DNA from: Candidatus Omnitrophota bacterium
Lineage (GTDB): Bacteria > Omnitrophota > Gorgyraeia > JAHJTE01
Assembly: GCA_018830005.1 (NCBI GenBank)
Contig: JAHJTE010000002.1
Coordinates: 7,053 to 71,052 of the forward strand
Direction of reading: 5' to 3'
Length of the DNA: 64,000 nt
This document shows, piece after piece, positions 1 to 64,000 of the stretch. Within the stretch, counting starts at the first letter, position 1; each line of letters begins with the position of its first letter. The notes under the pieces are model-generated. The model made no database searches. It was not told where the DNA came from and saw only the letters and a list, made by a program, of their open reading frames with translations. The translations under genes were made by a program, and so were the position numbers.

Positions 1-2
1 AA

Positions 3-446
3 TTTAAACAAGAAGAAAATATAAGAATTCATCACTATTGCTTAATGAGTAATCACCTTCATTTGATGGACTCAATAGATCAACAGAGCAATCTTTCTCG
101 ATTTATGAAACGAGTAAATTTGTAGTATTTTTACTATTACCGCCGCAGGCATGATTATTCAGGCCATCTCTGGCAAGGTCGTTACAAAAGCAAAATTATC
201 TTAGACTACGTTTATCTTGTTCAGTGCGGAAAATATATCGAACTTAACCCTATTAGAGCACGTCTAGTACATAAGCCAAGTGATTATGAATTTTCCAGTT
301 TTAGGTTTTACGCCCTCGGCCACAAAGATAATCTAATAGATACAAATCCTTATTACTTAGAACTCGAAAAAAGCCCTAGAGACAGGCAATCTTCTTATCA
401 AGACTTGTTCATTGATGATTATATGGAAGAAAAAATGAAAATTTAA
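3..446 (+). pseudogene. IS200/IS605-like HUH tyrosine transposase (COG1943/RAYT-type) remnant, 5'-truncated by the window edge, with in-frame TAG at 123-125
   Basis: Frame-3 translation gives ...IHHYCLMSNHLHLMDS... (HUH motif), TAG, then GHLWQGRYKSKII..CGKYIELNPIRARLVHKPSDYEFSS, matching COG1943 transposases. TAG is a normal stop elsewhere in the window (e.g. the gene ending at 8560). Confidence 0.6.
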
Positions 447-484
447 CTTCTTGATGTTGTAACGCTATAAAAAATAAGAGGTTA

Positions 485-493
485 GGGGGGGGG
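485..493. repeat. G9 homopolymer tract
   Basis: ggggggggg seen directly. Sits between the transposase remnant and the MNT promoter. Confidence 0.9.
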
Positions 494-534
494 CGAGGAA
501 CCGTCCCTTTTGTTCTTTCTAGGGCAGATTTACC

Positions 535-563
535 TTGACACTAAGATGTTAACTCAATATAAT
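535..563 (+). promoter_or_regulatory. sigma70-like promoter TTGACA-N17-TATAAT upstream of MNT/HEPN pair
   Basis: ttgaca at 535-540, 17 nt spacer, tataat at 558-563. RBS gaggt lies before ATG 602. Confidence 0.55.
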
Positions 564-601
564 GGACATGAGTCCAAAATATTGGATGAAGAGGTAAAAT
601 T

Positions 602-1147
602 ATGGACAACGCAAAATCTATTTTAGTGGCTACAAATTCACAAAAGGTCTTAGAATTCTTCTTGGATCACCCGGGGAGAGAACTTACCGAGAAAGAAACA
701 CAAAATTCTGTTAAGGTAAGTAAATCCGGAACCAACTATGCTTTACGGGAACTTGCAAAGGCAAATTTTCTGCTTAGGGATAAGAAGGGTAAGATGTCCT
801 TTTATTCTTTAAATTACAAAAATCCCGCCATAAAACAACTAAAGGTATTAAAAATAATAATGTTTATACAGCCTATCATTAAGAAGTTAGCTGTGTCTTC
901 CTCGCAAATAACTCTTTTCGGCAGCTCTGCGAGGGGAGAGGATATTTCAGATAGCGATATCGATTTATTCGTTATCAGTAATAGCAAAAAGCAGGAACTA
1001 GAGAGGGTAATTGAGAAAATTAGACTAAAAAGGAAAATACAGCTAATCGTAGAGACAGAATTATTCCATACAGAGCTAAAGGTTAAATCGCCTGATTTTT
1101 ATGAACAGGTTCAGCGAGGCATTGTATTATGGAGAAGAGAACAGTAA
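602..1147 (+). CDS. Minimal nucleotidyltransferase (MNT, Pol-beta superfamily) antitoxin with N-terminal HTH
   Basis: GSSARGEDISDSDIDLFV is the GS-x9-DxD nucleotidyltransferase motif. Overlaps the downstream HEPN gene by 19 nt. Confidence 0.75.
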   Translation: MDNAKSILVATNSQKVLEFFLDHPGRELTEKETQNSVKVSKSGTNYALRELAKANFLLRDKKGKMSFYSLNYKNPAIKQLKVLKIIMFIQPIIKKLAVSSSQITLFGSSARGEDISDSDIDLFVISNSKKQELERVIEKIRLKRKIQLIVETELFHTELKVKSPDFYEQVQRGIVLWRREQ

Positions 1148-1566
1148 GTCCCGAATTTGGGGATTGTCTTAAGAGAAATAAAATAAGAGAGTTTTCTCAA
1201 GGAAAAAACTTGGTGGATAAAGAACTGCTTGCTGCTAGGACTGACCTTTCTGAGGCAAAAGATACCTTTCAAAGAGACAAGTTTAAGTGGGCGATTATTC
1301 AGGCATACTATTCTATGTTTCATTCTGCAAGAGCTCTCTTATATAACCAGAATTACCGAGAAAGAAGCCACCACTGTTTAATCGTTGCTTTAAAATCATT
1401 CTATGTGGAAAAAGGGAAACTCTCAGTGCGATTTCTTGAAGGACTTCAAAAAGCTAAGACGTTAAGAGAGAATGCTGATTATTATGACCAGTGGTCTCAA
1501 CTTGGTGCAAAAGAAATGGTTGCTTTAGCCGGAGAGTTCTTAAATAAGGCCGAGTCTATATTGTAA
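1129..1566 (+). CDS. HEPN domain toxin
   Basis: 145 aa. R-x4-H motif (RERSHH) in a helical context typical of HEPN. Paired with the MNT gene. Confidence 0.7.
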   Translation: MEKRTVSPEFGDCLKRNKIREFSQGKNLVDKELLAARTDLSEAKDTFQRDKFKWAIIQAYYSMFHSARALLYNQNYRERSHHCLIVALKSFYVEKGKLSVRFLEGLQKAKTLRENADYYDQWSQLGAKEMVALAGEFLNKAESIL

Positions 1567-1915
1567 TCGCAAAACAACATGTATTTTTTGCACTATAAAG
1601 GGCCGTTCGGCGCCAAAATCGTTTTCTCAAGTTTCCAAAATGCCAATTTTCCCAACCGGGCATAGATTCCTAACACTTTGTCTTCCATGAAGTCATATAA
1701 GCCAAATTTTATTTTTTTGCCAACTGAGTAGAGAATAGCAGAATAGGGAACGGTTCTTCGAAATATAACTAACTAAGTAGCAATGAAATATAGATGCTGG
1801 AAGTTAAAATACGATTTCCGGGGATACGTACTAATTATTTCAAAATTTGCCTCCCCGGAAATTGAGATTCCATATATATCCAATAAATCGTAATAACCCT
1901 TAGAAAGGAGGGTAC

Positions 1916-2044
1916 ATGGTTAAAAAGCTTCTTTGTTTGTTGATTGTAGCAGTTTTTGCTTTTTCTTCTGCCGGAGCTCATAACCCCCAGCTAGAATTAG
2001 AATTTAATCTGGCAAAAGAAGACAAAAATAATAAAAATAAATAG
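1916..2044 (+). CDS. Small secreted peptide (42 aa), hypothetical
   Basis: Strong RBS aaaggaggg 6 nt before the ATG. MVKKLLCLLIVAVFAFSSAGA looks like a signal peptide, followed by a 21-aa charged mature part. Below the ORF-track cutoff. Confidence 0.3.
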   Translation: MVKKLLCLLIVAVFAFSSAGAHNPQLELEFNLAKEDKNNKNK

Positions 2045-2082
2045 TTTTTTTGATGGAATGGATAGAAGTAAAAAAGATAGCT

Positions 2083-3453
2083 TTAAATTTTACTCTCTAG
2101 CGCTTTGACTCTATCTTTAAGCTCGTCATTTTCCGCCTTTAACTCCTTAACAACCTCCAGTAAATAAATCGCAACTTTATCATATCTAACCGATTCCGGC
2201 ATACCTTCCTTGTTATAAACTACCAGATCAGGAATTATCTCGTCAACATCTTCCGCAATTAGACCAATTCCAGCTTTTTCCGTTGATTTCCAGTTGAATT
2301 TTACTGGATTTAATTTAAGAACCGTATCAGTATTGACTATTAGGTTTTGAATATTTTCTTTATACCTCTTACTAGAAACAGCCCTATAAACAACTCCGCT
2401 TGCATCCGCACTTAGATTTTGCATATCGCCGTCTATAGGTGCGCGGATTTTTAGATTTCCATTAACATCCAAAGCTTCAGTTGGAGCATCAGTCCTAACG
2501 CCAACACTACCGGCGCTACCTTTTGGAAATATTAAAAATGCGTCAGGGGTAGCTATAGTTTCTACAACATTTGAATGACCCCATGCAAATGTCCGATCAG
2601 CAGCAGTAGTCAATTGCATATTCTCTCCTGCTGCAAAGGAATGATCGCCTGCAGCTTCGTTAAATGAGCCGCCTACTATCATGGAATTTGTTCCTGATGC
2701 AGTATTTGAGAAACCACCTGCTACAACAGAACCTTGACCTGATGCTGTATTTAAACTACCGCCTGAAATAGTGGACGTGTTGGCTGATGCTGTGTTTCCG
2801 GCACCGCCACCAGCAACAGTAGAAAAATCACCGCTTGCAACGCAGAGGCTTCCGCCCGAGACTGTTGACCAGTCGCCGCTTGCTTCAGAGTTAAGACCAA
2901 AGGCAACAGAATAATCTCCTATATTGGCATCATCCCACTGATTTGGAAATGCTGCATTTATTGCTCCTGCACGGAAGGCTGCTTTTCTAGGATACCAGAT
3001 AAGCCTTGTACCTGCTCCAGATGTAATAAGCACATTGCCGCTGTTCATAGTTCCCCTAGCGATTATCCCGCCATCATTATTCAGATCAAGCTTGAATTCA
3101 GGAGTATTAGTGCCAATGCCAACCTGCCAAGTAAGATCATTTGGATGAATATCTGTTCCATTTTGCGTCCAAAGCCCGGTTAAAGGTTGCCAGGTAAAAG
3201 TAGCTCCGTCGCAAACAAGTATCTGATCCCCTGTGTTATAGTAACGTAAGGTTCCTTCTTCATTTGCTGCACAGGCAGCACCAGTGGCAAAATCATCATT
3301 AGGATAAAGCGTTAGTTCCTTATACACCCCGTGGGGTGCAGGGTAATAGGTGGTAATAGAAAGTTGTTCAGTAGCAGCAAAAGAGCTTGCACTGTGAAAA
3401 AAGAATGCCAAAAGCATAACAATGACTAAAAGTAAAACTTTATTTTTAAACAT
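2083..3453 (-). CDS. Secreted tail-fiber-domain protein: signal peptide, Gly/Ser-rich tandem repeats, C-terminal peptidase S74 intramolecular chaperone domain
   Basis: Start chosen at MFKNKVLLLVIVML (RBS ggagga). Repeats are of the SGDWSTVSGG / SGDFSTVAGG / SANTSTISGG type. C-terminus SSKRYKENIQNL...IGLIAEDV...ELKAENDELKDRVKALE matches the S-D-x-R-x-K-E-N-I autoproteolytic motif of phage tail-spike/endosialidase chaperone domains. Confidence 0.65.
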   Translation of the reverse strand: MFKNKVLLLVIVMLLAFFFHSASSFAATEQLSITTYYPAPHGVYKELTLYPNDDFATGAACAANEEGTLRYYNTGDQILVCDGATFTWQPLTGLWTQNGTDIHPNDLTWQVGIGTNTPEFKLDLNNDGGIIARGTMNSGNVLITSGAGTRLIWYPRKAAFRAGAINAAFPNQWDDANIGDYSVAFGLNSEASGDWSTVSGGSLCVASGDFSTVAGGGAGNTASANTSTISGGSLNTASGQGSVVAGGFSNTASGTNSMIVGGSFNEAAGDHSFAAGENMQLTTAADRTFAWGHSNVVETIATPDAFLIFPKGSAGSVGVRTDAPTEALDVNGNLKIRAPIDGDMQNLSADASGVVYRAVSSKRYKENIQNLIVNTDTVLKLNPVKFNWKSTEKAGIGLIAEDVDEIIPDLVVYNKEGMPESVRYDKVAIYLLEVVKELKAENDELKDRVKALESKI

Positions 3454-3647
3454 AGCTAAATCCTCCTTTTTAAATCGCTTGTTTTTCATCCAATATATCA
3501 TTAATTTAACACGCCCAGTAGAAATCGTCAATGTCTTTTGCGTTTTCTCTAATTAGAGTTGATATTTCACTTGACAAACCAATGGTTTTGATGAATATTA
3601 TTGTAAGCGAAGAAATAAACATAAAAAATAAAATCACCAGAGAAACT

Positions 3648-4307
3648 ATGAAAAGAAAATATTGCACAGCCAAAGAAATGCAAATTATTGATAAAAAGGC
3701 GCAGGAAGTTTATGGCATTCCTTCTATTGTGCTTATGGAAAATGCCGGTATTTCAAGCGCAGAAGTAGCCTTAAAGATGCTAGGTAGAGGGAGGAAGGCG
3801 CTTTGTATTTGCGGCAAGGGCAATAATGCCGGAGATGGTTTTGTATGCGCAAGGCATTTGATAAATAAAGGTGTAAATGTTGCCATATTCTTACTCGCAA
3901 GTCCTAAGCATCTAAAGTTTGACGCACGAATTAATTTTAATATTCTAAAGAAGTTAACCAAAAATATTTATTTCATAAATAAAAGCTCCAAGTTATTGAA
4001 AAGTAAATTAAAAACAGCAAGTCTTATTATTGACGCAATTTTTGGAATTGGCCTAACTGGACAAATCAAAAAACCTTATGCGAGTATTATTAACTTGATA
4101 AACAGCTATAATAAAAAAATCCTTGCTCTAGATGTACCTTCAGGACTTAATGCCACTAGAGGAGAGATTTTAGGCACTTGCATAAAGGCAACAGAGACTA
4201 TTACATTTGCCTTAGCTAAATCCGGGATGATTAAGAATAATGGACCTAGTTATTGTGGCAAAGTACATGTTGCTGATATATCAATACCTAAAGCCTTACT
4301 CAAATAA
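3648..4307 (+). CDS. NAD(P)H-hydrate epimerase (YjeF N-terminal domain)
   Basis: AKEMQIIDKKAQEVYGIPSIVLMENAG...LCICGKGNNAGDG is the YjeF_N signature. Start moved to MKRKY because the ORF-track start overlaps the divergent upstream region. Confidence 0.7.
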   Translation: MKRKYCTAKEMQIIDKKAQEVYGIPSIVLMENAGISSAEVALKMLGRGRKALCICGKGNNAGDGFVCARHLINKGVNVAIFLLASPKHLKFDARINFNILKKLTKNIYFINKSSKLLKSKLKTASLIIDAIFGIGLTGQIKKPYASIINLINSYNKKILALDVPSGLNATRGEILGTCIKATETITFALAKSGMIKNNGPSYCGKVHVADISIPKALLK

Positions 4308-4309
4308 TA

Positions 4310-5314
4310 ATGACTAAAGTTAGATATGAGATTGATCCGCACAATAGATTGGTTTTAAAGGAATCAGGCAAAAGTACAAGGCTGAGTAGGTACCGCACAG
4401 TTCTCGACGGAAGATTTAAAACTGACAGTAAAAATTCTTTGATTTATCATGCCAAAATCCCCTCTCACACTAAAGAACTGCAACAGATTAAATTAAAGGG
4501 AAACTGGTCTTTAAATAAAAACCACGATCTTGTGTTTACGCTTAACAAATGGGGCAATCAAGTTGCAAAGAACAAATTGACGATAAAAGGGGAGCTGATT
4601 AATGTGGGAGGCGATGAAATAACCTTTGCAGTTATAAGTAGAGAGACAGCTAAAAAGAGATCAATCTATCTTTTAAAATTATCCGGTAAATGGAAGTCTG
4701 GTAAGGATAACGGGCTAGAGTTTGATGTCCAAAAGGATAAAGAGGCAGATACCCTGCATTTTCAAGGCTCCTGGAAACTCAAAAACAACCAATTGACTTA
4801 CAATTATAAAAAATATTCTGGCTCAAAAAGAAAAAAAGATGAGCAGGGTTTAACATTTTGTGGCTACTGGGATATCAAAGATAAATATCGCCTCTCTTAC
4901 GTAATGGATAAACCGTTAAAGTCAGGCTTTGATTTTAGGGCATCGCTTGCAGCACCAATCAGGAGTAAGGGACAATATGGCCTTAAATATAAATTAGGTG
5001 CAGGTCTAATAAGCAATGAGAAAACAAATAAAACCATAATAATTTTTGGAGAGTGGAAAATAAAAAAAGGCATTGGTCTAATCTTTGAAGTAAGATATGG
5101 AGAAAATTACCTTAACTCAATAGTCTTTGGCGGAGAGATGAGAATTAACAAAGATTATAGCCTAATCGTGAATTTGACGAGTAGAGAAAACAATGATCTG
5201 GGGATTAGATTGGAATTATCAAGAAGATTCTTTAATGACTATAAAGGGTTTCTAAGGGTTTTGATGGGGAAAGAGGAGAAGGCTGTTGAACTTGGTGCTG
5301 GCTTTAGATGGTAG
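4310..5314 (+). CDS. Hypothetical Lys-rich beta-rich protein
   Basis: 334 aa, alternating hydrophobic pattern, ends ...GAGFRW. No recognisable motif and no N-terminal signal peptide. Confidence 0.4.
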   Translation: MTKVRYEIDPHNRLVLKESGKSTRLSRYRTVLDGRFKTDSKNSLIYHAKIPSHTKELQQIKLKGNWSLNKNHDLVFTLNKWGNQVAKNKLTIKGELINVGGDEITFAVISRETAKKRSIYLLKLSGKWKSGKDNGLEFDVQKDKEADTLHFQGSWKLKNNQLTYNYKKYSGSKRKKDEQGLTFCGYWDIKDKYRLSYVMDKPLKSGFDFRASLAAPIRSKGQYGLKYKLGAGLISNEKTNKTIIIFGEWKIKKGIGLIFEVRYGENYLNSIVFGGEMRINKDYSLIVNLTSRENNDLGIRLELSRRFFNDYKGFLRVLMGKEEKAVELGAGFRW

Positions 5315-5371
5315 GCTTTTACTTGCAAAATTGAACACTTTGCTGTATAATAACAAATTATGGAGGGAAAT

Positions 5372-5656
5372 ATGCAGGAGAGACGAAGATTTCCTAGAAT
5401 CAACTCAACAAACATCACAGAGATTGAGCCAAGACCTGTAGTTTCAGATATCCAGGCGATTACCAAAGACATAAGTCAAGCTGGAGCTTGCATTTACAGC
5501 GATACCTATCTTGAGCCAGGAAAATTTACCAGGATAAGAATGCACAAGGAAAATCAAGCTTTTCCTGAAGCAAAAGAGGCGGTCGTTGCCTGGTCAAAAT
5601 TATCCAAAGATAAATTTGGCTCAGTCTTTCAAATTGGCTTAAATATCCCAGAATAA
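5372..5656 (+). CDS. PilZ domain protein
   Basis: RRRFPRI (RxxxR) and DISQAGACI (DxSxxG) c-di-GMP binding motifs. RBS ggaggg before ATG 5372. Confidence 0.65.
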   Translation: MQERRRFPRINSTNITEIEPRPVVSDIQAITKDISQAGACIYSDTYLEPGKFTRIRMHKENQAFPEAKEAVVAWSKLSKDKFGSVFQIGLNIPE

Positions 5657-5719
5657 CAACATTGTCTTCAGATCCGAGGGGTTAAGGTAATCAAGAAAGA
5701 GAGGTTTTATTTTTTAATA

Positions 5720-5744
5720 CCCAATAGAGATGTTGGGTTTTTTT
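5720..5744 (+). terminator. Rho-independent terminator
   Basis: cccaatagagatgttggg hairpin followed by a T7 tract. Confidence 0.5.
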
Positions 5745-5754
5745 ATTGATAGTG

Positions 5755-5783
5755 TTGACTAAAAGAAAATTTAAAAGTATAAT
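5755..5783 (+). promoter_or_regulatory. sigma70-like promoter TTGACT-N17-TATAAT
   Basis: Seen directly upstream of the response-regulator gene. Confidence 0.5.
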
Positions 5784-5884
5784 ACATTAACACACTTCTT
5801 TAAAATTTTTAAAAAGTGGATGAGGACATAACTTATGTAATCCGAAAGGATACACGGGTTATGCATTCACTTAAGGAGCTAAAA

Positions 5885-6244
5885 ATGAGTAAATTATTGA
5901 TTGTTGATGATGAACCGGATGTGCGCGAGTTTGCTAAAAATTTCTTTGTCAAAAGAAAACTTGAGGTTGATACTGCTGCAAGTGGTTCTGAGGCAATTGA
6001 TCTTGTAAAAAAGTCAAAACCTGAATTAATTCTGCTTGATTTAAGGATGGAAGGCATAGACGGCCTTGAGACGCTTAAACAAATTAAGGAAATAGATAAA
6101 AACATCAAGGTAATTATGGTTACCGGGGTTAATGATGCTGAGTCTATTAATAAGGCAAAGGAATTAGGGGCAAAAGGTTATATTCATAAGCCCTTGATCT
6201 TAGAAGAATTGGAAAAAGTGGTTTTAAAGGAAATCAGGAAATGA
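5885..6244 (+). CDS. Single-domain CheY-like response regulator receiver
   Basis: KLLIVDDEPDV...LILLDLRMEGIDGLETLKQIKE...KVIMVTG. RBS aaggag before ATG 5885. Confidence 0.8.
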   Translation: MSKLLIVDDEPDVREFAKNFFVKRKLEVDTAASGSEAIDLVKKSKPELILLDLRMEGIDGLETLKQIKEIDKNIKVIMVTGVNDAESINKAKELGAKGYIHKPLILEELEKVVLKEIRK

Positions 6245-7419
6245 CAATAAATTACAAAAGAGAACTAGAGGCTGCTGCTAAAAACATGATTCTTATCCAC
6301 AGGCCAGATACACTCATAAAATTGGTCTTGAGGACAACTGTGCGCAAGGCAAGGCTTACGCATGCAGCTGCGCTTCTTTATGATAAGAAAAAAAATATAT
6401 ACATATTTGCAGAATCAAAAGGCGAGACAGGCGTGAAGGTGCCTTCTGGGTATGTTCGCCTTGATCCCAATAGCGGATTAATCAAATTCTTCCGGGAAAA
6501 AAAGAACTATCTTTTGCATAAAGAAGGGGTCTTAGAATTTGCAGAGATCAGCAATTTTTTAAAAACAAAAAAAGAGCTCTTTGCCAAGGATAAGCTACTG
6601 AAATCATATCTTCAAGAGACAAAATATCAAATGCAACTTTTTGATGCCTATCTTTGCATCCCTAGTTATATTCATGGAACTCTCCTGGGATTACTTCTAC
6701 TTGGATCCAAGAAGTCTGAACAGCCCTTTTCAAAAGAAGAGATAAATTTCTTCGTAGCCTTAACACATGACGTAACCATGGCAGTACGAAATGCTCAGCT
6801 ATTTGAAGAGTTAAAATCTGAACTTGATAAAAATCACAGTTTATTTATCCATACTGCCCAGGCCTTAGCCAGCGCCATAGATGCTAAAGATCACTATACT
6901 CACGGACATACAGAACGTGTGACTCAGTATTGCATGGCAATTGGTAGAGAATTGATCAAGAGAAAAAAGATACGGGTTACAGGCAATTTTTTGGAAACGC
7001 TTCGCGTCTCAAGCCTGCTTCATGACATCGGTAAGATTGGCATACCGGATGATTTACTTTCTAAAAAGGGTCCACTTACTGAAGATGAAAGAAGAGATAT
7101 TGAAGAGCACGCTATGATCGGCAGCTCAATATTAAATCCCTTAGAAGAATTAAGTGATGCAATTACAGCAGTAAAGCAGCACCATGAGAATTTTGATGGT
7201 ACGGGTTATCCTAAAGGGGTTAAGGCTGATGAGATAAACATCTATGCTAGAATTATTCGCGTTGCTGATTCCTATGACGCGATGACAAGCGATAGGCCTT
7301 ATAGAAAAGCATTTTCTGACCAACAGGCATTTGAAGAATTAAGGCAATATAGCGGCACCCAATATGATCCTACTGTAGTGAAGGTTTTTATAGATATTTA
7401 CAGAAGAGGAGATCTTTAG
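6241..7419 (+). CDS. GAF-domain HD-GYP phosphodiesterase (c-di-GMP)
   Basis: HDIGKIGIPDDLL...HHENFDGTGYPKG are the HD and GYP motifs. 4-nt overlap with the upstream receiver gene. Confidence 0.75.
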   Translation: MTINYKRELEAAAKNMILIHRPDTLIKLVLRTTVRKARLTHAAALLYDKKKNIYIFAESKGETGVKVPSGYVRLDPNSGLIKFFREKKNYLLHKEGVLEFAEISNFLKTKKELFAKDKLLKSYLQETKYQMQLFDAYLCIPSYIHGTLLGLLLLGSKKSEQPFSKEEINFFVALTHDVTMAVRNAQLFEELKSELDKNHSLFIHTAQALASAIDAKDHYTHGHTERVTQYCMAIGRELIKRKKIRVTGNFLETLRVSSLLHDIGKIGIPDDLLSKKGPLTEDERRDIEEHAMIGSSILNPLEELSDAITAVKQHHENFDGTGYPKGVKADEINIYARIIRVADSYDAMTSDRPYRKAFSDQQAFEELRQYSGTQYDPTVVKVFIDIYRRGDL

Positions 7420-7423
7420 TCTG

Positions 7424-8560
7424 ATGCCAAAGAAGGCGTTACTACTTTATATATCTGAGGTTTCCGGCCACCATCAGGCAACATTGGCTATTGAGAGTGC
7501 CTTAAAACGGCTTGATCAAAATATAGAGGTCTTGAATCTAAACGCCTTCAATTATACCACTCCAATCTCAGAAAAAATCATCAATCAACTTTACATCAAA
7601 GTAATTAAAAGAACACCTAAGATATGGAAGTATCTTTATGATAATCCCAGCGTAATAGAAAACACTCGGCAAATTAAAAAGACCATCCACAAACTAAATT
7701 CCCCGAAGTTAAAAATACTCATAGATAGATTCAAGCCCACTTGTATTGTATGTACACAGGCCTATCCTTGTGGAATGATTGCTGACTGTAAAAGGACGTT
7801 TGGTCTGAATATACCCTTAATCGGTGTCTTAACCGATTATGCACCGCATTCCTTTTGGATTTACGATGAAGTTGATTATTATATCGTCCCGGCAGAAGAA
7901 GTAAAGCAGGCATTCGTACAAAAGGGTGTTGAGGCAAAGAAAGTTATCAACTTCGGTATCCCAATTGACCCCAAGTTTGTCCAGAGCAAAAATAAAGAAC
8001 TTATTGCACACAAACTCGGCTTAAACCCTTCAGGGCCCATTATAATGATAATGGGGGGTAGCCAGGGAATAGGGCCCATTAAAAAAATAGTGAACGACTT
8101 AGAGGCATTTCCGTTTGAGTTACAAATTTTAGTTATCTGCGGCGTAAATAAAACTCTTCTTAAATGGCTAAAGCGTAAATCAAAAAAGGGCAAGAAAAAA
8201 CTAATTGCCTTAGAATATGTGGAGACAATTGATGAATTGATGGAAATCGCAAGTTTAATTATTACCAAACCTGGCGGACTTACAACAGCAGAAGCCTTAG
8301 CCAAAGGACTTCCGCTTCTAATCGTCAATCCTATCCCCGGCCAAGAAGTTGCTAATGCGAATTTTCTGACAAAGAAAGGTGCCGGAATAACAATTGAGAA
8401 AATGAAAGACTTCTCAAAGTCAGCTACAGAGCTGTTAATCGACCAAAAAAGATTAAACGACATGTCCTTTCAGGCGCGCCAAATCAGCAAACCCAAGGCT
8501 GCCATTGACATTGCTTCATTAATTATAAAACTATGTTCCAATACTTCATTTACAGACTAG
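7424..8560 (+). CDS. GT28 family glycosyltransferase (MGDG-synthase/UgtP-like diacylglycerol glycosyltransferase)
   Basis: MGDG_synth-like N-terminus and ITKPGGLTTAEALAKGLPLLIVNPIPGQEVANANFL C-terminal GT28 motif. Confidence 0.65.
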   Translation: MPKKALLLYISEVSGHHQATLAIESALKRLDQNIEVLNLNAFNYTTPISEKIINQLYIKVIKRTPKIWKYLYDNPSVIENTRQIKKTIHKLNSPKLKILIDRFKPTCIVCTQAYPCGMIADCKRTFGLNIPLIGVLTDYAPHSFWIYDEVDYYIVPAEEVKQAFVQKGVEAKKVINFGIPIDPKFVQSKNKELIAHKLGLNPSGPIIMIMGGSQGIGPIKKIVNDLEAFPFELQILVICGVNKTLLKWLKRKSKKGKKKLIALEYVETIDELMEIASLIITKPGGLTTAEALAKGLPLLIVNPIPGQEVANANFLTKKGAGITIEKMKDFSKSATELLIDQKRLNDMSFQARQISKPKAAIDIASLIIKLCSNTSFTD

Positions 8561-9393
8561 CTCACTTCATAGTTTCACACTCACCGTTAAAGGTTGGCTA
8601 TTCAATAGCAAAATTTGTTGCTACTTGGCAGTATCTATGCTCGAATACAGACAGGAATATTGTTAAGAAAAACTTGAAGGCAATCTTTCCTGAAAAAAGC
8701 GATTCAGAAATTAAGGCAATTACAAAACAGGTATTTATCAATTTTGGCAAATATCTTGCAGATTTTTTGCGCTTTTCAAAAATAGATAAAGAATTTATCA
8801 AAAACAAAGTTAAAATTAAAGGCTTAGAAAGCATTGATAAGGTTTTAAGGCAATCAAACGGCGGCATAATAATCACAGCGCATCTTGGTAACTGGGAACT
8901 TGCCGGGGCTATCATGGGGGTACTGGGTTATAAGATTATTGGCATAGTGATGCCCCATAAACATAAAAAGGTGAGCGATTTCTTCAATAAGCAACGCCAA
9001 ATAAATAATATGGAGGTTTGTTCCTTAGGAAACGCGGCTCGTTTTTGTTTATCAGGATTAAAACAGAATAAGATGGTAGCTGTTGTGGCTGACAGGGACT
9101 TTACCGAGCATGGCCTAGTAACTGATTTTCTAAATAAAAAAGCGCTTTTACCCAAAGGTGCCGCTTCCTTTCATCTTAAGACGCAGGCTCCAATAATTTA
9201 TGCTTTTCTTACCAGATGCAAAGATGACACATTCAGATTTGAACTTGGACAACCCCCTAAGTTTAATTTAACAGGAGAGAAGGAAAAAGATATCGAAATA
9301 ATTATCAAAACATACATAACTATAATTGAAAAATACATAAAGACATATCCAGAACAATGGTTTATGTTTAGAAAATATTGGATAGATGAATAG
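8533..9393 (+). CDS. LpxL/HtrB-family lysophospholipid (lipid A-type) acyltransferase
   Basis: ITAHLGNWELAG is the H-x4-E/D LPLAT motif. Overlaps the GT28 gene. Confidence 0.6.
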   Translation: MFQYFIYRLAHFIVSHSPLKVGYSIAKFVATWQYLCSNTDRNIVKKNLKAIFPEKSDSEIKAITKQVFINFGKYLADFLRFSKIDKEFIKNKVKIKGLESIDKVLRQSNGGIIITAHLGNWELAGAIMGVLGYKIIGIVMPHKHKKVSDFFNKQRQINNMEVCSLGNAARFCLSGLKQNKMVAVVADRDFTEHGLVTDFLNKKALLPKGAASFHLKTQAPIIYAFLTRCKDDTFRFELGQPPKFNLTGEKEKDIEIIIKTYITIIEKYIKTYPEQWFMFRKYWIDE

Positions 9394-9399
9394 CCCAAA

Positions 9400-10080
9400 A
9401 TGAATATCTGTGCCGTAATTCCATCTTATAATGCTAAGAGGACGATAAAGCCGATTATCTCCGCTTTAAAAAAAATAAATATTAAAGTAATAGTAGTTGA
9501 TGATGGCTCAACTGACAAGACAGAGGAAATTGCCAAAGAAGAAGGGGCAATAGTACTACGCCATAGGAAAAACGAAGGAAAAGGCGCAGCGTTACGTAAC
9601 GGTTTCAACTATGTAATCTCCAATACTGACTGCGACGCGATAATCACTCTTGATTCCGACGGTCAGCATGACCCCGAAAGCATTCCTAGCTTTATTACTT
9701 TGGCATATTCAGATGAAAAGATTGGCGTTGTAGTAGGTAACAGAATGAACCATGCAAAAAATATGCCCAGGATTAGAATATTAACCAATAAATTCATGTC
9801 TTGGGCAATCTCCAAACTTTGCCGCCAGGAAATCCCCGATAGCCAGTGTGGCTTTAGATTGGTCAAGTGTCACGTTTTAAAAAACATCAAACTTATGACG
9901 TCAAATTTTGAAGTTGAGTCAGAAACGCTGATAAGGGCAAGCCGCCTGGGTTATAAAATTGCCTCTATGCCCATAGAGTCAATTTATTCTAGAAAAATCA
10001 TCAGTAAAATAAATCCGATTATTGACACCTGTCGTTTTTTCATTTTTATAGCCAAAGAGATATGGATTTCGCTCTTTTAA
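9400..10080 (+). CDS. GT2 family glycosyltransferase (DPM1-like)
   Basis: IPSYNA...VVDDGSTDKT...LDSDGQHDP. Confidence 0.7.
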   Translation: MNICAVIPSYNAKRTIKPIISALKKINIKVIVVDDGSTDKTEEIAKEEGAIVLRHRKNEGKGAALRNGFNYVISNTDCDAIITLDSDGQHDPESIPSFITLAYSDEKIGVVVGNRMNHAKNMPRIRILTNKFMSWAISKLCRQEIPDSQCGFRLVKCHVLKNIKLMTSNFEVESETLIRASRLGYKIASMPIESIYSRKIISKINPIIDTCRFFIFIAKEIWISLF

Positions 10081-10718
10081 AAGAAAGGATGTTAAATGAG
10101 CAGCTAATCCGCCGCGGAATAGAAGATGTACGTGTATTAGAAGCATTCCGAAAGATAAATAGACATGAATTCGTTCCAGCGATTTTAAAAAAACAAAGCT
10201 ATGCTGACTGGCCGCTTGCGATAGGAGAAGGACAAACAATATCTCAACCCTATATTGTTGCCTACATGATTGAAACATTAAACTTAAAAGGGGGAGAGAG
10301 AGTACTTGAAATCGGCACAGGTTCAGGTTATCAGACAGCACTCCTTAGTAATCTAGCCAAAGAAGTTTACTCAATTGAAAGATCACGGGTCTTAGCAAAA
10401 AGAGCACAAGAAGCTCTCCAAAGATTAGAGATTGCCAATAACAAGGTAATCGTTGGTGATGGCACTAAAGGATTAGCTGAATTTTCTCCTTTCGATGCTA
10501 TTATTGTAAGCGCAGCCGCACCCCAGATACCAGCTCCGCTTACTAGGCAGCTAGCTCAAGAAGGAAGGATGATTATACCCATAGGAGAAAGATTTAGCCA
10601 GGTACTCATACGATTAACAAAAATTAAGGATAACATCAAAGAGGAAAGGTTAGTTTCTTGTGTGTTCGTTCCACTCGTTGGTGAATTTGGTTGGGGAGAG
10701 AAGGTAAATCATGAGTGA
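10062..10718 (+). CDS. pcm: Protein-L-isoaspartate O-methyltransferase
   Basis: GEGQTISQPYIVAYMIE...VLEIGTGSGYQTALL. Confidence 0.8.
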   Translation: MDFALLKERMLNEQLIRRGIEDVRVLEAFRKINRHEFVPAILKKQSYADWPLAIGEGQTISQPYIVAYMIETLNLKGGERVLEIGTGSGYQTALLSNLAKEVYSIERSRVLAKRAQEALQRLEIANNKVIVGDGTKGLAEFSPFDAIIVSAAAPQIPAPLTRQLAQEGRMIIPIGERFSQVLIRLTKIKDNIKEERLVSCVFVPLVGEFGWGEKVNHE

Positions 10719-11169
10719 AGAGCTATTAGTCTTATTAACTGCAGCAGCGCCTATATCTGAATTAAGAGGCGCTATTCCCTTGGGAATTATCAAATTCGGC
10801 CTGCCAATATATAAGACGTTATTTATTTCTCTTATCGGCAACATGCTTCCTGTTATTCCCATACTTATTCTTGTTCAGCCTTTTGCAGAGATGTTGAGAA
10901 AATTTGCCTTTTTCAAAAGATTCTTTGATTGGTTCTTCGAACGCACAAAAAGAAAGGCAGAGTTGGTTCAAAGGTATGAAGCCTTAGGCCTAATTCTTTT
11001 TGTGGCAATACCGCTTCCGGTTACAGGTGCCTGGACAGGCGCAGTTGCAGCTACTTTATTCAAGATTCGATTTCGCTATGCCTTGATAGCAATATTTGCT
11101 GGTGTGCTTATAGCCTGCGTTATAGTAACTACCTTAACCATAGGTAGCTATAATTTCTTCATAAAATAG
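10711..11169 (+). CDS. Small multidrug-export-like membrane protein (COG2426 family)
   Basis: 152 aa with 4 TM helices. The AAPISELRGAIPLGI start is typical of this family. Confidence 0.45.
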   Translation: MSEELLVLLTAAAPISELRGAIPLGIIKFGLPIYKTLFISLIGNMLPVIPILILVQPFAEMLRKFAFFKRFFDWFFERTKRKAELVQRYEALGLILFVAIPLPVTGAWTGAVAATLFKIRFRYALIAIFAGVLIACVIVTTLTIGSYNFFIK

Positions 11170-11171
11170 GT

Positions 11172-11675
11172 ATGATACACATTTATACAGGAAATGGAAA
11201 AGGTAAAACAACAGCAGCTATTGGTCTGGCTATGAGAAGAGTCGGCGCAGGAGGTAAGGTCTGCATTATTCAATTCTTAAAGAAAGGCATTTATAATGAA
11301 TTAAAATCATTAAACAAAGTATCAGGCATCACTATAAAACAGTTTGGTAGAAGCTGTCTGCTTAAGGCCAAGCCTACTAAAGAGGACAAAAAGTTAGCAA
11401 AGCAAGCGATTGCTTACGCAAAAGGAGTCATCCAGAAAAAAAACTACGACCTTTTAATTCTGGATGAAATAAATGTTGCTTTAAAATTAAAACTTATAAG
11501 TCTTAATATAGTTTGCGAATTTCTTAAGGCCTTGCCTGAATCTGTTGAGTTGGTACTTACAGGTAGGTATGCGCCTAAGAAATTAATTTCCTTAGCTGAT
11601 TATGTCGCTGAAATAAAAGAAGTGAAGCATCCCTTTAAATTAGGTATTCCTGCCAGGAATGGCATTGAGTTCTAA
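11172..11675 (+). CDS. cobO: Cob(I)yrinic acid a,c-diamide adenosyltransferase (CobO/BtuR type)
   Basis: IHIYTGNGKGKTTAAIGLAMR...LLILDEIN...ELVLTGR. Confidence 0.8.
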   Translation: MIHIYTGNGKGKTTAAIGLAMRRVGAGGKVCIIQFLKKGIYNELKSLNKVSGITIKQFGRSCLLKAKPTKEDKKLAKQAIAYAKGVIQKKNYDLLILDEINVALKLKLISLNIVCEFLKALPESVELVLTGRYAPKKLISLADYVAEIKEVKHPFKLGIPARNGIEF

Positions 11676-12535
11676 TGCATCTTTTAACCAAATTTAACAT
11701 CTATCTAATAGCATTTTTTCTAAATTTCCTCTTTCTTAACAATTCTTCTGCATCTGGCGATGACAAAGATATAAGGATTATTTCCATTTCACCTGCGGCA
11801 ACTGAAATTATCTATGCAATAGGTGCTGGTGATTCTTTAGTCGCTGTAAGCTCTTATTGTAATTGGCCGCCTGAAGCCAAGGCCAAAACCAAAATAGGTT
11901 CTTTCAGTTGGCCCAAGATCGAAAAAATTATTTACCTGCAGCCAGATATTGTTATTACTGCCGGATTAGAACAAGCACCAGTTGTTCAGCAGCTTAAGGC
12001 GCTTAATATTAGAACAATAGTCTGCTCTGCAAAAACAATAGAAGGGCTGTTTGGTGCTATTGAGGAAATAGCTTTGGCAGTGGATAGAATTGAGGAAGGG
12101 CAGAAGTTGATTAAAGTTATGTCAGCTAGGATAAATCAGATTAAAAGCAGATTTGAAGATATACCGGTTAATAAACGGCCAAAGGTTTTATTGGAGCTAT
12201 GGGATGAGCCTTTGATTGTTGCCGGAACTGATTCGCTTATCGGTCAGGTTATTGAGCTTGCGGGAGGCAAAAATATCGCCTATGATGCAATGCACGCCTA
12301 CAGTCGTTTTAGTTATGAGCTCGTGCTTAAGAGAAATCCTGACTACATCATCGCTGTTTATATGAAACGAGGCCAAGATAAGGAACGTATTAAGAATCGT
12401 TTTGGATATAGCAATATCAAAGCTGTGAAGAATGACCACATTATTTGTGACATTAACCCAGATATTATTTTAAGGGCTGGTCCAAGAATTACAGAGGCGA
12501 TTGATGAGATCAACAAAAGGATATACGCACAATAG
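11675..12535 (+). CDS. btuF: ABC transporter periplasmic binding protein, BtuF-like
   Basis: Signal peptide and IISISPAATEIIYAIG...PDIVITAG pattern of class III PBPs. Confidence 0.65.
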   Translation: MHLLTKFNIYLIAFFLNFLFLNNSSASGDDKDIRIISISPAATEIIYAIGAGDSLVAVSSYCNWPPEAKAKTKIGSFSWPKIEKIIYLQPDIVITAGLEQAPVVQQLKALNIRTIVCSAKTIEGLFGAIEEIALAVDRIEEGQKLIKVMSARINQIKSRFEDIPVNKRPKVLLELWDEPLIVAGTDSLIGQVIELAGGKNIAYDAMHAYSRFSYELVLKRNPDYIIAVYMKRGQDKERIKNRFGYSNIKAVKNDHIICDINPDIILRAGPRITEAIDEINKRIYAQ

Positions 12536-13487
12536 GTCATTAATTATAATTGCTTTATTTGCGCTATTGATAATAGGATCTGTCCTGCATTTGTCTTTGG
12601 GTGCTGTAAAGATCAATATATTTACTCATCTTGATGAAATCTCCCTAAAGATTATTCAATTACGTTTTATGCGTCTTGTGCTTGCGCTTATTGCCGGCGG
12701 CGGCCTTGCCGTGAGCGGCGTCATCTTACAAGGCCTAACACGAAATCCTTTAGCCGAACCTTATCTTCTGGGCATCTCCAGTGGCGCAGCTTTAGGTGCA
12801 GTCTCTTGCTTATTAATCGGGGTTGATATCAGACTTCAACCTATCATATCTTTTTTATTTGCTGCCTTAACGTTTTATGCCGTATACTCAATCGCTAAGG
12901 TCAATCAAAAGATATTTATGCATTCCTTAATCTTATCCGGGGTAATAATAAGTATACTTATTTCCAGTGTGACAATGTTTCTTGTGTCTCTTTCTCCAAA
13001 TGAAGCCTTGCATGGAATGTCTTGGTGGTCATTAGGAAGCCTGCATATATTCAGTCAACCGCTGTTAATAATTGTGGGAGTAACAGTAACAATAGCAGTT
13101 GTCTTTAGCCTCTTTTTTGCGCGCAACCTTAATGCTATCAGCCTTGGAGAAGAAGAGGCAATGCATCTGGGCATAGATGTTGAAAAGACAAAAAAGATTC
13201 TGTTTTTGATTGCCGCATTAATAACCGCTAGCTTAGTATCAACCTGCGGTATGATTGGTTTTGTAGGTCTTATAATTCCGCATATGTGCCGCTTACTGCT
13301 TGGTCCAAATCATAGGGTTTTAATGCCAGCATCTGTTTTAGCTGGGGCGGCCTTTCTAATCATAGCTGATATATTCTCACGCAACTTAATGGGTTCTGTA
13401 GAGGTGCCTATTGGGGTCATAACAGCCTTGATTGGTGCACCTGTTTTTATTATTCTCTTCAAGCACAAACTAGGTTCAAGAGTATGA
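12501..13487 (+). CDS. btuC: FecCD-family ABC permease (BtuC-like)
   Basis: Polytopic membrane protein with GIS(S)GAALGA and LGxxxA permease motifs. Confidence 0.7.
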   Translation: MMRSTKGYTHNRSLIIIALFALLIIGSVLHLSLGAVKINIFTHLDEISLKIIQLRFMRLVLALIAGGGLAVSGVILQGLTRNPLAEPYLLGISSGAALGAVSCLLIGVDIRLQPIISFLFAALTFYAVYSIAKVNQKIFMHSLILSGVIISILISSVTMFLVSLSPNEALHGMSWWSLGSLHIFSQPLLIIVGVTVTIAVVFSLFFARNLNAISLGEEEAMHLGIDVEKTKKILFLIAALITASLVSTCGMIGFVGLIIPHMCRLLLGPNHRVLMPASVLAGAAFLIIADIFSRNLMGSVEVPIGVITALIGAPVFIILFKHKLGSRV

Positions 13488-14278
13488 ATTTGATAGATGT
13501 CGAAAATCTAAACTCCGGCTACGAAAAAGACAAAGTCGTCTTGAAGGACATTAGCTTTGAGGTAGGGGAAGGAGAGTTTTTAGGTATTATTGGCCCTAAT
13601 GGCTCAGGAAAGACTACACTCCTAAAATCATTAAGCGGCATCATCAAGCCTTTCAAAGGCAAGGTACTATTAAACAATAGAGACGTATACAAAATGAGTT
13701 TGCGCGAAATAGCTAGAGCCTGTGCCTTTGTTTCATCAGACACCTCAATTGCCTTTCCTTTTAGCGTATTAGATATAGTCTTAATGGGAAGAATCCCTCA
13801 TATAAAAAATTTAGGCGGCTATAGTAAAAATGATATACGCATTGTCAGGGAGTCTTTAGAGCTGACTGACAGCACTGCATTTATAAATCGGCCTATATAC
13901 ACACTTAGTGCGGGTGAACGCCAACGCGTCTTCCTTGCCAAGATGCTGGCTCAGGAGCCTAGGGTGGTTTTTCTTGATGAACCAACAACACATTTGGATA
14001 TTGGCCATCAAATCCAAATACTCAGCCTTTTAAAAAGATTTAATCAACAAGGAAAATTTACTATAGTGGTTGTTTTGCATGACTTGAACCTCGCAAGTGA
14101 ATTCTGCACCCGCCTAATCCTTCTTAATAACGGCAAGATTGAAAAGGCCGCTAGTCCAGAAGAAGTGCTCACCTATGAAATAATTGAAAAGGTTTATAAC
14201 ACCCTTGTGATTGTTAGTAAAAATCCAGTAAGTAGTAAACCCCATATATTATTAGTCAAGGAAGAAGAAAAGATATAG
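13484..14278 (+). CDS. btuD: ABC transporter ATPase (BtuD/FepC-like)
   Basis: Walker A GPNGSGKTT, LSAGERQRV signature, Walker B VVFLDEPTTHLD. Confidence 0.8.
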   Translation: MNLIDVENLNSGYEKDKVVLKDISFEVGEGEFLGIIGPNGSGKTTLLKSLSGIIKPFKGKVLLNNRDVYKMSLREIARACAFVSSDTSIAFPFSVLDIVLMGRIPHIKNLGGYSKNDIRIVRESLELTDSTAFINRPIYTLSAGERQRVFLAKMLAQEPRVVFLDEPTTHLDIGHQIQILSLLKRFNQQGKFTIVVVLHDLNLASEFCTRLILLNNGKIEKAASPEEVLTYEIIEKVYNTLVIVSKNPVSSKPHILLVKEEEKI

Positions 14279-14296
14279 TAAGTCCTTAAATTCTGC

Positions 14297-14330
14297 TTGA
14301 CATCTTGATAAAATAATCTAAAATAGATTT
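14297..14330 (+). promoter_or_regulatory. Promoter TTGACA-N16-TAAAAT preceding the riboswitch
   Basis: ttgacatcttgataaaataatctaaaat, seen directly. Confidence 0.4.
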
Positions 14331-14334
14331 ATCT

Positions 14335-14612
14335 TTGAAAATTAAATCCTACAGGTCCTTTCTCTAGGAAAGAGAAAGGGATAACAGGGAATCCTAAAAA
14401 GGGAACGGTCCCGCCGCTGTATAAGGTAACGAAATCCCAGAAAGCCACTTCTTAAAAGATCTTTTAGAGGGAAGGCAGGGAGAGTAGGTTATGAAGCCTT
14501 GAGTCAGAAAACCTGCCTGTAAAAATAAGCCTCGAGGAAGGGTGAAGTTAAACAGGGCGCAACCCCGAAGCTGACGATTAGAAGAATCGTAGATTTCGGG
14601 GTTTTTTATTTT
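14335..14612 (+). ncRNA. Cobalamin (AdoCbl) riboswitch with terminator expression platform
   Basis: Conserved core GGGAAcGGTCCCGCCGCTGTA, upstream GGGAATCC, and B12-box-like GAGTCAGAAAACCTGCC. Followed by hairpin ccccgaag...cttcgggg and T8 at 14564-14612. Confidence 0.65.
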
Positions 14613-14617
14613 TAAAA

Positions 14618-15223
14618 ATGCCTAAGAAGCTAATCTTAATTCGGCACGGTCAAACAGACTGGAATTATCAAAAAAGATATACTGGCTTTACGGATATAGG
14701 CCTAAATAAAAAAGGCAAGGCCCAGGCAAGAAGGCTTTCTAAGAAGTTAAGCAAAGTAGAAATTCATAACGTCTACGCAAGCAATATGAAAAGAACAGTT
14801 CAGTTTGCCAAGATAATCTTTAAAGATAAACCAGTAAAAGAATTTTCAGGGCTTCGCGAGATGAATTTTGGCATACTTGAAGGCTTGACATATCAGGAGA
14901 TTATGAAAAAGCACTCTCAAGCTTATACGAAATGGTTAGCCAACCCATCAAAACACACTATTCCAGAAGGTGAAAATTTAAATAATTTCGCAAAAAGAGT
15001 AAGAAAAACATTAAAGACGCTATTATCAGACAATAAGAATAAAACAATCGCAATATTTACTCACGCCGGCCCCATAAAAGTAATTTTATGCGATATTTTA
15101 AAAATAAGTTTAAGAGAGACTTGGCGTATAGAGCCAAAATCAGGCAGCATTAATATTATTGAATTTACTAGGGGCAAGGCTAGAATCCACTCTACATCCA
15201 ACACGGCATATTTAAATGGGTAA
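14618..15223 (+). CDS. cobC: Alpha-ribazole phosphatase (histidine phosphatase family)
   Basis: LILIRHGQTDWN phosphoglycerate-mutase-like RHG motif, in a cob operon context. Confidence 0.7.
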   Translation: MPKKLILIRHGQTDWNYQKRYTGFTDIGLNKKGKAQARRLSKKLSKVEIHNVYASNMKRTVQFAKIIFKDKPVKEFSGLREMNFGILEGLTYQEIMKKHSQAYTKWLANPSKHTIPEGENLNNFAKRVRKTLKTLLSDNKNKTIAIFTHAGPIKVILCDILKISLRETWRIEPKSGSINIIEFTRGKARIHSTSNTAYLNG

Positions 15224-15740
15224 GATTATATTTATTCTTGGCGGGGCAAGAAGCGGAAAAAGCGCCTATGCTGTTAAATTGGCTAAGGGGCTTGATAAAA
15301 AGGTCGCGTTTCTTGCTACTTGTCTACCTTTAGATAAAGAAATGAAAGAGCGAATCTCTCTCCATAAGAAAAAAAGGCCTGCGCATTGGCAAACATTTGA
15401 GCAACCTAAAGATTTGACCCCAACACTTAGAAAGATATGTCCTAAATTTAATGTTATCATTATTGACTGTCTTACAATTCTCATATCTAATCTTTTAGGG
15501 CAAGGGCTCAAATGTGCTGCTGTAGAAAATAGGATTGCTAAGATGTTGAAAATCCTTAAACAAAGTAAGCCTACATCAATCATTGTCTCTAACGAAGTCG
15601 GTTTAGGCATAGTCCCCGAGAACGCGCTAGGAAGAAGATTTAGGGACTTGGCTGGAAGAGTGAATCAGAACGTAGCAGCCAGAGCTAATGATGTTTTTTT
15701 TATGGTTTCAGGCCTGCCTTTAAAAGTCAGAAAGGGATAA
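15216..15740 (+). CDS. cobU: Adenosylcobinamide kinase / adenosylcobinamide-phosphate guanylyltransferase
   Basis: IIFILGGARSGKSAYA P-loop with CobU-like length and context. Confidence 0.75.
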   Translation: MGKIIFILGGARSGKSAYAVKLAKGLDKKVAFLATCLPLDKEMKERISLHKKKRPAHWQTFEQPKDLTPTLRKICPKFNVIIIDCLTILISNLLGQGLKCAAVENRIAKMLKILKQSKPTSIIVSNEVGLGIVPENALGRRFRDLAGRVNQNVAARANDVFFMVSGLPLKVRKG

Positions 15741-15741
15741 A

Positions 15742-16803
15742 ATGGACAAAATACAAGAAATTATTAAGAAAATAGAGGAACTTGATCAAGGTCTTATGAC
15801 TAAGGCCCAGGCTAGATTAGATAACCTCACTAAACCGCAAGGAAGTTTAGGCCGACTAGAAGAAATAGCAAAGCTTATTGTTGGTATTAGCAGGAATGAG
15901 AATCCGTCTATTGGAAAAAAAGTAATTTTTACCTTTGCCTCTGATCATGGAGTAACGCAAGAGAAGGTAAGCGCCTTTCCAAAAGAGGTTACAGCACAGA
16001 TGGTCTATAATTTTTTAAGTGGCGGTGCGGGAATTAACGTCTTAGCAGGTTGTGTTGGCGCAAAGGTTATAGTTGCAGATATGGGAATTGCACTTGATTT
16101 AAAGCCGCATCCAAAACTAATTATCAATAAAATCAATTATGGTACCAAAAATATGGCAGCCGGTCCAGCAATGACAAGAGAAGAGGCGGTAAGGTCTGTT
16201 GAAGCAGGTATTGAAATATTTCTAGATGTGTTTAGAGAAGGCGTAGATATTGTCGGCACAGGAGAAATGGGCATTGGGAATACAACAGCCTCAAGCGCTA
16301 TAGCTGCCTGCCTACTAGAAGAGCCGGTTGAAAAAATGACAGGTAGAGGAACAGGCATTGATGATAAGGCCTTCTCTAATAAGGTTGGAGTAATAGAAAA
16401 AGCGCTTAGTATAAATAAACCAAATCCTAAAGACCCTTTAGATGTATTATCTAAAGTAGGTGGATTTGAAATAGGAGGCCTTGCTGGGGTAATTCTAGGG
16501 GCGGCCTCAAAAAGAATTCCTGTAGTCATAGATGGTTTTATTTCCGGAGTAGCTGCCTTAATTGCTTACAGGTTAGAGCCAAAAGTAAAGAATTATATGA
16601 TTGCTGCCCACTGTTCTGTAGAAAAAGGACATAGAATAATCTTAGACTACCTGGGTCTCAAACCACTCCTAGATTTAGAATTACGCCTTGGAGAAGGAAC
16701 CGGGGCTGCTTTAGGAATGGGAATAATTGAGGCTAGTATTAAAATCTTTACTCAGATGGCTACGTTTCAAAAAGCATCTGTTTCCGAGAAAATCGAAGAA
16801 TGA
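15742..16803 (+). CDS. cobT: Nicotinate-nucleotide--dimethylbenzimidazole phosphoribosyltransferase
   Basis: LDNLTKPQGSLGRLEEIA, the typical CobT N-terminus, and GEMGIGNTT. Confidence 0.8.
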   Translation: MDKIQEIIKKIEELDQGLMTKAQARLDNLTKPQGSLGRLEEIAKLIVGISRNENPSIGKKVIFTFASDHGVTQEKVSAFPKEVTAQMVYNFLSGGAGINVLAGCVGAKVIVADMGIALDLKPHPKLIINKINYGTKNMAAGPAMTREEAVRSVEAGIEIFLDVFREGVDIVGTGEMGIGNTTASSAIAACLLEEPVEKMTGRGTGIDDKAFSNKVGVIEKALSINKPNPKDPLDVLSKVGGFEIGGLAGVILGAASKRIPVVIDGFISGVAALIAYRLEPKVKNYMIAAHCSVEKGHRIILDYLGLKPLLDLELRLGEGTGAALGMGIIEASIKIFTQMATFQKASVSEKIEE

Positions 16804-17543
16804 AAAGGTTTTTAATTGCCCTCCAGTTTTTAACTACCCTGCCCATAAAGATTAAATCAGAGATTAAAAATGAGGATTTCGGTAAATCTTTATTGTATTT
16901 TCCTATAGTAGGGATGTTAATCGGTCTTTTATTAAGTTTAATTCTTTCTCTTTTTAACTTCTTGCCCCATTTGGTGTTAGGCGTATTTATCTTATTAGCG
17001 TCCTTTATCATAACAGGTGGAATTCACTTAGATGGATTCGCTGATACTTGTGACGGATTTTATGGCTCCAAACCCAAAAAAAAGATACTCGAGATAATGC
17101 GAGATAGTCGAGTCGGAACAATGGGGGTAACAGGTTTAGTCTGTCTCCTGCTTTTAAAGTTTGCACTTATCGTAAATACTCCCAAAGACATGCTTTGGAA
17201 ATTATTGATTATGATGACTGCATTTGCAAGGTTATCTCAAGTTCTTGCCTGCTATACTTCTGGATATGCACGTCAGGAAGGTAAGGCAAAATACTTCATA
17301 GAATATGCCCTTAAGAAAGATGCTGTTATCGGGGCCTTATTTACCTTGAGCTTATTCTTATGGCTGATGCAGATAAAAGGTGTTGCCCTGTTTCTTATTC
17401 CTATACCTTTAATATTTTTATTCATAAATTATATTAAGAAAAGAATTAATGGAATGACCGGCGATACAATTGGTGCAGTGAGTGAACTGGCAGAAGTGTC
17501 TATTTTGCTAAGTTTTCTTGTTATAAACAGGCTTTATATATGA
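16800..17543 (+). CDS. cobS: Adenosylcobinamide-GDP ribazoletransferase (cobalamin synthase)
   Basis: LQFLTTLPI start and a polytopic membrane protein. Confidence 0.75.
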   Translation: MKRFLIALQFLTTLPIKIKSEIKNEDFGKSLLYFPIVGMLIGLLLSLILSLFNFLPHLVLGVFILLASFIITGGIHLDGFADTCDGFYGSKPKKKILEIMRDSRVGTMGVTGLVCLLLLKFALIVNTPKDMLWKLLIMMTAFARLSQVLACYTSGYARQEGKAKYFIEYALKKDAVIGALFTLSLFLWLMQIKGVALFLIPIPLIFLFINYIKKRINGMTGDTIGAVSELAEVSILLSFLVINRLYI

Positions 17544-18235
17544 AGAATTCCCTAGCCATATCTTCCTGGAGCGGAGGAAAGGATAGTTGCCTTGCTTGCT
17601 ATAAGGCGATGAGACTTGGCTACAAAATAAAATACCTCCTAAATTTTATCTCTAAAGAATATAAACGCTGCTGTTTTCATGGAATTGAAGCTAGGCTGCT
17701 AAAATTGCAGGCTGAACTTGTAGGAATTCCACTCGTTCAAAAAGAGGTTTCACCTGACATGAAAAAGTATGAACAAGAGTTTAAACAGGCTGTAAACGAG
17801 CTTAAAGATAAAGGCATTAGAGAAATGGTGTTTGGAGACATCTATTTGGATGAACACAAAATCTGGGTTGAACGCGTATGCAAGGAAATCGGAATTAAGC
17901 CTATAGAACCCCTCTGGAACCTTTCACCAGAAAAAATCGTAGAAGATTTTATTAATCTAGGATTTAAAGCAATCGTTGTTAGCTGTAAGGCTGATATGTT
18001 TGGAAAAGAGTTTATTGGAAGATATGTAGATAAAGATTTCCTAAAAGAACTTACAGCAAGAGGGATTTGTCCTTGCGGTGAGAACGGCGAATTTCATACC
18101 TTTATTGTTGATGGACCTATATTTAAAAAAAGAATAGAGATAACAGAAAGTCAAACAGTTCTTAAAAAAGGCTTTTGGGAGTATTGGTTTTTAGATATTA
18201 AGAAATATCAAGTTAAAGGAAAGGAGGAAAATTAA
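17540..18235 (+). CDS. PP-loop ATPase of the Dph6/MJ0570 (DUF71) family, translationally coupled to cobS
   Basis: SWSGGKDSCLACY PP-loop, ...GDIYLDEHKIWVERVCKEIGIKPIEPLW, CGENGEFHTFIVDGPIF all match the diphthine-ammonia ligase N-domain. 4-nt overlap with cobS. Confidence 0.7.
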   Translation: MKNSLAISSWSGGKDSCLACYKAMRLGYKIKYLLNFISKEYKRCCFHGIEARLLKLQAELVGIPLVQKEVSPDMKKYEQEFKQAVNELKDKGIREMVFGDIYLDEHKIWVERVCKEIGIKPIEPLWNLSPEKIVEDFINLGFKAIVVSCKADMFGKEFIGRYVDKDFLKELTARGICPCGENGEFHTFIVDGPIFKKRIEITESQTVLKKGFWEYWFLDIKKYQVKGKEEN

Positions 18236-18249
18236 TACAACTTGATAGA

Positions 18250-18415
18250 AGGTATAGACAAAAACACTTTATATAGGCAAAGGAAGTAGGGGTGAAATTC
18301 CCCTTGCTGTCCCGCAACGGTAATACCCAGGCTTGATAAAAGCCTAGGTGAGCCCGGACGATTGCCTCGCTATTTCTGCTTGCAATAAGCAGGAAAGTAT
18401 CCTCGCGGAAGGAGA
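18250..18415 (+). ncRNA. Second cobalamin riboswitch, upstream of btuB
   Basis: GGGGTGAAATTCCCC and GCTGTCCCGCAACGGTAA core motifs. B12-box only approximate (GAGCCCGGACGATTGCC). Confidence 0.5.
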
Positions 18416-18421
18416 AAAACA

Positions 18422-20284
18422 ATGAATAAATTTAAATGCTTGTTTACTTTGACTTTATTATGTATTTTCTGTCTAATTAATACTAAGGTAGATGCAAATG
18501 AGTCTGGTACATCTCATTACACAATTGATTTAGAAAAGATTGTAATTACGCCTTCTAGGCTAAAGCAGGAATATAGGCATTCCACCCAAAATATAAGTAT
18601 TATCACTAAAGAAGACATTGAGTCTGAAGGCAAGCTTGAGATCTCAGAGGTCCTGGATTTATTGCCTTCAGTAGATATATTAGAGTATGGTTCTACTGGC
18701 TCTACGCGAGCTATCCATACCCGAGGTGCCTCATCCAGCCAAGTCCTCACTCTTGTTGACGGAAGACCAGTCAATACCCCGCGCGATGGTCTCACAGATT
18801 TTAATCAAATTCCTCTTTCAAACATTGAAAGGATTGAAGTTTTGCGCGGCCCTTTAAGTAGTATATATGGCGCGAATGCGGTAGGCGGGGTTATCAATAT
18901 AATTACTAAAAGCGGAAAAGAAAAAAAACAGACTAAAAGTTCAAGCAAATTCGGTTCTTTCAATACAAAATCTGTTTCTTTAACCCACTCAAATAAAATA
19001 GATAAGTTCGATTATTTTATATCCAGCGACTACCTAGCCTCGCATGGCCATAGAGATAATGCTGACTATTTAAGCAACAATGTAAATACAAAATTAGGGA
19101 TTGAGTTAGATGCTGACAATCATATTAATACTTCTTTTGGATACTACAATTCAGAAGTAGGAACCCCGGGCTTAATTACTAATCAAGACCTGGATGATAG
19201 ACAGGAAACATTTAAAAAATATATCGATATAACTTATGATGGGAAAATGTTGGAAGGTCAAGATATAGTTTTAAAGGTATATCAGAATTTTGATAGATTG
19301 GAATTTATTGAAGCCTTTGATCCGCTTGATAAAGATACACAACAGACCAAGGTTTATGGGACAGATTTTCAGATTTCTCAAGTTCTATTCGATATTTATC
19401 GATCCGCAATTGGATTAAGCTTTCAAGAGCACAGACTTAACAGTTCAAACAGCGGCAAACATAGCTATAGCCTGAAAGGGACTTATTTTGAATCAGAGAC
19501 AGACATTTTTAATAAAGGGTCCTTGAAGTTCGGAGCACGCTGGGATGACTATTCAAATTTTGGAGATAGGATTAGCCCTAGTGCTAGTTTTAATCTTTGG
19601 TTATTTGATAAAATAAAGCTGCATGCCTTGGCAGCAAAATCTTTCCGTGCGCCTACTTTTAATGATCTTTACTGGCCGCAAGAAGATTGGGGTATTTGGG
19701 GCGGGGTAGAAGGGAATTCTAATCTTGGTCCTGAAAAAGCAATTTCATATGAAGCAGGCATAGGCGGGTATTCCTTAGGAAGACTTAAGACTGATATTAC
19801 ATATTTTATGACAGATTTCGATGATTTAATAGAATGGACAGTTGATGACTCTTGGTGGTGGAGACCTGAAAATGTTAGCTCTGCATCTATAAGAGGAGCT
19901 GAGCTTGAGACAGAATTCGTTACAAATGACCATTTTAAAGCTAATTTTAACTACACTTACCTAAGAGCTAAAAATAAAGATACAAAGAACTGGTTAATAT
20001 ATCGGCCTAGACATCTGTATAAGTTAAAATTAACCTACTCACCTGTCCCTAGATACGAATTGGGCTTAAGCGGCATATACAAAACAAAAAGATTCAGCAA
20101 TGCAAGCAATACGACCTTTCTCAAGGCCTACTTTATTATGAATATGAACCTTTCCTACAAAATAAATGATTTTGCGCAAATTTTGTTTGAGACTAAAAAT
20201 ATCTTTGATAGAACGTATCAAGAGGAGAGGGACTATTCTATGCCAGGAAGGGCATTTTATAGCGGGTTTAAATTAACATTTTAA
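18422..20284 (+). CDS. btuB: TonB-dependent outer-membrane receptor, BtuB-like
   Basis: Signal peptide, TonB-box-like EKIVITPSR, plug and barrel domains, C-terminal ...GFKLTF. Confidence 0.75.
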   Translation: MNKFKCLFTLTLLCIFCLINTKVDANESGTSHYTIDLEKIVITPSRLKQEYRHSTQNISIITKEDIESEGKLEISEVLDLLPSVDILEYGSTGSTRAIHTRGASSSQVLTLVDGRPVNTPRDGLTDFNQIPLSNIERIEVLRGPLSSIYGANAVGGVINIITKSGKEKKQTKSSSKFGSFNTKSVSLTHSNKIDKFDYFISSDYLASHGHRDNADYLSNNVNTKLGIELDADNHINTSFGYYNSEVGTPGLITNQDLDDRQETFKKYIDITYDGKMLEGQDIVLKVYQNFDRLEFIEAFDPLDKDTQQTKVYGTDFQISQVLFDIYRSAIGLSFQEHRLNSSNSGKHSYSLKGTYFESETDIFNKGSLKFGARWDDYSNFGDRISPSASFNLWLFDKIKLHALAAKSFRAPTFNDLYWPQEDWGIWGGVEGNSNLGPEKAISYEAGIGGYSLGRLKTDITYFMTDFDDLIEWTVDDSWWWRPENVSSASIRGAELETEFVTNDHFKANFNYTYLRAKNKDTKNWLIYRPRHLYKLKLTYSPVPRYELGLSGIYKTKRFSNASNTTFLKAYFIMNMNLSYKINDFAQILFETKNIFDRTYQEERDYSMPGRAFYSGFKLTF

Positions 20285-20369
20285 TTTGGCTTGAGTTTTT
20301 ATTTTTTATATGTTATAGTATTTTATAGAAGCAAGAAAAAACTTCTAACTAATTACTATATTTGAAGTT

Positions 20370-21056
20370 ATGGAGCATTCTAGTGCCCAATTTAAAGTAA
20401 TCATATTAATTTCGATATTTATTCACGCTGTGTTCCTTCTAGAATTGCCACGATTTAAAATAATACCTCCAAAGAAATCTTTAACGAATCTGGAGGTAAC
20501 ATATAAGATCCTAAAGCTAGAAAATGCCTTGAATAAAAAATTAAAGCAGAATGTTAATCAACGCGAGGATCTTAGTAAGCTTAAAAAAAATAGACTACTT
20601 CTAAAGGCAGGAGACATGTCTAGTCCGCCGGCATTTTCGCAAAAAGCAGATCTTTTGAGTACCGGTAAGGTTATCGTACGTAATGTACAATTGCCTACGA
20701 GAAAAGAAAAATCACCCATAGAAATAGTAAAGCTTCCTGTGGTCAGCTCTCCTTTTATGTCAAATCCGGCATATTTGAGCTATTACCAGATAATCCGGGA
20801 GAAGATCAAAAATGTGGCTCACTTAAACAATACTTTAGTTAACGAAGGAGAGGTGTATTTATCCTTTGTTGTCGATTCCAGTGGTCAACTCATAACTGCA
20901 AAGGTCGTTAACGAAAAATCAACTAATAATCAAGAACTACAATATATGGCACATAGCTTCTTAGAAAAAGCAGCGCCTTTTCCAGTATTCCCACCAAAAC
21001 TCAAGCATCAGCAACTCTCCTTCAATGTCATTATTGAATTCAGATTGGTTGACTGA
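20370..21056 (+). CDS. tonB: TonB-family energy transducer (C-terminal TonB domain)
   Basis: N-terminal TM anchor and C-terminal EGEVYLSFVVDSSGQLITAKVV...SFNVIIEFRL. Confidence 0.5.
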   Translation: MEHSSAQFKVIILISIFIHAVFLLELPRFKIIPPKKSLTNLEVTYKILKLENALNKKLKQNVNQREDLSKLKKNRLLLKAGDMSSPPAFSQKADLLSTGKVIVRNVQLPTRKEKSPIEIVKLPVVSSPFMSNPAYLSYYQIIREKIKNVAHLNNTLVNEGEVYLSFVVDSSGQLITAKVVNEKSTNNQELQYMAHSFLEKAAPFPVFPPKLKHQQLSFNVIIEFRLVD

Positions 21057-21135
21057 AATTCATACAAGTAAGTTGACATAACATTCTAACAGTGCTATAG
21101 TTGTAATACTATTTAAAGAATGAGGGGTGATATTA

Positions 21136-21297
21136 ATGTCCGAAGTAGAAGTACGCAAAGGCGAACCATTTGAATCTGCATTGCGTCGTTTTAAGAAGAA
21201 GATCGAACGCGAAGGAATATTAAGAGAGGTCAGAGACCGCAAACACTATGAAAAGCCTAGTGAAAAAAGAAGGAAAAAAGGCAAAAGAAAAAAATAA
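21136..21297 (+). CDS. rpsU: 30S ribosomal protein S21
   Basis: [48 protein letters not shown]. Below the ORF-track size cutoff. Promoter ttgaca-17-tatagt at 21073-21101. Confidence 0.85.
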
Positions 21298-22199
21298 TGT
21301 TTGCACTTTCTTTATCCTGGAACGTCAACAAATTTAGAAGTGCAAAGAAACAGATTGATGAGATAGTTAAGGTAGGATTTAAGGAATTAGAGCTTAACTT
21401 TAGTCTTACCGAAAAAAGAATCAGACAAATAGATAGGCTGAGGAAAGAAGGCATGATTAGAATCCTCAGCTGTCATAATTTCTGCCCGATACCTAACTGC
21501 CTCTCAACTAAAAAGGCGTTACCAGACTATTATTCCATTTCCTCGCTAAACGAGAAGAAGCGGCGTCTTGCTTTAAAATATACCAAAAAGTCAATAGAGA
21601 CTGCTTCACAGCTAAAGGCAAGGGCGCTTATCTTGCATTCAGGAAGAGTGGATATGCAAGATAAAAGCAAGCAGCTCATGCAATTGTTTGCTGCCGGCAA
21701 GGGCAATTCCTCTGCTTTTAAAAGTATTAAAAACAGAATGCGCATCTTACGTGAAAAGAGGAAGAAGCCGCATTTAGAGAAGGCCCTCACGAGTATAGGA
21801 GAGCTTTCTAATTACGCAAAAAAGCTGAATGTAAAGCTTGGTCTGGAAAATCGTATCTATTATTCTGAAATCCCACAACTAGATGAATTCGATATTCTGC
21901 TTCAAAACACAAATGCCTTTTTTTGGTTTGATACAGGCCATGCCAGGATTATGCAAAAGCTCTGGGGTATCAGAGAGAAGGAATACTTAAAGAGATACTC
22001 CTCTAAGTTTATTGGCGTCCATCTTCACGATGTAATTGGCATGCAGGATCATCTTGCCCCGGGCGTAGGAGAACTTAATTTCAAATCTTTAGCGCCTTAT
22101 ATTAAAAGAAATACGATTAAGGTAATTGAAGCACATGCTGCGGCTAGTAAAGAAGAGTTGGGCCAAAGCATTAATTTCTTAAATAAAATTTTTAGTTGA
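21297..22199 (+). CDS. Xylose-isomerase-like TIM-barrel protein (sugar phosphate isomerase/epimerase, AP-endonuclease-2 fold)
   Basis: ...LGLENRIYYSEIP...FWFDTGHARIM...IGVHLHDV pattern. Start overlaps the rpsU stop (taATG). Confidence 0.55.
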   Translation: MFALSLSWNVNKFRSAKKQIDEIVKVGFKELELNFSLTEKRIRQIDRLRKEGMIRILSCHNFCPIPNCLSTKKALPDYYSISSLNEKKRRLALKYTKKSIETASQLKARALILHSGRVDMQDKSKQLMQLFAAGKGNSSAFKSIKNRMRILREKRKKPHLEKALTSIGELSNYAKKLNVKLGLENRIYYSEIPQLDEFDILLQNTNAFFWFDTGHARIMQKLWGIREKEYLKRYSSKFIGVHLHDVIGMQDHLAPGVGELNFKSLAPYIKRNTIKVIEAHAAASKEELGQSINFLNKIFS

Positions 22200-22200
22200 T

Positions 22201-23013
22201 ATGTTGCGTGAGTCTGTTGCCTCAGGCAAGTTTTATCCTTCTAGCGCTGCTGCAATTAGAAAGCAGATTAATTCCCTTCTTCCTAAAGAAAGGGCGCAAA
22301 AATCATCTGCGATTGCAGCCATGCTTCCTCATGCCGGCTATATTTACTCCGGAGAGGTAGCAGTTAGCGTAATAGCGCAACTTGAAATTAGAAAAAATAT
22401 AATCCTCCTAGGGCCGAATCATACTGGCATAGGAAAGAGGGTAAGTATTTCATCAAAAGGTAAGTGGAACACACCTATGGGGGATGTGGAAATAAACGAA
22501 GAAATCGCAAAGGCATTTCTTTCCAATTCTGAAATTTTAGAAGAAGATATAAGCGCACATGTTTACGAACACTGCCTGGAAGTAGAACTTCCAATCCTGC
22601 AATATTTTAGTAGTGATTTTAAGATTGTTCCGATTGTTGTTGGGCAAATTAGCCTAAGTGAAATACTAAAACTTGCCGCCGACCTTGTAAAAACAATTAA
22701 GACAGCTGATCTTGTTGATGAAACCTTGTTTTTGGCAAGTTCGGATATGACGCATTATGAAAGTCAGCAGGAGGCAAATTCAAAAGACAAGCTTGCAATT
22801 TCCCAAATAGAGAAGCTCTCAGCAAAAGGCTTAATAGAAATCGTAAGTAAAAATAATATCTCAATGTGTGGGGTATACCCTACAGCTGTAGTTATTGAAG
22901 CAGCACGGATATTAGGAGCCAAGAAGGCCGAGCTGATAAAATACGAAACAAGCGCTAAAGCAAGCGGCGATTATTCTCAAGTAGTAGGTTACGCTGGTTT
23001 GATTATCAAATGA
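22201..23013 (+). CDS. AmmeMemoRadiSam system protein B (MEMO1-like)
   Basis: LPHAGYIYSGEVA...LLGPNHTG...SSDMTHYES, the Memo-family His motifs. Confidence 0.75.
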   Translation: MLRESVASGKFYPSSAAAIRKQINSLLPKERAQKSSAIAAMLPHAGYIYSGEVAVSVIAQLEIRKNIILLGPNHTGIGKRVSISSKGKWNTPMGDVEINEEIAKAFLSNSEILEEDISAHVYEHCLEVELPILQYFSSDFKIVPIVVGQISLSEILKLAADLVKTIKTADLVDETLFLASSDMTHYESQQEANSKDKLAISQIEKLSAKGLIEIVSKNNISMCGVYPTAVVIEAARILGAKKAELIKYETSAKASGDYSQVVGYAGLIIK

Positions 23014-23034
23014 AACAGGAGCGTTCAGAAAGAG

Positions 23035-23415
23035 GTGAATTATATGGAGAGCCCTGAAAAAAAGAAGATTGATGAAGATTGGAAGAAAACTGCAAAAGAG
23101 GAAAAGGCGCAAAAGCCAGAAGGCGCTGAAGGTGACGATAGTAAAGACGGATTCTTACCAGACGAACCAAATTTTACTTTTTTTGTAAGCACCTTGGGTA
23201 TGCAGGCCTCTATCGCCTTAGGGGATATGCCAAATCCAGTTACAAAAGAACAAAAAGTAGATTTAAGGCAAGCTAAGTTCTTTATAGATACCTTAACCAT
23301 GATAAAAGACAAGACATCCGGGAATTTAGCATTAGAAGAGGATAATTTTATAGATACACTTCTCTATGAATTAAAAATGCGTTTTGTTGAAAAATCAAAA
23401 GGGGCCAAGGCTTAA
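23035..23415 (+). CDS. DUF1844-like protein
   Basis: K/E-rich N-terminus, then FTFFVSTLGMQASIALG...AKFFIDTLTMIKDKT, recalled as the DUF1844 pattern. Confidence 0.45.
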   Translation: MNYMESPEKKKIDEDWKKTAKEEKAQKPEGAEGDDSKDGFLPDEPNFTFFVSTLGMQASIALGDMPNPVTKEQKVDLRQAKFFIDTLTMIKDKTSGNLALEEDNFIDTLLYELKMRFVEKSKGAKA

Positions 23416-23432
23416 ACAGGAGGTGGCCAAAG

Positions 23433-23591
23433 ATGATAGACAAAGAATTGTTAGATATCCTTGCGTGTCCTGCGTGTAAGGCAGACATTGAATTAAAAAA
23501 GGAAAAAATTGTCTGCACGAAATGCGGACGTAAATACCCAATAAAAGACGGTATTCCGATAATGCTTATTGATGAGGCAGAGCAGGATTAA
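23433..23591 (+). CDS. Trm112-family small zinc-ribbon protein (UPF0434)
   Basis: [49 protein letters not shown]. Below the ORF-track cutoff. Confidence 0.75.
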
Positions 23592-23623
23592 TCAAGAGAT
23601 CCTTGCGTTCAAAAGGGGTGATT

Positions 23624-24064
23624 ATGCGCAAAATCCTAATTATTCATGGACCAAATCTTAACCTCCTAGGTCAAAGAGAGGTAGACGTCTATGGTAAAGT
23701 AACCTTAGAGGAAATCAATAGCAGTCTAAAAAAAATCGCCAAAAAAGAAAAACTGACGCTTAAGATACTCCAATCCAATCATGAAGGCGAAATAGTAGAC
23801 GTAATCGGTAAGGCCAAAAAACAAGGCTTTAGCGCTATTGTAATAAATCCTGCTGCCTACACCCATACAAGCGTAGCTATCAGGGATGCCGTAGCTGCCT
23901 CAGGCCTGCCGACCATAGAAGTACATTTATCAAATATATATTCTCGTGAAGAATTTAGACAGCATTCTCTTACAGCTGCCGTAACAACAGGACAGATTTG
24001 CGGTTTTGGTATTAACAGCTATTGCTTAGGGTTGCTCGCTGCCTCTAGAATAATAAAAAAGTGA
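23624..24064 (+). CDS. aroQ: 3-dehydroquinate dehydratase, type II
   Basis: [18 protein letters not shown]...HEGEIVD...[10 protein letters not shown]. Confidence 0.85.
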
Positions 24065-25125
24065 AACAACGATTGCTTTATCTCCACAGCAAACTGGATG
24101 AACTGAATCTGGATGCCCTCCTCATAACAGATGTATCCAACATTGCTTATCTTGCAAATTTTAAGGCAGATGATTGTTATATCATTTTAGATGCGAAAAA
24201 AAGGTATTTTTTGACTGATTTCAGGAACATTGAAGAGGCAAAAAAAGCAGTAAAGAACTTTAATGCTGTTTGTATTAAAGATTCTGTGTTTAAGACAGTA
24301 CCTGAGCTTATTAAAAAAATAAAGGCGAGGAGATTGGGTTTTGAGGCAAAATCATTGGATTACGCATCCTATGCGAAATTAAAAAAAGACCTAAAAAAGA
24401 ACTGCAAGTTAATTCCTACATTTGATTTGATTGAAGACTCACGACAGATAAAGACAGAAAGCGAAATCCGGTTAATAAGAAAGGCTGTTAATATCTCTAT
24501 AGGTGCCTATAGATTCGTAAAAAGAATCATTCGCGCCAATATGAGTGAAAATGACCTTATCTCGCGAATCGAAAGTTTTATAAAAGATAAAGGCGCACAA
24601 GGAACTTCTTTTGAGCCGATCGCCGCCAGCGGTAGGCATTCATCCTATCCGCATGCAAGAAGTACAGATAAAAAAATTGGTAAAAACAGCGTTCTAACAT
24701 TGGATTTTGGAGTCGATTATAAGGGCTATAAATCCGACTTGACAAGGGTATTTTTTTTGGGTAGAATACCTGCAGATTTAAGGAAAATTTACGACGTTGT
24801 TCTTGAGGCACAAGCTAGAGCGATTTCTAAAATAGAACCAGGCATTTCTGCGGCCCAAATCGATGCGGAAGCGAGAAATTTTATAGCCCGAAAAGGATTT
24901 GGGCGTTTTTTTCAGCATGCTACTGGCCATGGTATTGGTCTGGAAGTACACGAGGCACCTTTTATATCAAAGAAAAATAAGAAACCTCTCATCCCGGGTA
25001 TGGTCTTCACAGTAGAGCCGGGAATATATATACCGGGAAGGTTTGGGGTTAGAATCGAAGATATGGTTTTGGTCAAGAAAAATGGAGTTGAGGTTCTAAG
25101 TGGCGCTCTCAATAAATCAGCTTAA
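24061..25125 (+). CDS. M24 family Xaa-Pro aminopeptidase
   Basis: Creatinase-like N-domain and HGIGLEVHE metal site. Confidence 0.8.
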
Positions 25126-25663
25126 GAGTGGCTTGACTGTCCTTATTGACGGACAAGTATATACAGTAGTAAGCACTCAACATGTAAAGCCGGGCAAGGG
25201 CTCTGCATTCAGCAGGACGAAACTAAGGAATCTAAAGACAGATACAGTCTCTGAAAAGAAATTCCGTTGCGAGGAAAGAATTGAAGAGGCATTTGTGGAA
25301 CAAAAAAAGATACAATATCTATATAATACACACGATGTGTATCATTTTATGGACCTTGAAAATTACGAAGAAATCGCCATTAGCAAAAACCGACTTAAGG
25401 ACCAATTGCATTTTCTGAAAGATAATCTAGAATTATCCGCTTCTTTTTATGATGGAGAACTGCTTACAATCAGCCTTCCTGCATTTGTCAATTTTAAAAT
25501 ATTACACACTGAAGCTGCAATTAAAGGCGATACTGTAAAGGCAGGCACAAAATCGGCAACAATTGAAACAAAACATACTATTCAGGTGCCACTTTTCATT
25601 AAGCAAGGAGACATTGTTAAAATCGATACCCGAACTGGTAAATATCTTGAACGCGCTTCTTAG
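25100..25663 (+). CDS. efp: Elongation factor P
   Basis: [22 protein letters not shown]...KPGKGSAF. Confidence 0.85.
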   Translation: MALSINQLKSGLTVLIDGQVYTVVSTQHVKPGKGSAFSRTKLRNLKTDTVSEKKFRCEERIEEAFVEQKKIQYLYNTHDVYHFMDLENYEEIAISKNRLKDQLHFLKDNLELSASFYDGELLTISLPAFVNFKILHTEAAIKGDTVKAGTKSATIETKHTIQVPLFIKQGDIVKIDTRTGKYLERAS

Positions 25664-25681
25664 ACATAATGGAGGGAAGCT

Positions 25682-26149
25682 ATGAACATCCGAGAAATTA
25701 AAGAAATGTTATCCCTGATGAACGAGAACAATCTTGCAGAATTTGAGTTTGAAAAGGATGGCATGCGCATTCGCCTTAAGAAAGGAACTGGCTCGCAATA
25801 TGAAGTATCAACCACACAGCCTGACGGCGAGCAAACCAAGGAAATCCTGGACGCCCAGAAACAACAGGCAAAATCTTCAAGTGAAGCCTCAAAAGAAGTA
25901 AAAGGACTTATTGAAATAAAGGTGCCCATGGTGGGTACTTTTTATCGCGCACCTAGTCCGGAGACGCCTCCATACATAGAAGTCGGACAGGTTATTAGTA
26001 AAGGCCAAATAATCTGTATTGTCGAAGCTATGAAATTAATGAATGAGATCAAATCTGAACACAAAGGTAAGATCGTTGAAATCTTAGTAAATAATGCTGA
26101 GCCTGTAGAATATGGACAGGTGATTATGCGCCTGGAACCATCTTCCTAG
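25682..26149 (+). CDS. accB: Acetyl-CoA carboxylase biotin carboxyl carrier protein
   Basis: Biotinylation motif EAMKLMNEI. Confidence 0.85.
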   Translation: MNIREIKEMLSLMNENNLAEFEFEKDGMRIRLKKGTGSQYEVSTTQPDGEQTKEILDAQKQQAKSSSEASKEVKGLIEIKVPMVGTFYRAPSPETPPYIEVGQVISKGQIICIVEAMKLMNEIKSEHKGKIVEILVNNAEPVEYGQVIMRLEPSS

Positions 26150-26167
26150 CCTGCAATTTGCGATAAT

Positions 26168-27520
26168 ATGTTTTCAAAAATTTTAATTGCTAATCGTGGT
26201 GAAATAGCATTAAGAATTATCCACGCCTGTAAAGAACTCGGAATTAAAACTGTTGGGGTATATTCTGAAGCTGATGTAGACAGTCTGCATGTGCGCTTTG
26301 CAGACGAAGTTGTCTGCATTGGTCCTGCAAACAGCGCAAATAGTTATTTAAACATTCCTGCCATCATTAGCGCTGCAGAGATTACTGACGTAGAGGCAAT
26401 CCATCCTGGGTATGGTTTCCTTGCGGAAAATGCCCATTTTGCCGAAATCTGTCAATCCTGCCAGATAGAATTTATCGGACCTTCTCCTTACAATATGCGA
26501 CTCATGGGAGACAAGATGGCAGCGCGTGAGACAATGAAAAAGGCTAAGATTCCCATAATCCCCGGTACGCTAACCGCCATTAAAGAAAAAGAAGATGCAA
26601 TAAAGATAGCAAAAAAAATAAAATATCCAATAATGATAAAGGCTACCGCGGGTGGTGGCGGAAAAGGAATGCGCATCTGTCATAATGACGTGCGACTGAT
26701 CAGCGCTTTAATTACAGCCCAGAATGAAGCTGAATCAAGCTTTGGAAATCCTGATGTCTATTTTGAAAAATATATATCCAATTCCCGTCATATTGAATTC
26801 CAAATTGTAGCTGATCGCAAAGGTCACACAGTCCATTTAGGCGAGCGCGATTGCAGCATCCAAAGAAGACATCAAAAGCTTCTAGAAGAATCTCCTTCTA
26901 TGGCCCTGGATGACAAACTAAGAAGAAAAATGGGCGAGGTTGCTATAAAGGCTGCCAAGGCCGTGGGCTATCAAGGCGTAGGTACAGTTGAATTCCTCCT
27001 AGATGAAAACGGAGATTTTTACTTTTTAGAGATGAATACTCGTATACAGGTTGAACATCCGGTTACAGAGACGCTCACAGGCATAGATCTTGTAAAACTA
27101 CAAATTCTTTTAGCAGCAGGTGAAAAGCTGAAATTGAAACAGGATAAGATAAAATCATCGGGCCACTCAATAGAATGTAGAATCAATGCAGAAGATCCTG
27201 ACAATGGTTTCCTGCCCTCCCCAGGCCTGATAAAGAATTTAATCTTGCCAGGCGGACCTAATATAAGAATTGACACTCATGTCTACTCCGGATATAAAAT
27301 CCCACCCTATTATGACTCTTTAATTGCAAAATTAATCACTAAAGGCAACAATCGCAATGAGGCGCTGCAGACAATGCGCCGCGCCCTTGATGAATTTATA
27401 ATCGAACCGATAAAGACAACCATTCCTTTTCACAGAGAACTATTGGAAAACCGTAATTTCTTAAGGGGAGAAATTACTACGCATTTTATCGAAGACCTAT
27501 TATCCGAAAAGAAGGAGTGA
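26168..27520 (+). CDS. accC: Biotin carboxylase
   Basis: [17 protein letters not shown]...ATP-grasp...[14 protein letters not shown]. Confidence 0.9.
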
Positions 27521-27885
27521 GTATTATGGATCAAAATGTAAAAAGTGAGTTGGGAACCATCCGCATACACAAAAAGGTTATTAGCTCCATTACTACGAAT
27601 GCTGCCAAAGAAGTAGATGGCGTTGCTGACTTGGGTTATTCGCTAAAAAGCTTTGTATCTAAGCTGTTTGGGCTCAATCTTGGCGGAATAATAGACGTTA
27701 ACATTGACAATAATAACGAGGTTACTATATCTGTTCCAATTATAGTTTCCTACGGCTATAACCTTCCAGAGGTTGCAGCCAAGGTACAGGAAAATGTACG
27801 CAAGATGATAGAAAAAAGCACAGAACTAAATATTAAACAGATTGACGTAAATATCCAGGCAGTAGAAAAGGAGGCGAAAAAGTGA
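27517..27885 (+). CDS. Asp23/Gls24-family alkaline shock protein
   Basis: [22 protein letters not shown] pattern. accB-accC-asp23 is a conserved arrangement. Confidence 0.65.
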
Positions 27886-28475
27886 AGATTATAACTAAAT
27901 TTGTTATCTATTGTTATACGATCGTCTTATTCACGATTGGCGCATTATTGATAAGCTTTGCTCTTGGAAAAATCGATGCCTATGACTTAACTGTTCTCTT
28001 GAAAAGCCTTGACACCGTTAATGCCAGATTGGCTACAGGTCTAACAGGCCTATTGATTATTCTAATTGGTTTTGTTTTCTCTCAAATAATGTTTTCAAGG
28101 ATTAAGCGTGAAAAAACAATAGCCTTTCAAACAGCTAGCGGCGAGGTCCTTGTGGCCTTAAATGCAGTAGAAGACCTAATCAGAAAATTAACCGGCGATA
28201 TCGAAGGAATAAAAGAAGCAAGGCCAAACGTCATAGCCTCCAAAAAGGGCATAGAGATTAATTTAAGGCTAGCCTTGAATGCCGACGTGCACATCCCTGA
28301 ATTTACAGGAAAGGTTCAGGAGTTGATAAAGGAGAGGATTCAGGAAATCCTCGGAATTGATGAGGCAATCACCGTTAAGATATTTGTCACTAAGATACTG
28401 GCCAAAGACAGACCGCGAAATAAAAAAGAAGCAGAAGAAGATACATCAGTCCCGTTTAGGGGTTACAAAAGATAA
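27882..28475 (+). CDS. Membrane protein, AmaP-like (Asp23 membrane anchor)
   Basis: Two N-terminal TM helices. Coupled to Asp23 by a 4-nt overlap. Confidence 0.4.
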   Translation: MKIITKFVIYCYTIVLFTIGALLISFALGKIDAYDLTVLLKSLDTVNARLATGLTGLLIILIGFVFSQIMFSRIKREKTIAFQTASGEVLVALNAVEDLIRKLTGDIEGIKEARPNVIASKKGIEINLRLALNADVHIPEFTGKVQELIKERIQEILGIDEAITVKIFVTKILAKDRPRNKKEAEEDTSVPFRGYKR

Positions 28476-28498
28476 CAATCAGTGGAGGCTAACAAGAA

Positions 28499-29533
28499 AT
28501 GGCAAAAAAAAGAATAGCAATTTTAACCGGAGGCGGGGATTGCGCGGGTTTGAATCCGGTAATTAGAGCTGTGACTCGAAAGGGTCTTGAGTTAGATTTT
28601 GAAATTATCGGTTTACTCAACGGTTGGAAAGGACTTATTAATAAAGAGACGATGCCGCTTGATCTAAAGTCTGTTTCAGGAATATTGCCTAAGGGCGGAA
28701 CTATTTTGGGAACAAGCAGGACCAATCCCTATAAGCAGGAAGGTGATGTAGGCAAAATAAAGACAAATTTCAAAGACCTGGCTCTTGATGCACTTATAGC
28801 TATTGGCGGCGAAGACACGCTGGGTGTGGCAAATAAGCTTTATACTCAAGAGAAACTACCTATCGTTGGCGTGCCAAAGACTATTGATAATGACCTTTCT
28901 TGTACAGATTATACATTTGGATTTGATACAGCAATTAACATTGCAACAGAATGCATTGACAGGCTCCATACAACCGCAGAAAGCCACCATAGAATTATTG
29001 TCGTGGAAGTAATGGGTAGACATGCAGGCTGGATTGCGACCTATGCAGGCATTGCCGGAGGTGCAGATATTATTCTCATTCCTGAAATACCTATCGATAC
29101 GGACGAGGTCTGTAATCTTCTAAAGAAACGACACGAGAGAGGTAAAAAATTCAGTATTGTCGTAGTTGCAGAAGGGGCAAAGCTCAAAAAAGACACTGAG
29201 GTATTACAAGAGGAGAAAAAAGACGCATTTGGCCATGTGCGCTTAGGCGGCATTGGAGAAAAATTAGGAAAACTAATAGAAGAAAAAACTGGTTATGAAA
29301 CACGTATTTCAGTTTTAGGGCATATCCAGCGTGGTGGTTCGCCAACTGCATTTGACAGAATTCTCGGAACGCGCTTTGGTATTAAGGCAGTCGAGTTAAT
29401 CAAAGATAAGCAATTCGGAAAAATGGTTGCTCTCTCAGGCAATAAAATAGTTACTGTATCATTAAAAGATGCTGTTAAAGAACTAAAGACAGTAGATATG
29501 GAACTCTACTCTATTGCTAAAATCTTCTTTTAA
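28499..29533 (+). CDS. pfk: 6-phosphofructokinase
   Basis: RIAILTGGGDCAGLNPVIR...GGEDTLG...MGRHAGW. Confidence 0.85.
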   Translation: MAKKRIAILTGGGDCAGLNPVIRAVTRKGLELDFEIIGLLNGWKGLINKETMPLDLKSVSGILPKGGTILGTSRTNPYKQEGDVGKIKTNFKDLALDALIAIGGEDTLGVANKLYTQEKLPIVGVPKTIDNDLSCTDYTFGFDTAINIATECIDRLHTTAESHHRIIVVEVMGRHAGWIATYAGIAGGADIILIPEIPIDTDEVCNLLKKRHERGKKFSIVVVAEGAKLKKDTEVLQEEKKDAFGHVRLGGIGEKLGKLIEEKTGYETRISVLGHIQRGGSPTAFDRILGTRFGIKAVELIKDKQFGKMVALSGNKIVTVSLKDAVKELKTVDMELYSIAKIFF

Positions 29534-29551
29534 TAAAGAATAAAATCTTTC

Positions 29552-30127
29552 ATGAATAGAATTATAAAAAAAGACCTACAAGAAAGCATTTCGATAACTA
29601 ATTACGCTATTAAGAATCAAATTAAAACGATTGAAGGGATAGCTGAAGTTATTATTGACTGTTTGGAAAGAGGAAATAAGGTTATACTTTTCGGTAATGG
29701 CGGCTCTGCAGCTGATGCCCAACATATCGCTGCTGAATTAATAGGAAGATTTGAAAAAAATCGCAAGGCCCTTGCAGCAATAAGCCTAACCACAAATACC
29801 TCTATAATAAGCGCTATTGCAAACGATTTTGGATATAGTCATGTCTTCTCAAAGCAGATTGAAGGACTAGGCCAAGCTGGAGATGTTGCCATAGGTATTT
29901 CTACCAGCGGCAGCTCAAAAAATGTCCTAGAAGCACTAAAAAAAGCAAGACAGCTAGGGCTTGCTACTGTAGGTTTTTGCGGTAAGGCCTCAAAGGCAAT
30001 ATTTAAGGTTTCTGATCTAACCTTAAGCGTTAATTCCCTGCGCACATGCCGCATACAAGAGATGCATATAAAAATCGGCCATATTATTTGTGGTTTAGTG
30101 GAAAAAGCTCTCCTGAATGAAAAATAA
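29552..30127 (+). CDS. gmhA: D-sedoheptulose-7-phosphate isomerase (SIS domain)
   Basis: ILFGNGGSAADAQHIAAEL. Confidence 0.75.
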   Translation: MNRIIKKDLQESISITNYAIKNQIKTIEGIAEVIIDCLERGNKVILFGNGGSAADAQHIAAELIGRFEKNRKALAAISLTTNTSIISAIANDFGYSHVFSKQIEGLGQAGDVAIGISTSGSSKNVLEALKKARQLGLATVGFCGKASKAIFKVSDLTLSVNSLRTCRIQEMHIKIGHIICGLVEKALLNEK

Positions 30128-30596
30128 AATTATATTAAATCAAAAAAAATTAAAGAAGATTCTTGAGCTTCAGAAAAGGAAAGGTAAGAAGATTATATTT
30201 ACAAATGGGTGCTTTGACCTGCTTCACTTTGGTCATATCAAATACCTCAACGATGCTAAGAAATTAGGAGGGTTTTTAATCGTAGCGCTCAATAGCGATA
30301 ACTCGGTCAGGAAAATAAAAGGAAAAGGTAGGCCTTTAACATCAGAAAAAGACAGGCTTCAAATTATCTCCAGCCTAGAAATGGTAGATCAGGTGACGCT
30401 GTTTAACGATAGAACCCCGCTTAAATTAATCAAACTCCTCAATCCGGATATAATCGTAAAGGGCGCGGACTGGAAGCTTGAGGATATAGTTGGTGGTGAT
30501 TTTGTAAAGGGTTACGGAGGAAGCGTGCGTCAAATCCCCTATTCAAAAGGCTACTCTACATCAAAATTAATAAGAAAAATTGCCAAGAGAAACTAA
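30117..30596 (+). CDS. D-glycero-beta-D-manno-heptose 1-phosphate adenylyltransferase (HldE domain II / RfaE2-like cytidylyltransferase)
   Basis: IIFTNGCFDLLHFGHIKYL nucleotidyltransferase HxGH motif. Confidence 0.75.
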   Translation: MKNKIILNQKKLKKILELQKRKGKKIIFTNGCFDLLHFGHIKYLNDAKKLGGFLIVALNSDNSVRKIKGKGRPLTSEKDRLQIISSLEMVDQVTLFNDRTPLKLIKLLNPDIIVKGADWKLEDIVGGDFVKGYGGSVRQIPYSKGYSTSKLIRKIAKRN

Positions 30597-30993
30597 GATC
30601 TACAGGGTAATCGACGCTAACATCAACCGTCTTACGGAAGGAATCAGAGTCTGTGAGGATATTATACGCTTTCTGATTAATGACTATAGTATCTGGATTA
30701 AATTCAAAAAAGTAAGGCACGAAATCTCTGCTATAGTAAAAAAAATTACCGCAAGGCATAAGCTGATAGAACATAGAGATATCGTTAGAGACGTAGGGAA
30801 AAAAAGTATAAAGAGTGAGTCAAGAAGGGATAATTATCAGCAAATCTTTTTTGCAAATATCCAAAGGACTAAAGAGTCTTTAAGGGTTCTGGAGGAGTTT
30901 TCTAAGTTGTTAGGAAATAGCCAGACTCAAAAGATTAAAAAAATCAGATATAAGATTTATGCACTCGAAAAAGAAGCAGCTTTCAAATTCTAG
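30580..30993 (+). CDS. Stand-alone homolog of an N-terminal extension found on some thiamine-phosphate synthases (ThiE-associated domain)
   Basis: IYRVIDANINRLTEGIRVCEDIIRF recalled from fused ThiE proteins of some thermophiles. Overlaps thiE by 35 nt in another frame. Confidence 0.35.
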   Translation: MPRETKIYRVIDANINRLTEGIRVCEDIIRFLINDYSIWIKFKKVRHEISAIVKKITARHKLIEHRDIVRDVGKKSIKSESRRDNYQQIFFANIQRTKESLRVLEEFSKLLGNSQTQKIKKIRYKIYALEKEAAFKF

Positions 30994-31597
30994 ACTTTAT
31001 TGTATTGTTGATGTAAAAAAAAGGCCCCTAGAGATAAAGCGACTCTTGAAAAAGATTACCTCTGCCGGAGTAGACATAGTGCAATTAAGGGAGAAAACCG
31101 AACAATTCCAGAGGCTTCTTACGGCAGCAAAATTAATAAAAGCCAATTCCAGTAAGACCAAGCCTATTCTTATCATCAATGATCGAGTCGATATCGCAAG
31201 GCTTTCTTCTGCCGACGGCGTTCATTTAGGCCAGAGCGACATAACAATAAAGGATGCCAGAAAGATTTTAGGGCCGGGAAAAATAGTTGGTATTTCCTGC
31301 CATAGCCTTGCTCAAGCCAAGAGAGCGCAGGCTAGCGGCGCAGACTACATCTCAATAGGACCAATCTATAAAACGCCTACGAAAAAAGGAGTGCCTGCAA
31401 TAGGCGAACGATTGCTGTCAGAAGTATCCAATAAAATCAATATACCAGTTTTTGCAATTGGGGGAATAAATCGAAAAAATCTAGACAAGATAAAAAGAAA
31501 AGGTATAAAAAGAATCGCTGTGCATCGCGCTATAACAAGAGCCAAGAATCCCGCTGGTGAGGCAACGCGCTTAAAACAGCTCCTAAGATGCAATTGA
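30959..31597 (+). CDS. thiE: Thiamine-phosphate synthase
   Basis: LYCIVD...ADGVHLGQSD...ISCHS...GADYISIGPIYKTPTK...FAIGGI. Confidence 0.8.
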   Translation: MHSKKKQLSNSRLYCIVDVKKRPLEIKRLLKKITSAGVDIVQLREKTEQFQRLLTAAKLIKANSSKTKPILIINDRVDIARLSSADGVHLGQSDITIKDARKILGPGKIVGISCHSLAQAKRAQASGADYISIGPIYKTPTKKGVPAIGERLLSEVSNKINIPVFAIGGINRKNLDKIKRKGIKRIAVHRAITRAKNPAGEATRLKQLLRCN

Positions 31598-31598
31598 T

Positions 31599-32882
31599 AT
31601 GACTCAAATAGATCAAGCAAAGACAAATCGAATCACTCAAGAAGTACGCTATATAGCTAAGCTAGAAAAAATCCCCTCTAAGCTCCTGTCAAAAAGAATA
31701 GCTTCTAATGAGGCAGTGATTTTTTCAAATAATATAAGACGCCCTAAAAAGACAACGGCAGTGGGCAAGGGTTTAAAAACAAAGGTTAATGTTAACATCG
31801 GAAGCTCGACCGATAAAGCCAATGTTAAACTGGAATTAAAGAAACTTAGAGAGGCTGTAAATTTAGGAGCTGATACTATAATGGATTTAAGTGTTGGTCC
31901 GGATGCGCAAAGAGTACGCAATCTAATCTTAAAGAATTCTCCTATTCCTGTAGGAACAGTGCCGATTTATGAAGCGGCATTACTGGCAAGGAAAAAGAGA
32001 GGCAGCTTTCTCAAGATGGATTTAGAGACAATGCTTAAATGCATTGAAAATCAGGCAAAAGAGGGTGTTGACTTCTTTACAATTCATTCTGGCATAACAA
32101 GAGAAGGATTAAAGATCTTAAAAAAATCCAAACGTCAGATTAAAATTGCAAGCAGGGGAGGAGCAATTTTAAGCGCTTGGATGGATGCAAATAAAAAAGA
32201 AAATCCTCTCTATGAACATTTTGATGAAATTTTAAAGATTGCATATAAATACGATATTGTCTTGAGTCTGGGTGACGCCTTAAGGCCTGGCGCAATATCT
32301 GATGCCACTGATGCTGCACAAATAAACGAATTAAGACACCTGGCTGATCTTGTGAAAAAGGCAAGAAGAAAAAATGTGCAGGTTATTGTAGAAGGACCCG
32401 GGCATGTGCCGCTACATCAAATCGAATCTAATATTGTCCTGCAAAAAAAGTTATGTAAAAACGCGCCATTTTATGTCCTGGGGCCGCTTGTTTGTGATGT
32501 GGCAGCAGGATATGACCACATAACTGCGGCAATCGGAGGCGCTTTGGCTGCTATGTATGGTGCTGATTTTCTTTGCTATGTCACACCTGCAGAGCATTTA
32601 CGGCTACCTACGATCAGCGACATGAGAGAAGGTCTGATTGCCTCGCGCATTGCGGCGCACAGCGCAGATATTGCCAAGGGAATTAAACAAGCGGATAAAT
32701 GGGACAGGCAGGTATCTTCTGCAAGAAATAAAAGAGATTGGAAAAAGCTAATCTCTCTTTCTATTGATCCGCAACGAGCAAGCGAATTTAGACACTCTAT
32801 TAAAGCAAGGGAATTAAAAACCTGTTCTATGTGCGGTGATTATTGCTCTATGAAACTGACCGAGGCTTCATTACCTAGTTAA
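31599..32882 (+). CDS. thiC: Phosphomethylpyrimidine synthase
   Basis: GSSTDKANV...TIMDLS...C-terminal CSMCGDYCSMK. Confidence 0.85.
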   Translation: MTQIDQAKTNRITQEVRYIAKLEKIPSKLLSKRIASNEAVIFSNNIRRPKKTTAVGKGLKTKVNVNIGSSTDKANVKLELKKLREAVNLGADTIMDLSVGPDAQRVRNLILKNSPIPVGTVPIYEAALLARKKRGSFLKMDLETMLKCIENQAKEGVDFFTIHSGITREGLKILKKSKRQIKIASRGGAILSAWMDANKKENPLYEHFDEILKIAYKYDIVLSLGDALRPGAISDATDAAQINELRHLADLVKKARRKNVQVIVEGPGHVPLHQIESNIVLQKKLCKNAPFYVLGPLVCDVAAGYDHITAAIGGALAAMYGADFLCYVTPAEHLRLPTISDMREGLIASRIAAHSADIAKGIKQADKWDRQVSSARNKRDWKKLISLSIDPQRASEFRHSIKARELKTCSMCGDYCSMKLTEASLPS

Positions 32883-32894
32883 GTCAGTATTTTT

Positions 32895-32965
32895 GCGGGC
32901 GTAGTTCAGTGGTAGAACATTAGCTTCCCAAGCTAAAAATGAGGGTTCGATTCCCTTCGCCCGCT
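32895..32965 (+). tRNA. tRNA-Gly (anticodon CCC)
   Basis: gcgggcg acceptor stem, D-arm agtggtag, anticodon loop ttCCCaa, T-arm ggttcgatt, 3' cgcccgc. CCA not encoded. Confidence 0.85.
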
Positions 32966-32985
32966 TGGATTAGAATTAAAAAAGC

Positions 32986-34629
32986 ATGGTTGATAAAGAA
33001 ATAATACTAAAACGCATTAATATCCTAGAGCCTATCTACAAACGCCTCAACAGCCTTGTAGATGGTTATCGTCAAAATATTGCCTTGATTGGCGAAACCG
33101 GTGTCGGTAAGAGCACAATTTTAAAATATCTTCTCACTTCGTTTATGCGGCCCCAGCTTACGTTTGCCTACGTTAATCTAAACTGCTCTGATTTTGAGCA
33201 GTTCAGCTATAAGTTATTGGGTAGTATGCTATACAACTATCTGCAGGAGAAAGGACTGATTATCAAAGATGATTTCGATTACTTAAGCAAGGCAAGTGAA
33301 AAGATTTTACCAAATACCTCCAGCCAGATAGAAGAGATCAAGCAATTAATAGAAAGACATAAATACAATGAGGCCTTTGCCAAGACATTTGATTGCACTG
33401 ATATCTTTACAAAGGAGACCGGCCATAGGCTGGTGTTCATAATCGATGAATTCCATCTCTTAGAGGAAATGGACATAAAAAATGTATTTGCCCTTTTCAG
33501 TAAACGGATTATGCTACAGCAATCCGTGGCCTTTATAGTAGCCAGTTCACATGTAGGAAAGGCAAGAAAAATCCTCTCTGAAAAATTATCACTTTTATTC
33601 GGTAATTTTGAAGTCATGAATATACATCCCCTGGATCACACAACAAGCAAAGAATTTATCTCAAGCATCATTTATCCTTTCGGAATCGCAGACGTAGGCA
33701 ATGATTTTCTTATTAATCTAACGGGCGGGTTTCCTCTTTATCTAAAGCTAATCGCCAATGAACTTTCTCGTCTGGCAGAGAAAAATGTGTTCAAGCAAAT
33801 AGATGAGCATATTATTGCTACGGCGCTGTATAATCTCTTATCAAAAGAGACAGGACTACTTAATGAGAAATTCAACAATACAGTAATGAAGATATCAGAA
33901 CTAAAAAGTGAGCATAAGAGGACCTCTTCAGTTCATTCCTGGAAGATTTTAATTTCAATTGCCAATGGTTTTAATAAATCTAGCAGCTTGGTTAAGAACC
34001 TGCGAAAGGGCAAACCGCAGATACAGGCTAAGCTTACAAAACTTATTGATCAAAATATCATCAGCAAGAACTCGTCATTCTTTAAGATAAATGATCCTGT
34101 GTTCGAATTGTGGTTAAAATATGTTTTTTCAAAAAAACAGTATAATTTCAATGAGGATGAATTGGATTTCAAAAATCAATTTATCTCTGAAATCAAAACA
34201 TTGATTGAGAATTTTACAGTAGAATCAAAGCGTAATTTCATAGACAGGATCTCTGAAGTCTTCGAACAATTTAAGGATGAATCCATCGTATTTGAACGCC
34301 GCAGGTGGAAACTGACAAAATTTAATGAGATAAGGCCTTTAAGCTTTGCTGGTAGTGGAATTAGAAGTGGTATCTATGGTCGCGGCGCTGGAGATCTCTG
34401 GATTGCTGCCTTAAAACAAGGACATGTCTGCGAAAGTGATATATCTGAATTTATTGTAGAATGTAAAAAATTTAAAAACAAGCGCTTAAAAAAAGTCCTG
34501 ATTGCCCTTGGCGAAATTGATTTAAATGCAGCGCTCTTGGCCAAAGAAGAGAAGATTCAAACCTGGAACTTGAACCATCTCAATCTATTGCTGAGATTGT
34601 TTGGGAAGCCAAAGATTATTCATTATTAA
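32986..34629 (+). CDS. Arch_ATPase/DUF234-like P-loop ATPase
   Basis: Walker A GETGVGKST, Walker B LVFIIDEFH, LTGGFPLYL motif resembling the TGGxPxYL of PF01637. 547 aa. Confidence 0.5.
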   Translation: MVDKEIILKRINILEPIYKRLNSLVDGYRQNIALIGETGVGKSTILKYLLTSFMRPQLTFAYVNLNCSDFEQFSYKLLGSMLYNYLQEKGLIIKDDFDYLSKASEKILPNTSSQIEEIKQLIERHKYNEAFAKTFDCTDIFTKETGHRLVFIIDEFHLLEEMDIKNVFALFSKRIMLQQSVAFIVASSHVGKARKILSEKLSLLFGNFEVMNIHPLDHTTSKEFISSIIYPFGIADVGNDFLINLTGGFPLYLKLIANELSRLAEKNVFKQIDEHIIATALYNLLSKETGLLNEKFNNTVMKISELKSEHKRTSSVHSWKILISIANGFNKSSSLVKNLRKGKPQIQAKLTKLIDQNIISKNSSFFKINDPVFELWLKYVFSKKQYNFNEDELDFKNQFISEIKTLIENFTVESKRNFIDRISEVFEQFKDESIVFERRRWKLTKFNEIRPLSFAGSGIRSGIYGRGAGDLWIAALKQGHVCESDISEFIVECKKFKNKRLKKVLIALGEIDLNAALLAKEEKIQTWNLNHLNLLLRLFGKPKIIHY

Positions 34630-35118
34630 ATGAAAGTAGTTGTAATTTCCGATACACATATACCAGAAAGGGCAGAGCAACTTCCGACTAGCTTCCTAGA
34701 AAAGGCAAAAGACGCTGATTTAATATTGCATGCCGGCGACCTAGCCGACATTTCAGTCTTAAGTGAACTTAAAAAGATCTCTAAGGTCGTGGCTGTCTGG
34801 GGCAACATGGACTCGCCTGAGGTCAAAAAAACATTAAAGGAAAAGGAAATAATTAAAATCGAAGACATCTCAATAGGATTAATGCATGGCAGGGGACATC
34901 CAAACTATCTAATAAAATTTTTAACAGAACAATTTAGGAGTGACGCCGTAGATATCATTATCTTCGGCCATTCTCATAAACCAATGAATAAAGAGATTGA
35001 TGATATTCTATTCTTCAACCCGGGAAGTTTAACAGATGATTTCTTCTCAGACTATGCCTCTTTTGGTGTTATTGAGATAAAAACAGGTAAATATAAAGCT
35101 AAAATCGAAAAATTATAA
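34630..35118 (+). CDS. YfcE/MJ0936-type metallophosphoesterase
   Basis: MKVVVISDTHIP...HAGD...GNMD...GHSHK. Confidence 0.7.
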   Translation: MKVVVISDTHIPERAEQLPTSFLEKAKDADLILHAGDLADISVLSELKKISKVVAVWGNMDSPEVKKTLKEKEIIKIEDISIGLMHGRGHPNYLIKFLTEQFRSDAVDIIIFGHSHKPMNKEIDDILFFNPGSLTDDFFSDYASFGVIEIKTGKYKAKIEKL

Positions 35119-35122
35119 GAAG

Positions 35123-35599
35123 ATGGAAAATTTATGGGCGCCCTGGCGCATGGACTACATTAAGCCAAAAAGAAAACAAAGCGGCTGTCTACTTTGTAGA
35201 ATCGCAAGGGATAAATCGCACGATAGGAAAAATTTGGTATTCTTACGTACAAAGGCAGCTTTTTGCGTGCTTAATAAATTTCCCTACAGCAATGGCCATA
35301 TAATGATATGTCCTAATGCCCATAAAAGACACCTAAGACAGTTAAACAAAGAAGAAATCCTACAGCTAAGCAGCTTAGTAATTCAAACTCAAGACTTGTT
35401 ACATAAGGTATTAAGGCCTGCAGGCTATAATATCGGAATTAATCTTGGTAGCCACGCAGGTGCAGGTATTGATAAACATTTACACATTCATCTTGTTCCG
35501 CGCTGGAGAGGGGATACGAACTTTATGCCTGTTATTTCAAAGACCAAGGTTATCCCTCAATCTCTAGATAGCCTTTTTAAGAAACTTAAAAAAAGATGA
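35123..35599 (+). CDS. HIT-family nucleotide hydrolase/transferase
   Basis: HLHIHLVPRW histidine triad. Confidence 0.7.
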   Translation: MENLWAPWRMDYIKPKRKQSGCLLCRIARDKSHDRKNLVFLRTKAAFCVLNKFPYSNGHIMICPNAHKRHLRQLNKEEILQLSSLVIQTQDLLHKVLRPAGYNIGINLGSHAGAGIDKHLHIHLVPRWRGDTNFMPVISKTKVIPQSLDSLFKKLKKR

Positions 35600-36756
35600 G
35601 TAAACTATCTAATGAAACATTGATAGCCAGTTCTGACTCCACATTAGCAGCATATGCGTCTAAAAACCAAGCAAGTCGTGGCAGAATCTATAAAGAGCCA
35701 GAACATGCATATAGAACAATATATCAGCGTGATAGAGACAGGATTATCCACTCTGCCTCGTTTAGAAGACTAGAATATAAAACGCAGGTTTTTGTAAATC
35801 ACGAAGGTGATTACTATCGCACAAGGCTTACGCATACCTTAGAGGTTGCTCAAATAGGTCGCACTATCGCAAAGGCGCTTAATCTTAATGAAGAGCTGGT
35901 TGAGGCCATAGCCTTAGCCCATGACCTTGGACACACCCCTTTTGGTCATGCTGGCGAAGATACCTTAGATGATTTAATGAAGGAAGAAGGTGGTTTTAAC
36001 CATAATCTGCAAGGATTGCGCGTCGTAGATCAGCTAGAAGAAAGATATCCTGATTTTCCCGGCCTGAATTTGAGTTGGGAAGTCAGAGAAGGTATTGCCA
36101 AGCATTCAACCATCTATGACTTTCCTAAGACCCTATCAGAGTTTGAGCCAGGCAAGGGTCCTAGTCTAGAAACTCAGGTTGTTGATGCGGCTGATGAAAT
36201 TGCCTATGATAATCATGATTTAGATGATGGCCTGACCTCAGGACTATTAAAGGCAGACTCATTAAGGAAGATTGATTTCTGGCGGGAGATTGAAGACGGA
36301 ATCAATAAGCGCTATCCTGAAATCGGAAAAGAATTACAAAAATACCAGATAATTAATTCTTTGATAAATTTCCTTGTTACTGATATAATAAACGAATCAA
36401 AAAAGAGGCTTAAAAAATTCAATATAAAAAATGTTAATGACGCAAAAGAAATCAAGGAAAAAATTATTACCTTTAGTAACGAAGTTCAAAAGAAGAGAGG
36501 ACCATTGAGAGAATTCCTGTTTAAGAATTTATATAATCATTATCGGGTTATACGCATGTCAGATAAAGCAAAACGTTTTATAAAGGACTTATTTAACGTC
36601 TACCTAGAGAAACCTCAACAATTACCAATCAGGACTCAGGAACATTTTAAGAATGAATCTATTAAAAGAGTTGTCTGTGATTATATCGCAGGAATGACTG
36701 ACAGGTTCGCGCTAAATGAATACAAAAAATTATTTGACCCTTACGAAAAAGTATAA
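35596..36756 (+). CDS. dGTP triphosphohydrolase-like HD-domain protein
   Basis: RTRLTHTLEVAQIGR...HDLGHTPFGH. Confidence 0.75.
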   Translation: MSKLSNETLIASSDSTLAAYASKNQASRGRIYKEPEHAYRTIYQRDRDRIIHSASFRRLEYKTQVFVNHEGDYYRTRLTHTLEVAQIGRTIAKALNLNEELVEAIALAHDLGHTPFGHAGEDTLDDLMKEEGGFNHNLQGLRVVDQLEERYPDFPGLNLSWEVREGIAKHSTIYDFPKTLSEFEPGKGPSLETQVVDAADEIAYDNHDLDDGLTSGLLKADSLRKIDFWREIEDGINKRYPEIGKELQKYQIINSLINFLVTDIINESKKRLKKFNIKNVNDAKEIKEKIITFSNEVQKKRGPLREFLFKNLYNHYRVIRMSDKAKRFIKDLFNVYLEKPQQLPIRTQEHFKNESIKRVVCDYIAGMTDRFALNEYKKLFDPYEKV

Positions 36757-37804
36757 AACGGCCCTTTCGGCTATTCATATAATAGCCCGTCTTATAAATT
36801 CAACAACGAATATTAAGGAGCTGCTTTTGCGCGTGGCTAGACTCGCCTGCCAAGTTGTAAAGGGCAAGAACTGCCAAATCATCATTTCTGATAATAATCA
36901 ATTTATCTCTGCCAGGATCAACGCTGAAACCACAAAAAAAGGATTATATCGAAGAAGGAAAAAGATTTCAGTGCCTATCGAAAAAAAGATTGTTCTTTCT
37001 GGTTCCTTGATCCTTGAGCCAGCCTTTCTTGGAATCCCTCTTATCGGTGATGATCTGATGGGAGCAATTATCGTTAAGGGTAAAACCGAACCTAAAAAAT
37101 TCGATGTGGTTGACCAAGAAATCTTAATGAACCTTGGCGAACAACTTGTAATGGCAATTAAGAATTTACGCCTTTACGATGAACAAGAAAAGCTCCTTTT
37201 AGGAAGCGTCAAAACATTAGTCTCGGTCTTAAACTCTACAAGCCCCCAGGCCTATACGCACTCTAAGAATTTTAATCATATATTATTGGCAATTGCAGAA
37301 CAGATGCATTTGTCTGAGCAAGAAATTCATGCCTTACTTTACGCCGGACTTCTTCATGATGCCGGAAAAATCGATATACCGACAAATATCTTAACTAAAT
37401 CAACTAAACTAACGGGTAGGGAATTTCGCATAATAAAGGAGCATCCCTTAAAGGGCGTTAAAATTATCAAGCCACTCCAGCTTCTTAAGCCCGCAATACC
37501 AATAATCCAGCATCATCATGAAAAATATGATGGCACAGGATATCCTGCGGGACTAAAGAAAAACCAGATCCCCTTAGGTGCAAGAATTATGGCAGTTGCT
37601 GATGCCTTTGAGGCAATGCTAGTGGAAAGACCTTATCGTCGTCATAAAATGACCCTATCAGCTGCAGTAGGCGAAATGAAGAAATTTTCCGGCACGCAAT
37701 TCGATCCTAAAGTAATTGATGCCTTGATTAAAAGCCTGAAGGCAAAAAAATTAAAAAAATATTTATCAGGCCGTCCCCGTAATCATAATCCGGATAAACT
37801 TTAG
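36716..37804 (+). CDS. GAF-domain HD-GYP phosphodiesterase (second copy)
   Basis: HDAGKIDIP...HHHEKYDGTGYPAG. Confidence 0.75.
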   Translation: MNTKNYLTLTKKYKTALSAIHIIARLINSTTNIKELLLRVARLACQVVKGKNCQIIISDNNQFISARINAETTKKGLYRRRKKISVPIEKKIVLSGSLILEPAFLGIPLIGDDLMGAIIVKGKTEPKKFDVVDQEILMNLGEQLVMAIKNLRLYDEQEKLLLGSVKTLVSVLNSTSPQAYTHSKNFNHILLAIAEQMHLSEQEIHALLYAGLLHDAGKIDIPTNILTKSTKLTGREFRIIKEHPLKGVKIIKPLQLLKPAIPIIQHHHEKYDGTGYPAGLKKNQIPLGARIMAVADAFEAMLVERPYRRHKMTLSAAVGEMKKFSGTQFDPKVIDALIKSLKAKKLKKYLSGRPRNHNPDKL

Positions 37805-37807
37805 CAA

Positions 37808-38323
37808 ATGAAACAGCTTGAGCTATTCGATGGTTTTCATAAATCTGGAGGAGAGAAATCTTTTAAAAAAAAGACCCAGCATACTAACAACCTGCGGATA
37901 TTAAGATATGGGCTATTTCTCATAATCTATACAATTGTTGTCCTAATACTCGGCTTTGTCCTAGGCTATGATCGGGCAAAAGTAAAAAGGCCCAGTCCAA
38001 GCAAAGCTCCAGAAGCAACTTTAGAGAAGACAGTTAAAGAAGAACCTGTAAGAATAGAAACTGTGGCTACTGACAAAGACATCAAGGTTAAAGACGCCTA
38101 TGAGATTCAGGTAGCTTCGCTTAAAAAGCAATCGTCTGCAAAAACAGAAAAAGAGACACTAACAAAGGCTGGATTTAAGGCCTATATTTCTGAGTCCGGA
38201 GAATATATAAAGGTTTGTATCGGCCCATTTAAAACCGAAAAAGAAGCTGATAAAAATCTAAGGGCTCTTAAAGAAAAATATCCAAAGAAATACAAAGATT
38301 CTTTTATAAAGAAAATCAAATGA
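37808..38323 (+). CDS. SPOR-domain membrane protein
   Basis: TM anchor and C-terminal YEIQVASLKKQSSAKTE...GFKAYISESGEYIKVCIGPFKTEKEA. Confidence 0.6.
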   Translation: MKQLELFDGFHKSGGEKSFKKKTQHTNNLRILRYGLFLIIYTIVVLILGFVLGYDRAKVKRPSPSKAPEATLEKTVKEEPVRIETVATDKDIKVKDAYEIQVASLKKQSSAKTEKETLTKAGFKAYISESGEYIKVCIGPFKTEKEADKNLRALKEKYPKKYKDSFIKKIK

Positions 38324-38347
38324 GGATACTGAAGGAGGAGATTTAAC

Positions 38348-38659
38348 ATGTCTATTCATCCATCTCTACGAAAGGCATCAAAAGGCAAGCAACAACGTTC
38401 TATACTTAAACGTATCGAGCGGGTTAAGAAACTTGTCGAAGAAGAAGCCTGGGAAGAGGATAAGGTGTTTAAGCTTCCTAAAATAAAAATGATAAGACTG
38501 AAGGTCAAGAAAGAAAAACTTAAGGAAGAGGCTACCGAGGCTACTGAGGCAGGGGCTGGGGCTGCAGCTGGAGGCGCCCAAGAAGGAAAACCAACACAAG
38601 CCAAAGAAAAGCCAGATGAGAAAAAAGAGTCCAAAAAGGACGCTAAAAAGCAAAAATGA
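38348..38659 (+). CDS. Small basic protein with E/K/A-rich tail
   Basis: MSIHPSLRKASKGKQQRSILKRIERVKKL. Possibly the TIGR04137-type small basic protein, from memory only. Confidence 0.35.
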   Translation: MSIHPSLRKASKGKQQRSILKRIERVKKLVEEEAWEEDKVFKLPKIKMIRLKVKKEKLKEEATEATEAGAGAAAGGAQEGKPTQAKEKPDEKKESKKDAKKQK

Positions 38660-39471
38660 AAAGAATAATATTATTTATATTTAGTTTTATCATTCTTTTT
38701 AGCTTATCAGCTGTCTATGCTCAATCCAATCAAGAAGATACGCATTTTCCTTTTATTGGCAGGATAAAAGCAGAAAGGGTTAATGTTCGCTCTGGTCCGC
38801 ATCTAAACTTTGAAACCCTGGGTAAGGTAAAAAAAGGACAAGATATTACCGTGGTAGGAGAAAAACAGGATTGGTATAAGGTTAGAGTACCAAGCAATTT
38901 TTCAGTGTTTGTTGACTATAAATTTGTCCAAAAACGCACTGAGCCTGTTGGGGTTGTTAAGGGTAAAAGAGTAAATGTCAGGGCAAAGCCAAACTTAAAG
39001 GCTACGCTCCTAGGACAACTTAACAAAGGAGAGATAGTTACAATTAGAGGCCAAAATAATGAATGGCTAAAGATTGCACCCACACCAAACTGTTTTGCCT
39101 GGATAAAGGCAGAATTCGTCAATTACATTCGAGCCGGACTCGCCAAAGAACCAGCAGACGAAATAGAGCTTGTTAAAAAACCTGAGCCTAAGGTAGAGAA
39201 GGCATCCTCTGGTTGTAAAAAGTGCGGCCAGAAAAGAAAAGAAACTCCTACGGCAAAAGGCATAGTTGAAGATTCCGGAAGACTATTAAACAAGCGCTCC
39301 TTGGCCAAACTCATTGATAAGAATAATGAAATTGAATACTTCCTAGATGCTGATAAGAAATTACTAGACACCTATGGCAATTCCAGAGTAGCTGTGTGGG
39401 GAGAAGTAATAAAAGATAAGGATTACCCTGCCCCGATAATAAAGGTAGAAAAAATAATCTTGTTAGAGTAG
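38656..39471 (+). CDS. Secreted tandem bacterial SH3 (SH3b) domain protein
   Basis: Signal peptide. Two RVNVR(S/A)xP..........G..V....DWYKV repeats. Confidence 0.6.
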   Translation: MKRIILFIFSFIILFSLSAVYAQSNQEDTHFPFIGRIKAERVNVRSGPHLNFETLGKVKKGQDITVVGEKQDWYKVRVPSNFSVFVDYKFVQKRTEPVGVVKGKRVNVRAKPNLKATLLGQLNKGEIVTIRGQNNEWLKIAPTPNCFAWIKAEFVNYIRAGLAKEPADEIELVKKPEPKVEKASSGCKKCGQKRKETPTAKGIVEDSGRLLNKRSLAKLIDKNNEIEYFLDADKKLLDTYGNSRVAVWGEVIKDKDYPAPIIKVEKIILLE

Positions 39472-39472
39472 A

Positions 39473-40078
39473 ATGTCTTTTTTGATTTCTATAAGCCTAT
39501 TTTTCTTTGCATTCACCATTCACGAATTCGCCCATGGTTGGGTAGCATTAAAACTGGGTGATCCTACTGCAAAATATTCCGGAAGACTAACCCTCAATCC
39601 GCTAAAACACATCGATCCTATAGGTACTGTCCTTATTCCTGTTTTACTCTACATTACTCATTCACCCTTTATTTTTGGCTGGGCAAAGCCGGTTCCCATA
39701 AATTTTTTGAGATTAGGAAATCCCAAAAAGGATATTATCTGGGTAGGTCTGGCCGGTCCAATGGCAAATATTATCCTGGCAATTATTATCGGCACTATAT
39801 TTCGTATGAATATTGCAATAGACATTAACCTGTTTGTCATGCTGCGGACTCTAGGAATATTAAATCTGGTCCTTGCTGTTTTCAATCTCATCCCTATTCC
39901 GCCTTTAGATGGCTCACGCGTATTACTAGGATTGTTACCGAACAATTTAGCCCGTTCCTATGCGCGAATCGAACCATTTGGTATGTTCATACTTATTGGC
40001 CTGCTTGCATTTGGCCTGCTGCGTGTAATCATCTGGCCGATAATTTCACTTCTAGCAGTTATCATAGGTTTGATATAG
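39473..40078 (+). CDS. M50 site-2 protease family membrane metalloprotease
   Basis: HEFAHGW HExxH motif in TM1 and a polytopic membrane protein. Confidence 0.7.
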   Translation: MSFLISISLFFFAFTIHEFAHGWVALKLGDPTAKYSGRLTLNPLKHIDPIGTVLIPVLLYITHSPFIFGWAKPVPINFLRLGNPKKDIIWVGLAGPMANIILAIIIGTIFRMNIAIDINLFVMLRTLGILNLVLAVFNLIPIPPLDGSRVLLGLLPNNLARSYARIEPFGMFILIGLLAFGLLRVIIWPIISLLAVIIGLI

Positions 40079-41161
40079 ATGAAAAAGATTAAGGTTAATC
40101 TCAAGGACAGAAGCTACGATATCCTCGTTGGAAATAAGATTATTCCTGGATTGCCTGCCTGTATTAGGAGGATTATCAAGCAGACTGATGCAATCATAAT
40201 CACAAATTCAACTATTGCCAAGCGTTACGCAGGTGCGCTAAAAAAAGCATTAAAAGGCAGTGGATTTTCTCATATACTTCTTACTGTACCTGACAGCGAA
40301 AAGGCAAAATCCATATTCTACCTGAATAAACTTTTAAATAAAATTGCAAGATACGCAAAGGACAAACTGCCTTTTATCATCGCTCTAGGGGGAGGAGTGG
40401 TAGGTGATGTTGCGGGATTCCTGGCATCAATTTATAAAAGAGGCATCCCCTATATACAAATTCCTACAACCCTGCTTGCGCAAATTGATTCTAGTATTGG
40501 CGGGAAGACTGCCCTAGATTTAACCAGTGGTAAGAATCTCGTTGGTTCATTCTATCAGCCAAAATTGGTATTATGCGACATTGGTCTCCTAAAGAGTCTG
40601 CCGCAGCGGGAAATTAGCTCAGGTCTGGCAGAACTAATCAAATATGCCTTGATAAAGGATGTTGGACTTTTTAATTATCTTGAAAAAAACTATAAAAATT
40701 TACTAAAGTTAAAGCCCGCAAATTTACTACCGGCTGTTTCTTGTTGCGTTAAAATTAAGGCCCAAGTTGTATCAAAAGATGAAAGGGAAAAAAGAGGACT
40801 GCGCACTATTCTTAATTTTGGTCATACTGTAGGGCATGCCATAGAAAGTGCCAGTAATTACAGATACAATCACGGTGAATCAGTAGCCTTAGGAATGCTG
40901 GCTGAGGCAAGGATTGCGCTCTCTCTGAAACTGATAAATAATGATATTTATGACAGGATCTTAAAGTTGATAAGGAATTGCCGCCTACCTACTAAAATAA
41001 GAAAGATAAAGTGCGAAAAAATAATGCAGGTTATTTATTTTGATAAGAAATTCGTTGGTAAGCTTAGTCGTTTTGTCCTGCCAACTAAAATTGGTAAGGT
41101 GATAATTAAAGAGAATATTAAGCAGGCAGTTATAAGAGAGGCCATAAAGGACCTGAGTTAA
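40079..41161 (+). CDS. aroB: 3-dehydroquinate synthase
   Basis: GGGVVGDVAGF...IPTTLLAQIDSSIGGKTA. Confidence 0.85.
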   Translation: MKKIKVNLKDRSYDILVGNKIIPGLPACIRRIIKQTDAIIITNSTIAKRYAGALKKALKGSGFSHILLTVPDSEKAKSIFYLNKLLNKIARYAKDKLPFIIALGGGVVGDVAGFLASIYKRGIPYIQIPTTLLAQIDSSIGGKTALDLTSGKNLVGSFYQPKLVLCDIGLLKSLPQREISSGLAELIKYALIKDVGLFNYLEKNYKNLLKLKPANLLPAVSCCVKIKAQVVSKDEREKRGLRTILNFGHTVGHAIESASNYRYNHGESVALGMLAEARIALSLKLINNDIYDRILKLIRNCRLPTKIRKIKCEKIMQVIYFDKKFVGKLSRFVLPTKIGKVIIKENIKQAVIREAIKDLS

Positions 41162-41176
41162 AGATTCTTAATTTTG

Positions 41177-41839
41177 TTACTCGATAGTCAAAACAAATTC
41201 CTTACCGCCAAATGAAAGCACTACCTCTCTGGAACCTACCGAAATTACCTTAGCGCCTTTTATCGTATCGCCAACCTCAACAATCTGATCATCAATCAGG
41301 GCTAGATTGCGTCCCTCAGAAGAAACTATCCCATCAAGCGAAAGGGAGATCTCAGGACTTAAATGAAATAAGTTCTTCTTTGACTTCTTTTGAACTGGTT
41401 GGGCGCCAGAGGCTTCAGGCGTAGTCACAGGCCCTTCCTCAGTAACCTGCACTAAATATTTATCCTGGAACTTGAAAGCAAAAAGATAAAAGACTAAAAG
41501 GCTACCCAATAGTCCAAATACAATCATGGCAATAAAAGCAAAAGGGTTCATATGTCTAATATCATGTATAGTCCACATGTGCAGACGCGGGCGCTTTGTT
41601 GCCTTTTCCTTAGCAACATCTTTTTCCTGTTCAGCTATCGGCCGTGTGCCTGCTATAGGCTTAATAGGTTGCGTTAAGTCTTCGCCAGCAGCAAAACCAG
41701 AAGAAGTAATCCCACGAGTAGGAGTTTTATCCTTAGGTGCTTCTTGTGGTTTTTGCGACTCTTTTGATTCAGGTTCTTTGGCATGCTGAGAACTAAATCT
41801 GGACTGAGCCTTCTTTAGAGCGTCAAATATTATACTCAT
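41177..41839 (-). CDS. Type II secretion GspB/ExeB-like membrane protein
   Basis: N-terminal charged region, one TM helix, C-terminal ...LIDDQIVEVGDTIKGAKVISV..VVLSFGG resembling the T2SS-B domain. Overlaps the ExeA-like gene. Confidence 0.45.
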   Translation of the reverse strand: MSIIFDALKKAQSRFSSQHAKEPESKESQKPQEAPKDKTPTRGITSSGFAAGEDLTQPIKPIAGTRPIAEQEKDVAKEKATKRPRLHMWTIHDIRHMNPFAFIAMIVFGLLGSLLVFYLFAFKFQDKYLVQVTEEGPVTTPEASGAQPVQKKSKKNLFHLSPEISLSLDGIVSSEGRNLALIDDQIVEVGDTIKGAKVISVGSREVVLSFGGKEFVLTIE

Positions 41840-42636
41840 CCTAACTCCTCAATACATTTTTTTATCAAATCTCTTGATATAGTGTTTGTCTCTAGAACAA
41901 ATCCTGCCAGCAAGGCGCGGTCACAGAGAATATTGATTAGACGAGGCGTGCCTCCAGAGTAACTAAAGATTTCACTCAATGCATCCTGGCTAAATTCAAT
42001 TTTACTCTTTGCCCTGGCAATGTGCAAGCGATGTTTTATATATTCTTCCAATTCATCTCGCTCAAGAGGCAAGATATGGTAACGCACAGCAATCCTTTGA
42101 TTCAACTGTCTCAAGCTCGGCTGCTTCAGTTTGTCGCATAATTCTGGTTGACCAACAAGAACGATCTGTAAGAGCTTGAGCTTCTCTGTCTCTAGATTAG
42201 AAAGGAGACGAATCTGCTCTAATTGTTTTGAAGATAAGTTTTGTGCCTCATCAATTAAAATAACAACATTATTACCACAATTCGCCTCTCGTAGAAGAAA
42301 ATCATTCAAGGCGTTGATAAGGGCAAGTTTTGTGCGCGACTTTAAATTCAAACCAAGGTCTGCCATAATTGCCTGCAATAATTGGACTTGCGACAAATAT
42401 GGATTTAAGATAAATGCGGTTTTTGTACTCCTGTCTAGGTGGTTAAGAAGTGCTCTGCAGAGAGTGGTCTTGCCTGTTCCGATCTCACCTGTAATCTCCA
42501 AGATGCCTTTTCTATCTTGGATACCATAGACAAGGTGAGAGAAAGCCTCTTTATGCCTTCTACTTAAATAAAAAAAGGTAGGATCAGCCGTTACGTTGAA
42601 CGGCTTTTCTTTAAAACCATAAAAATTTTCATACAT
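41836..42636 (-). CDS. ExeA/GspA/MshM-family AAA ATPase
   Basis: ITGEIGTGKTTLCRALL Walker A and ILIDEAQNL Walker B with ExeA-like architecture. Confidence 0.7.
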   Translation of the reverse strand: MYENFYGFKEKPFNVTADPTFFYLSRRHKEAFSHLVYGIQDRKGILEITGEIGTGKTTLCRALLNHLDRSTKTAFILNPYLSQVQLLQAIMADLGLNLKSRTKLALINALNDFLLREANCGNNVVILIDEAQNLSSKQLEQIRLLSNLETEKLKLLQIVLVGQPELCDKLKQPSLRQLNQRIAVRYHILPLERDELEEYIKHRLHIARAKSKIEFSQDALSEIFSYSGGTPRLINILCDRALLAGFVLETNTISRDLIKKCIEELG

Positions 42637-42724
42637 AATATTTTCTTAAATTATAGCAAGACTCTAAATCAATGTAAAGGGCAAATATTTGACATCGCTA
42701 ATTTATTGTGCTAGACTTACTAGC

Positions 42725-43075
42725 ATGGAACAGGCAAATATTGAAAGAAGAAAGCATAAAAGACTCAATAAACGCTTCCCCGTACATTTCCGCATAAAAA
42801 CTACCAATAAATACGGCGATACCTTAAGCTGTGACGTTAGCGGAGGCGGCATAAGGGTAATGATTCAGAATTTCATAGCCCCCAAAACTGATTTTATGCT
42901 TGAATTTAGCATTAATGATTTCTTTCAGATTATTTCCGCTGTCGGAAAAGTCGTCTGGACAAAGAAAGTGCCCCATTCTGATCGCTATCAGTTAGGTATA
43001 GAATTCAAGGAAATCCCTTCAAAAGTCAAAGAAGTCATAACTCAATTTATTGAAGATTGCTTTAGCAAGCTCTAA
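42725..43075 (+). CDS. PilZ domain protein
   Basis: RRKHKRLNKRFPV (RxxxR) and DVSGGGIRV (DxSxxG). The ORF-track ATG at 42689 lies inside the -35 TTGACA, so the start is moved to MEQANIE. Confidence 0.6.
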   Translation: MEQANIERRKHKRLNKRFPVHFRIKTTNKYGDTLSCDVSGGGIRVMIQNFIAPKTDFMLEFSINDFFQIISAVGKVVWTKKVPHSDRYQLGIEFKEIPSKVKEVITQFIEDCFSKL

Positions 43076-43161
43076 CCCACCTTTAAAAAATCTTTTGCCA
43101 TAAAAATTATATGTGTTAAAATATGGTGTTGGGCTTACTAATAAAATAAGGAGATAAATTA

Positions 43162-43524
43162 ATGCCAAAGAAAGAGAAAAAAGCTAAAGAAGAACAAAAT
43201 AAAAACTGTCAAAATTGTAACAAGCCAATATACAGAATTTCACGTTATTATCGAAATGGTAAATTCTTCTGTGGTAAAGGTTGCTTTAAGGCCTCCGAAG
43301 AGAAAATGGCGGAAGAGAGAAAGAAAAAGGAAGAAGAGGAGAAAGAGCAAAAACGTCAAGAAGCCGAAAAGCAAACAGAAGAGGCAAAAAAACAAACAGA
43401 GGAATCTAAGGATAAAGAGTCACAAGTTGAGGAAAAAGCAGAGGAGTCCCCTAAGAAAGAAGAGGCAGCTCCCAAAGAGACTAAAAAAGAAGAAGAACCT
43501 AAGAAAGATCCGAAGCAGGGATAA
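43162..43524 (+). CDS. TRASH/YHS-like zinc-ribbon protein with K/E-rich tail
   Basis: CQNCNKPIY...YYRNGKFFCGKGCF fits the C-x2-C...F-C-x3-C TRASH pattern. The remainder is low-complexity KE. Confidence 0.4.
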   Translation: MPKKEKKAKEEQNKNCQNCNKPIYRISRYYRNGKFFCGKGCFKASEEKMAEERKKKEEEEKEQKRQEAEKQTEEAKKQTEESKDKESQVEEKAEESPKKEEAAPKETKKEEEPKKDPKQG

Positions 43525-43529
43525 AAATA

Positions 43530-43910
43530 ATGAACTACAAAGGATCAGAAAGAAGAAGAGCAAGTCGAGTCGAAAAGAATGTACCCATAAAGATAAAAGA
43601 GGTCAATTTTGACTCTGTCAGTGAAACAAGAAACCTAAGCTCTTCTGGAATTTACTGCAGGCTGGATAAATATATCGCACCAATGGAAAAGGTTGTTATG
43701 ATTCTTTTGGTACCGCGATTAAAAGAATCTTCCCCTGGAAAAGACCGCTGCAAAAAGGTCGAATGCGAAGGCACAATAGTAAGAACCGAGCTGGTCAATG
43801 ATCCTATTGAAGGCGACTACTATAATGTTGCTATCTTCTTTAGCGAGATAAAAAAAGCAGACAAGTCCTACATTGAAAAATATGTAAAGAGACATTTGGA
43901 AGAAAAGTGA
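43530..43910 (+). CDS. PilZ domain protein
   Basis: RRRASRV and NLSSSGIYC motifs. Confidence 0.55.
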   Translation: MNYKGSERRRASRVEKNVPIKIKEVNFDSVSETRNLSSSGIYCRLDKYIAPMEKVVMILLVPRLKESSPGKDRCKKVECEGTIVRTELVNDPIEGDYYNVAIFFSEIKKADKSYIEKYVKRHLEEK

Positions 43911-43926
43911 CAACCCACCCCAGGCA

Positions 43927-44622
43927 ATGAGAAAAGTTATTACAATCCTTGCTCTTCTTTGCCTATCCATAATAAGCCTCAATGTTTTTTCTAAAGAAAA
44001 CAAGGAAGCTATGAGTATCAAGCTCCCAGACATCAAAATATCCACGAATAAACCTCTTAATCGACTTCTTCAAAAACGACAATCCCTTAGAAAATTCAGC
44101 AATAAAAAATTAACATTGGAACAAATCTCTTCACTTCTCTGGGCAGCAATAGGTGAAAAGGTTGATGCTGTTAGCTCTGCCAGCCGCACTGTGCCATCAG
44201 CAGGAGCAAGCTATCCTGTTGAAGTATATTTATATGTACAAGGTGATACTGTGGATGTTTTAAAGTCAGGATTTTATCATTATCTTTCTGGTACACATAG
44301 CCTGAATTCTCTGCCTGTAAAAATTAACAATGAGGAAATCATCTCTTCCTGCTGGGACCAGGGATTTATCGCCCAAGCCCCTATTGTTATTATAGTTGTG
44401 GCTAATTTTGAAAAAACAACAAGTCGCTACGGGAAAAGAGGCCAGCGCTATGTCTACATCGATGCCGGACATGTTGGTCAGAATTTATATCTTATGGCTA
44501 CACAATTAGGCTTAGTAACTGTAGAGGTAGGGGCGTTTGACGATTTTAGACTAGCAGAATGCTTAAAATTACCAAAACCATTAAAGCCAATACTGGTTAT
44601 GCCAGTTGGTTATGCCTTTTAG
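43927..44622 (+). CDS. SagB/ThcOx-type nitroreductase-fold dehydrogenase with signal peptide
   Basis: Signal peptide MRKVITILALLCLSIISLNVFS. RQSLRKF...SAGASYPVEVYLYV...YIDAGHVGQNLYLMATQLGL matches the SagB-type dehydrogenase domain. Confidence 0.6.
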   Translation: MRKVITILALLCLSIISLNVFSKENKEAMSIKLPDIKISTNKPLNRLLQKRQSLRKFSNKKLTLEQISSLLWAAIGEKVDAVSSASRTVPSAGASYPVEVYLYVQGDTVDVLKSGFYHYLSGTHSLNSLPVKINNEEIISSCWDQGFIAQAPIVIIVVANFEKTTSRYGKRGQRYVYIDAGHVGQNLYLMATQLGLVTVEVGAFDDFRLAECLKLPKPLKPILVMPVGYAF

Positions 44623-44628
44623 TAAAAA

Positions 44629-45156
44629 ATGAGAGTCGCAGGATTTACTGAATCTGTAAAATTAATCGTTGGCCTCATCAGTAAGGATGAGGCGTTTCTT
44701 TTATCGGCAAAAAAAGAATTAGCAAAAGAATTCGGAAAAATAGACTTTGAGAGTCGTATAATGGCCTTTAACTACACAGATTACTATACCCGGGAGATGG
44801 GAGATAACCTTAAACGCGTTTTCTTGGGTTTTGAAAAATTAATTGATCCAACCAAATTAACCAGGATAAAAATCTTGACCAATAAGTTAGAAGAACGTTT
44901 CTCTCATCAAGGCAGGAGAAAAGTAAATATTGACCCCGGCTACATTGATTTAGCAAGATTGATCCTAGCCTCAACAAAGGACTTTAGCCATCGAATCTGC
45001 TTGGGCAAAGGGATTTATGCAGAGGTTACGCTACTGTTTAAAAATAAGACATTTACCCCGCTTGAGTGGACGTATCCGGATTACAGAACAAAAGATTATA
45101 TAGAAGTTTTTAAAGACTTAAGAGCAATATACAGCAGACAAATTTCCTCACAATGA
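44629..45156 (+). CDS. DUF4416-like protein
   Basis: Family recalled from the pattern KLIVGLIS...INIDPGYIDLARLILAS. No catalytic motif. Confidence 0.35.
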   Translation: MRVAGFTESVKLIVGLISKDEAFLLSAKKELAKEFGKIDFESRIMAFNYTDYYTREMGDNLKRVFLGFEKLIDPTKLTRIKILTNKLEERFSHQGRRKVNIDPGYIDLARLILASTKDFSHRICLGKGIYAEVTLLFKNKTFTPLEWTYPDYRTKDYIEVFKDLRAIYSRQISSQ

Positions 45157-45896
45157 AATTAAAAACTTTTTTAATATTGGTTTTGCTATTCGTCTTTTTA
45201 TCTGGTTGCGCTAATACATATAATCCAGCAACCGGCAAAAACGAATTTATCATTATTGGCACGAGCTCAGAAGTAAGCCTTGGAAAACAAGTCGCTCGCC
45301 AGATTGCCTGGGAAAAACAAATAATAAAAACCGGGTTTCAGCAATTAAGAGTACAAAGAATCGGAGAACGCCTAGCTAAACACTCAGATCGCAAGGATTT
45401 GGAATATAATTTTTTTCTAGTTAAAGATGAAGAACTTAATGCCTTTGCCGTACCCGGCGGCTTTATCTACATAAACACTGGTTTAGCAGAGAGGGCAACT
45501 GAGGACGAACTTGCCTGTGTAATCGCCCATGAAATTGTCCACGTTGCTGCGCGCCACAGCGTAAAAAACCTTCAGGCCTCTTTAGGTTACCAACTTCTTA
45601 TTTCAATAGCCTTAGGTAATAAAAATCAGATAAGGACACGACAGATCTCTGATATGGTATTTAATTTAAGCAGACTTGGTTATTCACGTAGTGATGAAAC
45701 GTTAGCAGATAAATTGGGCGTAAAATACGCACATTTAGCTGGATATAATCCGCAAGGAATGATTAGTTTCTTTGAGAAATTAAAACAAGAGGCCCTAAAA
45801 CATGGAGGCGCTTTACGCATCGAGATATTCAGTTCACATCCTGACATAGACAAACGAATACTGACTACTAAAGAAGAGATTAAAAAGCTGCAATAA
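45153..45896 (+). CDS. M48 family metallopeptidase lipoprotein
   Basis: Lipobox LSGC and HEIVHVAARH HExxH. 4-nt overlap with the upstream gene. Confidence 0.7.
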   Translation: MKLKTFLILVLLFVFLSGCANTYNPATGKNEFIIIGTSSEVSLGKQVARQIAWEKQIIKTGFQQLRVQRIGERLAKHSDRKDLEYNFFLVKDEELNAFAVPGGFIYINTGLAERATEDELACVIAHEIVHVAARHSVKNLQASLGYQLLISIALGNKNQIRTRQISDMVFNLSRLGYSRSDETLADKLGVKYAHLAGYNPQGMISFFEKLKQEALKHGGALRIEIFSSHPDIDKRILTTKEEIKKLQ

Positions 45897-45898
45897 CA

Positions 45899-46435
45899 AT
45901 GAAAAATAAAAAGAAGGTGTGTCTCCTGCTTTTTCTTTTATTGCTTATTGACTCCTCAGTATCAGCTGAAACAATCAAGCTTAAATCAGGAAAAACTGTT
46001 GAAGGAAAAATTGTTACGATGACAGATAAATATATAAAGGTAGATATCGGAATTAATGTAAATATTATGTATTTTTTAGATGAAATAGAAAAGGTAGATA
46101 AAGGCGAGACGGAGGACAGTCAAGTTGAGGACTACACTGTTGAGAATGAGCATTCTATTAAAAGAAACAAATTCTATCCTATTCCTTACCAACCCAACGT
46201 GAATAAATTACAACATCGCCTAAAGCCTAATTTCAAAACAACAACAAGAACCATCCAATTCCAAAAAAGTGCCCTGAAATTACAAATGCCACTTCAATCT
46301 AAAGAAGAATTTCTGATAGATGCGCCTCAGCATGATCATTTTACAGGAGAATATCAGCTACAAAGAGATACCTGGAGAGACGCCTGGCGACAGAGAAGAA
46401 ATAGTTGGCAAGAGAACCATTTTTATAGAAAATAA
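45899..46435 (+). CDS. Hypothetical secreted/lipoprotein
   Basis: Signal peptide, no motif. Confidence 0.35.
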
Positions 46436-46436
46436 G

Positions 46437-47477
46437 ATGGTAAAGACAAAGATAATCTGTACAATAGGCCCATCCAGCTCTAATGAAACTGTCTTAAGGA
46501 ATATGGTGTTAGCAGGTATGGATGTTATAAGGCTGAATTTTTCGCATGGCACTCATAGAGAACATCAATCCCGAATTGATTTAATTAGAGGGTTAAATAA
46601 AAGGTATAGGCGACACATCAAGATATTACAGGACCTGGAAGGATATCGCATAAGAATTGGCAGGCTAAAAGGTAGGAAGGCAATTGAATTAAAAAGAAGA
46701 CAAGTAGTTCTTTTGAGCAATAAGAAAAGATTAAAAAACAAAAGTATTATAGCATTCGACTACCAAGGCTCATTAAACGACATAGAGGCAGGAAGTTATA
46801 TATATATAGATGATGGAAATATCTCGCTTAAGGTAAAGGCCAGATATAAGAATTATATAAAAACAGAGGTAGTTATTCCGGGAACCCTAAAAGAAAATAA
46901 AGGCATTAATATCCCAGATGCTAAGTTAAAATTCAAAGGCCTAACAGAAAAGGATAAGATAGATCTTGAATTCGCAATCAGAAACAAGGTAGATTATATC
47001 GCCCAGTCATTTGTAAGAAGTAAAAAGGATATTAATAATATTAGACGCTTTATTAAAAAAGGCGGCGCGAATCCCAAGGTTATTGCTAAGATCGAAAACC
47101 GTCAAGGAATCAATAATATAGATAAGATTCTAGGTGTATCTGATGGGATTATGATTGCACGTGGAGATATGGGTGTATCTTTACCCATATATCAGATACC
47201 ATTTTATCAGAAGATGATAATTAAAAAATGTAATAAAAGAAGGCGGTTCGTAATTACAGCTACGCAAATGCTTGAGAGCATGACTGAAAATCTAAAACCT
47301 ACGCGCGCAGAAGTAACTGACGTGGCTAATGCAATACTTGATGGTTCGGATTTCCTGATGCTTTCAGGAGAGACAGCTGTTGGCAAATATCCTGCTAAAA
47401 CAGTAGAGATGATGAATCAAATAATTAAATTCACGGAAAGGTCAAGTAAGACCACAACTAAGGAGGTAGTAATATGA
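46437..47477 (+). CDS. Pyruvate kinase-like protein lacking the C-terminal regulatory domain
   Basis: [37 protein letters not shown] are all present. Ends about 346 aa, right after the barrel domain, and is 4-nt coupled to the next gene. Confidence 0.7.
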
Positions 47478-48250
47478 ATTGGGGTATGAAGAATAGATTA
47501 TCAAGAATAATCAGCCCGAAGACAGGCCGCTGTGTCATGCTGGCAGTAGACCATGGTTATTTTCAAGGTCCCACTACTGGCTTAAAAGACCTAGCTAAAA
47601 CCGTCAGTCCCCTCCTAGACTTTGCAGATGCATTAATGATAACCAGGGGCGCATTAAGAAACTGGATTGCACCAGAGATGGATAAACCTATCATTCTAAG
47701 GGTCTCAGGCGGCCAAAGCATATTAAAAGAATTATCAAACGAAATAATCACAACTTCTATTTCTGATTGCATAAGAATAAATGCATCTAGTATTACTTGC
47801 TCTGTTTACATCGGATCGGAATTTGAAAAACAGACGATTGGAAATTTATCTAAAATAGTAAATGAAGGGGAAAATTACGGAATTCCCGTGCTGGCAGTAA
47901 CAGCAGTCGGTAAGGAAATAGCGCGCGATGCGCGTTATTTAAGTCTAGCATCAAGGATGTGCGTAGAATTGGGTGCACATATGATAAAAACCTATTACTG
48001 CGAAAACTTTAAAAAAGTTGTGCAGGCCTGTGGAAACGTTCCGGTTGTTATTGCAGGTGGAAAGAAAATAGAAGAAAAAAAGGCCTTAGAAATGGCCTAT
48101 CATGCGATTAAAGACGGCGCAGCTGGTGTAGATATGGGAAGAAATATATTCCAATCTGATAATCCAGTCGGAATGATAAAAGCCGTAAGGGCTATTGTCC
48201 ATAACAAGGCCTCAGTCAATGAAGCCTTCAGGATTTATAAACATACCTAG
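47474..48250 (+). CDS. DhnA-type class I aldolase family protein (FbaB / ADH-synthase / LsrF-like)
   Basis: [13 protein letters not shown] and Schiff-base lysine motif HMIKTYY. 258 aa. Confidence 0.6.
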
Positions 48251-48254
48251 ATTA

Positions 48255-49235
48255 ATGAAAGTCGCAGTCTATTATAATAACAGAAAGATCAAGATAGAAG
48301 AACTGCCACGACCCCAGATAAAGGAGGGAGAAATCCTGCTTAAGGTCAAGGCCTCTGGTATCTGCGGCACAGATGTCCTGGAGTGGTATAGGATTAAAAA
48401 GGCCCCCCACATTCTAGGTCATGAAATAAGCGGTGAGATTGCTGAATCAAAATCAGCTAAATTCAAAGTTGGACAGAGAGTATTTGTAAGCCACCACGTT
48501 CCTTGTAATACTTGCAAATACTGCAGAGATGACAATCAAACAGCATGCGAAACCCTGCACAAAGGCAATTATGATCCGGGCGGATATAGTGAATTTGTCA
48601 GGGTGCCGAAAATAAACGTAGAATACGGCACCTATCTATTGCCGGATAATGTCTCTTATGAAGCGGCAACCATGATTGAGCCTCTGGCCTGTGCGATAAG
48701 GGGATTAAACTTAATTAATATAAGAGAGGGGCATTCTGTTTTAATTCTTGGGAGTGGTGTCTCTGGATTGATGAATATTGCGCTGGCAAAATTAAAAGGT
48801 GCAAAGGTTATCGCAACTGATATAAACGAATACAGATTAGAAAAGGCCAAGGAATTTGGCGCAGATAGGATAATAAATGCAAATCAAGACTTCAAGGTAA
48901 CGGCTGAAAGGATAATAATTTGTACTGGCGCTAAAGCTGCCATCTTAGAGGCATTCAAATCCATAGATAGAAAAGGTATAATACTTTTCTTTGCTATCGG
49001 CGATGAAAGAATCGAAGTCCCGGCTGTTGATTTTTGGAGGAATGAAATAACAATTACCTCAAGTTATGGTGCAGCCCCTAATGACCTAAAGCAGGCCTTA
49101 GAGCTGATCAAGGAAGAAAGATTAGATATTGAAGGGCTAATAACACATAAGCTACCCCTAGAACAAATCCAAGAGGGATTCGATATTGTCGCATCTGCAA
49201 ATAAATCTCTAAAGGTCATATTACTGCCTTTTTAA
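48255..49235 (+). CDS. Zinc-dependent medium-chain alcohol dehydrogenase (threonine/sorbitol dehydrogenase-like)
   Basis: GICGTDV...GHEISGE zinc ligands, structural-Zn cysteines CNTCKYC, Rossmann GSGVSG. Confidence 0.75.
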   Translation: MKVAVYYNNRKIKIEELPRPQIKEGEILLKVKASGICGTDVLEWYRIKKAPHILGHEISGEIAESKSAKFKVGQRVFVSHHVPCNTCKYCRDDNQTACETLHKGNYDPGGYSEFVRVPKINVEYGTYLLPDNVSYEAATMIEPLACAIRGLNLINIREGHSVLILGSGVSGLMNIALAKLKGAKVIATDINEYRLEKAKEFGADRIINANQDFKVTAERIIICTGAKAAILEAFKSIDRKGIILFFAIGDERIEVPAVDFWRNEITITSSYGAAPNDLKQALELIKEERLDIEGLITHKLPLEQIQEGFDIVASANKSLKVILLPF

Positions 49236-49254
49236 GTTAATAAGAGGGGAATAA

Positions 49255-49731
49255 ATGGATAACGGAGAAACTTATTTAACGCGGGACGGTTACGAGAAAC
49301 TAAAGAAAAAACTCGACCATTTAAAGAATAAACGCAGAAGAGAGCTTTCTAAGGCAATAGCCGAAGCCAGGGCGCATGGGGACATAAGCGAAAATGCTGA
49401 ATATGACGCTGCTAAAGATGCGCAGGCCTTAAACGAGGGAAGGATCGCAACTTTAGAAAGTAAATTGGCTCGCACTAGAATAATCGATGATGAGGACATA
49501 CCTAAAGACCAGATATTTATCGGGGCAAAAGTAGACCTCCTAGACCTAGAAACAGAAGAAGAAATTCACTATATACTAGTATCAGAATTAGAGGCAGATT
49601 ATGAGCAGAACAAGATCTCCATTACCTCTCCTGTAGGCAAGGCACTTTTGGGCCACAAACAAGGCGAAACAGTAGAAATCCAAGCTCCCGCAGGCCTCTT
49701 ACAATACAAAATATTGAAGATATCAAGATAA
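49255..49731 (+). CDS. greA: Transcription elongation factor GreA
   Basis: YLTRDGYEKLKKKLDHLKN...GDISENAEYDAAKD. Confidence 0.85.
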   Translation: MDNGETYLTRDGYEKLKKKLDHLKNKRRRELSKAIAEARAHGDISENAEYDAAKDAQALNEGRIATLESKLARTRIIDDEDIPKDQIFIGAKVDLLDLETEEEIHYILVSELEADYEQNKISITSPVGKALLGHKQGETVEIQAPAGLLQYKILKISR

Positions 49732-50156
49732 GGTATTCTTGGGGTTTATTTTTTTTGCGGCGGGTCGATTTTTTATTCTTAAGCCTTACCTTGGAAGAAG
49801 CTCTAAATTCTATTGCCTTTCGTGTTTCAAAATAAAGTCTAGAAATCAGATTATGTAGCTCTGCTTCCCCTGATTCATCATTAATTATTTTTTTTGCTGC
49901 CTTCATGATTCCCTTTGAAGTAAAAGGGGACTTGTATCCTGGAAACAATGCGGAAATCGTATATACAATACCCAGGCACATAAAGCCTCTAACTGCCTCA
50001 GAAAAACTAACATCATCCTCTTTAGCAATAAATTTAAGATATTCCAGCTACCAATCAGTAAGCAATACTTGACATCTCTTAAGCATATTCTCGCCTCCTG
50101 TATTTCTGTAATAATATCGTAGCTTCTAAATTTGAGCAACCCTTTATCTGAAAAAC

Positions 50157-50185
50157 TTGACAATCTCCTGAGCCGGAGTATAATT
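50157..50185 (+). promoter_or_regulatory. Consensus sigma70 promoter TTGACA-N16-TATAAT
   Basis: cttgacaatctcctgagccggagtataatt, seen directly. Confidence 0.55.
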
Positions 50186-50220
50186 ACCTACAAAAGGTGT
50201 GTAACCTAATTACATAAGCC

Positions 50221-50412
50221 ATGGATAGGGAAGAACACCATAATTGCTGGGAATATTGGGACTGCCCAGATAAAGAAAGAAAGCAATGCCGCGCACATAC
50301 AGCAGGGGCTGGCAAGAAATGTTTCTATTATTCACATAATTTCAAACCAGTGGTCAAGCGCAGCTTCAAATCCTGCGCTGAGTGCCCCTGGTTATATAAA
50401 ACGTTGGGATAA
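50221..50412 (+). CDS. Six-cysteine small protein (63 aa), hypothetical
   Basis: HHNCWEYWDCP...QCRAH...KKCFYY...SCAECPW. No clear SD, so the call is uncertain. Confidence 0.3.
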   Translation: MDREEHHNCWEYWDCPDKERKQCRAHTAGAGKKCFYYSHNFKPVVKRSFKSCAECPWLYKTLG

Positions 50413-50413
50413 A

Positions 50414-50665
50414 ATGGTTGAATTATTCAAAAATGGCCAAGTAGAACTCAGCAAGGATATCGATGAATCCGGAAATGTAAATATAAGCGTCAGATTCAAT
50501 GCAGGTATAGATAAGGCTGAAATAGATGTGTTTTATGAGGTTATAAGCTGTGCCTTGCATCGAAGATATGGAGAGTGGCTAGATCTATATAATATCGAAA
50601 ACTACCAAAATAACTATCGCAACAACTCCCGTCTAGAAAATCTTATTGACAACGAAAAGTATTAA
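50414..50665 (+). CDS. Hypothetical acidic 83-aa protein
   Basis: ORF immediately follows the Cys-rich ORF. No motif. Confidence 0.3.
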   Translation: MVELFKNGQVELSKDIDESGNVNISVRFNAGIDKAEIDVFYEVISCALHRRYGEWLDLYNIENYQNNYRNNSRLENLIDNEKY

Positions 50666-50778
50666 TATATAATTAAATTCAGTAGTAAATAAGGAGGTAG
50701 AATTCTGCTGCTGTAAGGCGAGAAGAGCCTTAGGTGTTGCGGTTGATTTCTTTCCGCAAAAAGGAGGTGTAGTAAGTA

Positions 50779-50979
50779 ATGGCGAAGGGTAAAGTAAAAT
50801 GGTTTAGCAATCAAAAAGGTTACGGTTTTATTACTCCTGAGAATGGCAATGACGTATTTGTACATCATGCAGCAATTCAAGGCGAAGGCTACAAGACTTT
50901 AGAAGAAGGCCAGGAAGTTGAATTCGAGATCGAGCAGGGTCCTAAGGGCGAACAGGCTAAAAACGTAACGAAGATATAA
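50779..50979 (+). CDS. cspA: Cold-shock protein, CspA family
   Basis: [37 protein letters not shown] aaaggaggtg. Promoter ttgaca-16-tataat at 50646-50673. Confidence 0.9.
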
Positions 50980-50990
50980 GCTGAAAAGCA

Positions 50991-51025
50991 AAAAAGCCCG
51001 ACATTAAAAGTCGGGCTTTTTTTAT
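50991..51025 (+). terminator. Rho-independent terminator
   Basis: aaaaaagcccgac attaaaa gtcgggc ttttttt. Confidence 0.75.
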
Positions 51026-51044
51026 GCATGATTAGGATATTTAA

Positions 51045-51317
51045 TTGAAAAATAAATTAGTCAAAAACTATGATAGCGGTTTTGCTTCTCTAATAGGGCT
51101 TCTCATTACTCTTGCCTTAATGTGTCTGCTCGTATACATTGCCTTCAATACCTATTTTAAAACTCCGGTTACTGATAAAGAAACTAAAAAATCTCTTTCG
51201 CAACAGGGCATAGATAGCTCTAGCTATAAAACAATTTTGGATTCTAGCCGAAACAAAGTCAAGGATATACAAAAGCAGCTCAAAGAACAAACAGAAGAGC
51301 TCGAAGGCCTTAGATAA
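51045..51317 (+). CDS. Hypothetical membrane-anchored coiled-coil protein
   Basis: SGFASLIGLLITLALMCLLVY TM segment, loosely pilin-like but lacking Glu+5. K/E-rich tail. Confidence 0.35.
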   Translation: MKNKLVKNYDSGFASLIGLLITLALMCLLVYIAFNTYFKTPVTDKETKKSLSQQGIDSSSYKTILDSSRNKVKDIQKQLKEQTEELEGLR

Positions 51318-51340
51318 ACCAAACTCAATAAAACTTAAGG

Positions 51341-51880
51341 ATGAAAATCTTAACTGAAAAAGAGGCCATTACCTTAACCAGGCCACTTATTTACACGTTG
51401 GTCACTTCTTTAAATAAGAAGGGGCGGCCGAATGCACTTGGAGTATCCTGGGTTATGCGAACATCTATCAAGCCTCTATTGATGGCCATTTCAATTGATC
51501 GGCGTCGTTACTCCCACAGAAACATTCAATTACATAAAGAATTTGTTATCAATTATCCTAATAAGGATCAGGCAAGGTCTGCCTGGATTTGTGGCGTGAA
51601 ATCCGGCCGTAGTATTGACAAAATAAAATTAGCTAAAATTACCTTAGTAAAATCTAAAAAAGTTAAAGTGCCTACAATTCATGATGCAACGGTTGCATTT
51701 GAATGCAAATTAATAGATAAATTCAAGACAGGAGATCATACAATATTTGTAGGAAAGGTCTTGGCAATGACAGGTAATCCGAAAAAGAGCAAACATCTAT
51801 TCGTTGCTTGTGACTGGAGACTTATTGGGTTAGATAAAAAAGGCAAGAGTAAGCTTAATTTAACCAAAGGAACAATATAA
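51341..51880 (+). CDS. Flavin reductase-like (FMN-binding split barrel) protein
   Basis: GRPNALGVSWV...LLMAISIDRRRYSHRNI...EFVINY...GDHTIFVGKV. Confidence 0.6.
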   Translation: MKILTEKEAITLTRPLIYTLVTSLNKKGRPNALGVSWVMRTSIKPLLMAISIDRRRYSHRNIQLHKEFVINYPNKDQARSAWICGVKSGRSIDKIKLAKITLVKSKKVKVPTIHDATVAFECKLIDKFKTGDHTIFVGKVLAMTGNPKKSKHLFVACDWRLIGLDKKGKSKLNLTKGTI

Positions 51881-51882
51881 TT

Positions 51883-52251
51883 ATGCCTAAGAAATATCAA
51901 GGCATTGAAGCCAGGCGCTATCCTAGAATATCCTGGAATTTCATAGTAAAATTCAGGCTCAAAACTTCACAAGACTCCAAGTGGTTTATTTCCAATATCA
52001 CAAATATAAGCCAAGGCGGCTGCTTTTTTTATAGTCCTGTCCCTTATGAAATAGGCCAAACCTTGGAGGTTGAAATACAGTTTCCCAGGCTAACGCAACC
52101 CATGCACTTTCTAGGAGAAGTAAGGCGAAAGGTAGATGAGGAAAACGCACTAAATTCAAGATACGGTATAGCGGTTATGTTTTTAGAGATGGAGGAAGAA
52201 AAGAGGAAGGAATTTCTCGAATCGATAGACTTTTTTCTGAAGAAACGCTAG
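51883..52251 (+). CDS. PilZ domain protein
   Basis: RRYPRI and NISQGGCFF motifs. Confidence 0.6.
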   Translation: MPKKYQGIEARRYPRISWNFIVKFRLKTSQDSKWFISNITNISQGGCFFYSPVPYEIGQTLEVEIQFPRLTQPMHFLGEVRRKVDEENALNSRYGIAVMFLEMEEEKRKEFLESIDFFLKKR

Positions 52252-52257
52252 AGAATT

Positions 52258-53382
52258 ATGGAAAAAATAGATATTACTATTGTAGGCGCTGGAGTCATTG
52301 GTTTGGCTATAGCATCTGAGCTGTCAAAAACGCATAAAGACATCATTGTCATTGAAAGGAATTATGCCTTTGGACAGGAAACAAGTTCAAGAAATAGCGA
52401 GGTTATCCATGCCGGAATCTATTACCCTAAAGATTCTCTGAAGGCCAAAACCTGTATTGAAGGAAAAAATCTACTTTATGAATACTGCGTTAAGAATAAT
52501 ATCAACCATAGAATGCTGGGTAAACTTATCGTTGCTGCTAACGTCTCTGAAATCCTGGATTTAGAAGTCCTTTATAAAAATGCCTTAAATAATGGCCTGA
52601 ATGATTTAAGGCTTATTTCCAAAAGCGAAATAGAAAAAATTGAACCGAATATAAAGGCAGAGGCAGCAATCCATTCGCCCTCTACAGGCATAATAGATTC
52701 GCATGGACTAATGAAAAGTCTTGTTGATGAATTTGCAAGCCGTAAAGGACAAATAGCTTATAATACAGAACTCACCGCTATAGAAAAATCAAATTCAGGC
52801 TATAAAGTTACTGTTGAAGATAAAAGCGAAGGTGCATTTAGTTTTTCCACAAAGGTTTTTATTAATTCCGCGGGCCTTAATTCAGATAAAATAGCCAAAA
52901 TGGTTGGCATTGAAGAAGATGAATACAGACTAAAGTACTGTAAAGGAGACTATTTCAGGACTAGTAACAAAAAGGGAAAATTAGTTAACAGATTAGTCTA
53001 CCCTGTTCCTAAGAATAAAGGGGCAGGACTAGGCATACATGCAACTCTAGATTTAGGCGGAAGTCTGCGATTAGGCCCTGATGATGAATATGTGCAGGAT
53101 TTAGATTATAATATTGATGGGACTAAGCAGAGACTTTTTTATGATAGCGTTAAACACTTCTTGCCGTTTATTGAATACGATGACTTGGCTAAAGACATGG
53201 CAGGAATTAGGCCAAAACTACAGGGACAGGATGAGGATTTTAGGGATTTTCTCATAAAAGAAGAGAGTGATAAGGGACTCCCTGGCTTTGTGAACCTTAT
53301 TGGCATTGAATCTCCTGGGCTTACCTCAGCGCTCTCTATTGCCAAGTTAGTTAAAAAAATAGTTAAGGGAGGCGATAAATGA
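52258..53382 (+). CDS. FAD-dependent oxidoreductase, L-2-hydroxyglutarate oxidase/dehydrogenase (LhgO) family
   Basis: ITIVGAGVIGLAIA dinucleotide fold and C-terminal IGIESPGLTSALSIAKLV. Confidence 0.6.
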   Translation: MEKIDITIVGAGVIGLAIASELSKTHKDIIVIERNYAFGQETSSRNSEVIHAGIYYPKDSLKAKTCIEGKNLLYEYCVKNNINHRMLGKLIVAANVSEILDLEVLYKNALNNGLNDLRLISKSEIEKIEPNIKAEAAIHSPSTGIIDSHGLMKSLVDEFASRKGQIAYNTELTAIEKSNSGYKVTVEDKSEGAFSFSTKVFINSAGLNSDKIAKMVGIEEDEYRLKYCKGDYFRTSNKKGKLVNRLVYPVPKNKGAGLGIHATLDLGGSLRLGPDDEYVQDLDYNIDGTKQRLFYDSVKHFLPFIEYDDLAKDMAGIRPKLQGQDEDFRDFLIKEESDKGLPGFVNLIGIESPGLTSALSIAKLVKKIVKGGDK

Positions 53383-53645
53383 GACAAATTAAATTAGAAG
53401 AAATCTTTCACCCCATTTTCAATAAAATAAGCAATATTGGGATTGCTGCGGCCTTAAACAAGAAAATATTGGAAGAAGATACAACTAAACTCTCCAGCAA
53501 AGAATTAGAAGCTAAATTTTCCCATATTATTGATGTTCTAGGCAGTATTGAAGAGAATTGTAACGCGTTACATGATTATATGAAGGCAATTTATGAACGC
53601 TTAGACAAAGAAACGAATTTCCAGACACCAAAATCACCAAAATAA
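53379..53645 (+). CDS. Hypothetical 88-aa protein, coupled to the LhgO-like gene
   Basis: 4-nt overlap (atga). No motif. Confidence 0.35.
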   Translation: MRQIKLEEIFHPIFNKISNIGIAAALNKKILEEDTTKLSSKELEAKFSHIIDVLGSIEENCNALHDYMKAIYERLDKETNFQTPKSPK

Positions 53646-53759
53646 AACCCCCATTAACATAACCTCTTATTTTACAGTCAATTACGTCGAATAATAGAAA
53701 AAAACTAATTTTTGTGGTATACTTATAGTGTTATATTGTAGCTAATACGATAAAGGCAA

Positions 53760-53915
53760 ACCATTTGAAAGAGTGGGGCGGGCCGAAAGCCCGGTCCTGA
53801 AAAGGACCGCAAAACTTATAGAGCCTAAATCCTAAAAACTTAGGATATGGCAGTCAGTTGCCGAACATAGTGGATAAAAAATGCCTATTCTTTCAAAGGA
53901 ATAGGCATTTTTTTT
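53760..53915 (+). ncRNA. Candidate small RNA: three hairpins plus intrinsic terminator
   Basis: gggccgaaagccc, ggtcctgaaaaggacc, atcctaaaaacttaggat hairpins, then gcctattctttcaaaggaataggc + T8. Confidence 0.25.
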
Positions 53916-53929
53916 GGGGGGTGGCAAAG

Positions 53930-54304
53930 ATGAACGAGAAGATTCTGATAGTAGACGATGAGCCTGACGTATGCGAAGCAATCGGTCTATATTTTAGCAA
54001 AAGAAACTATAAAATTATTACTGCCAATAACGGTCAAGAGGCACTCTCTAAAGCCAAGAATGAGAAGCCGGCATTAATATTGCTAGATATAGTTATGCCT
54101 AAAATGGGTGGAATCGAGTGTCTGCGCAAAATAAGAAGGTTTAATAAGAGGGTACCTATCATTATAGTTACTTGCGTAGATAAATTAAAAACAGCCTTGA
54201 AGGCCATGAAATTAGGCGCTACTGATTATATAACAAAACCTCTTGGTTTTGATGCCTTAGAGACAACTATTTCTACATATCTCTTTTTGAAGAGCGTTAA
54301 TTGA
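53930..54304 (+). CDS. Single-domain CheY-like response regulator receiver
   Basis: KILIVDDEPDV...LILLDIVMPKMGGIE...IIIVT...K. Start moved to MNEKIL because the ORF-track start overlaps the terminator hairpin. Confidence 0.8.
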   Translation: MNEKILIVDDEPDVCEAIGLYFSKRNYKIITANNGQEALSKAKNEKPALILLDIVMPKMGGIECLRKIRRFNKRVPIIIVTCVDKLKTALKAMKLGATDYITKPLGFDALETTISTYLFLKSVN

Positions 54305-54419
54305 AATAAAAAAACCCACCAGCCACGTAAGAAGCAAACAGCAACTTTACAATTGACCATTCCTTAAATCATGTATATAATAACATATTAAGTAATAATC
54401 CCTTCATAAATAGGATCAA

Positions 54420-55007
54420 ATGAAATCCCTATATTCCCTTCTAATATTTCTACTTGCTGTTGTAGTCAGCGTTGCATTTTTTCTACCCTGGTTAAATGTT
54501 GAATCAAAGCCGCTAGGTTCAGTTTCAAAGATACTTACCGGAAAATCCCAAGGAACGCTCGATAATATAAATGCATTCAGAATACCCATTCTGGCAAATG
54601 GTGCTGAAGCCCGCTTTATGATTAGCGTGATAAAAATATTTAGCCCTGAGATGAGAAATGCACCGACAAAAAGCTTTTTCGTATGGATTTTGCCGCTTCT
54701 TGCAGTGCTTATCTTTGGTGCAAGTTACTTCTTTCCCAGAAGCAGGCTAATCAGCCTTACAATTGGAATTGCAGGAATTACAGTATTTACTACTGGACTA
54801 TACAAAATAAGTATAACTGATTTAGATAGATTAATGCTAACAGTATATATTGGCCATGGTCTCTGGCTAACGCTCTATGCATATTTAACCATGGGCTTAA
54901 TTGGCTGGGTGCGTTTTACTCAGCTCTCAATCAGAGCAAAAAGACGAAAGATAGAAGAACTTAGAAGCAAAAAATGGCCTTGGAAAATAAAGACTGTAAG
55001 CCCTTGA
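54420..55007 (+). CDS. Hypothetical polytopic membrane protein
   Basis: Multiple TM helices, no motif. Confidence 0.4.
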   Translation: MKSLYSLLIFLLAVVVSVAFFLPWLNVESKPLGSVSKILTGKSQGTLDNINAFRIPILANGAEARFMISVIKIFSPEMRNAPTKSFFVWILPLLAVLIFGASYFFPRSRLISLTIGIAGITVFTTGLYKISITDLDRLMLTVYIGHGLWLTLYAYLTMGLIGWVRFTQLSIRAKRRKIEELRSKKWPWKIKTVSP

Positions 55008-55036
55008 ATAAACTCTAAAGACAGAAGAGGTGGATA

Positions 55037-55402
55037 ATGTTAAAAAGGTTTTTAATTATTTTATTATCTCTTGCCTTAGCCGGATGCGCAACCACTTATG
55101 GAAAACCAATTACCCTGCAAGACATATCCCAACTGAAAAAAGACATTACACAGGAGGAAATCATAGAACTTTTAGGTGAACCGCAGGCAATAAATTTAAC
55201 AGCAAATGGTAAAACTATCTGGGTCTATGTGTATACAAGGTCTAAGACAAGTACCTCAACATATATCCCGGTTGTAAATGTATTAAAAAGCGGGGCAAAA
55301 GTTAAAACTCAGATGTTGCAAATACTCTTTGATGAAAACAATATCTACCAAAAACATTCTTTTTCAGATAGCGAAAAGCGACTAAAAACAGGAATGTTTT
55401 AA
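55037..55402 (+). CDS. Hypothetical lipoprotein
   Basis: LSLALAGCATTYG lipobox. Confidence 0.45.
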   Translation: MLKRFLIILLSLALAGCATTYGKPITLQDISQLKKDITQEEIIELLGEPQAINLTANGKTIWVYVYTRSKTSTSTYIPVVNVLKSGAKVKTQMLQILFDENNIYQKHSFSDSEKRLKTGMF

Positions 55403-55414
55403 AAGGAGGTACGT

Positions 55415-55705
55415 ATGTTAAGATTTATGGGATTGTTCTGCACTATTCCTTTGGCACTATTACTTACAGTGAGCTTTTTTGTGCTTCTTGCCTTAAGTAA
55501 GGTCGGTTCTAAGTCGCTGCGTGGTTTTGCTATTGCTATTGTAATCCTTTTATGGATTTCTGCTTTGTTAGTGGCCTCTTGCGGTATCTACACGCTGACT
55601 ACAGGTACCTGTCCAATGATGAAATGCATGAAAGAGATGAAAATGATGCAACGTCCAATGATGCATGAGAAAATGATGATGCAGCATAAGTCTATGAAAG
55701 AATGA
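55415..55705 (+). CDS. Small two-TM membrane protein with Met/His-rich C-terminal tail
   Basis: CPMMKCMKEMKMMQRPMMHEKMMMQHKSMKE. Confidence 0.45.
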   Translation: MLRFMGLFCTIPLALLLTVSFFVLLALSKVGSKSLRGFAIAIVILLWISALLVASCGIYTLTTGTCPMMKCMKEMKMMQRPMMHEKMMMQHKSMKE

Positions 55706-55898
55706 TCAGGTTCCTTCAACTGATTGCGTCAATCTTTGAGGAAATCAGCAAGCTCTTATGTCTCTAAAATCGAATTCGTGCCGCAGGTAGCCAATTAAGC
55801 ACAAAATACAATTTTCATAACTATAATAATAGCAACAAGATATAGAAGGTAGTCAAAAACTTACAAATTAAGGGGCATTTTAAAATGGAGGGAGCAAA

Positions 55899-57359
55899 AT
55901 GAGTGGAATTTTTGGCGTTACTTCTAAAAATGATTGTACAGAATCTTTATTTTACGGAACAGACTATCACTCACATTTAGGCACGGAATATGGAGGCATG
56001 GCCGTGTTAGGTGAAGATTTCCAACGCCAAATACATAATATAGCGCAGACTCAATTCAAATCAAAATTCTATGAAGACTACAGACGCATGAAAGGAAATA
56101 AAGGCATAGGTGTTATCAGTGATTCTGATGAACAGCCCATATATCTAAACTCTAAATTCGGACCTTTTTGCATAGTTACCGCAGGATTAATAGAAAACAA
56201 AGAACAATTAGCAGAAGACTTATTGAAAAAAGGCATATCATTCAGCGAAGTAGGCAAGGGTTTAGTTAATTCCACAGAACTTGTGGCAAAATTAATAAAC
56301 CAGGGCGATAGTATTATAGATGGCATAGATAAGATGTTTGATTCAATAGAAGGTTCTTGCACGCTTCTTTTGCTAAACAAAGATGGGCTTTATGCAGCTA
56401 GGGACAGACTCGGCTATACTCCAATAATCCTTGGCAAGGGCGATGAGGCCTGGGCTGTAACCTCAGAAACTAGCGCATTCGCTAATACAGGATTCACAAT
56501 TGAAAAATACCTCTTGCCAGGAGAAATCATATTACTTACTGAAAATGGCCTAACTCAACGAAAGCCCGGTAAAACTGAGTGTCAAATCTGCACATTCTTG
56601 TGGATATATACGGGTTTTCCAGCATCAACTTATGAAGGCATAAATGTTGAAACTGTGCGTGAAAGATGCGGCAGATTCTTAGCAAAACGAGATAAGGATA
56701 TAAAGGTCGATGTTGTTTCAGGCGTACCTGACTCTGGAGTGGCGCATGCACTTGGCTATGCAATGGAATCCGGCAAACCATTCCGCCGCCCACTTGTAAA
56801 ATATACTCCTGGCTATGGCAGAAGTTATACCCCGTCTTCACAAGAAACACGCGATTTGGTTGCTAAAATGAAGCTTCTACCGATTAGGGAGATCATAGAG
56901 GGTAATAAAATAGTAGTGTGCGAAGACTCAATAGTAAGAGGGACTCAATTGAAGAATTTTACCGTAAAAAAACTCTGGGATTGTTGCGCAAAAGAGGTTC
57001 ACGTACGGCCAGCTTGTCCGCCTCTTATGTTCCCGTGTAAATTTTGTCTTTCTACGCGAAGCATTCATGAGCTTGCTGCGCGTCGTGCAATTAAGGCGCT
57101 TGAAGGCCATGACCTTGAAGACGTATCTGAATACATAGATCATAACACGGATAAATATAAGAAGATGATAGACTGGATAACCAGAGACTTAACATTAACC
57201 ACGCTAAGATACCAAACAATAGACGATATGATAAAGGCAGTGGGTCTACCCAAGGAAAAACTCTGTCTTTATTGCTGGACAGGTGAATCACCTAAGCAGA
57301 ACGCAAAATCTGATATAGAAAACAAGAGCAAAAAGACCACATCTTTCTCTGATATTTAA
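55899..57359 (+). CDS. Amidophosphoribosyltransferase (PurF) paralog with degenerate glutaminase site
   Basis: MSGIFG (Cys1 to Ser), HNGN to TAGL, but PRTase motifs VVSGVPDSG and VVCEDSIVRGTQ plus four Cys at B. subtilis-type 4Fe-4S ligand positions. Confidence 0.7.
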   Translation: MSGIFGVTSKNDCTESLFYGTDYHSHLGTEYGGMAVLGEDFQRQIHNIAQTQFKSKFYEDYRRMKGNKGIGVISDSDEQPIYLNSKFGPFCIVTAGLIENKEQLAEDLLKKGISFSEVGKGLVNSTELVAKLINQGDSIIDGIDKMFDSIEGSCTLLLLNKDGLYAARDRLGYTPIILGKGDEAWAVTSETSAFANTGFTIEKYLLPGEIILLTENGLTQRKPGKTECQICTFLWIYTGFPASTYEGINVETVRERCGRFLAKRDKDIKVDVVSGVPDSGVAHALGYAMESGKPFRRPLVKYTPGYGRSYTPSSQETRDLVAKMKLLPIREIIEGNKIVVCEDSIVRGTQLKNFTVKKLWDCCAKEVHVRPACPPLMFPCKFCLSTRSIHELAARRAIKALEGHDLEDVSEYIDHNTDKYKKMIDWITRDLTLTTLRYQTIDDMIKAVGLPKEKLCLYCWTGESPKQNAKSDIENKSKKTTSFSDI

Positions 57360-57550
57360 GGATTAATCGTAAGTTTTACCTCATTTCCATTATTCTTTTA
57401 ATTACTTGACAAACTAAAGATTTTGTGTATAATGATACCCGTAGTAAATAAGGGAAGGGAAGTTGAATGCCGTAAGGCAAAACACTCGCCTTGCGGTTTT
57501 TTTCTGCCATTATTTACTAAAAATTCATGAAAAAGGAGGTGTAGTAAGTA

Positions 57551-57751
57551 ATGGCAAAAGGCAAAGTAAAATGGTTCAGTAATCAAAAAGGTTATGGTTT
57601 TATTACTCCTGAAAACGGCAATGACGTATTTGTGCATCACTCAGCAATTCAAGGTGATGGCTATAAGTCTTTAGAGGAAAATCAAGAAGTTGAATTCGAG
57701 ATTGAACAAGGTCCTAAGGGCGAACAGGCTAAAAACGTAACAAAAGTATAA
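57551..57751 (+). CDS. cspA: Cold-shock protein, CspA family (paralog)
   Basis: [34 protein letters not shown]. Promoter ttgaca-16-tataat at 57407-57434. Confidence 0.9.
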
Positions 57752-57768
57752 GCTGAATTGGAAAAATC

Positions 57769-57808
57769 TAAGGCTCGAGACTTTAAATAGGCTTGAGCCT
57801 TATTTTTA
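57769..57808 (+). terminator. Rho-independent terminator
   Basis: aaggctcgag...cttgagcctt + T-tract. Confidence 0.6.
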
Positions 57809-57821
57809 AAGGAGATATTTC

Positions 57822-58034
57822 ATGCATAAAGGAAAAATAAAAAGACTGGTTCGCGATAAGGGTTTTGGTTTCATCAGCGTACTTGATGGAAGGGATATAT
57901 TTTTCCACCAGAATAGCGTATTAGATACTAACTTTGAAGATCTTAAAGAGGGTCAAGAAGTTGAGTGCGAAGTTGAAAAAAGTCCAAAGGGTCCACGCGC
58001 ACTTAATGTACGTATTGTCGCAGAAGCAGCTTGA
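57822..58034 (+). CDS. Cold-shock domain protein (divergent third paralog)
   Basis: KGKIKRLVRDKGFGFISVLDGRDIFFH. Confidence 0.8.
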   Translation: MHKGKIKRLVRDKGFGFISVLDGRDIFFHQNSVLDTNFEDLKEGQEVECEVEKSPKGPRALNVRIVAEAA

Positions 58035-58198
58035 CTTAGTCCACCAGACATACCTACGACACACAACTGTTTAATTTCCAATAGGTCATAATTTTCTTAT
58101 CTAAGGAAGTTGAGCATGGCATTTAAAAAATGTTTAAATTAATGAGCAACTCTTTTTCTAAAGGGTTGCTTTTTTGTTTATAGCTAAAAGGAGACAGT

Positions 58199-58612
58199 AT
58201 GAAAAGGCTATTAATAATTGCATTGGCATTATCATTTGTATTCTCTGCAACACCTTTGTTTGCTGCCGAAGGAGGAGAAAAAGGCGCCAGTAAAAAGGCC
58301 TATGAGCATGCAAGCGATGAAGCGGTATTCAATAGGGTGAGTGATTGGTTTGCTACAAGAGGCAAGTCCAAGGAAGAAAAAGAAGCAATAATAGCTGAGC
58401 GTAAGGCAAAAAGGGCAGTAAAACAGGCTGCAAAAGAGACTAAGAAGGCGGAAATAGAACTAAAAAAACAAGAAATGGAAACCAAGAAAGAGACGAAAAA
58501 AATAGAAAAGCAAACAAGAGAACAAGTAAGGACTACAGAACGCGAGACTAAAAGAGTAAGCAAAAAAGCTGAAGGAAAAATGAAAGGCCTAAAAAAGGGT
58601 TGGAAAAAATAA
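58199..58612 (+). CDS. Hypothetical secreted K/E-rich protein
   Basis: Signal peptide and a charged low-complexity repeat region. Confidence 0.4.
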   Translation: MKRLLIIALALSFVFSATPLFAAEGGEKGASKKAYEHASDEAVFNRVSDWFATRGKSKEEKEAIIAERKAKRAVKQAAKETKKAEIELKKQEMETKKETKKIEKQTREQVRTTERETKRVSKKAEGKMKGLKKGWKK

Positions 58613-58639
58613 TATTAAAAAGAGGTAAGGAGGTATAAG

Positions 58640-59446
58640 GTGGACAATCTTTTCTTAAAGCCCTTAGAGATATCAAAGGCACTAAGTAGAATTGGCGAAA
58701 GAAAAGCAAAAGAAACAATATTTGAACTCTTCATCTTTGGGATTCTTGCTGGTATCTACATTTCCTTTGGCGCTCATGCTGCAATTGCTATTTTAAGCGG
58801 AGGGACCCTTGATCCAGGTCTGGCAAAATTCCTTGCCGGAAGCGTCTTTAGTGTAGGACTGATGTTGGTACTCATTCCCGGTTCAGAACTCTTTACCGGG
58901 AACATCCTCATGACCATAGGCTTTATCTATCGAAAATATTCCTTTGCAAAGGTCTTTCGTAATTTGTTTGTAGTCTATTTCAGCAATCTATTGGGCGCTT
59001 TAATCATCGCCTGGTTTGTCTATAAGAGCGGTCTGCTTATGCAGGGCAATGCCTTAACCTCAATGGGCGCTGTTGCAGTTAACATCTGCGAAACAAAATT
59101 AGGTTTGAGTTTTACAGAGGCACTCTGCAGAGGAATCTTATGCAATATGCTAGTTTGTCTTGCAGTAATAATGTGTATCGCTGCAAGGTCAATAGCAGGT
59201 AAGATTTTTGGCATATATTTCCCAATTATGGTCTTTGTTGCCTCTGGCTATGAACACAGTGTAGCTAATATGTATTTCCTGCCAATAGGCCTGATGTTAA
59301 AAGGAGAGTTCTTTTCTAACTTTTCTTCAATGTTTACTAACCTCATACCCGTAACCATTGGAAACATTATAGGAGGTTTGTTAATTGTCCTGTTACATCC
59401 AAAGGCTGAGGAAAAGATCGTTAGTACTCTGATGGGCAAAAAATAA
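58640..59446 (+). CDS. Formate/nitrite transporter (FNT) family channel
   Basis: ...GAHAAIA...LAGSVFSVGLMLVLIPGSELFTGN. Confidence 0.75.
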   Translation: MDNLFLKPLEISKALSRIGERKAKETIFELFIFGILAGIYISFGAHAAIAILSGGTLDPGLAKFLAGSVFSVGLMLVLIPGSELFTGNILMTIGFIYRKYSFAKVFRNLFVVYFSNLLGALIIAWFVYKSGLLMQGNALTSMGAVAVNICETKLGLSFTEALCRGILCNMLVCLAVIMCIAARSIAGKIFGIYFPIMVFVASGYEHSVANMYFLPIGLMLKGEFFSNFSSMFTNLIPVTIGNIIGGLLIVLLHPKAEEKIVSTLMGKK

Positions 59447-59513
59447 ACTCAACAAATAACCAGTTATATAGATTGCAGTAAATCCTGCCAAACAGCCTAT
59501 TTGGGAGATTTAT

Positions 59514-59948
59514 ATGGGTGATAAGAACCAAAAGAGCTTTATATGTACGGATTGTTTCCGGCTCAAAAGATGCAAAGAACCGCTCGCCTCATGGCTGTTT
59601 TTTAGTATTGCAATTATTGCGGTTATTTCGCTCAGGGCTGTAAATATCTTTATAGATTTTAATCCTCTAATTGCCAAGACACTCTGGTATGTTGGCGTAA
59701 CAGGATTTTTGGTATTCTTTATATATAAATTCCACCACCACAACATCTTACACAGAGAGCTTAATAAAACAAATCTTGTGGAGAAACTACTCAGTAAAGA
59801 GAAGCTTTCTGAGCATGATTATGAAGTCCTAGGAACCATCCTTTGTAGCTTAAGTTCAAAAAAGGACAAGATAAATTATTTCCTTATATTCTTTTTTTCA
59901 GCGGTGGCTCTAATAATAGCAATATATGCTGATTTCTTTAAAAGGTAG
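59514..59948 (+). CDS. Hypothetical membrane protein
   Basis: N-terminal CTDC...C motif, then TM helices. Confidence 0.35.
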   Translation: MGDKNQKSFICTDCFRLKRCKEPLASWLFFSIAIIAVISLRAVNIFIDFNPLIAKTLWYVGVTGFLVFFIYKFHHHNILHRELNKTNLVEKLLSKEKLSEHDYEVLGTILCSLSSKKDKINYFLIFFFSAVALIIAIYADFFKR

Positions 59949-59965
59949 AACAAAGGAGGAGTAAA

Positions 59966-60544
59966 ATGGCTAAATCAATCAAAGGAACGAAAACCGAGAA
60001 TAATTTATTGGCAGCCTTTGCAGGTGAATCGCAGGCAAGGAATAGATATACATATTTTGCCAGCGCTGCCAGAAAAGTAGGTTATGAGCAAATTGCCAAT
60101 ATATTTACCGAAACAGCTGAAAACGAAAAAGAACACGCCAAGGTATTCTTTAAGTATCTTGAAGGCGGCGATCTAGCAATTACTGCATCTTACCCAGCAG
60201 GAGCAATAAAAGAAACAAAAATCAATTTAGAAGCTGCTGCTGATGGTGAGAAACTAGAATGGACAACCCTTTATGCAAACTTTGCAAAGATTGCCAAAGA
60301 TGAAGGTTTTACTGAAGTAGCTCAATCCTTTGAACAGATTGCCAAGGTAGAGAGATTTCATGAAACAAGATACAGAAAGCTAATCGCCAACCTAGACAAA
60401 GACAGCGTATTTAAGAAGGCTAAACCAGTGAAATGGCATTGTATTAACTGCGGTTACGTCTTCGAAGGTGAAGAAGCACCCCAGGAATGTCCTGCCTGCA
60501 AGCATCCACAGGCGTTCTATGAAGTTCTGGCTGAGAATTACTAA
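59966..60544 (+). CDS. rbr: Rubrerythrin
   Basis: Ferritin-like ENNLLAAFAGESQARNRY and C-terminal rubredoxin-like WHCINCGY...ECPACKHP. Confidence 0.85.
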   Translation: MAKSIKGTKTENNLLAAFAGESQARNRYTYFASAARKVGYEQIANIFTETAENEKEHAKVFFKYLEGGDLAITASYPAGAIKETKINLEAAADGEKLEWTTLYANFAKIAKDEGFTEVAQSFEQIAKVERFHETRYRKLIANLDKDSVFKKAKPVKWHCINCGYVFEGEEAPQECPACKHPQAFYEVLAENY

Positions 60545-60549
60545 TAACT

Positions 60550-61773
60550 ATGAAATACAAAAGACCTGAGTTAATATCACCAGCAGGTGACTGGTGTAGT
60601 CTAAATACAGCAATAGAAGCAGGGGCTGATGCTGTGTATTTCGGCATAAAGAACCTAAATATGCGGCATTGGGCCTGTAATTTTGATATGCTTGAAATAA
60701 AAAAGGTAATCTCTGTTTTGCATGATAATGGAAAAAAAGGCTATCTTGCGTTAAACACCATTATGTATAACAATGACATCAAAAAGATAAAGAAGATCTT
60801 AAGTATAGCCAAAAAAGCAGAGGTTGATGCGGTTATACTTTGGGATATGGCAGTGCTTAAACTTGCAAAAGAGCTAGGCCTGCGCATACATCTATCAACA
60901 CAGGCAAGCGTTGCGAACTTTACAGCGCTTAAATTTTATCATTCATTAGGCGTTAAAAGGATTGTTCTTGCAAGGGAATGTGGATTTCTTCAGATAAAGG
61001 AGATAATTAACAGTGTAGGAAAAGAAAACCTAGATTGTGAAATAGAGGTCTTTGCCCATGGGGCCTTATGCGTCAGTATATCCGGGAGATGTTTTCTTTC
61101 GCATAGTTCATTCTCAAAATCAGCAAACAGAGGTATGTGCCTTCAGCCATGCAGGCGTAAGTTTTTAATAAAAGACATAGAAGAAAAGAACAATGAATAT
61201 ATCTTAGGCCAGGATTATGTGCTAAGCGCGAAGGATCTGTGCACAATAGAATTTATTGATAAATTAATACAGTCTGGTATAAGCGCCTTTAAAATAGAAG
61301 GCAGGATGCGCTCTGCAGAATATGTAGGAGAGGTTACTTCTAGTTACAGACAGGCAATGGATTCTTTTTTTAATGGCGGTCTTACCCCCCGTAAGAAAAA
61401 ATCCCTCAAAAAGAGACTTTCAGCAACCTTTAACAGAGGCTTTAGCCATGGTTTTTTCTTCTCCCAGCCTAATGATACGGGCAGTGAAAAAGGCACAAGT
61501 GGCTATGAAAAGGTTTTTGTGGGCAATGTAGTTAAGTTCTATAATAAAATAAGCGTTGCAGAAGTCTCAGTAATAAACCAAGGTTTAAGAAAAGGTCAGA
61601 ATATATTAATCTATGGAAAAAATACTCCAGCCAGGGTTGTAGCGGTGGCTGAAATGCACCAAAACCACAATCAAATAGATTATGCAAAGAAGGGAGAGCG
61701 AATCGGCATAAAATTACCGTTTAGGGCTAGACGTAATGACAAGGTGTTTTTGTATGAGTTGAAAAATGAATGA
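60550..61773 (+). CDS. Peptidase U32 family protein
   Basis: KRPELISPAGDWCSLNTAIEAGADAVYFG. Confidence 0.75.
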   Translation: MKYKRPELISPAGDWCSLNTAIEAGADAVYFGIKNLNMRHWACNFDMLEIKKVISVLHDNGKKGYLALNTIMYNNDIKKIKKILSIAKKAEVDAVILWDMAVLKLAKELGLRIHLSTQASVANFTALKFYHSLGVKRIVLARECGFLQIKEIINSVGKENLDCEIEVFAHGALCVSISGRCFLSHSSFSKSANRGMCLQPCRRKFLIKDIEEKNNEYILGQDYVLSAKDLCTIEFIDKLIQSGISAFKIEGRMRSAEYVGEVTSSYRQAMDSFFNGGLTPRKKKSLKKRLSATFNRGFSHGFFFSQPNDTGSEKGTSGYEKVFVGNVVKFYNKISVAEVSVINQGLRKGQNILIYGKNTPARVVAVAEMHQNHNQIDYAKKGERIGIKLPFRARRNDKVFLYELKNE

Positions 61774-62515
61774 GATCATACATTTAATTATAGTGTTTTC
61801 TGCAGGGGCTATTGCAGGCTTTATTAATGTTATGGCTGGTGGTGGCTCAGTGTTGACTTTGGGCGTTATGATGCTAATTGGCCTAGATGCACCCATAGCA
61901 AATGGAACAAATAGAATTGGTATACTGGCAGGAGCTATTTCAGGGGCGTCTGCATACAATTCTGAAAAACTTAGCAATATAAAAGAAAGTTTCCTTCTTG
62001 GAATTTGGACTCTGCCGGGCGCAATAATCGGCTCTATTTTTGCTATTAACATTAGTAATCTCCTTTTTCAAAGAATTCTTGCCGGTGTTATGATATTTGT
62101 TGTCATAACCCTGTTTAGACCAATAGCTAATGGACAGAATTCCAAAGAGTTTTCCAAAGGCCGAAATAAGCTTATTTATCCGACAATGTTTCTTATAGGC
62201 TTATATGGTGGTTTTATTCAAGCTGGCGTAGGATTCCTGATTATGTTTTCCTTGCGACATATACTGGGTTTAAGCCTTACAAAAATAAATATTCATAAGG
62301 TTTGCATAATTTTACTGTACACAATCCCTGTTATCTTTATATTTGGGCTTACTAAAAATATTAATTGGATTTATGCAGTTTGCCTAGGTTTAGGCAGCGC
62401 TTTAGGCGCCTGGCTGTCTGTAAAAGTATCAGTCAAGAAGGGTGAGGGAGTTATAAAAATTGTTTTGTGTGTAGCAATTTTACTAATGGCGGCGAAATTT
62501 CTGTTAACTTTTTGA
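61766..62515 (+). CDS. TauE/SafE-family (DUF81) anion exporter
   Basis: AGFINVMAGGGSVLTLG...ANGTNRI. Confidence 0.7.
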   Translation: MNEIIHLIIVFSAGAIAGFINVMAGGGSVLTLGVMMLIGLDAPIANGTNRIGILAGAISGASAYNSEKLSNIKESFLLGIWTLPGAIIGSIFAINISNLLFQRILAGVMIFVVITLFRPIANGQNSKEFSKGRNKLIYPTMFLIGLYGGFIQAGVGFLIMFSLRHILGLSLTKINIHKVCIILLYTIPVIFIFGLTKNINWIYAVCLGLGSALGAWLSVKVSVKKGEGVIKIVLCVAILLMAAKFLLTF

Positions 62516-62547
62516 AAAATCGCCCTGACTGAAGGGCTCTGTTAAAT

Positions 62548-63465
62548 ATGAGTGACGATAGAGATATTGGTTATGCTATTTTTGGATTTGGATTTGGCAT
62601 CTGGTCTTTCTTTTGGGGATTCAAACGTCTGCGCAGAAAGAGAATGATTGAGAATATCCCCACTTCTACTGTACGTGGTTTAGCCATGGGTTTGGTGGAA
62701 CTTACCGGCAAGGCAAAGAAGACTACTCCTCTAAAAAGTGTCTTTACTAATACCGACTGTGTATTCTATAATTATACAGTGGAGAGGTATCAAAGAAGCG
62801 GCAAATCAGGCCACTGGGTAACAGTTGCTAAAGGCGACAGTGGTGATTGTACATTCTTGCTAGATGACACAACCGGTAAGGTAGCGATTTTACCTAAAGG
62901 CGCTGAATTTATCATGCCTAAGGATTATGAATTCTCCACTGGCTGGGGCAGGCCTATGCCTTCTAATTTACAAGCATTTCTAAATAATAATCATATACAG
63001 TATAATTCATTTATGGGTACATATGCTATGCGCTTTAAAGAATGCTATATCTGTCCAGGTGAGGATATATATGTACTGGGGACAGCTAAAAAGACGCATG
63101 CTGCAGTAGATTCCCATAAGAAAACATTAATGGATCGGATAACGCAATTAAAGAGCAACCCTGAGAAGATGGAAAAGGTTGATCTAAATAAAGACGGTCA
63201 GATTAACGAAGAGGAATGGACTAGGGCTGTAGCTAAAATCGAACAGAATCTCCTGGAAGAGGAGCTAAAAGAGATTCAAAGCAACGAATTAGCTGATGTA
63301 GTAGTAACAAAAGGAGATATGGAAAAGACATTCATCATATCAGACCATAGCCAAAAAGAACTAACTAAGAAATTAACCTGGCAGGCCTTTTCCGGGGTTT
63401 TTGGAGGGGCAGCCTTAACAATAGCAATGCTTTGTTATTTACTGTTTCGTTTTAATATATTTTAG
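62548..63465 (+). CDS. Membrane protein with EF-hand Ca-binding loop (possibly GIDE-like)
   Basis: N- and C-terminal TM helices. DLNKDGQINEEEW is a canonical EF-hand loop. The GIDE-domain assignment is from memory and weak. Confidence 0.4.
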   Translation: MSDDRDIGYAIFGFGFGIWSFFWGFKRLRRKRMIENIPTSTVRGLAMGLVELTGKAKKTTPLKSVFTNTDCVFYNYTVERYQRSGKSGHWVTVAKGDSGDCTFLLDDTTGKVAILPKGAEFIMPKDYEFSTGWGRPMPSNLQAFLNNNHIQYNSFMGTYAMRFKECYICPGEDIYVLGTAKKTHAAVDSHKKTLMDRITQLKSNPEKMEKVDLNKDGQINEEEWTRAVAKIEQNLLEEELKEIQSNELADVVVTKGDMEKTFIISDHSQKELTKKLTWQAFSGVFGGAALTIAMLCYLLFRFNIF

Positions 63466-63482
63466 CCAAAAGGAGGTAGCAT

Positions 63483-64000
63483 ATGACGGGGATTATTGTT
63501 TTGGGTATTCTGCTATTTGTTGTTGTAGGGATTATTCTTTATTTTGTATCTCTGTATAACGGCCTGATTAGACTTTCGCGTAATACTGAAAAGGCATGGT
63601 CAAATATTGATGTGTTGTTAAAACAACGCCATGATGAAATACCCAAATTAGTAAAGGTCTGCGAAGGCTATATGAAATACGAAAGAGAGACGTTGGAAAA
63701 GATCACAGCAGCCCGGACAGCCTGTATCAACGCTAAAAACGTAGGCGAGTCATCAAAGGCAGAAGGAGAACTGGGTAAAACACTAAAGACACTTTTTGCC
63801 GTTGCTGAAAATTATCCTGATCTTAAGGCGAACCAGAACTTTACGCAGCTTCAAGGCAGGGTAAGCTACTTAGAAAACCAGATAGCAGACAGGAGAGAAT
63901 TCTACAATGATTCTGTAAATAACTACAATATAAGAATACATCAGCTGCCGGATATGTTTGTTGCGCAAATGTTGAATATGCAATCAAAGGAACTTTTTAA
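63483..64000 (+). CDS. LemA family protein (3'-truncated by window end)
   Basis: N-terminal TM helix, LemA-like helical core, PDMFVAQMLN... tail typical of LemA. RBS aaaggaggt. Confidence 0.7.
   Translation, partial: MTGIIVLGILLFVVVGIILYFVSLYNGLIRLSRNTEKAWSNIDVLLKQRHDEIPKLVKVCEGYMKYERETLEKITAARTACINAKNVGESSKAEGELGKTLKTLFAVAENYPDLKANQNFTQLQGRVSYLENQIADRREFYNDSVNNYNIRIHQLPDMFVAQMLNMQSKELF

What the first reader, a model, noticed from the sequence alone, without database searches (positions are those of the whole stretch)
55899..57359. PurF paralog with glutaminase residues replaced but PRTase and Fe-S ligands intact
By-eye alignment to E. coli and B. subtilis PurF shows Cys1 to Ser (MSGIFG), Arg26 to Leu, Arg73 to Ser, and Asn101-Gly102 (HNGN) to TAGL. 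That leaves no glutamine-hydrolysis machinery. The PRPP loop (GVPDSG), the DSIVRGT motif and Cys residues at all four B. subtilis-type 4Fe-4S positions, including C-terminal CxxC (LCLYCWTG), are retained. It is either an NH3-dependent PRA synthase or a PRTase recruited to new chemistry. Ser-for-Cys at position 1 is very unusual for class II amidotransferases.
Basis: partly seen in the sequence, partly recalled or inferred. Interest (0 to 1): 0.6.

Follow-up and report, generated by a model that had tools for sequence, protein, structure and literature searches.

The report
Cysteine-less PurF paralog (PurF′ type)
This gene encodes a widespread but biochemically untested copy of the first purine-synthesis enzyme that has lost every residue needed to use glutamine yet keeps its sugar-phosphate site and iron-sulfur cluster, so it most likely makes the same product directly from ammonia.

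Summary
ORF 55899-57359 (+, 486 aa) is a PurF homolog. Cys1 is Ser, Arg26 is Leu, the Arg73-Tyr74 loop is lost through an 8-residue deletion, Asn101 is Ala, and Asp127 is Ser. The PRPP site, the flexible loop and all four B. subtilis-type 4Fe-4S cysteines are intact. No upstream start can restore a cysteine.

It is not a one-off. It belongs to a large clade of loop-deleted PurF-like proteins in anaerobic bacteria and archaea, where position 1 is Ser, Thr, Gly or Ala. All tested members score below the curated purF cut-off (182-218 bits against 350). Canonical PurFs encoded beside them score 516-521.

In relatives the gene lies inside pur operons and often coexists with a canonical purF. It also recurs next to DUF1846/PyrJ (an ammonium-dependent CTP synthase), carB without carA, and a synthetase-only guaA.

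Cys-less "PurF′" paralogs were already noted in Crenarchaeota in 2011, with the same untested ammonia hypothesis. My best reading is an NH3-dependent phosphoribosylamine synthase isozyme (about 0.5). Rivals are a partner or regulator of PurF, or a different nitrogen donor. It is a new member of a known, uncharacterised kind, of moderate interest.

The parts
55899..57359 (+). CDS, 486 aa: Cys-less PurF paralog (PurF′-type, Ser subclade)
   Evidence: ORF. Below-cut-off match to TIGR01134 purF (196 bits against 350). Pfam GATase_7. Best PDB sequence and fold matches are B. subtilis and E. coli PurF. 100% identical to a protein of a Candidatus Omnitrophica MAG (P0001).
55881..55894 (+). In-frame stop TAA (55881-55883) followed by Shine-Dalgarno GGAGGGAG (55887-55894). 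Together they fix the start at ATG 55899.
   Evidence: Sequence read directly. Rules out an upstream start that would supply a Cys.
55902..55904 (+). Ser2, at the position of the Cys1 nucleophile. It becomes N-terminal if Met is removed.
   Evidence: Ser in 120 of 120 closest homologs. Ser/Thr/Gly/Ala in the wider clade.
55962..55985 (+). Clade-specific motif D22-Y23-H24-S25-H26-L27-G28-T29, replacing canonical (L)xxLQHRGQ. Leu27 stands where Arg26 is.
   Evidence: Alignments. D22, Y23, H24, H26, G28 and T29 are >=97% conserved among 68 Ser-type sequences. Y23 occurs in 53 of 69 loop-less representatives, against Ser/Ala in canonical PurF. AF2 confidence is low for residues 25-28.
56118..56123 (+). 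Site of the 8-residue deletion that removes the Arg73-Tyr74-x-Thr76 glutamine loop (query G71-V-I-S74-D75 then S76-D-E-Q-P)
   Evidence: MAFFT and HMMER. The gap is present in all 69 loop-less representatives and absent in all 9 canonical sequences.
56178..56189 (+). T94-A95-G96-L97, in place of the oxyanion-hole motif H-N101-G102-N
   Evidence: Gly is kept; the Asn position is variable (A/D/S/V/N/T) across the clade.
56271..56273 (+). Ser125, at the position of Asp127 (binds the alpha-amino group of glutamine in PurF)
   Evidence: The position is variable across the clade.
56589..56591 (+). Cys231: 4Fe-4S ligand 1 (B. subtilis Cys236)
   Evidence: alignment. Cys in 64 of 69 loop-less representatives. 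AF2 confidence is low for residues 230-243, as expected without the cofactor.
56721..56738 (+). G275-V-P-D-S-G280: pyrophosphate-binding loop of the PRTase domain
   Evidence: S279 and G280 are kept in 66 of 69 representatives.
56799..56876 (+). K301-L326: PRTase flexible loop (E. coli residues 326-350), with Lys301 and Arg308 kept. The channel-lining Phe334-Ile335 are here Tyr310-Thr311.
   Evidence: 16 of these 26 residues are >=97% conserved in the Ser-type family.
56919..56945 (+). C341-E-D-S-I-V-R-G-T349: PRPP ribose-phosphate binding motif (E. coli D366-D367-SIVRGT)
   Evidence: D343 is kept in 68 of 69 representatives.
57036..57038 (+). Cys380: 4Fe-4S ligand 2 (B. subtilis Cys382)
   Evidence: Cys in 68 of 69 representatives.
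57264..57275 (+). C456-L-Y-C459: 4Fe-4S ligands 3 and 4 (B. subtilis Cys437, Cys440)
   Evidence: second aligned stretch. Cys in 64 and 63 of 69 representatives.
57297..57356 (+). Lys/Ser-rich C-terminal tail (residues 467-486), not conserved
   Evidence: Variable in alignments A1 and A2. pLDDT about 32.

Best explanation
The gene encodes an oxygen-sensitive [4Fe-4S] PurF paralog that still carries out the PRTase half-reaction: PRPP + NH3 -> 5-phosphoribosylamine + PPi. It has permanently lost the glutaminase half-reaction, so it would work as an ammonia-dependent first enzyme of de novo purine (and thiamine) synthesis. It would act alongside, or in some lineages instead of, the glutamine-dependent PurF in anaerobes from ammonium-rich habitats.

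Shown here:
- Loss of every glutamine-site residue.
- Retention of the PRPP site, the flexible loop and the cluster ligands.
- Strong purifying selection on both domains.
- Placement of relatives in pur operons.
- Coexistence with canonical purF.
- Linkage to an ammonium-dependent CTP synthase gene.

Inferred:
- That the product is PRA and that free NH3/NH4+ is the donor.
- That deleting the Arg73-Tyr74 gate loop and making the channel residues polar (Phe334-Ile335 -> Tyr-Thr) open the former glutamine pocket to solvent ammonia.
- That the new conserved D-Y-H-x-H patch helps capture or deprotonate NH4+.
- That the N domain is otherwise kept for folding, oligomerisation and closure of the PRTase site.
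For: 1. The glutaminase machinery is gone and the PRTase and Fe-S residues are kept.

2. In E. coli PurF, replacing Cys1 with Ser or Ala abolishes glutamine-dependent activity but leaves NH3-dependent activity. This is Mei & Zalkin 1989 as summarised in PMC3261824, so the chemistry is precedented in this very fold.

3. Relatives sit in pur operons.
- L053 Omnitrophota: purL-purQ-[Ser type]-purF-purM...purD-purE.
- L028: [Ser type]-purM-purD.
- L058 Methanosarcinales: [Ser type]-purD.
- L056 Hadarchaeota: purN-purD-[Ser type]-purE-purB-folD-...-purM-purL-purQ, with no other PurF homolog within 10 kb.
- Gly-type relatives: Dysosmobacter purE-[PurF′]-purC-purF-purM-purN...purD-purL, and Muribaculum intestinale purL-[PurF′].

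4. Recurrent neighbours are other enzymes that can run on ammonia.
- DUF1846 in 8 of 77 loci, directly adjacent in 6, in at least four different arrangements. A DUF1846 protein, S. pneumoniae PyrJ, was shown to be an ammonium-only CTP synthase (bioRxiv 10.1101/2024.09.24.614635).
- carB with no carA within 10 kb, in 6 loci.
- A guaA that has only the synthetase part, in 4 loci.

5. Both domains are under strong constraint. Mean identity to 67 homologs from about 10 phyla is 66% in the N domain and 79% in the PRTase domain. This argues against a decaying pseudogene.

6. All named hosts are anaerobic lineages. This fits an Fe-S enzyme in ammonium-rich settings (the habitat link is inference).
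Against: - No biochemical or genetic data exist for any member, as far as the searchable literature shows.
- In the window itself the gene stands alone, between small membrane-protein genes and cold-shock genes, with no purine genes in the 64 kb.
- About three quarters of the 77 loci show no nucleotide-synthesis neighbour.
- If the N domain were merely inert, so many invariant polar residues (D22, Y23, H24, K54, K56, S74) would not be expected. Some function beyond letting ammonia in may exist.
- The same clusters can contain purQ, a working glutaminase subunit, so these organisms are not generally avoiding glutamine.
- Tight tandem linkage to canonical purF (1-10 bp apart in L053 and L054) fits a hetero-oligomer equally well.
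- Whether carA and the guaA glutaminase subunit are really absent from those genomes could not be checked.
Confidence: 0.5

Rival explanations
1. It is a partner or regulator of canonical PurF. PurF′ would form mixed oligomers with PurF, or hand PRA to PurD. It would tune activity, feedback inhibition or oxygen sensitivity, with little or no independent catalysis.
For: - It coexists with a canonical, above-cut-off PurF in six related loci and in Dysosmobacter.
- In L053 and L054 the two genes are 1-10 bp apart, as is common for subunits of one complex.
- Crenarchaeal purF and purF′ are also adjacent.
- PurF is an oligomer with inter-subunit nucleotide sites (established knowledge).
- The N domain is strongly conserved without a glutaminase site.
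Against: - Every PRTase catalytic and PRPP-binding residue, and the flexible loop, are as conserved as or more conserved than in canonical PurF. A non-catalytic subunit would not need this.
- In most loci, including the window, the gene is not near purF.
- In the L056 pur cluster it is the only PurF homolog.
Confidence: 0.17
2. It makes PRA (or another ribosylamine) from a different nitrogen donor. The remodelled Ntn domain, with N-terminal Ser/Thr as nucleophile or the D-Y-H-x-H patch as a new site, would release ammonia from some other amide or carbamoyl compound (for example asparagine, carbamate or carbamoyl phosphate) and pass it to PRPP.
For: - Ser and Thr are bona fide nucleophiles in other Ntn hydrolases (established knowledge).
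- Ser is kept in 120 of 120 close homologs.
- Many invariant polar residues in the N domain suggest a ligand site.
- carB, the carbamoyl-phosphate synthase large subunit, is directly adjacent in several loci, overlapping the gene's last 34 bases in L003.
Against: - Sister subclades with the same motifs have Gly or Ala at position 1, which cannot be nucleophiles.
- The oxyanion-hole Asn position and the Asp127 position vary freely across the clade. This is not what a conserved hydrolytic site looks like.
- No candidate donor is pointed to by any recurrent neighbour other than carB.
Confidence: 0.12
3. It is a PRTase recruited to a reaction outside purine synthesis, transferring phosphoribosyl from PRPP to some other nucleophile.
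For: - It fails the curated purF equivalog cut-off (196 against 350 bits).
- The gene stands alone in the window and in most loci.
- The channel residues are changed.
Against: - The only pathway genes that recur next to it are purine and pyrimidine synthesis genes, in Omnitrophota, Hadarchaeota, Methanosarcinales, Clostridia and Bacteroidales.
- No other pathway recurs among 1240 neighbouring ORFs that were clustered.
Confidence: 0.08
4. It is an ordinary glutamine-dependent PurF that uses Ser instead of Cys as nucleophile.
For: - The overall PurF fold and domain order are kept.
- Ser would be N-terminal after Met removal.
Against: - Arg73, Tyr74, Thr76, Asn101, Asp127 and Arg26, the glutamine-binding and oxyanion residues, are all missing.
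- E. coli C1S has no detectable glutamine-dependent activity (PMC3261824).
- Gly and Ala occupy position 1 in sister subclades.
Confidence: 0.03

Closest known systems
PurF′ of Crenarchaeota (Brown et al. 2011, Biol Direct 6:63, PMC3261824)
   Same: - A PurF homolog without the N-terminal Cys.
- It coexists with and lies near a canonical purF and other pur genes.
- It was proposed, but never tested, to be an ammonia-dependent PRPP aminotransferase.
   Different: - The described PurF′ proteins have mostly Ala or Val at position 1 and come from aerobic or thermophilic Crenarchaeota.
- The window protein has Ser, four Fe-S cysteines and an 8-residue glutamine-loop deletion, and comes from Omnitrophota.
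- Whether the two groups form one clade was not tested, because no crenarchaeal PurF′ sequence could be fetched.
- The 2011 paper did not report the bacterial distribution or the PyrJ/carB/guaA linkage.
Canonical glutamine PRPP amidotransferase PurF, B. subtilis type (TIGR01134; PDB 1gph, 1ao0)
   Same: - Two-domain Ntn + type I PRTase fold.
- PRPP motifs and flexible loop.
- The four [4Fe-4S] cysteines.
- Position in pur operons.
   Different: - No Cys1, Arg26, Arg73-Tyr74 loop, Asn101 or Asp127.
- No propeptide.
- About 26-27% identity.
- 196 bits against the 350-bit equivalog cut-off, while co-resident true PurFs score 516-521.
E. coli PurF C1S / C1A mutants (Mei & Zalkin 1989, cited in PMC3261824)
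   Same: A Ser or Ala at position 1 gives an enzyme that has lost glutamine use but still makes PRA from NH3. This is a laboratory precedent for the proposed activity.
   Different: These are engineered single substitutions in an otherwise intact glutamine site. Here the whole site has been remodelled and then conserved by natural selection.
PyrJ (DUF1846), ammonium-dependent CTP synthase of S. pneumoniae (bioRxiv 10.1101/2024.09.24.614635)
   Same: A glutamine-independent, ammonia-using alternative to a classical amidotransferase of nucleotide synthesis, coexisting with the classical enzyme (PyrG). Its homologs are the most frequent direct neighbours of the Ser-type gene.
   Different: It has an unrelated fold and catalyses a different reaction. 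The link is by gene neighbourhood and by analogy only.
Class II amidotransferase homologs that lost Cys1 (beta-lactam synthetase and carbapenam synthetase, relatives of AsnB)
   Same: An Ntn domain is retained after loss of the nucleophile, while the synthetase domain stays catalytic (recalled knowledge, not tested here).
   Different: They belong to the AsnB branch, not the PurF branch, and their synthetase domains were recruited to new chemistry in secondary metabolism.

Membership tests
PurF, glutamine PRPP amidotransferase (EC 2.4.2.14; NCBIfam TIGR01134 equivalog) | Score at or above the curated equivalog cut-off (350 bits) | tested here: not met
   196.1 bits. Ser-type and Gly-type relatives score 182-218 bits. 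Canonical PurFs encoded next to them score 516-521 bits.
PurF, glutamine PRPP amidotransferase (EC 2.4.2.14; NCBIfam TIGR01134 equivalog) | N-terminal Cys nucleophile (Cys1) exposed by Met removal or propeptide cleavage | tested here: not met
   Ser2. An in-frame stop six codons upstream excludes a longer N-terminus.
PurF, glutamine PRPP amidotransferase (EC 2.4.2.14; NCBIfam TIGR01134 equivalog) | Glutamine-binding and oxyanion residues Arg26, Arg73, Tyr74, Asn101-Gly102, Asp127 | tested here: not met
   Leu27, an 8-residue deletion, Ala95-Gly96 and Ser125.
PurF, glutamine PRPP amidotransferase (EC 2.4.2.14; NCBIfam TIGR01134 equivalog) | Type I PRTase site: PPi loop, acidic pair + SIVRGT, flexible-loop Lys/Arg | tested here: met
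   GVPDSG, E342-D343-SIVRGT, K301 and R308 are all conserved.
PurF, glutamine PRPP amidotransferase (EC 2.4.2.14; NCBIfam TIGR01134 equivalog) | Catalyses PRA formation from PRPP | not testable with these tools
   Only genomic context speaks to it: pur-operon placement of relatives.
B. subtilis-type [4Fe-4S] PurF subclass | Four Cys ligands at positions equivalent to Cys236, 382, 437 and 440 | tested here: met
   Cys231, 380, 456 and 459 align to them. They are kept in 63-68 of 69 clade representatives. Actual cluster binding was not tested.
PurF′ (Cys-less PurF paralog sensu Brown et al. 2011) | PurF homolog lacking the N-terminal Cys | tested here: met
PurF′ (Cys-less PurF paralog sensu Brown et al. 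2011) | Coexists with a canonical PurF and clusters with purine genes | tested here: inconclusive
   Met in relatives: L053, L054, L058, L060, L063, L070 and L090. For the window's own genome only 64 kb could be read, and it holds no purF or pur genes.
PurF′ (Cys-less PurF paralog sensu Brown et al. 2011) | Falls in the same phylogenetic cluster as the crenarchaeal PurF′ proteins | not tested
   No crenarchaeal PurF′ sequence was available. The NJ tree of 50%-identity representatives only shows that all loop-deleted proteins group apart from canonical PurF.
Ntn hydrolase with Ser/Thr nucleophile | Invariant N-terminal nucleophile with a conserved oxyanion hole | tested here: not met
   Position 1 is Gly (21), Ser (15), Ala (10), Thr (6) or Cys (6) among the 69 loop-less representatives. 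The Asn101 position is variable.

The most novel reading that the evidence does not exclude
The loop-deleted, Cys-less PurF clade would be a dedicated ammonium-using phosphoribosylamine synthase. In it the former glutamine pocket has been rebuilt into an NH4+ capture and deprotonation site (the D-Y-H-x-H patch, with the gate loop deleted) that feeds the old ammonia tunnel.

Together with PyrJ (DUF1846), CarB acting without CarA, and a synthetase-only GuaA, it would form a glutamine-independent 'ammonia mode' of nucleotide synthesis. Many anaerobic bacteria and archaea would run this in parallel with the classical amidotransferases.
Probability: 0.2. Interest if true: 0.75.

Novelty: new member of a known kind. 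Interest (0 to 1): 0.55.

Why it matters
PurF catalyses the committed step of purine synthesis, and the same product feeds thiamine synthesis. It is a textbook example of ammonia channelling.

- **Nitrogen economy.** A second, glutamine-blind version is conserved at 60-85% identity across Omnitrophota, Planctomycetota, Elusimicrobia, Deltaproteobacteria, Thermoplasmatota and Hadarchaeota. Relatives occur in gut Clostridia and Bacteroidales. If active on ammonia, many anaerobes can start purine synthesis without spending glutamine, and so without the ATP that glutamine synthetase uses.
- **Metabolic reconstruction.** It would affect reconstruction from metagenomes, where both genes are currently named 'amidophosphoribosyltransferase'. 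It would also affect the interpretation of purF essentiality screens and models of nitrogen economy in ammonium-rich anoxic habitats.
- **A testable hypothesis.** The link to PyrJ found here turns the 15-year-old PurF′ question into a specific one, and two cultured hosts are available for genetics (Muribaculum intestinale, Dysosmobacter).

Tried and rejected
- **Alternative start restoring Cys:** rejected. There is an in-frame TAA six codons upstream and a strong Shine-Dalgarno sequence at the annotated start.
- **Riboswitch or other known RNA in the 190-bp upstream spacer:** none found, at gathering or at permissive thresholds. No consensus promoter was found for the gene either.
- **Recent foreign insertion:** not supported. 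GC is 0.40 in the gene against 0.36-0.39 around it.
- **A conserved operon partner that would name the function:** clustering 1240 ORFs from 77 loci gave no universal neighbour. Only partial associations appeared (pyrJ, carB, guaA, pur genes).
- **'These organisms avoid glutamine amidotransferases altogether':** rejected. purQ and canonical purF sit in the same clusters.
- **Sole PurF of its genome:** rejected for six relatives. Left open for the Hadarchaeota locus L056 and for the window's own genome.
- **Literature searches for a characterised Cys-less PurF:** these returned only the 2011 archaeal survey. They covered PurF2, PurF-like, ammonia-dependent, Bacteroides and Omnitrophota.
- **Cluster look-ups to name hosts of the Ala/Val-type representatives:** these gave no crenarchaeal names, so the link to crenarchaeal PurF′ stays untested.
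- **AlphaFold model:** only moderate (pLDDT 74.9, pTM 0.54). Coordinates could not be inspected, so no pocket or tunnel analysis was possible. The fold search merely confirmed PurF as nearest structure.
Full report
**1. What is in the sequence**

The window contains one long ORF at 55899..57359 on the + strand, 486 aa.
- The start is unambiguous. GGAGGGAG lies 5-12 nt upstream of the ATG.
- The reading frame is closed by TAA six codons upstream.

The protein is 100% identical to a database entry from a Candidatus Omnitrophica metagenome-assembled genome.

**2. The residue-level claims hold**

HMMER against solved structures finds B. subtilis PurF best (1gph/1ao0, E about 1e-49), followed by the plant, human-type and E. 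coli enzymes. I fetched E. coli K-12 purF and aligned it with the query and family members.

| Canonical PurF | Window protein |
|---|---|
| Cys1 | Ser2 |
| Arg26 | Leu27 |
| Arg73-Tyr74-Pro-Thr76 glutamine loop | removed by an 8-residue deletion |
| His-Asn101-Gly102-Asn | Thr-Ala-Gly-Leu |
| Asp127 | Ser125 |

The PRTase half is intact:
- the GVPDSG pyrophosphate loop;
- E342-D343-SIVRGT;
- flexible-loop Lys301 and Arg308.

Counting along the HMMER alignment, Cys231, Cys380, Cys456 and Cys459 face B. subtilis Cys236, 382, 437 and 440, the [4Fe-4S] ligands (coordinates verified).

An AlphaFold2 model has mean pLDDT 74.9. The N domain is confident. Low confidence falls on the Fe-S segments, the flexible loop and residues 25-28. 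Its best structural neighbours in the PDB are B. subtilis, Arabidopsis and E. coli PurF (E 1e-31 to 1e-25).

Against the curated purF equivalog model the protein scores 196 bits, well under the 350-bit cut-off.

**3. It is a family, not an accident**

- All 120 closest homologs (74-86% identical) start M-S-G-[ILVFM]-[FC]-G.
- A scan of one genome per species found 77 loci. They come from Omnitrophota, Planctomycetota, Elusimicrobia, Krumholzibacteriota, Deltaproteobacteria including Syntrophorhabdus, Thermoplasmatota, Hadarchaeota, Methanosarcinales and Altiarchaeota. Identity to the query is still 57-79%.
- Across 67 of these, mean identity to the query is 66% in the N domain, 79% in the PRTase domain and 66% in the C-terminal part. 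150 positions are at least 97% conserved.
- The N domain is therefore under strong selection even though its glutaminase site is gone.

An exhaustive HMMER search of 50%-identity cluster representatives shows a much wider clade.
- Nearly all of the best 150 representatives lack the Arg73-Tyr74 loop.
- Among 69 full-length loop-less representatives, position 1 is Gly (21), Ser (15), Ala (10), Thr (6) or Cys (6).
- The Asn101 and Asp127 positions vary.
- The PRPP residues and the four cysteines are nearly invariant.
- Clade-specific gains include Tyr23, Phe53, a basic residue at position 54, Ser74, and in many members Asp22-Tyr-His24-Ser-His26.
- A neighbour-joining tree puts all loop-less proteins apart from canonical PurF. 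A few Cys1/Arg26-retaining members lie near the base and the Ser type sits as a terminal subclade. This is a small sample and a simple method, so it is indicative only.

Because Gly and Ala occupy position 1 in sister groups, the Ser is unlikely to be a catalytic nucleophile.

**4. Genomic context**

In the window the gene stands alone.
- Upstream lie a c-di-GMP riboswitch, a response-regulator gene and three small membrane or lipoprotein genes.
- Downstream lie two cold-shock genes with their own perfect sigma-70 promoter.
- No known RNA element precedes the gene.
- No purine gene lies anywhere in the 64 kb.

Relatives are more informative. I called ORFs in all loci and clustered them. I then searched the loci with E. 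coli K-12 purine, carAB and guaA proteins.

Pur-operon placement:

| Locus | Host | Gene order |
|---|---|---|
| L053 | Omnitrophota | purL-purQ-[Ser type]-purF-purM...purD-purE |
| L054 | Omnitrophota | [Ser type]-purF-purM |
| L028 | Omnitrophota | [Ser type]-purM-purD |
| L058 | Methanosarcinales | [Ser type]-purD (Pfam GARS) |
| L056 | Hadarchaeota | purN-purD-[Ser type]-purE-purB-folD-5-formyl-THF cyclo-ligase-purM-purL-purQ-guaA |
| L090 | Dysosmobacter (Gly type) | purE-[PurF′]-purC-purF-purM-purN-IMP cyclohydrolase-AICARFT-purD-purL |
| L093 | Muribaculum intestinale (Gly type) | purL-[PurF′] |

In L056 the Ser type is the only PurF homolog within 10 kb.

Coexistence with a true PurF:
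- Six loci (L053, L054, L058, L060, L063, L070) carry a second PurF-like gene with Cys1, Arg26, the RYxT loop, Asn-Gly and Asp127.
- These neighbours score 516-521 bits on the purF model. The Ser-type and Gly-type proteins score 182-218.
- The window protein's family is therefore a genuine paralog of PurF, tied to de novo purine synthesis in at least five phyla.

**5. An unexpected recurrent neighbour**

The most frequent direct neighbour is a DUF1846 protein (Pfam E 4e-172).
- It is present in 8 of 77 loci and directly adjacent in 6.
- It occurs upstream, downstream, on the opposite strand, or separated by carB.
- Roughly one such locus would be expected by chance, if the gene is single-copy in a 2-Mb genome.

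A 2024 preprint shows that a DUF1846 protein, S. pneumoniae Spd_0310 (PyrJ), is synthetically lethal with pyrG. When purified, it converts UTP to CTP with ammonia but not with glutamine (10.1101/2024.09.24.614635).

Two further neighbours recur:
- carB with no carA within 10 kb, in 6 loci;
- a guaA that carries only the ATP-pyrophosphatase/synthetase part, in 4 loci.

Examples are L070 (carB-purF-DUF1846-[Ser type]), L078 (purC-DUF1846-carB-[Ser type]) and L003 ([Ser type]-carB-guaA synthetase).

All three neighbours are synthetase components that can, or do, work with free ammonia. I could not check whether carA or the guaA glutaminase subunit lie elsewhere in those genomes. purQ and canonical purF occur in the same clusters, so this is a parallel route at most, not a glutamine-free lifestyle.

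**6. What is already known**

Brown et al. (2011) surveyed archaeal purine genes.
- They described a second PurF-like cluster in every crenarchaeon, named PurF′. It lacks the N-terminal cysteine (often Ala or Val), lies close to purF and other pur genes, and was proposed to be an ammonia-dependent PRPP aminotransferase, pending experiments.
- They also noted a Ser-for-Cys copy in Methanocorpusculum labreanum.
- They recalled that E. coli PurF with Cys1 changed to Ser or Ala loses glutamine-dependent activity but keeps NH3-dependent activity (PMC3261824).

I found no later characterisation in the searchable literature. The kind of protein is therefore known and its favoured hypothesis is old.

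What this analysis adds:
- the size and bacterial breadth of the clade;
- the loop deletion as its hallmark;
- Fe-S retention;
- the clean separation on the curated model;
- the linkage to PyrJ, carB and guaA-synthetase.

**7. Mechanism**

The best-supported reading (about 0.5) is an ammonia-dependent PRA synthase. PRPP binds the conserved PRTase site, the conserved flexible loop closes, and NH3 attacks C1.

The following steps are inference from the alignment:
- The 8-residue deletion removes Tyr74, the gate between the glutamine site and the channel in E. coli PurF.
- The channel-lining Phe334-Ile335 are Tyr310-Thr311 here. Tyr (34) or Phe (29) and Thr (27), Ile (12) or Met (11) occupy these positions across the 69 representatives.
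- The former pocket is therefore probably open to solvent.
- The conserved Asp-Tyr-His-x-His patch at its mouth could recruit and deprotonate NH4+.

Rivals:
- a hetero-oligomeric partner or regulator of PurF (0.17), favoured by the 1-10 bp tandem spacing in L053 and L054 but disfavoured by the fully conserved catalytic residues;
- a different nitrogen donor processed by the remodelled N domain (0.12);
- a non-purine PRTase (0.08);
- a Ser-nucleophile glutamine enzyme (0.03).

**8. Verdict**

It is not singular, however, and the idea is not new.

I class it as a new member of a known but uncharacterised kind. Interest is moderate (0.55). A specialist would not be astonished by a Cys-less PurF. 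What makes it worth testing is the breadth of the clade, its strong conservation and its linkage to the newly described ammonium-dependent CTP synthase, which together make a long-open question directly testable in cultured gut anaerobes.

Noticed in passing
Related loci L015, L018, L021, L024, L046, L070, L072, L078: DUF1846 genes lie next to the Cys-less PurF gene in several different arrangements. DUF1846 is the family of PyrJ, the ammonium-dependent CTP synthase of S. pneumoniae. This hints at a linked set of ammonia-using nucleotide-synthesis enzymes.
   Followed up: partly
Related loci L003, L024, L064, L070, L072, L078 (carB); L003, L009, L030, L056 (guaA): Full-length carB genes have no carA within 10 kb, and L070 has two carB-like genes in tandem. 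The guaA genes encode only the synthetase half, without the glutaminase domain. Whether the glutaminase partners exist elsewhere in these genomes is unknown.
   Followed up: partly
Representatives P0168, P0188, P0197, P0241, P0251, P0261: A basal set of loop-deleted PurF-like proteins still has Cys1 and Arg26 but lacks the Arg73-Tyr74 loop and Asn101. They may be intermediates in the loss of glutaminase, or enzymes with a different amide substrate.
   Followed up: no
window 14336-20284: A cobalamin riboswitch (92.9 bits) precedes a lower-ligand and nucleotide-loop operon: a CobC-like phosphatase, CobU, CobT and CobS. These are followed by a Diphthami_syn_2-family ATP-binding protein and a TonB-dependent receptor.
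   Followed up: partly
window 53745-54304: A c-di-GMP-I riboswitch (55.7 bits) ends inside, or just before, the start of a stand-alone response-regulator receiver gene (53858-54304). A PilZ-domain gene lies nearby at 51883-52251.
   Followed up: no
window 57406-58034: A perfect sigma-70 consensus (TTGACA, 16 nt, TATAAT) at 57406-57433 precedes two tandem cold-shock-domain genes (57551-57751 and 57822-58034). A CSD gene also lies close to the PurF′ cluster in L003, at 15790-16002, just downstream of the guaA-synthetase gene.
   Followed up: no
window 58640-62515: Anaerobe-type genes lie downstream: a formate/nitrite transporter, rubrerythrin, a U32 peptidase and a TauE/SafE exporter. They are consistent with an oxygen-sensitive host for an Fe-S PurF paralog.
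   Followed up: no
L002 / L007 (Planctomycetota CP070728.1), around 8466-14467: Here the Ser-type gene is flanked by a B12-binding radical SAM gene, a 472-aa protein with no Pfam match and a MiaB-like radical SAM gene. B12-binding radical SAM genes also occur near the gene in L003 and L072.
   Followed up: no
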